The translations under genes and the position numbers were made by a program. The notes beneath the pieces were generated by a model. It did no database searches, was not told the origin of the DNA, and saw only the letters and a list, made by a program, of their open reading frames with translations. A stretch of 32,000 bases of DNA. It comes from Myxococcales bacterium (GTDB taxonomy: Bacteria; Myxococcota_A; Polyangia; Nannocystales; Nannocystaceae). The stretch's first letter is position 1. The number at the start of each line of letters is the position of its first letter. Below, piece by piece: positions 1 to 32,000 of the stretch. The stretch lies in NCBI GenBank assembly GCA_020633315.1, contig JACKDV010000012.1, positions 1-32,000 of the forward strand, in the 5' to 3' direction.

Positions 1-29
1 GCTATTGTCCATGACGTCGAGCCGCTGCG

Positions 30-1532
30 TCAGTGCAGCGGGGCACCAAGCCGGGCCCGCTGTACGTCGGCCTCGTCGATCTCGTAGCCCCGCTCGTCGA
101 CCAGCCAGGTTCGCCAGCCGTTGGCATCCCCCTCCACGAAGGCCAGGCGAACCCGCGACCAGGGGTCGGTCCAGCCTGGGGCGGACCCCACGACGATCTC
201 GAGCGGAACGTCTGCGTCCCGCGCGGCCCTCTCGAGGTGGTGGAGCGTGGGCTCGTCTCGGTGGACCCATGGGGCCGGGATGAGCTCGTCGAGGAATCCC
301 CAGCGTAGGCGCACCGCGCCGTGCAATCGGCCGTACTCGTAGAGGGCATACAGCGACTTGACGTTGGCATCGAGGCGGCGCCGCAGCTTCTCGTGATCGC
401 CCTCGCGTAGGTAGGTGGCCAGCTTCTTCGGATCGCCGAATGGCCGGCTGATGCCACAGGACCCCTGGATGAGCAGCTCGGGCGTGATCTTCAGGGTCCG
501 CCCCCGCTTGTTGATCCTCTTGGACTTCTGCGGCGGCCCCAGCTCGGCGAGGTGGCGAGAGCCCGGGTCGAACGCCAGCGCTCGCAGCAGTGCCCGGACG
601 TCCATGGCGCCGATGAGGTCGAAGGTCGCCAGACGCTCGCGGGCCGCCGCCAGCTCGCCCTCGCCGATGAAGGTCACTAGCTCGTGGGCGGCCACATCGA
701 GCAGCGCCAACGCCCGGGGGTCCTTGGCCGGAAAGGCGTAGAGGAGCACTCGACGGAGCTTGGCCAGCTCCGCGGCATGGGCGAGGCGCTTGCGTTCGAA
801 AGTCTCGCGGGCACGCGCGATCTCCTCGGGAGAGCTTCGGTGGAGGGCAGGGTTGCGACGGAGACCCTCGATTCGATCTCGTACCGCGCGACGGGTGTCG
901 AGCAGGAGCTTCCCCGGGTCGGCGATCATCGACCAGCGCTCGTCGGGCCGGATGGTCACGGCCGCGCTCTTGCGCTTGAAGCTGGGCGTGTCCGCGGTGA
1001 GAGAGAACCACTTGGTGCGCGCGGCCACGAAGTCGATGACCTCCTGAGGCTGCATCGGCTCACCGTGGGCATCGAGCACGGCCAGGGCGAGGCGTTGCGC
1101 AGACCAACTGCGGAGGTTGGCGTCCTTCCAGGCTTCGTCCAGTTCCTCGAAGCGGAGCGCGACCTCGGGTCCGGGGAGGGGCTCGAGCTTCGGGGGAGCG
1201 GGGGTGGGGCGAGAGACCTTCGGAGGGCGTAGGCCGAGGCGGAAGACCCAGAGGTGGAGGTCGTCGTCGTGGGGGTCCAGGCTATAGTGGTCGCCCTCAC
1301 GGTAGACGGGAGCCCGGCCTGGCTTGCAGCGCTTGAGCGAAAGGAGGGCACGCTCAGCCGGTGCGAGCCCGATCTCGGCGAACCGGGCTGCGACCTCGAC
1401 GAGGGTCATGGGCTCGCCATGCTCGAGCAGGGTGACCAGGAGCAGCGAGTAGGTGTTGGCCTCGCGGTGATCCTTGACCGCGTCGAGGCTGGGCACGTCG
1501 ATGCCCAGGGCATCACACCACGTGTTGCTCAT
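30..1532 (-). CDS. Hypothetical 500-aa island protein with two similar winged-helix/HARE-HTH-like modules
   Basis: ORF 30..1637 trimmed to the ATG at 1532, which has AGGA 8 nt upstream and sits 23 nt after the stop of the preceding small ORF. Strong GC3 bias. Internal duplication: 'LLEHGEPMTLVEVAARFAEIGL' versus 'VLDAHGEPMQPQEVIDFVAARTK'. No catalytic motif recognised. Confidence 0.6.
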   Translation of the reverse strand: MSNTWCDALGIDVPSLDAVKDHREANTYSLLLVTLLEHGEPMTLVEVAARFAEIGLAPAERALLSLKRCKPGRAPVYREGDHYSLDPHDDDLHLWVFRLGLRPPKVSRPTPAPPKLEPLPGPEVALRFEELDEAWKDANLRSWSAQRLALAVLDAHGEPMQPQEVIDFVAARTKWFSLTADTPSFKRKSAAVTIRPDERWSMIADPGKLLLDTRRAVRDRIEGLRRNPALHRSSPEEIARARETFERKRLAHAAELAKLRRVLLYAFPAKDPRALALLDVAAHELVTFIGEGELAAARERLATFDLIGAMDVRALLRALAFDPGSRHLAELGPPQKSKRINKRGRTLKITPELLIQGSCGISRPFGDPKKLATYLREGDHEKLRRRLDANVKSLYALYEYGRLHGAVRLRWGFLDELIPAPWVHRDEPTLHHLERAARDADVPLEIVVGSAPGWTDPWSRVRLAFVEGDANGWRTWLVDERGYEIDEADVQRARLGAPLH

Positions 1533-1555
1533 CGTGTGGATCCTGCTCGTGGCAG

Positions 1556-1813
1556 TCAGTCGTCGAAGACCTCGGCGAGGGACGTCGCCGTGACCGCACG
1601 ATCGAACCATCGCTGGAGGAGGTTCTCGTCCTTGCACGCAGCCACCCGCTCGCGCAGCTCGTCAGTGGGCTCGAGCCCCCGCGTGTCGAGCAGTCGCTCC
1701 AGCATGCGGGCCATGCCCTTGGTCTCGCCCTGGAGGATGCCGTCGGCCCTACCTTCGGCGAGGCCCTCGGCACGGCCCTTGGCGAGGAGCTCGTCTCGGA
1801 TGGTGGCGTACAT
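1556..1813 (-). CDS. Free-standing Rpn C-terminal-tail paralogue (RpnS-like small protein, 85 aa)
   Basis: It starts MYATIRDELLAKGRAEG, identical to an internal segment of the upstream Rpn protein. It ends ...DELRERVAACKDENLLQRWFDRAVTATSLAEVFDD, which parallels the Rpn C-terminus. It lies 15 nt downstream of the Rpn stop. Confidence 0.55.
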   Translation of the reverse strand: MYATIRDELLAKGRAEGLAEGRADGILQGETKGMARMLERLLDTRGLEPTDELRERVAACKDENLLQRWFDRAVTATSLAEVFDD

Positions 1814-1815
1814 CT
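1773..1815. repeat. 43-bp direct repeat, copy 1 (identical to 2007-2049)
   Basis: cggcccttggcgaggagctcgtctcggatggtggcgtacatct is read identically at both positions. It spans the start codon of the small ORF. Confidence 0.9.
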
Positions 1816-1828
1816 CGGCCGAACAGCG

Positions 1829-2842
1829 TCAATCGTCGAAGATCTCCGTGAGGGACGACGCTCTCACGGCGCGATCGAACCACCGCTGGAGCAGGTCCTC
1901 GTCCTCGCAGGTGGCTACTCGTTCACGCAGCTCATCGGTGAGCGTGAGCCCACGGTTGTCCATCAATCGCTCCAGCACCCGAACAATGCGGGCGTGGCCC
2001 TCGGCGCGGCCCTTGGCGAGGAGCTCGTCTCGGATGGTGGCGTACATCTGGCGGGTTTCCTTGCTGGCGGACTCGAGCAGTATACCGCGGACCGGGGACT
2101 CGGGCCCGAACACGGAGAGGAAGTAGGTCAGGAACGGCTTGACGGCCTTGGCACCCCAAGTCTCGGCGACCACGTTGCCCAGGACCCCAAGCAAGGCGGC
2201 GCGTTCGCCGTCGGTGGCTTCGGGGTGGTGGTACAGCCACAGCATGGTACGTGCCATCTCGGCCAGGGCGAGGCCGCGGTTGCGGACGAGCTGGTCGTGG
2301 GTGACCTGATCCCCGAGGACCGACTCCCCGAGGTCGTCGACCGCGAACGCGAGCTCGACGGGGGAGGGGAAGGCTTCGAGCAGCTCGGGCGGCACGTCGA
2401 GCATCTCGGAGAGGCGTTGCGGCATCGTCCAGCCCTTCGGCCCCTGGTAGAGCAGCACGGGAGCGACGAGCGGGACCTTCTTGGTGCCCTTGTGTTCGCT
2501 GAGATAGCGCTCGTAGAGCCGTCCCACGTAGACGACGAAGCGAGCCGCCATGACCGGGTCGGGTGTGCTCTGGTGCTCGAGCACGACGTAGATCGAGATC
2601 CTGCGCGTGGAGCCGCTCAGCGCGATGGAGTACAGGATGTCGCTGGTACGGTGCTCGAGCTCGGGATCGATGAACGAGCTCGGCTCGACGCGGAGCGTCT
2701 TCCAGTCGAGCCGGCTGGTGAGCGCCGCTGGAAGCACCTGGCGCAGCTCGGCGGCTGCGGCCTCGGGATTGGTGAAGATCCGCTTCACGAGGCCGTCGTG
2801 CGGGTTGTGGGCGACGACGTCGTCGGACTTGCGCTTGGTCAT
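1829..2842 (-). CDS. Rpn family recombination-promoting nuclease / putative transposase (YhgA-like, PD-(D/E)XK)
   Basis: N-terminal 'HDGLVKRIF' and 'SDILYS...IYVVLEHQSTPDPVMAARFVVY' match the YhgA/Transposase_31 signature as I recall it. Typical C-terminal tail 'DELRERVA.C.DEDLLQRWFDRAV'. Confidence 0.8.
   Translation of the reverse strand: MTKRKSDDVVAHNPHDGLVKRIFTNPEAAAAELRQVLPAALTSRLDWKTLRVEPSSFIDPELEHRTSDILYSIALSGSTRRISIYVVLEHQSTPDPVMAARFVVYVGRLYERYLSEHKGTKKVPLVAPVLLYQGPKGWTMPQRLSEMLDVPPELLEAFPSPVELAFAVDDLGESVLGDQVTHDQLVRNRGLALAEMARTMLWLYHHPEATDGERAALLGVLGNVVAETWGAKAVKPFLTYFLSVFGPESPVRGILLESASKETRQMYATIRDELLAKGRAEGHARIVRVLERLMDNRGLTLTDELRERVATCEDEDLLQRWFDRAVRASSLTEIFDD
2007..2049. repeat. 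43-bp direct repeat, copy 2 (inside the rpn gene, spanning the internal ATG at 2047-2045)
   Basis: Identical to 1773-1815. Flanking sequence in the two tail copies has clearly diverged. Confidence 0.9.
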
Positions 2843-2905
2843 CGAGGCTCTCGGCGGACTCTATAGCGTGCGAGGGATTGGCGGGCATTCGGGACTGGGT
2901 CGAGA

Positions 2906-4135
2906 TCACCCACCGCGGGTCGCATGCTCGATCGCCGCGCCCGCTCTCTCGAGGCCTTCCTGCAGCGCCCGGTCGTGCAGGTGGGCGTAGCGTGCGGTGG
3001 TCTGCGGCGACTTGTGCCCGAGCACCTTGCCCACGACCGACAGCGGGACCCCGGCCGAGACCGCGTCGCTGGCCCATGAGTGACGCAGATCATGGAGCCG
3101 CACGTCCTCGAGCCCCGCATGGGCCCGCAGCGTCCGCCAGGCCCGCTGGACGTTCGAGAGCCGCGTCCCCGACTCGCTGGTGCAGACCAGCCCGATCCGC
3201 CCCACCTTGCCCCGTTCCGCGCGCAAGAACTCCACGGCCTGCCGTGTGAGGGGGACCGACTTGGCGCCCGTCTTGGAGGTGGGCAGCCGCAGTTGTCGAT
3301 GGCGCCAGTCCACATATTCCCAGCGCAGGTCCAGCACCTCGCCCAGCCGCATGCCCGTCAGCGATAACAGCCGAAAGAGCTGCACGTATCCGGGCGCGAG
3401 CCCTCCTTTGGTCTGGGGCCCCGCCTCGAGCGCATGGACGAGGGCGGCCTCGAGCCGCTGCCGCTCCTCGGGGGACAGGTAGCGCTCGACCTTCCGATCG
3501 CTGGTGGCCTTGAGCCGAGCCGCCGGATTTTGAGTGATGGCGCCGAGATCTTCCGCGTGTCGAAAGCAGATCCGCAGCACGTCTCGGAGCTTGCGCCATG
3601 TCCCGGCCGGAACCTCCCGCTGGATCCGCTCCAGGTCCGCGGCCGTGACCGCGTCCACCCGCGCGCGTATGAAGCTCGTCCGCGATCGCAGGTGCTTGCT
3701 GATGCGGTACCGGTCGGTCTTGATCGCGCCCTCGGACTTGGCCGTGCCGAGTTGCCCCGCGACCTTGCAGTAGCTGCCGAGGTACCAGCCCTCGTCACCC
3801 TTCTCGCCGAGGAGATCGACCATCCGCAGGGCACCGCGCTCGCGTCGTCGTTCCTGCTGGGGGTCCTGGCCCTGGTCGACCGCGCTGAGAACGGTACGTG
3901 CCATCGCTCGGGCCTGGGGGATGGTCAGCTCGAGCCCGCCGAGCTTCTGGCGGCGCTGGGTCCCGCTCACGCGGTAGCGCACGAAGAACGTGGTCGCCCC
4001 CTTGGGGGTGATGCGAAGGTGCAGGGTCCGGACCGACTGCTTGCCGCTGTCGTCCCAAAGCTCGATGCGACGGCCCTCTTCACTGGCTTGGACTCGAGCT
4101 TGGCGGATGGCGGCGGTGGTCAGCGGCACCTCCAT
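2906..4135 (-). CDS. int: Tyrosine-type site-specific integrase (P4-like, with N-terminal arm-binding DUF4102-type domain)
   Basis: C-terminal catalytic motifs 'HDLRHSWAS' and 'LGHKSPQTTARYAHL', with an upstream 'TGMRLGEVLDLRW' Arg box. N-terminus 'LHLRITPKGATTFFVRYRVSG' is typical of P4-type integrases. The start is taken at the ATG at 4135; the ORF is open to 4186. Confidence 0.85.
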   Translation of the reverse strand: MEVPLTTAAIRQARVQASEEGRRIELWDDSGKQSVRTLHLRITPKGATTFFVRYRVSGTQRRQKLGGLELTIPQARAMARTVLSAVDQGQDPQQERRRERGALRMVDLLGEKGDEGWYLGSYCKVAGQLGTAKSEGAIKTDRYRISKHLRSRTSFIRARVDAVTAADLERIQREVPAGTWRKLRDVLRICFRHAEDLGAITQNPAARLKATSDRKVERYLSPEERQRLEAALVHALEAGPQTKGGLAPGYVQLFRLLSLTGMRLGEVLDLRWEYVDWRHRQLRLPTSKTGAKSVPLTRQAVEFLRAERGKVGRIGLVCTSESGTRLSNVQRAWRTLRAHAGLEDVRLHDLRHSWASDAVSAGVPLSVVGKVLGHKSPQTTARYAHLHDRALQEGLERAGAAIEHATRGG

Positions 4136-4290
4136 AGGATATCTCGGGGGCACACCGGGGGCACAACCTTTCGCAAGAGGCCGCAATCCGCGCGCAAGGC
4201 GCGATGTCCAGAATGCGCCTAAATAGGCCGGTTTAAGGCGAAATTCAAACTTGCGGCCGCTTCAACAAACCCCCGCAAACCCGCATGGCT

Positions 4291-4337
4291 CTGCCCTGAT
4301 AAGGCAGAGGTCGGAGGTTCAAGTCCTCCCACGCCCA
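4291..4337 (+). other. 3' fragment of tRNA-Ile(GAU): anticodon arm through discriminator. Putative att core / attR.
   Basis: ctgcc-CTGATAA-ggcag (anticodon GAT), variable loop aggtc, T arm ggagg-ttcaagt-cctcc, acceptor 3' strand cacgccc, discriminator a. Upstream sequence (ccgcaaacccgcatggct) has no D arm and no matching 5' acceptor strand gggcgtg. Confidence 0.7.
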
Positions 4338-4342
4338 CTAGG

Positions 4343-4367
4343 AAAGCCCCGCGTAGCGGGGCTTTTT
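4343..4367 (+). terminator. Intrinsic terminator following the tRNA fragment
   Basis: aaagccccgc-gta-gcggggcttt perfect GC-rich stem followed by a T5 tract. Confidence 0.75.
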
Positions 4368-4556
4368 CGTTTGGGCGGGGGCGGCTGTGGGCCATCTGGA
4401 CCGGCGCGGGTCCACTGCGTGTCAAGGCTCGGGAGACACCACGACCGATAGCGATTGCGGGAGGTCGGGACAAGGCCAGGAATCGCCCACGGAGCGCAGA
4501 ACGAGGGGCGGATGGTTGGTCAGGCGGCGAGACTCGTAGGCCAACGGACTCGTCCG

Positions 4557-5612
4557 TCAGTCGTACCAGTCGAGGCAAGTGAGCGCCTCTTCGGTCATCC
4601 CATAGACCCCAGCATTCGCGGTCGGTCGAAGCACGTTCCGTCGGAGCCATCCCTGGATCGTGCTCGCTGGAACTCCCCGGGAGAGCAACTGCTGACGCGT
4701 CATCGTCCCGTCCGTCGTCGTCTTCTTGGAGGCAGTCGTCTTCTTGGAGGCAGTCGTCTTCTTGGAGGCAGTCGTCTTCTTGGAGGCGGTCGTCTTCTTG
4801 GAGGCGGTCGTCTTCTTGGAGGCGGTCGTCTTCTTGGAGGCGGTCGTCTTCTTGGAGGCAGTCGTCTTCTTGGAGGCGCCCCTCCTCCCGCGATTCGACT
4901 CTACCTCGTCATCGATGACCACGCCGAAGATCTCCGATAGCTCCCCGACCAACCGACGCTCATCCTCGATCTCTCCGACGATCTGTGCCGCCGACTCCAC
5001 CAATTGCCCCGGCTCGACTCCTCGCAGCTCGAACAAGAGCTGAGGCTGTTCGTCGAGCCGAATCCCCACGCCGTACATCGCGGCCGCCACGTGCTTGCAC
5101 ATCGTCGCCCAGTCGGGACAACTGCATCCGAGGCGAATGGCACGTGGCTCGGGGAACAGCCCCTTGCCGGGCTCGGTGACGGCCTCCATGACCTCGGCGC
5201 CCACGCGGCCCTCGAGCAGCTCGATCACCGACGACAGTCGACCCGAGCACCGCTTGCGCAGCGCAGACCAGCGCGCACGGGGGACCGGATCGATCTGCAC
5301 GCGGACCTCGTACAGCGAGTGGCCGGACACCAGCGCAGTGATCTCACCCGGGGCGATCCACAGGTCGAGCACCGCGCCCTGTCGAAGGTAGGTGCGCCCG
5401 CGTGGCAGGCGGTTGGCGTAGTCGTGATACCGCTCGAGGTTGTGGCACCACGCCTTTCCCCAGATGGTCTGGGCGAAGCTGCGGCCCTCGCCGCGAACGG
5501 GCGCGGGATCGCGGCCGAGTCGCTGGTGGAGCTGACGGCGGGTCGGGGCCGGCTCGTAGTCGCGCTCGGGGCCCCAGGAGGACCAGAAGCTGCGGCGTCT
5601 CCTACGAGGCAT
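4557..5612 (-). CDS. SWIM zinc-finger protein (partner of the SNF2 helicase) with a lysine-rich ASKKTT repeat linker and a C-terminal HTH-like tail
   Basis: CxC...CxH motif 'CSCPDWATMCKHVAAAMY'. N-terminal region 'FAQTIWGKAWCHNLE...RLPRGRTYLRQGAV...VSGHSLYEVRVQI' is typical of bacterial stand-alone SWIM proteins. The ATG at 5612 overlaps the upstream gene's stop by 11 nt. Confidence 0.8.
   Translation of the reverse strand: MPRRRRRSFWSSWGPERDYEPAPTRRQLHQRLGRDPAPVRGEGRSFAQTIWGKAWCHNLERYHDYANRLPRGRTYLRQGAVLDLWIAPGEITALVSGHSLYEVRVQIDPVPRARWSALRKRCSGRLSSVIELLEGRVGAEVMEAVTEPGKGLFPEPRAIRLGCSCPDWATMCKHVAAAMYGVGIRLDEQPQLLFELRGVEPGQLVESAAQIVGEIEDERRLVGELSEIFGVVIDDEVESNRGRRGASKKTTASKKTTASKKTTASKKTTASKKTTASKKTTASKKTTASKKTTASKKTTTDGTMTRQQLLSRGVPASTIQGWLRRNVLRPTANAGVYGMTEEALTCLDWYD
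4717..4878. repeat. Nine tandem copies of an 18-bp unit (gtcgtcttcttggaggc[a/g]) encoding (ASKKTT)x9 in the SWIM protein
   Basis: Read directly. The only variation is a/g at the last unit position, in the pattern a,a,a,g,g,g,g,a,g. Confidence 0.95.
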
Positions 5613-8265
5613 CGAGCGCGCGCTCCAGGTCGAGTCGTACGGTGGCCATGAGCTGCTGTGTGCTCATCTCGGTGAGCGAAGCGGCCCCGTCGAACGACAG
5701 GACCTCGTCGGCCAGCGCTTGCTTGCTCGCGATCATGGCATCGATTCGCTCCTCGAGGGTGCCTCGGCACACGAGCTTGTGGACCAGGACGTTGCGCCGC
5801 TGGCCGATTCGATACGCTCGATCGGTGGCCTGGTTCTCGATGGCCGGGTTCCACCAGCGATCGAAGTGCACCACGTGCGAGGCGGCGGTCAGGTTGAGGC
5901 CCGTGCCGCCGGCCTTGAGCGAGATGACGAAGAACGGAGGCCCGTCCTCGTCCTGGAACTGCTCGACGAGCTGGGCGCGACGGCGCACGGGGGTCCGTCC
6001 GTCCAGCCGGAGCCCGGGTCGCCCGAAGGCGTTGGCGAGGAACTGCTCGAGTGGGCGCGTGGCCTCGCGGAACTGGGTGAACACGAGGACCCGCTGCTGG
6101 CGCGCTGTCCACGACTCGCAGAGCTCGGCCAGACGCTTGAGCTTGCCGCTGCTCGTCGGGTCCCAGACCCCATCGCCCAGCCAGTGCGAGGGATGGTTGC
6201 AGATCTGCTTGAAGCGCTGGAGATAGGCGAGGATCAGGCCGCGACGCGCCATGCCGTCGGCCTGCTCGACGTCACCGCGCAGCGAGTCCACCGCATCCTG
6301 GTACAGCGCCGCCTGTTGCTTCGCGAGCCCACAGTAGGCGACGACCTCGGTCTTGTCGGGCAGGTCTGGCACGATGGAGGGATCGGTCTTGAGCCGACGC
6401 AAGATGTAGGGCGCCACCAGCCGGCGGACGGGACCGTAGCCCTCTCCGCGCCGCTCCGTGGCTCGCACCGCGCGGCGAAACGCCGCCCGGCTGCCCAGCA
6501 GACCCGGGCACGCGAAGTCCATCAGCGACCACAGATCCTCGATGCTGTTCTCGATCGGCGTGCCCGTGAGCACCAGCCGCGCCCGGGCCCGTAGCTTCTT
6601 GGTGGCGCGTGCTTGATGGGTCCCTGGGTTCTTGATCGCCTGCGCCTCGTCGAGTATCGCCAGACCCCAGTCGTGATCGAGCAACCACTGGGTCCGAGCG
6701 AGCGTACCGTAGGTGGTCAATACCAGATCGACCCCGTCCACCTCGCGCCGAAGGGTCGCGATGCCATCGGGGCCCGCCGAGCGATGAGCGATGCGCACCT
6801 GCAGGTCGGGCGCGAACCGGGCCGCCTCGGCCTGCCAGTTGCTCAGCAGTGAGGCGGGAACGACCACCAGATGGGGACCTCCGACCCCCTCGTCGTCGAG
6901 CACCAGCAGCAACGCGAGGATCTGGATCGTCTTGCCCAGCCCCATGTCGTCGGCCAGACACCCGCCGAGCCCGAGGTGACAGAGCAGCCTCGCCCACGCC
7001 ACTCCCTTGCGTTGGTAGCTGCGCAGCTCGCCTACGAGGCGAGGGCCGGGATCGCAGCTCTGTCGCGTCTGCCCCAGCTGCTCGAGCACCCCGCGTAGCC
7101 ACTTGCCGGCAGACACTGCGGTCCACACCGGGCCGGAGCCCGTCGCGTCGTCGTCGGGGGACGACTCCGTGCTTGCTCCGGCCAGCCACCGCATGCCCTC
7201 GGCGAACGACAGCATGCCTTCCCGGGCTGCTTGCTCGATCGCGGCGAAGTGCTCGAGTGCTTGCCGGAGCCGCTCGGGATCGACCGCGACCCACCGCCCG
7301 CGAACCAATCGCAGGCCTGCGGCACCTCGAAGCAGCGCCCGTCGATCCTTGGCCGACAGCGTGAGACCGTCGAGCGCGAGCGAGACGTCGAAGTCGACGA
7401 GGCTCGCGAAGCCGAGCGTGCTGGGCTGCCGCTGGCCGACCGTGGCGTTGACTCGCACACGGCGAGCACCCCCATGCCACCAGTCGGGCACGCGCACCAG
7501 CACGCCCGCGGCCTCGCAGGCGGGAATCTGCTGCAGGAACGCGAACGCCTCCTCGGGGGTCCAACGAACCGCACGGTAGGCCTGACCGCTCGAGACGAGC
7601 TCGGCCATCAGAGGGCTGGTCGCCGCGGCGAGCTCGAGAGGGCGAAGCAATCGCAGCAGTGCCTGTCGATCGTCGGCAAGGGTGGTGAGCGCGTGCTCGA
7701 GCGTGCGGTGCAGGGGGCGACCCGAAGAATCGAGACCGTCGACGTAGGTCGCCACGAACGCGAACGGGTAGCTCGGATCGCGCTTGTTCTCGGCGAGATG
7801 GAAGTACACCCGACCGATGCCGTGCCAGGCGGCGTTCTGGCCCTCGAGCCATGGCCCGAGCTCGCCTCCGTGTCGACCGACGGCATGCCGTGCGGCTTGC
7901 TCCATCTGCCGCCAAGCATCGTCGAGCGTGGAGCGATCCACGTACTCGGCACCGAGCATCGGGGGGACCTGCAGCAACAAGCGATCGAATGTGCCGTCGG
8001 GGGGCACCAAGGGCTCGTCCTCGTTCAGGGTCCCCGTGCGACAGAGCACTTCGTAGAAGGCCCGGCCGAGTGCTCGCCCGAACGCGAGCTGTGGCGGCAG
8101 CTCGGCCCGGAGCATGGGGCCCGCCAGGTACAGCAGGCCAGGGCCCAGACCCCTCCCGAACGCTCGTCGCAGCGCGGCGGTGGAACGCGTGGCTGTGGGG
8201 GCGGTCTCGGCATCCACCCGCAGACGGCCACGGGGAGTGATCGACAGCGTCGGTGTGCTCGACAT
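5602..8265 (-). CDS. SNF2/SWI2-family DEAD-like helicase (ATPase) with a long N-terminal SNF2-associated region
   Basis: Motif I 'LADDMGLGKT', motif II 'LDEAQAIKN', motif III 'LTGTPIEN', and helicase-C motifs 'SLKAGGTGLNLTAASHVVHFDRWWNPAIENQATDRAYRIGQ'. The start is set at the ATG at 8265 (MSSTPTLS...). The ORF extension to 8556 overlaps the cysK-like 3' end and has Arg/Pro/Trp-rich junk composition. Confidence 0.85.
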   Translation of the reverse strand: MSSTPTLSITPRGRLRVDAETAPTATRSTAALRRAFGRGLGPGLLYLAGPMLRAELPPQLAFGRALGRAFYEVLCRTGTLNEDEPLVPPDGTFDRLLLQVPPMLGAEYVDRSTLDDAWRQMEQAARHAVGRHGGELGPWLEGQNAAWHGIGRVYFHLAENKRDPSYPFAFVATYVDGLDSSGRPLHRTLEHALTTLADDRQALLRLLRPLELAAATSPLMAELVSSGQAYRAVRWTPEEAFAFLQQIPACEAAGVLVRVPDWWHGGARRVRVNATVGQRQPSTLGFASLVDFDVSLALDGLTLSAKDRRALLRGAAGLRLVRGRWVAVDPERLRQALEHFAAIEQAAREGMLSFAEGMRWLAGASTESSPDDDATGSGPVWTAVSAGKWLRGVLEQLGQTRQSCDPGPRLVGELRSYQRKGVAWARLLCHLGLGGCLADDMGLGKTIQILALLLVLDDEGVGGPHLVVVPASLLSNWQAEAARFAPDLQVRIAHRSAGPDGIATLRREVDGVDLVLTTYGTLARTQWLLDHDWGLAILDEAQAIKNPGTHQARATKKLRARARLVLTGTPIENSIEDLWSLMDFACPGLLGSRAAFRRAVRATERRGEGYGPVRRLVAPYILRRLKTDPSIVPDLPDKTEVVAYCGLAKQQAALYQDAVDSLRGDVEQADGMARRGLILAYLQRFKQICNHPSHWLGDGVWDPTSSGKLKRLAELCESWTARQQRVLVFTQFREATRPLEQFLANAFGRPGLRLDGRTPVRRRAQLVEQFQDEDGPPFFVISLKAGGTGLNLTAASHVVHFDRWWNPAIENQATDRAYRIGQRRNVLVHKLVCRGTLEERIDAMIASKQALADEVLSFDGAASLTEMSTQQLMATVRLDLERALDAS

Positions 8266-8308
8266 CGCAGGGACCCACAGAGGCTGCCCTGTATTGGGGT
8301 GGCTGTGC

Positions 8309-8512
8309 AAGGATCTCGGCCCTTCGAGTGTCCGTGACCCCGCGCTCGGGCCATCGCAGGGGTAGGATCTCGTCCTCGTATGCGGCCACCCGCTCGCGCA
8401 GCTCGACGGCGATGAGCCACTCCAGCACGCGGGCCATGGCGCTGGTCTTGCCCAGCGCCCGATCCTCGATGACGCCCTTGGCCTTCCCCTCCAGCGATGA
8501 GCTGCTCTCGGC
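8309..8512 (-). pseudogene. Orphan remnant of an Rpn C-terminal tail (third copy in the window), with no nuclease domain
   Basis: Minus-strand translation 'LEGKAKGVIEDRALGKTSAMARVLEWLIAVELRERVAAYEDEILPLRWPERGV' aligns with 'AEGRADGILQGETKGMARMLERLLDTRGLEPTDELRERVAACKDENLLQRWFDRAV' of ORF 1556-1813. There is no in-frame stop before it runs into the SNF2 gene. Confidence 0.5.
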
Positions 8513-9442
8513 TCAGCCGCCAAGCCACCCCTTCGACAAGTAGCGGTCCATCCCATCGGGCAGGACGGCCACCACCGGCTCGTCCCCGCCGATGCGCTCC
8601 GCCACCCGCAGCGCCGCGACCACGGCCGTGCCGGCCGAGCCTCCGACGAACAGCCCCTCCTCGCGGATGAGCCTCCGGGTCATCGCGAAGGACTCCTCGT
8701 CCGAGACGGTCTCCGCCTCGTGCACCACCGAGCGATCGAGGTTGGTGGGCGCGACCGATCCCCCGATCCCCTCCACGGCATAGCGCCCGTCGGGACCCAG
8801 CTCCCCGGTGCGCACCCAGTGCGCCAGCACGGATCCCTCGGGATCGGCGAGCACGAGCCGCGCGCTCGATCCCCGCGCCGCCATGCATCGCCCCACTCCG
8901 GTCAGCGTGCCCCCCGTGCCCGCTCCCGCCACGAAGGCTGCCAGGCGCCCGTCCACCTGTTGCAGGATCTCGGGCCCGGTCCCGTGCTCGTGAGCGGCAA
9001 CGTTGACGGGGTTCTCGAATTGATCGGTCAGGAACCACCCGCGCTCTGCCGCCATGGCCCTCGCCACGTTCTGGAAATTGCGAGGATCGGAAGGCGGCGC
9101 GTCGTCGGTCACGATCACCTGGGCCCCCATCGCCGCGAGCGTGCGTCGCTTGTCCTCGGACATCTTCTGCGGCATCACGCAGACCAGCCGGTACCCATGG
9201 TGAGCCGCGACGAGGGCGAGCCCGATCCCGGTGTTGCCGGCGGTCGCCTCGATGAGCGTGGCGCCCGGCTCCAGCACGCCGCGCGCCCTCGCATCCTCCA
9301 CGATCGACACCGCGATCCGATCCTTGATGCTCCCGCTGGGGTTGAGGTGCTCGCACTTGACGAGCACCGGGGCGCCACGGCGGGGAATGTGTCGAAGCGG
9401 CAGGAGCGGCGTGTTCCCCACGGCATCGAGCAGGCTCGGCAT
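8513..9442 (-). CDS. cysK: Cysteine synthase / O-acetylserine sulfhydrylase family PLP enzyme
   Basis: 'NPSGSIKDR' (PLP lysine), 'TAGNTGIGLA', and 'AGTGGTLTG' motifs. Full-length 309 aa. Confidence 0.8.
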   Translation of the reverse strand: MPSLLDAVGNTPLLPLRHIPRRGAPVLVKCEHLNPSGSIKDRIAVSIVEDARARGVLEPGATLIEATAGNTGIGLALVAAHHGYRLVCVMPQKMSEDKRRTLAAMGAQVIVTDDAPPSDPRNFQNVARAMAAERGWFLTDQFENPVNVAAHEHGTGPEILQQVDGRLAAFVAGAGTGGTLTGVGRCMAARGSSARLVLADPEGSVLAHWVRTGELGPDGRYAVEGIGGSVAPTNLDRSVVHEAETVSDEESFAMTRRLIREEGLFVGGSAGTAVVAALRVAERIGGDEPVVAVLPDGMDRYLSKGWLGG

Positions 9443-9540
9443 GCCCGCTTCCTAGCACGGCCGACCACTCCCGAGCGGGGGGCGCTCCGTGAGCCCCGAT
9501 GCCACGCGACGACGGCGCTCGAGCGCGTCCCCGAGCCGAG

Positions 9541-10116
9541 CTACTGCTGCTTCTGATAGGTACCCACCAGCTCGCCGTGGCCGAGCACGTGTCCCTGCAT
9601 GGCCCGCTCGAGCTCGGCCTTGGTGGGCGCGTCGAGGTCGAGGGTGGTGTCGAGCGCGTAGAGCTTGTGGAAGTACCGGTGTCGCCCGCTCGGCGGGCAT
9701 GGGCCTCCGTAGCTCTGCTTGCCCCAGTCGTTCGTGCCGGTCTTGGCCCCGGCGGGAAGCGAGTCGGCTGCGTCGGCGGGCAGCGAGCCGAGGTCGGGAG
9801 GCAGGTCGAAGACCACCCAGTGCGTCCACACGCGCCGGGGGGCGTCGGGATCATCGACGACGAGGGCGAGGCTCCGCGTGCCCTCGGGGACCTCGGTCCA
9901 CGACAGCGGGGGCGAGAGGTCCTCTCCGTCGCAGGTGTGCTCGGGTGGGATGCTCCCACCGTCCTCGAAGGCAGCAGAGCTCAGCTTCATGGTCTCGGGT
10001 CCTTCGTCGAGGGGATCGGAGGCCTCGGGACCCATGGGACCCGTGCGGCACGACGCGAGCAGCCCGACCAGAACGAGCCCGCAGGGCCTCGTGTGGATCC
10101 CTCGCTTCCTCGACAT
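9541..10116 (-). CDS. YbhB/YbcL-family PEBP (Raf kinase inhibitor-like) lipoprotein
   Basis: 'DDPDAP', 'THWVVFDLP', and 'GRHRYFHKLYALD' motifs. Signal peptide with lipobox 'LLASC' if the start is the ATG at 10116. Confidence 0.8.
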   Translation of the reverse strand: MSRKRGIHTRPCGLVLVGLLASCRTGPMGPEASDPLDEGPETMKLSSAAFEDGGSIPPEHTCDGEDLSPPLSWTEVPEGTRSLALVVDDPDAPRRVWTHWVVFDLPPDLGSLPADAADSLPAGAKTGTNDWGKQSYGGPCPPSGRHRYFHKLYALDTTLDLDAPTKAELERAMQGHVLGHGELVGTYQKQQ

Positions 10117-10276
10117 CGTCCGTGCTCCTCGTTCCCATGTCCCACGCGCGCTCCAGGGAGGCCAGCGCAGTTGCTGCGGGGCCCGGAGGGGCACCGGCCT
10201 TCGACGAGCACATGCGCTGGCGGGGGGCGCCCCCCGGCCAGGGGGGGACTGCGCAGGTCGATCCTCCCTATCATGG

Positions 10277-11287
10277 ATGGGTATGTCGTCGGCGCTGAGC
10301 TACAACGAGAGCAGGAACTACTCCTCCGCCCAGATCGAGATGATCCAGGGCGTCGTGGGAGCCACCGCCGACGGTCGGTGGGGCCCCTCGACCGTCGATG
10401 CGGTGGAGCGGTGGCAGAAGGACCAGGGGCTGAGCGCGGACGGCAAGGTGGGGCCGCAGACGCTGGTGGCGATGTTCGTGCAGGCGCGCACGGCCGACCC
10501 GGGGCTGTGGCCGGTCGTGAACGTGGGCGCGTGGTCGGGGCAGAGCTCGCTCAACAACCCGAACGACGACGTGGCCTTCTGTGCGGCCCACGGGATCAAT
10601 CGGCTGTACGTGGTGGTCAACGATCACTCCACGTCGCGGTCGGCCCGTGACTTCGACACCTTCACGCGCAGCAAGATCGTCACCCTGAGCAAGGTGGCCC
10701 GGGACGCGGGAGTCGAGGTCCACCTGATGAGCTGGATCATGCCGCACGCGACCTACCTGAGGCAGGCGGCGGAGCAGCTGATCCCGCTGGTGGCCGACAC
10801 GGGAGCGCGCTCGCTGCAGTGGGACGCAGAGGAGCCGTGGACGCAGGCCGTGGACCCGCCCTCGTACGAAGAGGCGGCGCAGCAGGTGGCGAGGGAGCTC
10901 GCGAGCCTGACGGTGCCGATGGGCGTGACCGGGATCGGCTACACGCCGGCGGACAAGTTCGGGCCCCTGGCCGCGGTCTGCAAGACCCTGGTGCCGCAGT
11001 GCTACGCGACCAGCGGGGGGAGCCTCAAGCCCGAGTCGGCGGTGTCGAGCTGCGTGGACCGCTGGCGCAGCAAGGGCTTCGGCGGCGCGAGCCCGGCGTG
11101 GGAGATTGGCCTGGCGGCCTATCGCCAGGAGGGCATCGAGGGGCACACGGTGGCGTCGGCGATGACGGCCAGCCTCGACAACGCCCGCGCCTATCAATTC
11201 GACTCGGTCGTCTACTGGAGCCTGCGGCAGATCCGGGGCTCGGCCGAGGTGACCCAGGTGATCGGGTCGATCCGAAATCAGGGCTGA
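10277..11287 (+). CDS. Peptidoglycan-binding (PG_binding_1) domain protein with an uncharacterised C-terminal domain
   Basis: 'DGRWGPSTVDAVERWQKDQGLSADGKVGPQT' is the classic PG-binding repeat. The start is taken at the ATG at 10277 (alternative 10283). The upstream part of ORF 9719.. is antisense to the PEBP gene. Confidence 0.65.
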   Translation: MGMSSALSYNESRNYSSAQIEMIQGVVGATADGRWGPSTVDAVERWQKDQGLSADGKVGPQTLVAMFVQARTADPGLWPVVNVGAWSGQSSLNNPNDDVAFCAAHGINRLYVVVNDHSTSRSARDFDTFTRSKIVTLSKVARDAGVEVHLMSWIMPHATYLRQAAEQLIPLVADTGARSLQWDAEEPWTQAVDPPSYEEAAQQVARELASLTVPMGVTGIGYTPADKFGPLAAVCKTLVPQCYATSGGSLKPESAVSSCVDRWRSKGFGGASPAWEIGLAAYRQEGIEGHTVASAMTASLDNARAYQFDSVVYWSLRQIRGSAEVTQVIGSIRNQG

Positions 11288-11298
11288 CGCCCGCGGCG

Positions 11299-11317
11299 CC
11301 ATGCCCTGCGGGCATGG
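11299..11317 (+). terminator. Stem-loop downstream of the PG-binding gene
   Basis: ccatgccc-tgc-gggcatgg, a perfect 8-bp stem 12 nt after the stop. It is followed only by 'att', so the U tract is weak. Confidence 0.4.
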
Positions 11318-11411
11318 ATTCGTGGCTGTGCGGTGACACACGCCTGGCTGCCTGGGCTCGAATCGGGGGCCGGGATTTGCACGCCGGCTCCACCCGTGCG
11401 ACTGACCGCCC

Positions 11412-12698
11412 GTGCGATTCGAAGACATGGGCCTGATCCCAGAGCTGGTGAAGGCCGTTCACGACGCGGGCTACCGCGAGCCCACGCCAATCCAGCGAGC
11501 CACGATCGGGCCCGCGCTCGCGCGCCGCGACATCGTCGGCTGCGCCCAGACCGGCACCGGCAAGACGGCGGCCTTCGCCCTGCCCACGCTGCAGCACATC
11601 GACGAGACGGCGGGCGACGACCCGCGGATCCGCACCCTGGTGCTGTCGCCCACCCGCGAGCTCGCGGCCCAGATCGGCGAGAGCTTCGCGAGCTACGGGC
11701 GCCACCTCGAGATCTGGCACGCGGTGATCTTCGGGGGCGTGAGCGACAAGCCGCAGGTGAAGGAGCTGCGTCGCGGCATCGACGTGCTGGTGGCCACGCC
11801 CGGGCGCCTGCTCGACCTGATGGGGCAGGGCCACGTGGACCTGGGAGCGGTCGACACCCTGGTGCTCGACGAGGCCGATCACATGCTCGACATGGGCTTC
11901 TTGCCCGACGTGCGGCGGATCATCGCGGCGCTGCCCAAGCGGCGGCAGAACCTGCTGTTCTCGGCGACCATGCCCCCGGAGATCCGGGCGCTGGCGGCCG
12001 AGCTGCTGCACGACCCGGTGGACGTGGCGGTGGCGGCCGTGGCCGCGCCGGCCGACAACGTGGACCAGCGCCTCTACTTCGTGGACAAGGCCGACAAGCG
12101 CAAGCTGCTGCTGCGGCTGGTCCGCGATCCGGCGATGTCGCGCTCGCTGGTGTTCAGCCGCACCAAGCACGGCGCCAACCGAGTGGCCCAGTTCCTCGAC
12201 AAGGGCGGGGTGCGCTCGGCGGCGATCCACGGCAACAAGTCCCAGGGGGCCCGCACCCGCGCCCTGGAGGCGTTCAAGCGGGGGGACATCTCGGTGCTGG
12301 TGGCCACCGACATCGCGGCCCGGGGCATCGACGTGGAGGGGGTGACCCACGTGATCAACTTCGACCTGCCCAACGTGCCCGAGACCTACGTGCACCGCAT
12401 CGGTCGCACCGCGCGAGCGGGAGCCTCGGGGGTGGCGATGTCGCTGTGCGACGACGAGGAGCGCGAGTACCTGGTGGACATCGAGCGCCTGGTGGGCCAG
12501 CACCTGCGGCGGGTGGAGGACCACGATTTCCCGCCCAGTTCCGCCCTGCCGCCGATGACCGATCTCGAGGGGCGACGCCGAGCTCCGCCCAAGCGACCCT
12601 CGGGCGGAGGCAAGGCGCAGGGCCGGCCAGCGGGTCGTGGGCAGCCGCGCGCGAAGGCTACCAGCGGCCGACGACGATCTGCCCGCCGATCGCGTTGA
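11412..12698 (+). CDS. rhlE: ATP-dependent DEAD-box RNA helicase (RhlE-like) with a basic C-terminal tail
   Basis: Q motif 'TPIQ', 'AQTGTGKT', 'DEAD', 'SAT', '[10 protein letters not shown]'. GTG start at 11412 gives 'MRFEDMGL', typical of the family (alternative ATG at 11427). Confidence 0.85.
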
Positions 12699-13689
12699 CG
12701 AAGCGCTTGAAGCCTCGCACGGCCGCGAATTCGTAGGTGAGGCCGAGGCCGATGTAGAGCTTGTGGGGCAGGGGAATCTTGCCCACGAGCTTGAACGGCA
12801 TCGACAGGCCCTTGTCCTTCTGCAGGGTGTCGTCGGCGAAGCGCAGCCGCGAGAAGCCCACGCCGGCACCGACGGTGGAGAAGTAGTACTTGCCCCCGAA
12901 GGCGAACAGCGCGGCGACGTGACCGTAGTTGGCCTTGGTGCGGCCGTTGAGATCGTCGCGGAGCTTGGCGCCGAGCAGGCCGCCGGCCACGGCGTACATG
13001 CCGAAGCCCGGGCTGAGGTTGACGCCCAGGCCCCAGTCCATCGCATACGAGGCGTGCCCGGCGTTGAATGCCGTGGGCTCGCGGCCCCCGTCGCGCCAGT
13101 GGCTGTAGGTCGCGCCCTGCATGGTGAAGGCGCCCAGCAGCGCGTGCTCCCGCTTCTCGCGACGCTCCTTGCGGCGCTTCTGGCCGGCGCTGAGCTCCTC
13201 CTCGGCCGCCGGCTCCTCGGCTGCCGGCTCCTCGGCTGCGGGGGCGGGGTCGGTGGTCGCGGGGGACGGCGTGGTGGTGGTCGAGCCCGCGGCCGCCGGG
13301 GTCGCGGGGGAGGTCGAGGCGGCTGGAGCGGGAGCCGGGGCCGGAGCAGGATCCACCGGGGGGGGCGTGGGGGCCGGCGCAGGAGCGGGCTCGGTGGCCA
13401 TGCGCACGCCGGTGATGTTGGCCTTGGGCACGGACTGCACCCGCCCGTCGCCCATCACCAGCACCACCGACTGGCCGTCGGCGCGCAGCAGCTCTCCCGA
13501 GAGCGTGCCGCCGGACATCTCCACGATCACCTGCCGTCCCACGAGCGCGTCCCAGGTAGCATCGTCGACCGCGGGCGAGGTGGTGGCGACGGGAGCCGCA
13601 GCCGGCTGGGCATCGGCGATCGCCGGGCTGGCCAGCGCCATCGTCACCCCGAGCACGGCGAGGGCACGCCTGGGACCGAGCGAATGCAC
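12658..13689 (-). CDS. Secreted protein: signal peptide, small beta-rich N-domain, Pro/Ala-rich linker, C-terminal OMP-like beta-barrel
   Basis: Signal '[19 protein letters not shown]'. Linker '[23 protein letters not shown]...[13 protein letters not shown]'. The C-terminal ~160 aa have alternating hydrophobic/Gly-rich strands ending in 'VVGRW' (aromatic terminus). Confidence 0.55.
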
Positions 13690-13975
13690 GCCCCGAGCAT
13701 GACGCGTGGCTCATGGAGCATACAAGGGCGGGGGGACGTACGGTCGCGGCAGACTCGCTCGCCATGCGCAGGAGCGCGTCCCTGGTGGTCTCGTCGTTGC
13801 TGATGGCGTCGTGCGGGGCACGGGCGCGGTGGAGTACGCGCTGAGCCTACTCGATGCCGAGGGCCAGCCGATGGCGCCCGATCGCCCCGGCGTGATCCAC
13901 CTGCGGACCTGCGAGAGGTGAGGGACCTCGCCGCCGAGCTCCCCGGGCCACCGATCCAAGCGTCCGACAAAGCGC

Positions 13976-14004
13976 TTGCTGGGCCGAGGGGCGGGGGCTA
14001 GATT
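13976..14004 (+). promoter_or_regulatory. Candidate sigma70-type promoter for tRNA-Ala
   Basis: TTGCTG (13976-13981), a 17-nt spacer, then TAGATT (13999-14004), about 35 nt upstream of the tRNA. Confidence 0.35.
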
Positions 14005-14039
14005 CCCCCCGCGCCCGAGCCCGGGCGGCTCTTCAGCGC

Positions 14040-14112
14040 GGGGGATTAGCTCAGCTGGGAGAGCGTCGGCTTTGCAAGCCGAAAGTCACCGGTTCGATCC
14101 CGGTATCCTCCA
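14040..14112 (+). tRNA. tRNA-Ala(UGC)
   Basis: Canonical cloverleaf: acceptor GGGGGAT/ATCCTCC with the G3:U70 alanine identity pair, D arm gctc-agctggga-gagc, anticodon arm tcggc-TTTGCAA-gccga, T arm accgg-ttcgatc-ccggt. CCA is not fully encoded. Confidence 0.9.
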
Positions 14113-14118
14113 CCCTCT

Positions 14119-14153
14119 GGGGCCCGTTTCCGGCGAGAACGGGGGCGGGCCCC
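14119..14153. terminator. GC-rich stem-loop between tRNA-Ala and the convergent lipoprotein gene (possible bidirectional terminator)
   Basis: ggggcccg (14119-14126) pairs with cgggcccc (14146-14153). An alternative inner stem is cccgtt/aacggg. No clear U tract. Confidence 0.4.
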
Positions 14154-14159
14154 GTCGCA

Positions 14160-14738
14160 TCAGGGGTAGGTGCAGCGCAGGAACGCGCCGTTGCCGAAGA
14201 TGTCGACGCAGTCCATGCCGTCGGGGCACATGCCCTCGGAGCAATCGAGGACGCAGCCCTGCGGCTGCATCGGCGGGCCCTCGCACACGGGGACCGCGTC
14301 GCCGCTGGTGGGGGCGGGGCACTCGCTCGCATCCATGCATTCGATGGAGCAGTAGTTGCCGCCGCCGAAGGGAGGCCAGCACACGTCGTAGGGCTCGGGG
14401 CACTCGGCCGCGTCCATGCACGGGGGGTAGGCCGGTCCCGGGGGCTCGCCGCTGGAGCTGCTGCCGCCGTCGCCCGTGCTGCTCCCGTCGGTGCCCGGGG
14501 CGGTCGTCGTCGCGCCGTCGTCGGTGCTCTCGTCCATGCCGGTGCTGCCCGTCGCTCCCACCGAGCCCGCGCTGGTCATCGTCATGGAGGTGTTGGTGGT
14601 GGCGCCGTCGCTGCCGGTGCTGCTGCCCGTGCCGGAGTCGTCCTCGCTCTCGCCACCCGCTCCGGTGGTGGGCGCGGGTCCACACGCCATGGTCAGCAGG
14701 ACGGCCGTCGCAAACGTTCCCATCGAGAATCTAGTCAT
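14160..14738 (-). CDS. Lipoprotein with a Ser/Thr/Gly/Asp-rich linker and a 12-Cys C-terminal domain
   Basis: Start at the ATG at 14738 gives 'MTRFSMGTFATAVLLTMAC' (lipobox). The C-terminus is 'CMDAAECPEPYDVCWPP...CSIECMDASECP...CEGPP...CVLDCSEGMCPDGMDCVD...LRC'. Confidence 0.65.
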   Translation of the reverse strand: MTRFSMGTFATAVLLTMACGPAPTTGAGGESEDDSGTGSSTGSDGATTNTSMTMTSAGSVGATGSTGMDESTDDGATTTAPGTDGSSTGDGGSSSSGEPPGPAYPPCMDAAECPEPYDVCWPPFGGGNYCSIECMDASECPAPTSGDAVPVCEGPPMQPQGCVLDCSEGMCPDGMDCVDIFGNGAFLRCTYP

Positions 14739-14796
14739 GTGCAAGCTCCCCCCGCACGGTACCCATGGCGATCTGCGCGGACAACCACGCCGAGGC

Positions 14797-15276
14797 TCAC
14801 GAGGACGGACGGTCGAGCGGGGCGGGGGGCTCGGCCCCCTCCCGCGCCGGCGGGCCCCCCAGCAGCACCAGGCCCACCATCGCGAAGACGAGGCCGAGGG
14901 CCTTGCGCCCGTCCATGCCCTCGTGGAAGGCCCACAGCCCCACGGGCAGCAGCACCAGCGCGGTGGCGGCATTGGAGTAGAGCGCGGCCACGCCGAGATT
15001 CCAGCCGCTGCGATACGCGAGCAGGAAGCCGAGCTCGATGAGCACCACGCAGATCCCCAGGGCGTAGCTGGTGGGGCCCAGCCGGCGCATGGCGGGCACC
15101 AGGCCCTCGCCCCCGCCGAGCCAGGGCCAGAGCAGCAGCGAGAGCACCACCGCCACCACGTAGGTGCCCAGCAGGGTGGCGGCCGGGCTGGCGTCGGGGC
15201 GGATGCCCTTCTGACACAGGTGGTAGCCGACGTTGGCGACGATGGTCAGCGTGATGGCGAGCACGTGGATCGACAT
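14797..15276 (-). CDS. Small DMT/EamA-like integral membrane protein
   Basis: About 5 hydrophobic helices ('IHVLAITLTIVANVGYHL', 'LLGTYVVAVVLSLLLWPWL', 'ALGICVVLIELGFLLAY', 'ATALVLLPVGLWAF', 'LGLVFAMVGLVLLG'). The start is ambiguous (15276 or 15300). Confidence 0.5.
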   Translation of the reverse strand: MSIHVLAITLTIVANVGYHLCQKGIRPDASPAATLLGTYVVAVVLSLLLWPWLGGGEGLVPAMRRLGPTSYALGICVVLIELGFLLAYRSGWNLGVAALYSNAATALVLLPVGLWAFHEGMDGRKALGLVFAMVGLVLLGGPPAREGAEPPAPLDRPSS

Positions 15277-15307
15277 GGGCGAGCGCCCACTGTAGACCAT
15301 GCGTGCG

Positions 15308-16423
15308 CTAGGTCGGGGTGGGTCGCAGGCCCAGCCGCCGCAGCACCTCGTCGGCGATGGCCAGCGCGGCGGTGAGCCCGGGGCTCTCGATGCCGAAGAG
15401 GTTGCACAGGCCGGGGATCCCGTGGTCGGCGGGGCCGTCGATCACGAAGTCGGGCACGGGCTGGCCGGGGCCGTGGATCTTGGGGCGGATGCCCGCGTAG
15501 CTCGGTCGCAGGGCCTCGGGATCGAGCGCAGGGTAGTAGCGCTGGATCGCCTCGACGAAGGCGGGCGCGCGCGAGGGGTCGACCGCGTAGTCGATGCGAT
15601 CGACCCACTGCTGGTCGGGACCGAAGCGCACGCCCCCGGCCAGGTCGAGGGTGACGTGGATGCCGAGGGTGGCACCGTCGGGGATGGGGTAGACCAGGTG
15701 CGAGAAGGGCGGGGGACCGGCGAGGGTGAAGTAGCTGCCCTTGAGCAGCGCGCGGGGGGGCACCCGCTCCGCGGGCAGGCCGGCGATCGCCCCGGCCACC
15801 GCGTGGGCCCCCAGCCCGGCCGCGTTGACCAGCAGGGCGCACGAGAGCTCGAGGTCCCCGGCGCGCACCCGCAGCCGGCCGTCGTCGGCGGGGCACGCAT
15901 CCACGAAGGTGGTGTCGAGAGCGAGGACGGCCCCGTGGGCCTCGGCGTCGGCCAGCAGCGCGCGCATGAGGCCATGGGCGTCCACGATGCCGCTCACTGG
16001 GGACCACAGCCCGGCCGTCGCCCGCACCCGGGGCTCCATCGCTCGCACCTGGTGGCCGCTCAGGGGCTGCAGCTCGTCGACGCCGTTGGCCCGCGCTCGG
16101 GCGTGGAGCTCGGCGAGGGTGGGGTGCTGCTCGGGCGAGGTGGCCACGACGAGCTTGCCGAGGATCCGGTGATCGATGCCACGGTCTCGGCAGTAGCGGA
16201 CCAGGGCCCGGCGCCCCTCCACGCACAGCCGCGCCTTGAGGCTGCCCGGGGGGTAGTAGATGCCGGCGTGGATCACCTCGCTGTTGCGCGAGGAGGTGTG
16301 CTGGCCCGTGGCGCGCTCGCGCTCGATCACGACCACCTCGCGGCCGGCCAGCGCCAGGGCTCGTGCCACCGCGAGGCCCACCACCCCCGCGCCCACCACC
16401 ATCGCATCGAGCGCCTCGCTCAC
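15308..16423 (-). CDS. FAD-dependent oxidoreductase, L-2-hydroxyglutarate oxidase/dehydrogenase-like
   Basis: N-terminal 'VVGAGVVGLAVARALA' dinucleotide fold, 'SSRNSEVIHAGIYY', and C-terminal 'FGIESPGLTAALAIA', typical of this family. Confidence 0.7.
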   Translation of the reverse strand: MSEALDAMVVGAGVVGLAVARALALAGREVVVIERERATGQHTSSRNSEVIHAGIYYPPGSLKARLCVEGRRALVRYCRDRGIDHRILGKLVVATSPEQHPTLAELHARARANGVDELQPLSGHQVRAMEPRVRATAGLWSPVSGIVDAHGLMRALLADAEAHGAVLALDTTFVDACPADDGRLRVRAGDLELSCALLVNAAGLGAHAVAGAIAGLPAERVPPRALLKGSYFTLAGPPPFSHLVYPIPDGATLGIHVTLDLAGGVRFGPDQQWVDRIDYAVDPSRAPAFVEAIQRYYPALDPEALRPSYAGIRPKIHGPGQPVPDFVIDGPADHGIPGLCNLFGIESPGLTAALAIADEVLRRLGLRPTPT

Positions 16424-16458
16424 GCCCCCAGCATAGCCTCGGTGGACGGCGGGCTCGC

Positions 16459-19400
16459 GTGGTATACCGGCGACGGGACGTTTCTTCGCGGGTGGACAGT
16501 CCGACGCCGGATCCCGATGCGACCATCCAGACGGTCGACACCCTGGGGCACGCGATCGACGGAGCCCTGGGCTGGGATGCGATCGAGGAGCACCGCGTGC
16601 TCGCCCAGATCGAGCGCCGCCTGTTCGCGCGCGCCCGCGAGCCGGTCCGGCTGTCGCGCTACCTGCTGCTGCGACCGCTGGGCTCGGGCGGCACCGGGGT
16701 GGTCTACGACGGCTACGACCCCGAGCTGGCGCGCCGCGTGGCGGTGAAGGTGCTGCGATCGGGCAAGCGCAACCAGGAGTCGGTCAAGCGGGCCCGCGCC
16801 CGGTTCCTGCGCGAGGCCCAGTCGATCGCCCGGCTCTCCCACCCCAACGTGATCGCGGTCCACGACGTGGGCACCTACACCGCCGAGGAGCTGGCCCCGG
16901 GCACCCGCGAGGGGCTCGAGCGCGAGGACGCCGAGGAGGAGGGGGTGTTCATCGTGATGGAGCTGGTCGAGGGCCAGGATCTGAGCCAGTGGCTCGATCG
17001 CAGCTCTCGGAGCTGGCGCGAGGTGGTGGACCTGTTCCTGGCCGCGGGCGAGGGGCTGGCCGCGGCCCACCGTGCGGGCATCGTGCACCGCGACTTCAAG
17101 CCGGGCAACGTGCTGGTGGGGGAGGACGGCCGGGTGAAGGTGGTCGACTTCGGCCTGGCGCTGACCTACGGGGGCACGGAGTCGCGCTCGGCCTCGGCCG
17201 ATCCCTCCACCCTCACGCCGCTGCCGGCCGAGCTGCGGGGTGCGGGCCGAGAGGAGGACGCGGTGCTGCTCGAGAAGCTCACGCGCACCGGCACCCTGCT
17301 GGGGACCCCGGCCTACATGGCGCCGGAGCAGCACGGCGGCGAGCCAGCCGATCAGAAGGCGGATCAGTTCGCGTTCTGTGCCTCGCTGTATCGCGCGCTC
17401 CATGGCCGCCACGCCTTCGAAGGCAAGGAGCTCGACGCGCTGTTCGCCAACAAGGTGGCGGGTCGCGTGCGGCCGCCCCCCGACGCAAGCCGGGTGCCCG
17501 CGTGGGTGCAGCGGGTGGTGATGCGAGGGCTGCGGGCCGATCCGCAGGAGCGCTTCGCCAGCATGGAGGAGCTGCTGCGGGCGCTGCGGGCCGACCCTCG
17601 GCGTCGGCTGCTGCGCTGGGCCCGGGCCGCGGTGGTCCCCGTGGCCCTGGGGGCGGTCGCCTACGCGGGCTGGGTGGCCACCCGACCGGGGCGCGTGGTG
17701 GTGGAGGCGAGCTCGGGCGGCGAGCCGGTGTCCGGGGTGCTGGTGACCGTGGACGACGAGGTGCTCGCGGGCGGCCGGGGCGAGGTGGCGGCGGGGCTGC
17801 ACCGGGTGCGGGCGACCGCGCCCGATCACCGACCCGCCGAGGCCATCGTGGAGGTGAGCCGCGGGGGCGTGCACGAGCTGACCCTCGAGCTGGCGCACGA
17901 GCAGGGGACCTTCGAGCTCGAGCTCGAGCCCGCGGGGGGGCACGTGTTCGTCGACGGGGTGGACTACGGCTCGCGCCTGCGCGCGCTGTCCATCGACACC
18001 GGGCCCCACGAGATCCTGCTGCGCCACGTGGGCTACGTGGACGAGCGCCTGCAGTGGACGGCCCAGACCGACCGCGCCCAGGAGGGCTTCTTCGCCCTGC
18101 GCAAGGCCCTGGCCTGGACCCGCCCCTCCAACGGCTCGTATCGCGAGGCGCACTGGCTGGGCGACGTGGACGGCGATGGTCTCGACGATCTGCTGCAGCG
18201 GCGCTTCACGGTGCTCACCGCCTACGATCCCTGGGACGACGAGGAGCTGTGGCGCATCGAGCTGGGGCCGAGCCCGTTCCATCGGCTCTGCGATCTCGAG
18301 GGCGACGGCGTGCTCGACGTGGTGACCGTGCGCGGCGCGGAGGGAGGGACCGAGCTGGTGGCCTGGACCGGAGCCGGGGCCTCGCGACGGCCGACCCCGC
18401 GGTGGTCGAGGGTGGAGGCTCGGCCCGGAGGCGAGCTGCCGCCGACCGAGATCGCCTGCGTGCCGGGGGACGGGGGCGACGATCTCGTGGTGGTGGGGCT
18501 GCTCGGCGAGCGGGTGCTACGGGTGCACGGCCGCGACGGGAGCGAGCGGTGGTCGCAGGCGATCGACGGGGTGCCGCTGCAGGTGGTGTGGCTGCGGGCT
18601 CCGGCGGGCGAGGGGACGATCGCGGTGGTCACCCTCGATGGCGTGCACGGCCTCGGCCTCTCGGACGGGGTGCCGCGGTGGTCGCGGTCGCTGGCGGTGG
18701 CGCCCCGGGGCGAGGACGCCGCGAGCGATCCGAAGTGGGCCCGGGCGATGGCTCGCGCGCGCGAGGCCACGGGGCGCTGGGCCGTGGCGCTGCCCCTCGA
18801 TCGCGAGCCCGGGGACGAGCTGCTGCTGCACGCGGCGGGGGGACGGGCGGGAGGCGAGCTGGTGGCGCTGGGGCGCGACGACGGCGAGCCGCGCTGGCGC
18901 GCGGACGCGCCCGAGCTCCGCGAGCTGCTCGACGACGTCGTGCTCGGCGACGCCGATGGCGACGGCGCCCCCGACCTGCTGATCCCCGACACCGGCGAGC
19001 GGGCTCGGCTGGTGCTGGTCTCCGGGCGCAGCGGACGGGCGCTGTGGAGCAATCCCATGCCGGGGCTCGGCCGGGCGCAGCTGCTCGCGACGGGGCTGGA
19101 GGCGCCGCTGGTGGTGACCACCCGGGGGCAGGAGCTGCAGGTCCACGACGCCGCCACCGGACACCTCATGGCCAGCACCACGCTCCCTCGCGGTGTGAGC
19201 TCGCCGATCGAGATCGCGGACTGGGACGGCGACGCTCGCCCCGACCTGGTGCTGGGCACGAGCGACGGCCTGCTGCGGGCATTCGACCCGAGGCTGCGCG
19301 AGCTGGGCACGGTGCCGCTCGAGGTGCCGGTGGAGGCGATCGAGGCCAGCCGCGACGCCGACCACGATGGCTTCGTCGATCTGCTGCTGCAGGCGCGAGG

Positions 19401-20565
19401 GCCCGCGGTGATGGTGGGCCCCAAGGTGCGATGGGAGCGACGCCCCCTCGACTCGATCCGCGCCACGCCGGTGGTGGGCGACTTCGACGGCGACCAGCGG
19501 CCCGAGGTGGCGCTGTTCGGCCTCATCGACGAGGGCAACCGCCTGCAGCTGCTCGACGCCCAGACCGGCGCCATCGAGGCCTCGAGCCCGCCCGGCCAGG
19601 CGCCGATCGTCATCCGTCCGCCGGCGGTGCTGCCCACGGCGACCGGGGCCGATCTGCTGGCGGTGGGGGAGGGGCTGTCGCGCTTCTCCGGCACCGACGC
19701 CCGACGGGTGGCCCACTATCCCACGCGTGGCGCCTATGCCAGCCCCACCGTGGCCGACCTCGACGGTGACGGTCGCGACGAGGTGGTGATGGTGACCTGG
19801 GAGGACCCCGGCGAGGTGCACGTGGTCGATGCCCAGACCCTCGAGCCGCGCTGGCACCGGGAGCTGGGCCCGCTGGGCTCGTTCGGGGCGCCCCACGTGG
19901 GCGACGTGGACGGCGACGGCGAGCTCGAGATCGTGATCGCCTCGCTCGACGGACGGGTGCTGTGCCTGTCGCGGGAGGGCGAGCCCCGCTGGGAGGCGGA
20001 CACCGGCGGCCGGCTCAACTTCGAGCCCACCGTGGCCGACCTCGACGGCGACGGGACCCGCGAGATCCTGATCGCGCCGCACCTCGACGACGATCCCCTG
20101 GTGGTGCTGCGGGGGGCCGACGGGGTCGAGCGCGCGCGCTGGCCCGGCATGGCGAGCCGCCGCGCGCGACCGCTGGCCCGCGACGTGGACGGGGACGGCC
20201 GGCCCGAGGTGCTGGCGAGCACCGGCCACCAGGGCATCGTGAGCCTCGACGGCGACGGGCGGCTGCGCTGGCGCCATCGCTTCGTGGATGGCAACGGCCT
20301 GCAGCCAGGAGCCTCGGGCTCGCCGGTGCTCGCCGATCTCGATCGCGACGGCCGCGACGAGCTGGTGGCCGGCTTCGACGACGGCTCGCTGCAGGTCGTC
20401 GATGCGCGCGACGGCACCCTGGTGTGGCGCTTTCGAACGGGCCGCGAGGAGATCGAGGCCTCGCCGGCGGTGGCCGACGTGGACGACGACGGCGAGCTCG
20501 AGGTGTTCGTGGCCGGGCACGATCGGCAGCTCATGTGCCTGGAGCACCGCCCACGGGGGCGCTGA
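16459..20565 (+). CDS. Transmembrane Ser/Thr protein kinase with an extracytoplasmic sensor of 2 PEGA-like domains and about 14 FG-GAP/VCBS-like repeats
   Basis: Kinase motifs 'LGSGGTGVVY', 'VAVKVL', 'HRDFKPGNVLV', 'DFGLA', 'GTPAYMAPEQ'. TM segment 'AAVVPVALGAVAYAGWVA'. Fourteen 'D-x-D-G-D-G-x-x-[DE]-hydrophobic' repeats. There is no in-frame ATG upstream of the kinase domain, so a GTG at 16459 or 16492 is assumed. Confidence 0.85.
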   Translation: MVYRRRDVSSRVDSPTPDPDATIQTVDTLGHAIDGALGWDAIEEHRVLAQIERRLFARAREPVRLSRYLLLRPLGSGGTGVVYDGYDPELARRVAVKVLRSGKRNQESVKRARARFLREAQSIARLSHPNVIAVHDVGTYTAEELAPGTREGLEREDAEEEGVFIVMELVEGQDLSQWLDRSSRSWREVVDLFLAAGEGLAAAHRAGIVHRDFKPGNVLVGEDGRVKVVDFGLALTYGGTESRSASADPSTLTPLPAELRGAGREEDAVLLEKLTRTGTLLGTPAYMAPEQHGGEPADQKADQFAFCASLYRALHGRHAFEGKELDALFANKVAGRVRPPPDASRVPAWVQRVVMRGLRADPQERFASMEELLRALRADPRRRLLRWARAAVVPVALGAVAYAGWVATRPGRVVVEASSGGEPVSGVLVTVDDEVLAGGRGEVAAGLHRVRATAPDHRPAEAIVEVSRGGVHELTLELAHEQGTFELELEPAGGHVFVDGVDYGSRLRALSIDTGPHEILLRHVGYVDERLQWTAQTDRAQEGFFALRKALAWTRPSNGSYREAHWLGDVDGDGLDDLLQRRFTVLTAYDPWDDEELWRIELGPSPFHRLCDLEGDGVLDVVTVRGAEGGTELVAWTGAGASRRPTPRWSRVEARPGGELPPTEIACVPGDGGDDLVVVGLLGERVLRVHGRDGSERWSQAIDGVPLQVVWLRAPAGEGTIAVVTLDGVHGLGLSDGVPRWSRSLAVAPRGEDAASDPKWARAMARAREATGRWAVALPLDREPGDELLLHAAGGRAGGELVALGRDDGEPRWRADAPELRELLDDVVLGDADGDGAPDLLIPDTGERARLVLVSGRSGRALWSNPMPGLGRAQLLATGLEAPLVVTTRGQELQVHDAATGHLMASTTLPRGVSSPIEIADWDGDARPDLVLGTSDGLLRAFDPRLRELGTVPLEVPVEAIEASRDADHDGFVDLLLQARGPAVMVGPKVRWERRPLDSIRATPVVGDFDGDQRPEVALFGLIDEGNRLQLLDAQTGAIEASSPPGQAPIVIRPPAVLPTATGADLLAVGEGLSRFSGTDARRVAHYPTRGAYASPTVADLDGDGRDEVVMVTWEDPGEVHVVDAQTLEPRWHRELGPLGSFGAPHVGDVDGDGELEIVIASLDGRVLCLSREGEPRWEADTGGRLNFEPTVADLDGDGTREILIAPHLDDDPLVVLRGADGVERARWPGMASRRARPLARDVDGDGRPEVLASTGHQGIVSLDGDGRLRWRHRFVDGNGLQPGASGSPVLADLDRDGRDELVAGFDDGSLQVVDARDGTLVWRFRTGREEIEASPAVADVDDDGELEVFVAGHDRQLMCLEHRPRGR

Positions 20566-20641
20566 GCCCGAGGGGGCCATCGGCTTCGCCGATGGCCGGT
20601 CCCCTGCTATTTTGCGTCTCGGCGTGGTCGACGAGGACGAC

Positions 20642-21256
20642 ATGGAGCTGCTCGAGGCCTGGCGCGCGGGCGACAACGCGGCCGGCTCACGCCTGCTGCG
20701 ACGGCACTTCCGCACGCTGTTCCGCTTCTTCCGCTCCAAGGTGGGCCACGGGGTGGAGGACTTGGTGCAGCAGACCATGCTCGCCTGCGCCGAGGGGGCC
20801 CACCGCTTCCGGGGCGACTCCAGCTTCAAGACCTACCTGCTGGCCATCGCGCGCACCCAGCTGCTGATGCACCTGCGCAAGTATGCGCGCAAGGGCAAGA
20901 AGGTCGATCAGCTCGAGACCTCCATCGCCGACGTGATGGGCTCGCCCTCGGTGGCGGTCGCGGGCAAGGACGAGCAGAAGCTGGTCCTCGCCGCGCTGCG
21001 GCACATCCCCATCGATCTACAGATCGCGGTCGAGCTGCACTACTGGGAGGAGATGCGCATCGACGACATCGCGGTGGTGATGGAGGTGCCCTCGGGGACG
21101 GTCAAGAGCCGCCTCAACCGGGCGCGCCGGCTGGTGCGAGAGTGGATCATGCAGGCCGAGCAGTACCCCGCCGCGCTGCGCGAGACCACGGCGAGCGACG
21201 TGGAGAGCTGGGCCCGCTCGCTGCGCGAGAAGCTGGTCGAGCGCAAGGACGGGTGA
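20642..21256 (+). CDS. ECF-type RNA polymerase sigma-70 family factor
   Basis: Region 2 'VEDLVQQTMLACAEGAHRFRGDSSFKTYLLAIARTQLL'. Region 4 'IAVELHYWEEMRIDDIAVVMEVPSGTVKSRLNRARRLV'. Start at the ATG at 20642 or the in-frame GTG at 20624. It begins 77 nt after the kinase stop. Confidence 0.8.
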   Translation: MELLEAWRAGDNAAGSRLLRRHFRTLFRFFRSKVGHGVEDLVQQTMLACAEGAHRFRGDSSFKTYLLAIARTQLLMHLRKYARKGKKVDQLETSIADVMGSPSVAVAGKDEQKLVLAALRHIPIDLQIAVELHYWEEMRIDDIAVVMEVPSGTVKSRLNRARRLVREWIMQAEQYPAALRETTASDVESWARSLREKLVERKDG

Positions 21257-21281
21257 GCACCGGAGACCCCACGGGGGGCGG

Positions 21282-22139
21282 TCACGGGCGGCGGTGCCTC
21301 GGGTCGTAGCGGTGGCGGTGGGCCCACGAGTGGATCACCGCCTCGTCGCGATCGTCGTCGGCCACCGCACGGCGGGCCAGGCTGCGCAGCAGCAGCGCGC
21401 CCAGCAGGATCATCGTGGCCGGCCCCAGGTAGAACACCAGCGGGATCCCGCCCACGCCGTACAGCAGCCACTGCTGCCCCTGGGCGATGGCCAGCGGGGC
21501 GCCGAACACCCAGGTGTCGTAGAGGCCGTGCATCAGCACCGCGATGGCCAGGCCACCCCACCAGCCGATGCCCCGGCCGTCGAAGCGTCGCCGCGCCGCG
21601 TAGTAGCCGGCCACGCCGCCCCAGATCGCGTGGCCGGGCACGGCGAGCACCGCCCGCCCCACGAACATGGCGAGGTACTCCTTGAGGTCGCCGGGGATCA
21701 GCAGCAGGTAGCCCACGTTCTCCACCAGCGCGAAGCCCAGCCCCGCGTGCGCGCCGTAGATGATCCCGTCCATGCGCTCGTCGAACTCGGGGCGGCGCCA
21801 GGCCATGAGGAACATGCTGCCCACCTTGGCCGCTTCCTCGGGCAGGGCCGCGAGCACGAACGACATGTAGAGCACGGCGGCGTAGCCCGAGCTGGGGGCG
21901 ATCAGCTTGAGCAGCTCGCCCACGAGGATCACCGGCAGCGCCGAGATCGCGCCCGCGACGACCACCCGGCGCAGGGTGGAGCGGGGCTCGGGGCGCTTGG
22001 CGTCCATGCGATCGACGATCGCCATGGCGATGAGCGCGGGGACGGCACCCAGCAGGGCGAGCTCGAGCTGCTCCACGAAAGACCCGGCGAGTATACGGCC
22101 GCGCCGCGGGGGCGGGCAAAGTCGCCCCTGGACTATCAT
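21282..22139 (-). CDS. prsW: PrsW-family intramembrane metalloprotease
   Basis: 'ALPEEAAK', 'GFALVEN', 'PGHAIWGG', and 'MHGLYD' motifs in a multi-TM protein. The ATG at 22139 is only 9 bp from the divergent SDR start, so a GTG at 22076 (VEQLELALLG...) is a plausible true start. Confidence 0.7.
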   Translation of the reverse strand: MIVQGRLCPPPRRGRILAGSFVEQLELALLGAVPALIAMAIVDRMDAKRPEPRSTLRRVVVAGAISALPVILVGELLKLIAPSSGYAAVLYMSFVLAALPEEAAKVGSMFLMAWRRPEFDERMDGIIYGAHAGLGFALVENVGYLLLIPGDLKEYLAMFVGRAVLAVPGHAIWGGVAGYYAARRRFDGRGIGWWGGLAIAVLMHGLYDTWVFGAPLAIAQGQQWLLYGVGGIPLVFYLGPATMILLGALLLRSLARRAVADDDRDEAVIHSWAHRHRYDPRHRRP

Positions 22140-22148
22140 CGACGCGCC

Positions 22149-22895
22149 ATGGCGCTGCCCTCCCTCCACGATCGTGTCGTCGTCGTCACCGGAGCCAGCC
22201 GCGGGCTGGGGGCGGGGATGGCCGAGCGCTTCCGGTCGCTGGGGATGCGCGTGGGCGTGTGTGCCCGGGGAGCCTCGCCGCTGGCCGGTCGGTCCGGGGT
22301 GGTGGCCCAGCGCCTCGACGTGCGCGACGAGGCGGCGATGCAGGGCTTCGCGGCCGCGGTCGCGGCGGAGCTGGGGCCCATCGATCTGTGGGTCAACAAC
22401 GCCGGGGTGCTCGAGCCGATCGCGTTCCTGCGGGACCTGAGCGGAGAGGCGCTGATGGAGCACCTCGCGATCAACGTGGGCGGGGTGCTCGCGGGCAGCA
22501 AGGCGTTCGTGGGGCACCTGCACCGCACGGGCCGCGGGGGCGTGCTGGTCAACGTGTCCTCGGGCGCGGCCCAGCGCGGCTATGCGGGGTGGACGGCCTA
22601 CTGCGCCGGCAAGGCGGCGGTGGACCGGCTGAGCGAGTGCGTGCAGCTCGAGGAGGCGGAGCACGGCCTGCGGGCGTACGCGGTGGCGCCGGGGGTGGTG
22701 GACACCGCCATGCAGACCACGATCCGGGGCATGAGCGAGGAGCGCTTCCCGGCGGTGGAGAAGTTCCGGGAGCTGAAGCGCAACGAGGCGTTCAACTCGC
22801 CCGCGTTCGTGGCGGATCGGATCGCGGCGCTGGCCTTCGATCCCGAGGCGCGGCCCGACTCGGTGGTGCTGCGCCTGCCCAGCGAGCAGGGCTGA
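22149..22895 (+). CDS. Short-chain dehydrogenase/reductase (SDR) family oxidoreductase
   Basis: 'VTGASRGLG' (TGxxxGxG), 'NNAG', and 'YCAGKAA' (YxxxK). Confidence 0.8.
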   Translation: MALPSLHDRVVVVTGASRGLGAGMAERFRSLGMRVGVCARGASPLAGRSGVVAQRLDVRDEAAMQGFAAAVAAELGPIDLWVNNAGVLEPIAFLRDLSGEALMEHLAINVGGVLAGSKAFVGHLHRTGRGGVLVNVSSGAAQRGYAGWTAYCAGKAAVDRLSECVQLEEAEHGLRAYAVAPGVVDTAMQTTIRGMSEERFPAVEKFRELKRNEAFNSPAFVADRIAALAFDPEARPDSVVLRLPSEQG

Positions 22896-22905
22896 GCGCG
22901 GGCCG

Positions 22906-23502
22906 TCACATCGAGACCATCAGCTGCTCGATCGCGGCGCGATCGTCCTCGCCGATCCCCGCGGTGCGGATGCAGCGGACCCGATCGCGCTCGTCCACGA
23001 ACAGGTGCACGGGCAGCATGGGCGTGCCGGGCAGGCCCAGGCCCTGCGTCCACGGCACGAGCCCTTCGGCGTCCTGGAGCTGCAGCGTGCCCGCGACCTC
23101 GGGGTGCGCCTTCGCGAAGGTCTCCACCTCGGGCACCTCGGCATCGGCGGACAGGAACACCAGCTCGTAGGGCACCCGGGCCTGGAGCTCGTCGCGCCAC
23201 TGGGTCAGCCGCGGCAGCTCCTCGATGCAGGGCTTGCACCACGTGGCCCACACGTTGACCCAGCGCTTCTTGGCTCCGGGCGGCGGCGCGGCGCCCTCGC
23301 GCAGCGCGGGCCAGGCGAAGACGGGGGCGGCCTCGGGCTCGGGCATCACCTCGCAGAACGCGGCGAGGTCCACCTCGGCCGGGGCGGCGGCCTCCACCGC
23401 CTCGAAGCGCGAGCGAGAGGGCGCGGGCTTGGCCTCGCCGCCGTCGCAGGCGGGGGCGAGCCCCACGAGCAGGGCGAGGGCTACAGGCGACAGTCGATCC
23501 AT
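22906..23502 (-). CDS. TlpA/ResA-like thioredoxin-fold thiol-disulfide oxidoreductase, probable lipoprotein
   Basis: 'VWATWCKPCIEELP' CxxC motif. N-terminal 'ALALLVGLAPAC'. Its start overlaps the upstream OmpA-like gene's 3' end by 22 nt. Confidence 0.7.
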   Translation of the reverse strand: MDRLSPVALALLVGLAPACDGGEAKPAPSRSRFEAVEAAAPAEVDLAAFCEVMPEPEAAPVFAWPALREGAAPPPGAKKRWVNVWATWCKPCIEELPRLTQWRDELQARVPYELVFLSADAEVPEVETFAKAHPEVAGTLQLQDAEGLVPWTQGLGLPGTPMLPVHLFVDERDRVRCIRTAGIGEDDRAAIEQLMVSM

Positions 23503-24179
23503 GCCACGAATGCGCTCCGGTTGATGTGCTCGGGCTTGCAGTCGTCCTTGGCCCCGCTGCGGCGCCAGGAGCAGAAGCTCTCGTCGAGCTGGGCGTACTC
23601 CTCGCCCAGCCACAGCAGACCCACCTCCTTGTCGAGGTCGGGGTCGTCGAAGCGCTGTCGCAGGTGGGCCATCACCGCGTCGGCGCGCTCCTGCGAGAGC
23701 TCACGGTTGTGCTCGGCCGAGCCGTCGGGCGAGCTGCGGGCGACCACGAAGAACCAGCTCGCGCCGCGCTGATCGGAGAAGGTCTGGTCGAGGAGCGCCA
23801 CGTCCTGCTCGTCGAGCTCGGCCTTGTCCTTGTCGTACTGGATGATCGCCACGCGATCCGCCAGCGGCAGGAACAGGGCGTTGAAGTCCTCGCCCTCCAT
23901 GGTGGCCACGTTCTTGGCGTCGACGGGCTGGCAGCCGCGTGCCTGGCCCTCGGCCGCCAGCCCACAGCTGAGCAGCACCCGGCGCAGCACCTGCTTGAGC
24001 GCAGGCGTGCAGTACTCCTCGTTGGCCGCGGCCGCGGTGGCCACGGTGGCTTCCTCGGGCGTCTCGCCCTGCTCGATCTGGGCGAGGCGATCCTTGGCCG
24101 CGGAGACCCAGCGGGTGGTGAGGCCCAGGGGGATGGCGCCGGCCACCACCCCGAGCGCGATGCGGATTGCGATGCTCAC
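23481..24179 (-). CDS. Membrane-anchored OmpA/MotB C-terminal-like domain protein (Cys-rich)
   Basis: N-terminal TM 'IAIRIALGVVAGAIPLGL'. 'ARSSPDGSAEHNRELSQERADAVMAHL' resembles the OmpA_C peptidoglycan-binding motif. The GTG start overlaps the upstream stop (GTGA). Confidence 0.55.
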   Translation of the reverse strand: MSIAIRIALGVVAGAIPLGLTTRWVSAAKDRLAQIEQGETPEEATVATAAAANEEYCTPALKQVLRRVLLSCGLAAEGQARGCQPVDAKNVATMEGEDFNALFLPLADRVAIIQYDKDKAELDEQDVALLDQTFSDQRGASWFFVVARSSPDGSAEHNRELSQERADAVMAHLRQRFDDPDLDKEVGLLWLGEEYAQLDESFCSWRRSGAKDDCKPEHINRSAFVAWIDCRL

Positions 24180-25735
24180 TGGGCACCTCCGTCGTCGTCA
24201 TCGTCGGAGGGAGGAGGCAGCTCCTCCACCCCGGGGAGCGGCTCGGGCTCGGCCTTGCTCGGCTCGGCCTTGCTCGGCTCGGCCTTGCTCGGCTCGGCCT
24301 TGCTCGGCTCGGCCTTGCTCGGCTCGGCCTTGAGGGCGGGGGTTGGACGCTCGACCTTGGGCTTGGCGGGTGCCTTGGTCTTGCCCCTGGCCTTGGGCTC
24401 TGCCGTCGGCTTGGCTGCGGAGCCCGGCACCAGCGCGGGCGTGCCGGCGTCGGCTGGGGCCGGCGCGTCGGCCGAGAGCTGCCCCGCCGCATGGCGCTGG
24501 AGCATGTGGTGCAGGGTGAAGTCCAGGCCGAGGTCCGTGTCCTCGTCGCACAGCTTCACCCCTGCCACGTAGAGCTGCGGGGTCATCACCGGGAGCTGGT
24601 TGGCGACCATCCAGCGCATCGACTTGTTGAGCCGCGACTTGACCTCGGCCGATCCCAGGCAGCCCTCGAGCGAGGGGAAGCGGGCGGCGATCATCGTGGC
24701 GATCGGCGAGGTCTCGCCCTCCTTGGGGGGCACGGCCCCGGCCTTGGTCAGCTCCTCCTGGCGGTCGAATGCCCACTGCACGAAGGCGTCGCTGCCCACG
24801 GTGGGATCCTCGGCCGCGCACAGCAGGCCCTCGCTCACCCGGCACGCGCCGGGGTGCAGCGAGCGGGTCACCATCCAGTTGCACTCGCTGTCGAGGGGGA
24901 ACACCAGCACCTTGCGGCTGAGCTCGGCGTCGAGGCCCGCGGCGTGCATGCGCTCCTCGAAGCCGCGGCACGAGGGGCACAGCGGGTCGAGCACCTCGAT
25001 GGTGGGCACGCCCTTGCCCTGGGGTCCCAGCGGGATCATGGCCTCGTAGGGATCGTCGGGCTGGGCGAGCGCGCCGCAGGTGCCGATGAAGCGGGAGTAG
25101 TCGGGGACGAGCAGGGCGTAGACCACCACCGGCACGGTCACGAAGCCGAAGGCCTGGCCCGCGGCCGAGGCCCACGCGAGGGCGGCCCGGGGCGGGGTGG
25201 GGGCGGCCTCGGGCTCCGCGGCGGCCGAGAGCCCGGCCGCTTCCTTGCGGGCCATCAGCCAGGCGACCAGGGCCATCACCAGGGCCAGGCCGCTCGAGGC
25301 GTAGATCCCGATGCAGAGCTTGCAGGCTGCGTGCAGCTTGGTGAAGGCGAGGTAGCCCATCACGCACGAGGCGAGCACCGGCACCGCGGTGCTCGCCAGC
25401 GCGATCGCGGCCGTGGTGCGTCGCGCAGCGGGACGGGCCAGCAAGAGCTCGAGGGCCCGGAACAGCAGGAAGGCGAACACCGCCATGGCCGGCAGCGAGA
25501 TGGGGATCCCGCCCCACAGCGAGGTGCGCATCACCGAGGAGTACGGGCTGAGCAGGGTCACCTGGCAGCCGGTCGACTCCTGGTCGGCCTCCACCAACCC
25601 GGGGGCGAACGAGCAGTGCAGGTCGTGCACCTGCCGATCGAGGTGCTGCACGAAGTCCAGGGTGGATGCGCTCGCGAACACGAGCCCGACCAGGGCGGCC
25701 AGGGCCAGCCCCACTGCGAAGATCCGCGTCGCCAT
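24176..25735 (-). CDS. VKOR (vitamin K epoxide reductase)-family membrane domain fused to a DsbA/thioredoxin-like periplasmic domain
   Basis: Five predicted TM helices. Loop cysteines 'HCSFAPG...STGC'. TM4 redox motif 'CKLC'. Periplasmic 'DPLCPSCRGFE' CxxC. C-terminal (KAEPS) repeats and an acidic tail. Confidence 0.7.
   Translation of the reverse strand: MATRIFAVGLALAALVGLVFASASTLDFVQHLDRQVHDLHCSFAPGLVEADQESTGCQVTLLSPYSSVMRTSLWGGIPISLPAMAVFAFLLFRALELLLARPAARRTTAAIALASTAVPVLASCVMGYLAFTKLHAACKLCIGIYASSGLALVMALVAWLMARKEAAGLSAAAEPEAAPTPPRAALAWASAAGQAFGFVTVPVVVYALLVPDYSRFIGTCGALAQPDDPYEAMIPLGPQGKGVPTIEVLDPLCPSCRGFEERMHAAGLDAELSRKVLVFPLDSECNWMVTRSLHPGACRVSEGLLCAAEDPTVGSDAFVQWAFDRQEELTKAGAVPPKEGETSPIATMIAARFPSLEGCLGSAEVKSRLNKSMRWMVANQLPVMTPQLYVAGVKLCDEDTDLGLDFTLHHMLQRHAAGQLSADAPAPADAGTPALVPGSAAKPTAEPKARGKTKAPAKPKVERPTPALKAEPSKAEPSKAEPSKAEPSKAEPSKAEPEPLPGVEELPPPSDDDDDGGAQ
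24242..24331. repeat. Six tandem 15-bp units (ggccttgctcggctc) encoding (KAEPS)x5 plus KAEPE
   Basis: Read directly: five perfect units and one variant. Confidence 0.9.
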
Positions 25736-25841
25736 GGGCCGATTCTAGAGCGCGTCCATCGGGCCGCCAATGGTGTCGAGTCGGACCCTGGCGCTCCGAT
25801 CCGCGCTCCAACGTATCCTGCGTCACGATCGGATCGATCCA

Positions 25842-25864
25842 CCGGATCGCGGGCCTCGATCCGG
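25842..25864 (-). terminator. Stem-loop 16 nt downstream of the amidotransferase stop
   Basis: ccggatcg-cgggcct-cgatccgg (8-bp stem). No U tract. A GGATCGATCC palindrome lies adjacent at 25831-25840. Confidence 0.3.
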
Positions 25865-25879
25865 CGGGCGAGGGAAGAG

Positions 25880-26704
25880 CTAGGACGCGGCCGCCCGGGC
25901 CTGGCCACGGCGCTGCCGGCACACGTCGACGAAGGCCTCGAACACCGTGCCGCCGCAGGCCCGCCCGCCCGCGCAGGTCCGGGGGTCTCCTCCTTGGTCC
26001 GGGGCCTCGAGCCACTCGGGGTGCCACTGGATGCCGGCGATCCACTCGTCGGACATGTCCGCCAGCTCCACCGCTTCCACGATGCCGTCGGGCGCCCAGG
26101 CGGTGGCGCGCAGCGAGGGGGCGAGGCGGTGGATGCCCTGGTGGTGCACGCTGTTGACCTCGAGCTCGGTCGCGCCGTGGTAGAGCCGGCCCACCCAGCT
26201 GTCGGCCTCCACCCGCACCGGGTGTCCCAGCGCGTCGTAGCGGTGCCAGTCGCGGTGGGTGAGCGCCCCTTCGCGCTGGGTCACGATGTCCTGGTAGAGC
26301 GTGCCCCCGAGCGCCACATTGACGAGCTGGATCCCCCGGCACACGCCGAGGAGCGGCAGGCCGAGGCGGCGGGCCTGCTCGACCAGCCGCAGCTCGTACT
26401 CGTCGCGTGCGCGGTCGCCCGCCCACTCGGGGCGCAGCGGCTCCTCGCCGTAGCTGCTGGGGCTGAGGTCGGCGCCGCCGGCCAGCAGCACGCCGTCCAC
26501 CCGCGACAGCAGGGCGGCGGTGCTCGGCACGTCCTTGAGGTCGGGCAGGCCGATGGGGATCGCCCCCGCGCGCTGGACCGACAGCGTCATGCGCTCCTCG
26601 AGGAACTGCAGCGTCATCCCCTTGAAGATGGGCCGCGTGGGATCGGCGTGGATGAAGTTGATCGAGATGCCGATGCACGGCACGGAGTCGGCGGGCTGGC
26701 CCAT
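25880..26704 (-). CDS. Class I glutamine amidotransferase / gamma-glutamyl-gamma-aminobutyrate hydrolase (PuuD, peptidase C26)-like
   Basis: 'LLGVCRGIQLVN' (nucleophile Cys), 'VNSVHHQGI', 'GIQWHPEW'. The start is taken at the ATG at 26704. Confidence 0.75.
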   Translation of the reverse strand: MGQPADSVPCIGISINFIHADPTRPIFKGMTLQFLEERMTLSVQRAGAIPIGLPDLKDVPSTAALLSRVDGVLLAGGADLSPSSYGEEPLRPEWAGDRARDEYELRLVEQARRLGLPLLGVCRGIQLVNVALGGTLYQDIVTQREGALTHRDWHRYDALGHPVRVEADSWVGRLYHGATELEVNSVHHQGIHRLAPSLRATAWAPDGIVEAVELADMSDEWIAGIQWHPEWLEAPDQGGDPRTCAGGRACGGTVFEAFVDVCRQRRGQARAAAS

Positions 26705-26862
26705 CGCAGCCCCAGCCTGCCCCAACGTGAGGAGCTTGGCCACCGCGCCGTGCGAAGGCTCGCGTCGGGGCCCGTCGGGCCGCGCGTCCGAGAGCCCCGG
26801 GGGCGGCTGTAGTCGCGGCGGGGTGCTGGCCACGGTGTACCGGGCTCGGTCATCCTCGGGGG

Positions 26863-27408
26863 GTGAGCGTCCCCCGGGTCCGAGTCTTCATCGCGTGCTC
26901 CCTCGACGGCTTCATCGCCGGGCCCGACGACGATCTCTCGTGGCTGCCCACCGGCGCGGGCGAGGACGACTTCGGCTACTCCGATTTCATGGCGGGGGTG
27001 GGGGCGCTGCTGATGGGGCGGGGCACCTACGACGTGGTGGAGGCCTTCGAAGGGGGGTGGCCCTACGGGGAGCGGCCGGTGGTGGTCGCCACCCATCGCC
27101 CGCTGACGCCCAAGGTGCCCACCGTGCGGGCCGGCACGGGCACGATCGCGGAACTGGTGGCCATGGCCCGGGCCGCGGCCGGCGAGCGCGACGTGTACGT
27201 GGACGGCGGTGACCTCATCAGGCAGGCGCTCGACGCCGGGCTGGTCGACGACATGATCGTGACCATCGTTCCCGTGGTGCTCGGCGCGGGGCATCCCCTG
27301 TTCGCCGGGGTCACCCGCCGGCACGCGCTGCAGCTGGTCTCGCACCGGGCCGCACGCGAGGGCCTGGTGCAGCTCACCCTGCGGCCCCGCGAGGATCGGC
27401 CGGCCTGA
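26863..27408 (+). CDS. RibD C-terminal domain / dihydrofolate-reductase-like family protein
   Basis: 'RVFIACSLDGFIAGPDDDLSWL', 'LLMGRGTYD', and 'DVYVDGGDLIRQALDAGLVDDMIVTIVPVVLGAGHPLF' are typical of the family. GTG start. Confidence 0.75.
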   Translation: MSVPRVRVFIACSLDGFIAGPDDDLSWLPTGAGEDDFGYSDFMAGVGALLMGRGTYDVVEAFEGGWPYGERPVVVATHRPLTPKVPTVRAGTGTIAELVAMARAAAGERDVYVDGGDLIRQALDAGLVDDMIVTIVPVVLGAGHPLFAGVTRRHALQLVSHRAAREGLVQLTLRPREDRPA

Positions 27409-27430
27409 GCCGGGGCCGAGGTCCTCGCGG

Positions 27431-27688
27431 TGGCGTGGTGCCGACCGGTTCCTGGCCGCCCGGGCCTTCACCGAGGCCGGCGAGGATCCGGCCGAGGCCC
27501 GCCGCCTCGCCGAGCAGGCGCTGGCGGGATATCGCGCCTCGCAGATGCCCTCGGTCGAGGCGATCGAGGCGATCGAGCGCTGGCTCGCCGCCACCCCGGT
27601 TGATGCGCCGGGGCCGACGAATCGGCCGCCGGGGGCCGAATTCCGCCGAGATCGCCGAGCGAGGAAGGGATTGCTTGACAGGCAGTAG
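27431..27688 (+). pseudogene. Possible orphan 3' fragment of a TPR/Ser-Thr-kinase-type gene
   Basis: Frame starting at 27440 reads 'ADRFLAARAFTEAGEDPAEARRLAEQALAGYRASQMPSVEAIEAIERWLAATP...' and stops at 27686-27688. There is no start codon and no upstream body. It resembles the C-terminal helices of myxobacterial TPR-kinases from memory only. Confidence 0.3.
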
Positions 27689-27703
27689 AACGCGTTCTAC
27701 CTA
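27675..27703 (+). promoter_or_regulatory. Candidate promoter of the P450-TetR operon
   Basis: Perfect -35 TTGACA (27675-27680), a 17-nt spacer, then TACCTA (27698-27703). It sits in a locally lower-GC stretch. Confidence 0.45.
27685..27700. promoter_or_regulatory. Operator 1: perfect 16-bp palindrome GTAGAACGCGTTCTAC
   Basis: Read directly. It lies in the -35/-10 spacer. Confidence 0.8.
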
Positions 27704-27708
27704 CCCGG

Positions 27709-27724
27709 GTAGAACGCGTTCTAC
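27709..27724. promoter_or_regulatory. Operator 2: identical 16-bp palindrome (18 bp with flanking g/c), ending 4 nt before the P450 ATG
   Basis: Read directly. It is 24 bp centre-to-centre from operator 1. Confidence 0.8.
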
Positions 27725-27728
27725 CACC

Positions 27729-29132
27729 ATGGCGAGCCAGGTCCTGCCCCAGATCCCCGGTCGACCGCTGGTCGGCCACCTCTTCGACGTGATGAGTCGC
27801 GGGTTGTTCCCGCCGGTGCGCGAGCACTGGCTGGAGCTCGGCGATGCCTTCTCCATCAAGGTGGGCGGTCGCAGCGTGGCGGTCTTCGTGCACCCCGACG
27901 CGGCCGAGGCCGTGCTCGTCACCCAGCGCGAGGACTTCGTCAAGCGGGCCAGCTACGACCAGATCCGCCTGCTCGTGGGCGACGGGGTGCTCACGGTGGA
28001 GGGCGAGCAGTGGAAGCAGCAGCGCCGCACGATCCAGCCCTGCATGAACCGCTCGTTCCTCGTCGGCTTCACCGACACCATGGTGCGGGCGGTGGTCGAC
28101 ATGGTGGACGCCTGGGCCCGGCGCGGGGCGGGGCCGCTCGACGTCTACCCCGAGATGCTGCGGCTGGCCCTGCGGATCCTGGGCGAGACCCTCTTCAGCC
28201 TCGACCTCAGCGCGAGCGCGGACGTCTCCACCGAGGCGTTCACGGTGGCGCTCGAGGAGCTCTCGCGGCGGGGCAACACCCTGTTCGCGCCGCCGCTGTC
28301 GTGGCCCACCCCCGGCAACCGGCGGCTCCGCAAGGCCCTCGCCAAGCTCGACGAGATCGTCTACGGCATGATCGACGAGCGCGCCGCGGCCAAGGCCCGC
28401 GGTGAGGCGGGCCCCCCCGATCTCATCTCGCTGCTGCTCGATCACCGCGACGAGGCGGGCAAGCCCATGGATCGCCGCATCGTGCACGACGAGGTGATCA
28501 CCATGTTCCTGGCCGGGCACGAGACCACCGGCCTCGCCCTCACCTGGACCTGGTACCTGCTGTCGCTGCACCCCGAGGCCGAGGCCCGGCTCCACCGCGA
28601 GGTCGACGAGGTGCTCGGCGGGCGGCTGCCCACCGCGGCGGATCTGCCCCGGCTGCCCTACACCAAGCAGGTGCTGCAGGAGTCCATGCGCCTGATGCCC
28701 CCGGTGTGGAGCGGAGGGCGGGACGTGGCCCGGGACACCGAGCTCACCGGCTACGCTCTGCGCGAGCGCGACTTCATCATGCTCGTGCCCTACCTGACCC
28801 ACCGCCACCCCGACTTCTGGGAGCGCCCCGAGGCCTTCGTGCCCGAGCGCTTCGAGCCCGACCAGCTCCGCGGGCGCCACCGCATGGCCTACTTCCCCTT
28901 CAGCGCGGGGCCCCGCATGTGCGTGGGCAATCACTTCACGATGATCGAGGCCCAGCTCGCCATCGCGGTGATCGCCCAGCGCTTTCGCCTCGACCACCGC
29001 CCGGGGCACCCCGTGGAGCGCGAGCACCAGATCACCATGCGACCGCGCCACGGCATGCAGATGCTGCTGCACCGCCGCGACGAGGGCTCGATGATCTTCG
29101 ATCCTCGCCCGAAGGTGGCCGCTGCCTGCTAG
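27729..29132 (+). CDS. Cytochrome P450 (CYP4/CYP110-like)
   Basis: Heme-binding loop 'FPFSAGPRMCVGNHF', I-helix 'LAGHETT', 'ESMRL' (ExxR), 'PERFEP'. Confidence 0.9.
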   Translation: MASQVLPQIPGRPLVGHLFDVMSRGLFPPVREHWLELGDAFSIKVGGRSVAVFVHPDAAEAVLVTQREDFVKRASYDQIRLLVGDGVLTVEGEQWKQQRRTIQPCMNRSFLVGFTDTMVRAVVDMVDAWARRGAGPLDVYPEMLRLALRILGETLFSLDLSASADVSTEAFTVALEELSRRGNTLFAPPLSWPTPGNRRLRKALAKLDEIVYGMIDERAAAKARGEAGPPDLISLLLDHRDEAGKPMDRRIVHDEVITMFLAGHETTGLALTWTWYLLSLHPEAEARLHREVDEVLGGRLPTAADLPRLPYTKQVLQESMRLMPPVWSGGRDVARDTELTGYALRERDFIMLVPYLTHRHPDFWERPEAFVPERFEPDQLRGRHRMAYFPFSAGPRMCVGNHFTMIEAQLAIAVIAQRFRLDHRPGHPVEREHQITMRPRHGMQMLLHRRDEGSMIFDPRPKVAAAC

Positions 29133-29145
29133 GCTGCTCGCGATC

Positions 29146-29760
29146 GTGCTGCCGTCCTCCTCGCCCCCGCTCGACCTCGACGAGCCCCGCACCCGTCGCA
29201 TCGTGGACGTGGCCCTGCGGCTGGCCGAGGACGGGGGCTTCGCCGCGGTCCGCCTGCGCGACGTGGCCCAGGAGGCCGGCGTGGCGCTGCGCACCCTCTA
29301 CAAGCGCTTCCCCGGCAAGGACGAGCTGGTGTTCGCCGTGCTCGTGCGCGAGCTGGTGCGCCTCGAGCTGCTGTTCCAGCGCCGGCCCCCCGCGGGGCGT
29401 TCCGCGGTGGCCCGGGTGCGCGCGTCCTTCGAGCTGATCACCGAGTTCCTGTGCGGCCGCGCCAACCTCGGCCGCGCCATCGTGCGGGCGGTGGCCGGCA
29501 ACGCCAGCGACCTCTCGCGGCAGGTGGCCACCTTCCACGATCGCCTCGCCACCCTCATCGTCGGCGCCATCGTGGGCCGCTCGGCGCCGATCCCCACCGC
29601 GCCCGACCACCCGCACCACCGCCTCGCCGCGGTGCTCCAGCACGTGTGGTTCTCCATGCTGGTGGGCTGGTCCAACGGGCTGCACTCGCCCGCCGAGATC
29701 GTCGACGCGGTGGTGGACGCGGCGGCGCTGGTGCTCGACCCGCCGCCGCGCTCCGCCTAG
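29146..29760 (+). CDS. TetR/AcrR-family transcriptional regulator
   Basis: N-terminal HTH 'IVDVALRLAEDGGFAAVRLRDVAQEAGVALRTLYKRFPGKDEL'. GTG start 13 nt after the P450 stop. Confidence 0.8.
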   Translation: MLPSSSPPLDLDEPRTRRIVDVALRLAEDGGFAAVRLRDVAQEAGVALRTLYKRFPGKDELVFAVLVRELVRLELLFQRRPPAGRSAVARVRASFELITEFLCGRANLGRAIVRAVAGNASDLSRQVATFHDRLATLIVGAIVGRSAPIPTAPDHPHHRLAAVLQHVWFSMLVGWSNGLHSPAEIVDAVVDAAALVLDPPPRSA

Positions 29761-29764
29761 CCCG

Positions 29765-31186
<1,422 letters not shown>

Positions 31187-31561
31187 GGTGGGCCGGACGG
31201 TAGCAAGGCGCCCCGGGGTCGTCGACCCGACGGGATCGAGCTCGGCGGCTGGTGGATCGACGAAGGCGATTTGGCGTTTGACAAGCCGCGGCTGCGTCGT
31301 ACGCTGCGGCACCAAGAGGGACTGACGATGGCTCCTGCCCTGCACCACGCTTCCGACCGCCGTGCCCCCTATGCTGCCGCGTATACGGGCTCGTCGTCGT
31401 CTGCGTACGTGCTCGGCAGCCGAGAGTCGTCATCTCGATAGCCGACCGCACGCGCGGGGCATGAGTCGACCGGGTCGCTGCCATGGGTGGCGGGTCGGGT
31501 GGGCTCGTCGCGCCCCGTGGTCGACCCATGGGGTCGGTCGGGTGGCGAAGCCCAGCATCGA

Positions 31562-31644
31562 GGAGGGATGGCCGAGCGGTAGGGCACCGGCTTGCTACGC
31601 CGTGGTCTGGTACGCCCGCGCGGGTTCGACTCCCGCTCCCTCCG
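31562..31644 (+). tRNA. Class II tRNA, probably tRNA-Ser(GCU)
   Basis: Acceptor GGAGGGA/TCCCTCC, 'TG', D arm gcc-gagcggtag-ggc, anticodon arm (c)cggc-TTGCTAC-gccg(t), T arm gcggg-ttcgact-cccgc, discriminator G. I could not fold a convincing stem in the 16-nt variable region. Confidence 0.6.
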
Positions 31645-31830
31645 CCCTGTGCTCGCCGTCCTCGCCGCGGCTGGAGTCATCGGCCACAGGGAGCCGCCCC
31701 GTGGGCTCGCCCGGGCTCGATTCCCGCCGCGCTGGAGCGAGCGTCGATGGGCGCTCGAGTGATGCGGACATCGTTGGGAAGGTTGGCCGAGTGGAAAGGC
31801 ACTCCGCTACGACTTCGCACATCCCCATGA

Positions 31831-31913
31831 GGAAGGGAGGCCATTGGGTCTGGCATTCGGCTCGGAAAGCCGTCGGGGCCCTGCTCCAGGGGGTTCGATT
31901 CCCTCCCCTTCCG
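31831..31913 (+). tRNA. Atypical class II tRNA-like gene (tRNA-Ser(GGA)-like, possibly a pseudogene)
   Basis: Perfect acceptor GGAAGGG/CCCTTCC, D arm gcc(a)-ttgggtc-(t)ggc, T arm ggggg-ttcgatt-ccctc, discriminator G. Deviations: A8 instead of U8, one extra nt before the anticodon stem, and loop TCGGAAA with C at position 33. Confidence 0.4.
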
Positions 31914-31948
31914 CCCTTCGCTCACTTCGTTCCCCCCTTCCGCCACAT

Positions 31949-32000
31949 CCGTGGGAAGCCCAGAGGTAGGGCAGCGGACTGTAAATCCGCGGTGCTTGCA
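31949..32000 (+). tRNA. 5' portion of a tRNA-Tyr(GUA)-like gene, truncated by the window end
   Basis: Anticodon arm gcgga-CTGTAAA-tccgc is canonical for Tyr. D arm gcc-cagaggtag-ggc. However, 8-9 = 'aa' and the acceptor would start with C. The 3' half is not in the window. Confidence 0.45.

Follow-up and report, generated by a model that had tools for sequence, protein, structure and literature searches.

A nuclease gene that is followed immediately by a separate copy of its own C-terminal tail raises the question of what the second copy is for. Such a pair lies in the window analyzed here, the first 32,000 nucleotides of contig JACKDV010000012.1 from a Myxococcales bacterium, in which a sequence-only reading had noticed a 337-aa Rpn/YhgA-like PD-(D/E)XK protein and, 15 nt after its stop, an 85-aa ORF. 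The full-length nuclease gene, designated rpnL here, occupies 1829..2842 on the minus strand in the ORF list and ends in a TGA at 1831–1829. Its family assignment was confirmed by the Pfam HMM search, in which PF04754 matched residues 13–192 of the protein with E=1.2e-38 and 133.2 bits against a cutoff of 21. Matches to TIGR01784 (51.8, just under the cutoff of 52.1) and to the NCBIfam RpnA equivalog model (64.8 against a cutoff of 583) were partial, and given the latter score rpnL is not an RpnA ortholog. A source record (P0013) labels the product 'Rpn family recombination-promoting nuclease/putative transposase'. Identity to E. coli RpnA and RpnE is only 27–29%, and alignment with both proteins places the catalytic motif at 2570..2641 (minus strand), where D68 (2641–2639), E89 (2578–2576) and Q91 (2572–2570) occupy columns that are invariant with RpnA (D63, E82 and Q84) and RpnE. 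Neither the Rpn protein nor a tail profile found a credible match in sequence searches of the PDB. Judged by its sequence, rpnL is a PD-(D/E)XK nuclease of the Rpn/YhgA family (PF04754, COG5464), with predicted activity.

The same reading had suggested that an internal Met of rpnL may serve as a start codon, noting that its ATG (2045..2047, minus strand) is preceded by the SD-like string AAGGAAA (2056..2062). This Met266 would open an intragenic RpnS reading frame of 72 aa (1829..2047, minus strand), delimited by BLASTP and tail alignment. The string is present as described, and the 1014-nt rpnL CDS contains a single AAGGAA, 10–15 nt before ATG 2047; the SD-to-ATG spacing of ~10 nt lies near the upper limit of usual spacings and counts against initiation at this site. 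Start-codon conservation argues for it. Of the 15 tails with DNA available, 11 carry ATG and 4 carry TTG at the internal translation start (iTIS) position, even though TTG makes up just 5.4% of Leu codons, and M, L or V is found at this position in every readable case among wider homologs. In 13/15 related tails a GGAG or GGAA lies 10–15 nt 5′ of this codon, the two exceptions being the small ORF of the window and the Paraliomyxa tail Ss-c (AACGAGAC). Met266 aligns 1–2 residues from M244, the experimentally defined iTIS of RpnA (PMC10400941).

Nucleotide conservation downstream of the start was also pronounced. Codons 2–10 show zero synonymous variation among 15 copies from four genomes, and 4–6-fold degenerate codons are monomorphic in 4/4 cases within codons 2–10 versus 4/28 in the C-terminal block (Fisher p=0.002); the frozen codons include the minor Arg codon CGA. 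Conserved RNA structure was considered as the cause of these frozen sites and rejected, as the RNAalifold consensus reached only −2.4 kcal/mol with no covarying pairs and the internal start of the window folded no better than shuffles (z=+1.3); an unstructured initiation region therefore fits better than a structured element. A scan of 1300–3100 for sigma-70 promoters and intrinsic terminators found none, with models that are uninformative for a myxobacterium; an internal promoter has been reported in the E. coli rpn system. The AF2 model of the 72-aa tail (pLDDT 79) consists of a long helix (2–32) and three short helices. On these comparative grounds, Met266 is a credible, conserved internal start that would give the 72-aa tail alone.

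The free-standing gene, rpnSs, lies at 1556..1813 on the minus strand with its ATG at 1813–1811, and is separated from the rpnL stop by a 15-nt spacer (1814..1828), exactly as had been claimed. The spacer contains no SD and has no homology to the sequence 5′ of the iTIS, so the small ORF would require translational coupling or SD-independent initiation. Its description as an RpnS-like paralog of the last 72 aa of the nuclease, beginning at the residue that matches the internal Met, also held: BLASTP aligned it to Rpn residues 266–337 with 56/85 identities (E=6e-34) and a single 13-aa gap directly after MYATIRDELLAKGRAEG. The two tails have their first 17 residues and their C-terminal helices in common, and the AF2 model of the small ORF (pLDDT 72) comprises a helix at 3–45 followed by short helices. 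Searches of the small ORF against Pfam, NCBIfam, PHROGs and PADLOC gave no meaningful match; weak matches to FliH, EncFtn-like and VMAP-M15 were rejected because they reflected the Gly/charged repeat or fell far under family cut-offs.

At the DNA level the two tails are 82% identical across 219 aligned nt, and the divergence is unevenly distributed. The 43-bp block at the start of the small ORF (1773..1815, minus strand) is exactly identical to the copy within rpnL (2007..2049, minus strand), 43 bp being the maximal identical run, and this run exceeds chance given the overall divergence (max-run permutation p=0.003–0.004). Matches between the tails amount to 55/57 in the first 57 nt versus 124/162 in the remainder (Fisher p=5e-4), with dS of 0.07 over the first 19 codons and 0.90 thereafter. 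Only the first ~57 nt group the two tails of the window together, and no other pair is identical over the 5′ 36 nt. Over its C-terminal 156 nt the small ORF is 80–85% identical to Paraliomyxa tails versus 76% to the rpnL tail. The nuclease part differs from Paraliomyxa with a dS of 0.35–0.39 versus 0.6–0.95 for the 3′ tail of rpnL, and the tail of one ortholog (P0014) resembles a hybrid of the two tails of the window. From these comparisons, the rpnL of the window is a mosaic. The sequence-only reading had put the 43-bp identity down either to gene conversion or to selection acting around the start; the frozen codons and the tail comparisons support both, and both appear to contribute.

The module sits beside a tyrosine integrase gene (2906..4186, minus strand; Pfam Phage_integrase and Arm-DNA-bind_3, phrog_1) of the island that carries it. 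On the plus strand, 4275..4368 holds a partial tRNA match (Rfam tRNA model positions 10–63 of 71, below the gathering score) and then a hairpin and T-run; ARAGORN found no complete tRNA at 4275..4368 and an Rfam gathering-threshold scan of 1–9000 returned no match of any kind, and the segment is likely an att-side remnant. Directly downstream of the small ORF, the ORF list gives a conserved 500-aa hypothetical protein (30..1532, minus strand, probable start ATG 1532) that had no match in Pfam, NCBIfam, PHROG or PADLOC, and no PADLOC model matches the Rpn module. The cultured isolate Paraliomyxa miuraensis SMH-27-4 carries a syntenic arrangement that includes the integrase and a positional ortholog of the small ORF; its locus (L001) contains two rpn genes, with at least six differently sized tails between and after them. 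A 147-aa Paraliomyxa protein is a tail–tail fusion. Free-standing tails were also found without an adjacent intact rpn gene (L003).

The 13-aa gap between the tails of the window corresponds to ~39 nt of additional xxGx repeat region in the small ORF (~1718..1756, minus strand, from tail alignments), with a placement that is ambiguous by ~3 residues. The region reads AEG-LAEG-RADG-ILQG-ETKG, and the xxGx units begin 11–14 residues after the Met. Rpn tails are known to carry a hypervariable series of four-residue repeats, in which one hydrophobic residue is combined with charged residues or Gly, starting 8–20 residues past the Met (PMC10400941), and the xxGx units are read as such repeats because they match this description. 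Across 15 copies, 13–49 aa separate the Met from the conserved MLERL block, and this length fits 13+4n in 14/15 tails; the exception is the rpnL tail of the window, at 20 aa. The window indel of 13 aa is not 4n, which counts against the repeat reading. In the AF2 models the extra residues fall inside the longer first helix (3–45 vs 2–32). The intragenic and free-standing copies have different repeat numbers in 5/5 E. coli strains sampled and in 4/4 myxobacterial pairs. In E. coli, a single-repeat mismatch abolished neutralization by the RpnC antitoxin, a result obtained for RpnC only and with one added repeat (PMC10400941). Since repeat number is hypervariable, all 9/9 mismatched pairs could have arisen without selection for mismatch.

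Taken as a whole, the locus is probably a Rpn toxin–antitoxin (anti-phage) module of the E. coli kind, with a retained free-standing tail that may be non-cognate. The E. coli work is the basis, by analogy, for toxicity and its neutralization, for protection against phage, for use of the internal start and for what a repeat mismatch would do. The module would be carried as cargo of an integrative island, next to the integrase gene, in a myxobacterial genome of Nannocystineae-like character. The rpnL product would be a DNA endonuclease of the PD-(D/E)XK type with a helical tail formed by its C-terminal ~72 aa; initiation at ATG 2047, which has GGAA 10–15 nt upstream, would produce this tail by itself, as RpnS. 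Through its long first helix, RpnS would pair with the RpnL tail and hold the nuclease off until infection. The small ORF (1813–1556) would encode a second tail, RpnSs, with a first helix predicted to be 13 residues longer because it contains more xxGx four-residue repeats. Given the effect of repeat mismatch in RpnC, we infer that RpnSs does not merely supplement the antitoxin of the adjacent RpnL; it may be a tail variant with another specificity that has been kept and is expressed, and may also act as a recombination partner for the rpnL tail.

Several other explanations for the second copy were weighed against this reading. That the duplication or the 43-bp identity is an artifact of metagenome assembly is hardly credible. 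Contigs of related metagenome-assembled genomes often break inside rpn genes (L007–L010 and L012), which indicates that these repeats disturb assemblers, but the Rpn–spacer–small ORF junction was reproduced in two independent metagenome assemblies: L025 matches at 99.07% over 1504 nt without gaps, spans both tail copies and carries the same 43-bp block, while L026 matches at 100% over 508 nt. The two copies are moreover too different overall, at 82% identity, to fit an artifact well, and the arrangement recurs in the cultured Paraliomyxa isolate. It is very unlikely that the small ORF is no more than a non-functional remnant of tandem duplication that is decaying into a pseudogene, even though it lacks an SD, ypaA (its E. 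coli counterpart downstream of rpnE) is marked as a pseudogene or partial by RefSeq in several E. coli genomes, and ypaA is absent from many E. coli strains. The ORF is intact, and its dN/dS is well under 1 (0.16 versus the rpnL tail; 0.27–0.35 versus Paraliomyxa tails) although dS versus its paralog is ~0.9, which points to purifying selection. The identical protein is encoded in an independent strain-level assembly and is present in public records (P0001). A third tail copy at 8309..8511 (minus strand; found by tblastn and by blastn against Paraliomyxa tails) has no start codon and an internal deletion; it shows what neutral decay looks like and serves as an internal control for the appearance of an unselected tail. 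Judged by its dN/dS of 0.16–0.35, its positional ortholog in Paraliomyxa, its recovery in two independent assemblies and its contrast with the decayed copy, the small ORF is a real gene.

If the gene is real, its product could be a second, cognate dose of antitoxin that binds the neighboring RpnL despite the longer helix and uncouples antitoxin supply from toxin transcription. This is possible, although we do not favor it. The small ORF is probably co-transcribed, since it lies immediately downstream of rpnL on the same strand; the shared first 17 residues and C-terminal helices also speak for it, and the Koonin commentary suggests that a second copy may give regulatory flexibility (PMC10400984). 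The 13 additional residues in the first helix and the loss of RpnC neutralization on a single-repeat mismatch (PMC10400941) argue against it, as does a C-terminal part whose 76% DNA identity to the rpnL tail is below its identity to tails of another genus. The downstream tail might instead be mainly a DNA cassette, a recombination donor that swaps or resizes the rpnL tail and so changes specificity, with any protein role secondary. We regard this as somewhat unlikely. The mosaic structure of rpnL, the flanking homology offered by the identical 5′ block and the conserved 3′ end, the series of differently sized tails around the two Paraliomyxa rpn genes and the 147-aa tail–tail fusion are all in keeping with it, whereas an ORF that is intact in two strains with low dN/dS indicates selection on the protein, E. 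coli RpnESs is translated (PMC10400941), and some tails stand without an adjacent intact rpn gene.

For the preferred reading, a module of the E. coli kind with a non-cognate second tail, the role of that tail is a testable question, posed by the seemingly constant repeat mismatch with the adjacent tail and by the effect of such a mismatch in RpnC. The question is not raised in the main text of PMC10400941 or in the commentary PMC10400984. As a tentative extension that we consider unlikely, free-standing RpnS proteins would be systematically mismatched in helix length to the adjacent RpnL (9/9 pairs), and the arrays and fusions of this clade would constitute, instead of spare antitoxin, a library of specificity-switching cassettes or a pre-emptive neutralizer of variant or foreign RpnL. 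If so, specificity would change through recombination at the conserved start block, which would be functionally comparable to the orphan cassette arrays of polymorphic toxins. Paraliomyxa miuraensis, which is cultured and combines two rpn genes and at least six tails of differing length in one locus, would be a good system for the mismatch question. Beyond this, the finding carries the published E. coli arrangement of an internal antitoxin and a downstream free-standing copy over to Myxococcota, and gives the internal start independent, purely comparative support through a conserved start codon, including the rare TTG, and frozen synonymous sites.

Among known systems, RpnA/RpnAS shares with the window the catalytic D-E-x-Q and a predicted internal start at nearly the same position, with the motif M-(Y)-x-T-I-x-[DE]-x-L-x-x-x-G common to RpnA and the window (T269, I270, L274 and G278 invariant). 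RpnAS (crystal structure 7TH0) is a small helical bundle with a long first helix; for both window tails the AF2 models predict a long first helix followed by short helices. Unlike rpnL, RpnA has no downstream free-standing copy. No sequence match between the window tails and 7TH0 was detected, although 7TH0 was present in the PDB sequence set searched, and Foldseek of both AF2 tail models against PDB returned no match at E<4, 7TH0 included, such small all-helical models being weak queries. In databases, free-standing or C-terminal Rpn tails are named DUF4351 (PF14261) or, in RefSeq, 'Rpn/YhgA-type helix-turn-helix domain-containing protein'. The window tails reached no Pfam family, gave no DUF4351 match even at E<=10 and did not reach the NCBIfam tail family, whereas P0069, a distant homolog of the window Rpn whose tail carries the WFDRA motif, passes DUF4351 with 26.4 bits against a cutoff of 25; the relationship is therefore remote and rests on transitivity.

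Polymorphic toxin systems such as CdiA-CT/CdiI and Rhs carry arrays of orphan C-terminal toxin/immunity cassettes after the main gene. The Paraliomyxa locus may be analogous to these arrays, as both contain extra copies of a variable C-terminal module, each opening with a conserved block that can act as a recombination anchor. Unlike these systems, the Rpn cassette would be the antitoxin-like part of the toxin itself and not a toxin–immunity pair, no secretion system is involved, and recombination is putative.

The closest comparison is with E. coli rpnE and rpnC. The sequence-only reading had taken the arrangement to be undescribed and perhaps a variant layout, which did not hold: Zhong et al. 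(PNAS, 2023) already described a second, free-standing RpnS gene downstream of rpn, namely ypaA (rpnESs) after rpnE and rpnCSs after rpnC, and showed that RpnESs is made in E. coli (PMC10400941), and the Koonin commentary repeats the description (PMC10400984). In the literature searched, no later work on RpnS or DUF4351 was found beyond these two papers. In rpnE–ypaA and rpnC–rpnCSs, a Rpn PD-(D/E)XK gene contains an internal start from which its tail is made separately, as is predicted for the window. Rechecking rpnE–ypaA in E. coli K-12 showed the same anatomy, with a same-strand free-standing tail paralog 12 nt after the stop (15 nt in the window), tail copies that are near-identical at the 5′ end and diverged at the 3′ end, and a first-helix repeat number that differs between the copies, by one 4-aa repeat in K-12. 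Roughly 4,400 E. coli genomes have rpnE–ypaA. The window differs in having longer tails (72 and 85 aa vs 49–61 aa in K-12), an extra conserved C-terminal motif (LLQRWFDRAVTA..L.EVFDD) and an indel of 13 aa instead of 4n. The E. coli duplication includes the SD, whereas in the window homology extends just 2 nt 5′ of the ATG. Downstream copies in E. coli cluster with the tail of the rpn gene that they follow, a sign of local, independent origin (PMC10400941), whereas the small ORF does not do so over its C-terminal 156 nt, where it is nearer to tails from another genus; such clustering is an E. coli observation and not a strict definition. Because the same layout has already been published for rpnE–ypaA, the window locus is a new myxobacterial example of that layout and not a new type of system.

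Both minus-strand ORFs, their spacer, the 43-bp repeat and the AAGGAAA string described in the sequence-only reading were found where that reading had placed them. The product of the larger ORF, rpnL (337 aa, 2842–1829, minus strand), is an Rpn/YhgA-like PD-(D/E)XK nuclease matching Pfam PF04754 with 133 bits (threshold 21), as its proposed family membership predicted. It aligned with Escherichia coli RpnA and RpnE at 27–29% identity, and its catalytic D68, E89 and Q91 occupy columns without variation (RpnA D63, E82 and Q84). The small ORF, rpnSs (85 aa, 1813–1556, minus strand), follows after 15 nt. Its suspected paralogy to the nuclease tail was borne out by protein alignment to rpnL residues 266–337 (56 identities, E = 6e-34), with one 13-residue gap directly after MYATIRDELLAKGRAEG, which is common to both tails. 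Neither window tail matched a Pfam family, including DUF4351, or an NCBIfam tail model; because P0069, a homologue at greater distance whose tail is clearly related, passes DUF4351, the window tails are probably remotely related to that family. AlphaFold2 models of the two tails (pLDDT 72 and 79) predict a long first helix and then short helices, the first spanning residues 3–45 in the small protein versus 2–32 in the rpnL tail, so that the 13 extra residues would only lengthen the helix. Foldseek searches with these models did not retrieve the RpnAS crystal structure 7TH0.

Comparison of 15 tails whose DNA was available, drawn from four genomes (the window, Paraliomyxa miuraensis, Myxococcota MAG bin.52 and a Nannocystaceae MAG), provided good comparative evidence for a putative internal start in rpnL at Met266 (ATG at 2047). 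Eleven copies have ATG at the corresponding codon and the other four have TTG, which accounts for just 5.4% of the leucine codons of these genes; among wider protein homologues the position is M, L or V wherever it is readable. The AAGGAAA noted ahead of this ATG lies at 2062–2056 and contains the only AAGGAA of the 1,014-nt gene. GGAG or GGAA stands 10–15 nt upstream of the start position in 13/15 tails, the exceptions being the window small ORF and one Paraliomyxa copy (Ss-c). Met266 also aligns within 1–2 residues of RpnA M244, a start confirmed by mutation (Zhong et al. 2023, PMC10400941).

The 43-bp block (1773–1815 = 2007–2049) is an exact, maximal run of identity, and the remainder of the tails has diverged, as had been described. 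Matches number 55/57 in the first 57 nt versus 124/162 thereafter (Fisher p = 5e-4; run-length permutation p ~0.003), and dS rises from 0.07 over the initial 19 codons to 0.90 over those that follow; statistically, the unevenness is genuine. The sequence-only reading had offered two explanations, gene conversion or selection acting around the start, and both appear to be right. Across the 15 copies, codons 2–10 show zero synonymous variation: an arginine within them is CGA in 15/15 copies, although CGA is 16% of arginine codons locally and invariant arginines further downstream vary among three or four codons. Fourfold to sixfold degenerate sites are monomorphic at 4/4 positions in codons 2–10 versus 4/28 in the C-terminal block (p = 0.002). 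Judged by these sequence comparisons, constraint on the start region acts on the nucleotide sequence itself throughout the clade. Conserved RNA structure does not explain the frozen sites, and an open initiation region may lie behind them.

Local exchange between the two window copies is likewise indicated. ELLAKGRAEG is common to this pair only, and codons 2–13 are identical at 36/36 nucleotides within the pair versus 29–34/36 to all other copies. The C-terminal 156 nt of the small ORF are 80–85% identical to Paraliomyxa tails versus 76% to the neighboring rpnL tail, and dS against Paraliomyxa is 0.35–0.39 for the nuclease part, 0.37–0.53 for the small ORF and 0.6–0.95 for the rpnL 3′ tail. 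These contrasts show rpnL to be mosaic, its breakpoint falling within or close to the repeats. The closest orthologue, P0014 (341 aa, 88% identity), has what looks like a hybrid of both window tails, with RAEGLAKGRAGMARMLERLLDTRGL resembling the small ORF, TLTDELRERLATCEDEDLLQRWFDRAV resembling rpnL and TATTLDEVFDD again resembling the small ORF, which adds to the evidence for tail recombination.

That the duplication is an assembly artefact is close to inconceivable: the same Rpn–spacer–small ORF junction is present in two independent metagenome assemblies (99.07% over 1,504 nt and 100% over 508 nt), and the longer, L025, spans both copies and carries the identical 43-bp block. All 14 differences between the window and L025 over the 1,504 nt lie within 2417–2516, 100 bp of the nuclease domain, which suggests a short recombination patch instead of scattered mutation. 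Several contigs of related MAGs (L007–L010 and L012) end inside rpn genes, typically around residue 220–255, immediately ahead of the tail. Interruption of short-read assembly by multicopy tails would fit this pattern, and MAGs probably undercount both rpn genes and tails.

On comparative grounds, the small ORF is to be regarded as a real gene. Its dN/dS is 0.16 against its paralogue and 0.27–0.35 against Paraliomyxa tails, the ORF remains unbroken in a second strain-level assembly, and in Paraliomyxa an orthologue occupies the same position, ahead of the 500-aa gene. A decaying duplicate is accordingly a very improbable reading, and the contrast is with a third tail copy (8309–8511, minus strand), which shows neutral decay: it has lost its start codon and, through an internal deletion, part of a helix. 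This copy has the end of a PLP-enzyme-like gene on one side and an SNF2 helicase gene on the other, overlaps a spurious 5′ extension of a 984-aa ORF (5602–8556) and keeps the conserved start-region nucleotides (CCGAGAGCAGCTCATCGCTG). The small ORF has no Shine–Dalgarno (SD) sequence, and its homology to the internal copy starts just 2 nt before the ATG; its translation would need either coupling to termination at rpnL or an SD-independent mode of initiation.

Surveying related loci revealed further stand-alone tails. A Paraliomyxa island syntenic with the window (L001, JAOVZF010000154.1, 2923–7243) runs from an integrase through Rpn1, a 147-aa tail–tail fusion, three intact tails and one degenerate copy, Rpn2 and one more tail to the 500-aa gene. 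Its free-standing tails were called as the 147-aa fusion and 109, 65, 69 and 49 aa, the last being 73 aa when read from the ATG at 7022; the number of xxGx repeats differs in every tail (0 to 8), and most keep the internal SD region (..SKETRQ-ATG). In MAG bin.52, one locus (L002) has an Rpn gene and, after it, a tail that matches the Rpn's own tail perfectly over the final 52 residues and differs from it by exactly one repeat, and at another (L003) a tail adjoins the remnant of an rpn 5′ end. Rpn genes at L006 and L012 have no downstream tail. A tail profile search matched 10,059 clusters (E ≤ 1e-3) among 1.8 billion representatives; among the best 150, 44 are ≤130 aa and 78 are >130 aa with at least two matched stretches and look like tandem-tail proteins, a reading for which six were inspected by eye. 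On these counts, free-standing tails are common. Metagenomic P0072, P0073, P0076, P0078, P0079 and P0082 carry two to four tandem RpnS-like tails and no nuclease domain, and many such proteins, of 140–340 aa, dominate the top of the search. The architecture was not found in the main text of Zhong et al. or in Koonin's commentary (PMC10400984).

The module lies between a tyrosine integrase gene (2906–4186) and the gene for a very widespread 500-aa protein without a recognized domain (30–1532, minus strand), for which Pfam, NCBIfam, PHROG and PADLOC returned no match. That protein has >1,100 homologous clusters at 58–82% identity, one homologue being fused to an excisionase-type HTH; it adjoins Rpn in three myxobacterial genomes (the window, L001 and L020) and, on other contigs from metagenomes (L017–L019), genes for Fic and AbiEii. 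The name RecN, given to the Paraliomyxa protein by one source, found no support here. About 90 nt beyond the integrase gene, a partial tRNA with a hairpin terminator (4275–4368, plus strand) covers Rfam tRNA model positions 10–63 of 71 (26.9 bits; gathering score 29). Its anticodon loop looks like Ile-GAU. A GC hairpin with a T-run comes after the partial tRNA, and all of this is inside the stretch syntenic with Paraliomyxa, probably marking the island's attachment-site side. The setting fits an rpn module carried as cargo on an integrative island, and fits the published view of rpn genes as horizontally mobile. Elsewhere in the window, a 351-aa protein with nine tandem ASKKTT copies near its C-terminal end (4557–5612, minus strand) is encoded directly downstream of the large SNF2-family helicase (5602–8265, minus strand); the helicase region of the latter is similar to the PADLOC models for ZorD/DpdE/DrmD.

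By analogy with E. coli, where RpnL is toxic and is neutralized by RpnS made from an internal start (PMC10400941), the locus probably encodes an Rpn toxin–antitoxin module whose RpnS is intragenic and whose RpnSs is free-standing, and which would work in the same way. The role of RpnSs itself can be read in several ways that are not mutually exclusive. We favor a tail variant of different specificity, which may also act as a recombination partner. That RpnSs is a cognate second dose of antitoxin seems rather unlikely, and slightly less probable still is a cassette that matters mainly as DNA. The helix common to RpnL and RpnS contains hypervariable four-residue repeats from 8–20 residues after the Met, and in RpnC one repeat added to only one partner abolishes neutralization (PMC10400941); by that analogy, a downstream copy may not neutralize its neighbor at all. 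Repeat number differs between intragenic and free-standing copies in 4/4 myxobacterial pairs and, by one to four repeats in either direction, in 5/5 sampled E. coli rpnE–ypaA strains (L014 and L021–L024; 56/61, 76/61, 76/65, 88/81 and 76/61 aa), a lead and not a finding, as the sample is small and nonrandom and repeat number is hypervariable anyway. This mismatch is not discussed in the 2023 main text (PMC10400941) or in the commentary. ypaA is absent from many E. coli strains, and its RefSeq labels vary among pseudogene, 'hypothetical protein' and 'Rpn/YhgA-type helix-turn-helix domain-containing protein'.

The arrangement, taken in the sequence-only reading to be undescribed, is already in Zhong et al. 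(PMC10400941), who reported free-standing copies downstream of rpnE (ypaA) and rpnC (rpnCSs) and detected RpnESs as a protein. Rechecking E. coli K-12 agreed: ypaA begins 12 nt after rpnE, with a near-identical 5′ end and one extra repeat, KLEG. Since the layout is the same, the window holds a new instance of a described arrangement. It differs from the E. coli cases in that the duplication excludes the SD and that the indel, at 13 residues, does not fit a four-residue period, the rpnL tail being the single copy of 15 off the 13+4n register. In addition, its two copies are old paralogues, partly homogenized, and do not stem from a recent local duplication.

Follow-up and report, generated by a model that had tools for sequence, protein, structure and literature searches.

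A gene pair beside an integrase island

What does a SNF2-family ATPase do in a bacterium that encodes it in one operon with a small zinc-finger protein, and does the place of the pair beside an integrase island bear on the answer? The question was raised by the window analyzed here, that is, the stretch of 32,000 nucleotides at the start of contig JACKDV010000012.1 from a Myxococcales bacterium. An earlier reading, made from the letters alone (the sequence-only reading), had described two open reading frames (ORFs) overlapping by 11 nt, and had placed them in the kind of context in which defense or anti-mobile-element modules accumulate. Both ORFs are present, and the overlap is legible directly in the sequence from 5612 to 5602. 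They form a two-gene operon on the minus strand, with the SNF2 ATPase upstream and its SWIM partner downstream:

5602 to 8265, minus strand: SNF2-family ATPase gene, 887 aa (ORF and translation; Pfam DUF3670, SNF2-rel_dom and Helicase_C)
4557 to 5612, minus strand: SWIM zinc-finger partner gene, 351 aa (ORF and translation)
5602 to 5612, minus strand: 11-nt overlap ATGCCTCGTAG, with the SWIM start codon lying within the end of the SNF2 gene, together with the SNF2 TAG stop

The ATGNNNCGTAG junction and a GGAG about 10 nt upstream are retained in L081 and L085, the two loci with the closest full contexts. Read mechanically, the ORF of the SNF2 gene extends as far as the ATG at 8556. We favor 8265 as the start because the closest homolog of the ATPase (L001; 70% identity, query residues 1 to 883) aligns from residue 1 and the Paraliomyxa ortholog has 888 aa. 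The stretch from 8309 to 8509 was ruled out as SNF2 coding sequence and represents an Rpn-tail relic. The flanks of the operon carry the following features:

2906 to 4186, minus strand: tyrosine integrase of the neighboring island (Pfam Arm-DNA-bind_3 and Phage_integrase)
4275 to 4340, plus strand: 5'-truncated tRNA-Ile(GAU), an att remnant (Rfam tRNA 26.9 bits, model positions 10 to 63 of 71)
4346 to 4367, plus strand: terminator-like hairpin GCCCCGC-gta-GCGGGGC followed by TTTTT (read directly; absent from the consensus scan list)
8309 to 8509, minus strand: degenerate C-terminal tail relic of Rpn (Transposase_31) (tblastn with Rpn aa 257 to 335; 38% identity, E 1e-4)

Two landmarks of the sequence-only reading were thereby confirmed, i.e., an att fragment, which is the truncated tRNA-Ile (ARAGORN found no intact tRNA at 4275 to 4340), and an Rpn-tail scar. 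The latter lies between a PALP gene and the SNF2 start and belongs to DNA repeat family D3, and the hairpin is placed between the tRNA-Ile remnant and the convergent SWIM gene. Neighbors of the pair in the window are a PALP enzyme, a PEBP protein, and the integrase. The integrase island of the tRNA-Ile remnant sits at lower coordinates, and the pair lies outside the boundary that this remnant sets. Thus, the integrase stands beside the pair because the pair adjoins the tRNA-Ile integration site; no homolog of this integrase was found in any of 80 related loci. The island adjacency of the pair in the window is probably incidental.

Domain architecture of the two proteins

The ATPase consists of a catalytic core preceded by a large N-terminal region:

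5626 to 7038, minus strand: SNF2 ATPase core with two RecA-like lobes, aa ~410 to 880 (Pfam; motifs intact; 1Z63 match)
7036 to 8265, minus strand: N-terminal region, aa 1 to 410, clade-specific and predicted to be folded (AlphaFold2 pLDDT 89, pTM 0.82)
7189 to 7578, minus strand: DUF3670 (PF12419), aa 230 to 359 (Pfam 2.3e-30, 105.5 bits against a cutoff of 27.6)

Pfam assigned SNF2-rel_dom to aa 417 to 693 (5.5e-59) and Helicase_C to aa 708 to 821 (2e-20), and the motifs DDMGLGKT, DEAQ, TGTP, GGTGLNLT, and QATDRAYRIGQ are all found in the translation. Domain search and motif reading therefore agree on an 887-aa SNF2 ATPase with every helicase motif intact, as first described. The best solved relative of the core (aa 410 to 879) is that of Sulfolobus SsoRad54 (1Z63, E 8e-118). 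The N-terminal region of about 420 aa had been set down as one of unknown function, which is not wholly the case, since aa 230 to 359 correspond to DUF3670. In orthologs across many phyla this region is 45 to 53% identical from about residue 5, and its predicted model gave no significant fold match in the PDB, RapA structures included.

Among NCBIfam models, the ATPase best matched the SCO1167/SCO6262 family helicase of Streptomyces over DUF3670 and the ATPase (aa 202 to 878). The score of 563 bits against an equivalog cutoff of 1200 indicated a sister subfamily rather than the same one. Three defense-related SNF2 proteins were rejected as identities: ZorD of type I Zorya (277 bits against 1500, core only; no nuclease domain and no ZorABC neighbors), DpdE of the Dpd system (39.3 bits against 500; PADLOC match to the core only; no dpd neighbors), and DrmD of DISARM (83.7 and 53.8 bits against 950 and 610; no drmA, drmB, drmC, or methylase neighbors). 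The likeness of all three to the window ATPase stops at the core, and the window locus has no Mrr-like nuclease.

The SWIM protein can be divided as follows:

5091 to 5126, minus strand: zinc-binding signature C163-x-C165-x6-C172-x-H174 (invariant in 30 homologs; Pfam SWIM 17.3 bits)
4923 to 5555, minus strand: conserved SWIM-protein core, aa ~20 to 230 (47 invariant alignment columns)
4717 to 4877, minus strand: 18-bp tandem repeat, 8.9 copies with 98% identity, encoding (ASKKTT)x9 (tandem repeat finder)
4560 to 4712, minus strand: small C-terminal winged-helix-like module, aa 301 to 351 (pLDDT 93 to 96; weak winged-helix fold matches)

The assignment of this 351-aa stand-alone protein to SWIM stood: the zinc signature is invariant in the alignment of 30 homologs, although its own Pfam match (aa 163 to 180) remains under the threshold of 19.6 bits, and a fused homolog from phage WO passes with 25.1 bits. 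The core was predicted with high confidence (pLDDT mostly 87 to 97 for aa 21 to 200), apart from a block of 10 residues (aa 61 to 70) at 69. The basic linker and the HTH-like tail reported earlier are both real. The former, confirmed at the DNA level by its repeat, is polycationic and predicted to be disordered (pLDDT <50); the latter has a predicted strand-helix-helix-strand-strand-helix topology and a weak match to MerR_1, below threshold (E 0.012). Only some relatives share the winged-helix module (7 of 30 close SWIM homologs). Basic tails are family-wide: 51 of 55 orthologs have one, with a length of 40 aa or more and a median of 27% K+R, and some SWIM homologs bear HC2, HTH_3, or MarR tails. 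SWIM homologs number more than 5000 (7390 clusters at 50% identity). Profile searches of the SNF2 and SWIM proteins revealed no nuclease, NADase, protease, or other effector domain in either.

A known clade and its conservation

The linkage of SWIM and SNF2 genes was reportedly recorded by Makarova, Aravind and Koonin when SWIM was defined in 2002, and the window pair is not the newly noticed candidate for which it had been taken. It belongs to the SWIM-associated SNF2 clade (SsoRad54 type, DUF3670), which is already known and common in bacteria, is named "SWIM-associated SWI2/SNF2 ATPase (SsoRad54)" (Iyer et al. 2017, PMC5512222), and has a dedicated Pfam domain. The sequence features of the clade are all found, namely, an intact SNF2 core, DUF3670 immediately N-terminal to the ATPase, an adjacent SWIM gene, and the CxCxnCxH signature. 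As cited from Durr et al. 2005 in PMC5512222, SsoRad54 is a dsDNA-stimulated ATPase that translocates without strand separation. The window pair resembles SsoRad54 in its ATPase core, closest to 1Z63, and in the clade-defining SWIM linkage, here adjacent and overlapping. The solved archaeal structure comprises the ATPase core alone, whereas in the window pair the SWIM subunit is a protein of its own, whose tail consists of lysine-rich repeats and whose end resembles a winged helix.

Of 80 related loci, drawn from many phyla, 77 have a full-length ATPase ortholog immediately upstream of the SWIM gene and in the same orientation, and the gap between the two genes has a median of 6 nt (at most 60 nt in 58 of 64). 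Furthermore, SWIM-DUF3670-SNF2 fusions within a single polypeptide occur in Wolbachia phage WO, the Aeromonas conjugative plasmid pS44-2, and E. coli E2348/69, arguing for a physical complex of the two proteins. These data are in agreement with the earlier proposal of one functional module, probably a complex. Over the whole length, identity is 45 to 53% across phyla and up to 80 to 84% between phyla, and high identities mostly track taxonomy. Such strong cross-phylum conservation points less to an arms race than to a partner that is itself this conserved, such as DNA or RNA polymerase.

Two bacterial proteins, YwqA of B. subtilis (neighbor YwqB) and HelZ/Rv2101 of M. tuberculosis (with Rv2102), presumably share the DUF3670-SNF2 architecture and a SWIM neighbor, and YwqA would be a putative ortholog of the window gene. 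Both are described as poorly characterized SNF2 proteins, and helZ and Rv2102 are named together in genome papers. The literature discusses only YwqA, an RNA polymerase interactor "believed" to act like RapA (PMC10804225), and no biochemical or genetic test of a bacterial pair of this clade was found in the searchable literature; the sequence-only reading was thus right that no function has been established for the pair.

Candidate roles of the pair

We hold with moderate confidence that the pair forms a two-subunit, DNA-anchored predicted dsDNA translocase, an SsoRad54-type SWIM-associated machine clearing or remodeling DNA-bound proteins. The docking site of the SWIM core would be the clade-specific N-terminal part of the ATPase, as the fusions suggest, and the polycationic tail, likewise the winged-helix module in the window lineage, would hold the complex on DNA. 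The anchoring step is suggested by the basic tails of the orthologs, by the HC2, HTH_3, and MarR tails of homologs, and by the confidently folded C-terminal module. Relative to this anchor, the SNF2 motor may translocate on double-stranded DNA without unwinding it, creating torsion and stripping or repositioning bound proteins. Candidate targets are stalled RNA polymerase, nucleoid proteins, and replication or partition complexes. The pair would then be an accessory genome-maintenance or remodeling factor, whose inheritance is patchy and which plasmids or prophages sometimes carry beside replication or partition genes.

Judged from sequence records, the pair is patchily distributed and shows signs of horizontal transfer. 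It is not uniformly core genome: 134 of 72,556 plasmid records (56 predicted conjugative), a prophage, and an islet rare among E. coli genomes also carry it. Such copies raise the possibility of mobile-element cargo that would aid element replication or establishment, or counter host silencing or restriction, with chromosomal copies domesticated or left behind. Neighbors of several copies point in this direction: ParB, toxin-antitoxin genes, and an integrase on a Variovorax plasmid, ParA on pS44-2, repA beside the WO prophage copies (PMC3173496), and IS elements flanking the pairs in L081 and L086; the clade has also been called "widely present in mobile systems" (Iyer et al., PMC5512222). One mobile-element copy lies beside a RecD-like helicase, and SWIM genes adjoin SNF2-related genes on Streptomyces plasmids. 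However, the plasmid records are a small share and only 1 of 50,697 phage records matched, most of the >592 species hits lie on chromosomes among ordinary genes, high identities mostly follow taxonomy, and the window pair lies beyond the island boundary, so that cargo appears possible but unlikely. We considered anti-phage or anti-plasmid defense, in which SWIM would sense or bind invading DNA and the SNF2 motor would block replication or expose the DNA to host nucleases, to be decidedly unlikely. Among PADLOC models, those of ZorD (3e-114) and DpdE (6e-110) match the ATPase core of the pair best, but these matches are limited to the generic core (aa ~410 to 875), and the SWIM protein has no credible PADLOC defense match. 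Several inspected contexts hold toxin-antitoxin, Abi, or mobile-element genes (SIR2-STAND in L085, AbiEi/AbiEii in L089, HicAB, and AbiEii/Hok/RT/AIPR on pS44-2), and the fused E. coli gene (9 of 5426 genomes) occupies a small islet between eutR and hemF; this pattern, like the patchy distribution, also fits a conflict-related role. Nevertheless, a census of 142 immediate neighbors at 37 loci (home-made ORF calls; raw counts with no matched random control) yielded mostly ordinary genes, with no family more than 3 times, no defense family more than 2 times, and no recurrent defense or integrase partner; AbiEi and IS630-type transposases were each seen in 2 of the 37 loci. Only 10 of 80 loci gave a match to any of the 21 mobile-element proteins used as a panel, no third conserved gene accompanies the pair in the related loci, neither protein has an effector domain, and very high cross-phylum conservation is atypical of defense genes. 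The defense context read from the window therefore fails at the family level, the integrase adjacency being explained by the tRNA-Ile site. The census weakens the defense idea, and the distribution beyond the core genome keeps it in play.

The pair could instead be a dedicated RNA polymerase recycling factor of the RapA/HepA type, a housekeeping protein with merely a different N terminus, which we regard as very unlikely. E. coli RapA/HepA is also a bacterial SNF2 ATPase, acts on DNA-bound RNA polymerase by translocation, and is the literature's working analogy for YwqA (PMC10804225); reviews treat YwqA, which co-purifies with RNA polymerase, as a homolog of RapA. Identity with RapA/HepA was rejected, however, as the NCBIfam model gave 38.8 bits against a cutoff of 576, on the C-terminal lobe only, and the N-terminal domains differ, that of the window protein having no PDB fold match. 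RapA functions without a SWIM partner, and the patchy spread, the plasmid copies, and the scarcity in E. coli, a species with a RapA of its own, are ill-suited to housekeeping. A further reading, to our minds quite improbable, is that of a minimal, self-contained bacterial "chromatin remodeler" providing effector-less immunity or counter-silencing where chromosomes and mobile elements are in conflict. Its histone-H1-like subunit would coat or mark particular DNA, for example incoming, AT-rich, or silenced DNA, and recruit the motor. If true, this would account for the presence of the pair in chromosomal islets, on plasmids, and in prophages.

The two genes and their products

Both genes of the pair lie on the minus strand, and their features are as follows.

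4557-5612, minus strand: SWIM gene, 351 aa
4717-4877: 18-bp tandem repeat in the SWIM gene, 8.9 copies, 98% identical, encoding nine ASKKTT units that form a disordered linker
5602-8265, minus strand: SNF2 ATPase gene, 887 aa
ATPase aa 230-359: DUF3670/PF12419 (Pfam, 2.3e-30)
ATPase aa 417-693: SNF2-rel_dom (Pfam, 5.5e-59)
ATPase aa 708-821: Helicase_C (Pfam, 2e-20)

The sequence-only reading had described both genes accurately (ORFs, domains and tail), save for two corrections. The N-terminal region of the ATPase, presented there as being of unknown function, does carry a recognized domain, DUF3670, of which no mention was found in the literature searched. The ATPase motifs, read from the translation, are complete in the window protein, and the best solved relative of its core is the Sulfolobus protein SsoRad54 (1Z63, 8e-118), known as a translocase that moves on double-stranded DNA without strand separation. 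AlphaFold2 models of the ATPase and of the SWIM protein are both confident; a Foldseek search of the PDB returned no significant structural relative for the ATPase N-terminal region or the SWIM core (best E 0.36, ZSWIM8). The mechanical ORF of the ATPase gene reaches an ATG at 8556. We took the ATG at 8265 as the true start, because the alignment with the closest relative, at locus L001 (70% identity, query 1-883), begins at residue 1, the ortholog of Paraliomyxa miuraensis has 888 aa, and a relic of an Rpn tail occupies 8309-8509.

The ATG of the SWIM gene is found within ATGCCTCGTAG, the TAG of which is the ATPase stop codon. The SWIM protein has a core of about 210 aa with an invariant C163-x-C165-x6-C172-x-H174 motif. 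Since its own Pfam SWIM score of 17.3 bits falls under the curated cutoff of 19.6, its description as a stand-alone SWIM protein was upheld on the invariant motif and on the homologs, not on the domain score. A SWIM family profile gave no match to PDB sequences.

Beyond the core, the protein ends in the ASKKTT linker and a 50-aa module (pLDDT 93-96) with a strand-helix-helix-strand-strand-helix topology in the AlphaFold2 model. The module weakly resembles winged helices of the MerR/excisionase type (Pfam MerR_1, E 0.012), and the matches returned by Foldseek against the PDB (STK19, MarR, AbiEi and Z-alpha) were all insignificant. This winged-helix-like end module occurs in 7 of 30 aligned close homologs; the module is not a family trait, because a single-sequence phmmer search of the wider set found it in 1 of 55 orthologs. 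A basic tail, defined as at least 40 aa after the core with at least 20% K+R, is present in 51 of the 55 SWIM orthologs (median tail 104 aa, 27% K+R), and some homologs match the histone-like HC2 or have HTH_3 or MarR domains instead. The lysine-rich tail is a family-wide trait of the SWIM protein, and the nine-fold ASKKTT repeat and the winged-helix end are lineage-specific decorations of the window pair. The 98% identity among the 18-bp copies suggests a recent expansion, and copy number, hence the length of the SWIM tail, possibly varies between strains. The Paraliomyxa SWIM tail is another repeat, of KKAST type.

Linkage, fusions and spread of the pair

Homologs of the SWIM protein are abundant, with more than 5188 scored matches; an exact-sequence look-up of the window protein itself gave no match. 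Among 1.84 billion representatives, 7390, 5102 and 2046 protein clusters at 50% identity were matched at E <=1e-3, 1e-10 and 1e-30, respectively, and a scan of one genome per species placed homologs in at least 592 species. Among the matches listed are Myxococcota, Acidobacteriota, Alpha-, Beta- and Gammaproteobacteria, Planctomycetota, Verrucomicrobiota, Nitrospirota, Bacteroidota, Actinomycetota, Latescibacterota and others.

As proposed from the window alone, the pair behaves as one module. At 77 of the 80 loci kept, the SWIM gene is directly preceded on its strand by the gene for a full-length ATPase ortholog, which aligns over its entire N-terminal region at 45-53% identity; of the three exceptions, L006 and L060 are truly without an upstream SNF2 gene and L049 has just 327 nt of upstream sequence. 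Over 64 measurable loci, the median distance between ATPase stop and SWIM start is 6 nt (an overlap in 10, 0-20 nt in 32 and 21-60 nt in 16). The 11-nt translational overlap of the window genes is real and, together with an upstream GGAG, common to the closest relatives. When all flank ORFs of the 80 loci were clustered, no third conserved gene emerged, the next-best cluster covering 5 loci; the conserved unit consists of these two genes and no more. At one locus (L085:7370-10011) the SNF2 gene is in two ORFs of 476 and 308 aa, which could reflect a pseudogene or an assembly error. Identities among ATPase orthologs mostly track taxonomy; a few cross-phylum pairs (L044/L048, L059/L076 and L025/L043) reach 80-84%, through either (recent) horizontal transfer or mis-binned metagenome assemblies.

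The two proteins are also found fused. The Wolbachia phage WO 'SNF2/RAD54 helicase' (L090:5992-8832) reads SWIM (aa 125-148, 25.1 bits), DUF3670 (aa 541-672) and SNF2 domain in that order. Proteins with SWIM, DUF3670, SNF2 and Helicase_C are encoded by the Aeromonas salmonicida conjugative plasmid pS44-2 (L091:8989-12477; 1162 aa) and by E. coli E2348/69 (1149 aa). The SWIM core is N-terminal in the fusions, the reverse of the operon order. Such Rosetta-stone fusions, taken with gene adjacency, are evidence of joint action, and at the level of sequence they support the probable physical SWIM-SNF2 complex suggested earlier.

Surroundings in the window and at related loci

The pair stands next to an integrase-bearing island; the relevant features around it are as follows.

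1559-1816, minus strand: complete second copy of the Rpn C-terminal tail (65% aa identity, E 2e-28)
1829-2842, minus strand: Rpn/Transposase_31 gene
2906-4186: tyrosine integrase
4275-4340, plus strand: 5'-truncated tRNA-Ile(GAU) (Rfam 26.9 bits, model positions 10-63 of 71)
4346-4367: G+C-rich hairpin followed by a T-run, terminator-like
8309-8509, minus strand: degenerate relic of the Rpn tail (38% identity, E 1e-4)

The truncated tRNA-Ile is located downstream of the SWIM gene, and ARAGORN found no intact tRNA gene at 4275-4340. The hairpin is a direct reading, since the consensus terminator scan omitted it from its output. Islands inserted at the 3' end of tRNA genes usually have this layout. 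The tRNA remnant and the native terminator form the right-hand att edge, the end with the intact tRNA must be located past coordinate 1, and the SNF2-SWIM pair falls outside the island and runs convergently with the ancestral tRNA. Rpn tail copies on both sides bracket the pair, the integrase and the Rpn gene. The complete copy is just downstream of the Rpn gene and overlaps the start of ORF 30-1637; the relic separates the PALP gene from the SNF2 start. The genes upstream of the pair encode a PALP enzyme, a PEBP protein and a DEAD-box helicase. G+C content is about 70% over the window, 67-70% in the first 13 kb (63% around the tRNA remnant and the repeat) and 72-76% at 13000-30000, and a tRNA-Ala(TGC) gene lies at 14040-14114.

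The sequence-only reading had taken this location for a defence or anti-mobile-element setting, an argument that the data do not bear out. The tRNA att site explains the presence of the integrase without any involvement of the pair, so the window instance alone reveals no new system. The 80 related loci hold no homolog of the window integrase, and it was ruled out as a system component by this absence. We then took a census of the two nearest ORFs per side at 37 long-flank loci (142 ORFs, home-made ORF calls). These ORFs match 122 Pfam families, none in more than 3 ORFs. A RecD2/YrrC-like helicase (2-3), IS630-type transposases (2) and protein kinases (2) head the list, and among the rest are ordinary enzymes, for example glycogen phosphorylase, EPSP synthase and aminotransferases. 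PADLOC matched no family more than 2 times (AbiEi, RecD-like helicases and kinase models). The Pfam and PADLOC figures cover the 25 commonest families, beyond which singleton integrases or transposases may be hidden; as a partial remedy, a BLAST panel of 21 integrases, transposases and recombinases matched 10 of the 80 loci. These counts, which are raw and without a matched random baseline, show no recurrent defence or integrase partner. The RecD2/YrrC-like helicase is the sole neighbour seen more than 2 times; it adjoins SNF2-SWIM loci at L006:6843-9680, L039:4413-6797, L044:3414-5663 and L082:6595-8796 and recurs in several unrelated hosts and Bradyrhizobium conjugative plasmids.

The pair is nevertheless not uniformly core-genome. 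It is present on 134 of 72,556 plasmid records (38 from Bradyrhizobium and 32 from Streptomyces), 56 of them predicted conjugative; its neighbours on plasmids are a RecD-like helicase or, elsewhere, ParB, toxin-antitoxin genes and an integrase. The fused gene of pS44-2 adjoins ParA, AbiEii, Hok, a reverse transcriptase and an AIPR protein, and that of WO prophages is adjacent to repA (PMC3173496). The fused form is rare in E. coli (9 of 5426 complete genomes); in E2348/69 it belongs to an islet of four genes between eutR and hemF (L092:12952-18788), its partners being a DUF1963-domain protein and two unannotated proteins. Several metagenomic contexts inspected contain IS elements, integrases, HicAB, AbiE or a SIR2-STAND gene.

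Candidate roles

The SWIM domain reportedly owes its name to its linkage to SNF2 ATPases, as Makarova et al. are said to have noted in 2002. [quoted passage not shown] A radiation-induced SWIM protein of Deinococcus was set aside; it belongs to a different operon, with VWA/CoxE genes. YwqA and mycobacterial HelZ presumably share the DUF3670 architecture and the SWIM neighbour. 'Poorly characterized', YwqA is among RNA polymerase interactors and is 'believed' to backtrack the polymerase in the manner of RapA; under PcrA depletion, a ywqA deletion lowers viability about 8-fold and does not suppress lethality (PMC7385302, PMC10804225).

The best-supported account, to which we give about an even chance, is that the two proteins act as the subunits of a DNA translocase. 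In it, the SWIM subunit would anchor DNA by its polycationic tail, and here also by the winged-helix module, and its zinc-finger core would contact the clade-specific N-terminal region of the motor, on which we infer that it docks. The SNF2 subunit would then pump double-stranded DNA relative to this anchor, much as eukaryotic remodelers make force on their substrates by pumping DNA relative to an anchor. The likely outcome would be removal or repositioning of DNA-bound proteins. By analogy with YwqA, RNA polymerase may be a target, the sole candidate with any experimental hint. A role in keeping DNA open to replication would suit the plasmid and prophage copies that adjoin replication and partition genes.

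Those same copies, on the 134 plasmid records and beside repA in WO prophages, favour the view that the pair is cargo serving mobile elements, which we regard as unlikely. That it is a defence module is rather less probable. AbiE, HicAB, SIR2-STAND, AbiEii and AIPR genes do occur near some copies, but no nuclease or other effector domain is present in the two window proteins and no defence neighbour recurs. The PADLOC models for ZorD, DpdE and DrmD match the ATPase strongly, yet over the generic core alone (aa ~410-875), and PADLOC gave no credible defence match for the SWIM protein; NCBIfam equivalog scores of the ATPase for ZorD, DpdE, DrmD and RapA are all far under their cutoffs. Moreover, the degree of conservation, very high for a protein of 900 aa, is easier to reconcile with a conserved cellular target than with an arms race. 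The RapA score also counts against a strict RapA-type recycling factor, a role that the place of YwqA among RNA polymerase interactors would favour and that we consider improbable.

Taken together, the window pair is not the new module that had been proposed but an ordinary member of a known, widespread clade, the SWIM-associated SWI2/SNF2 ATPases (SsoRad54) of Iyer et al. 2017 (PMC5512222). The clade is large, with about 7400 clusters at 50% identity and, in the scan of one genome per species, at least 592 species; it spans many phyla, model and pathogenic bacteria included. To this our analysis adds that the two-gene unit is the entire conserved system, that the lysine-rich tail is family-wide and that the fusions support a complex. 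These results replace an 'unknown helicase' with a concrete model that is open to testing, a putative DNA-anchored two-subunit translocase, and make the family as a whole a worthwhile experimental target.
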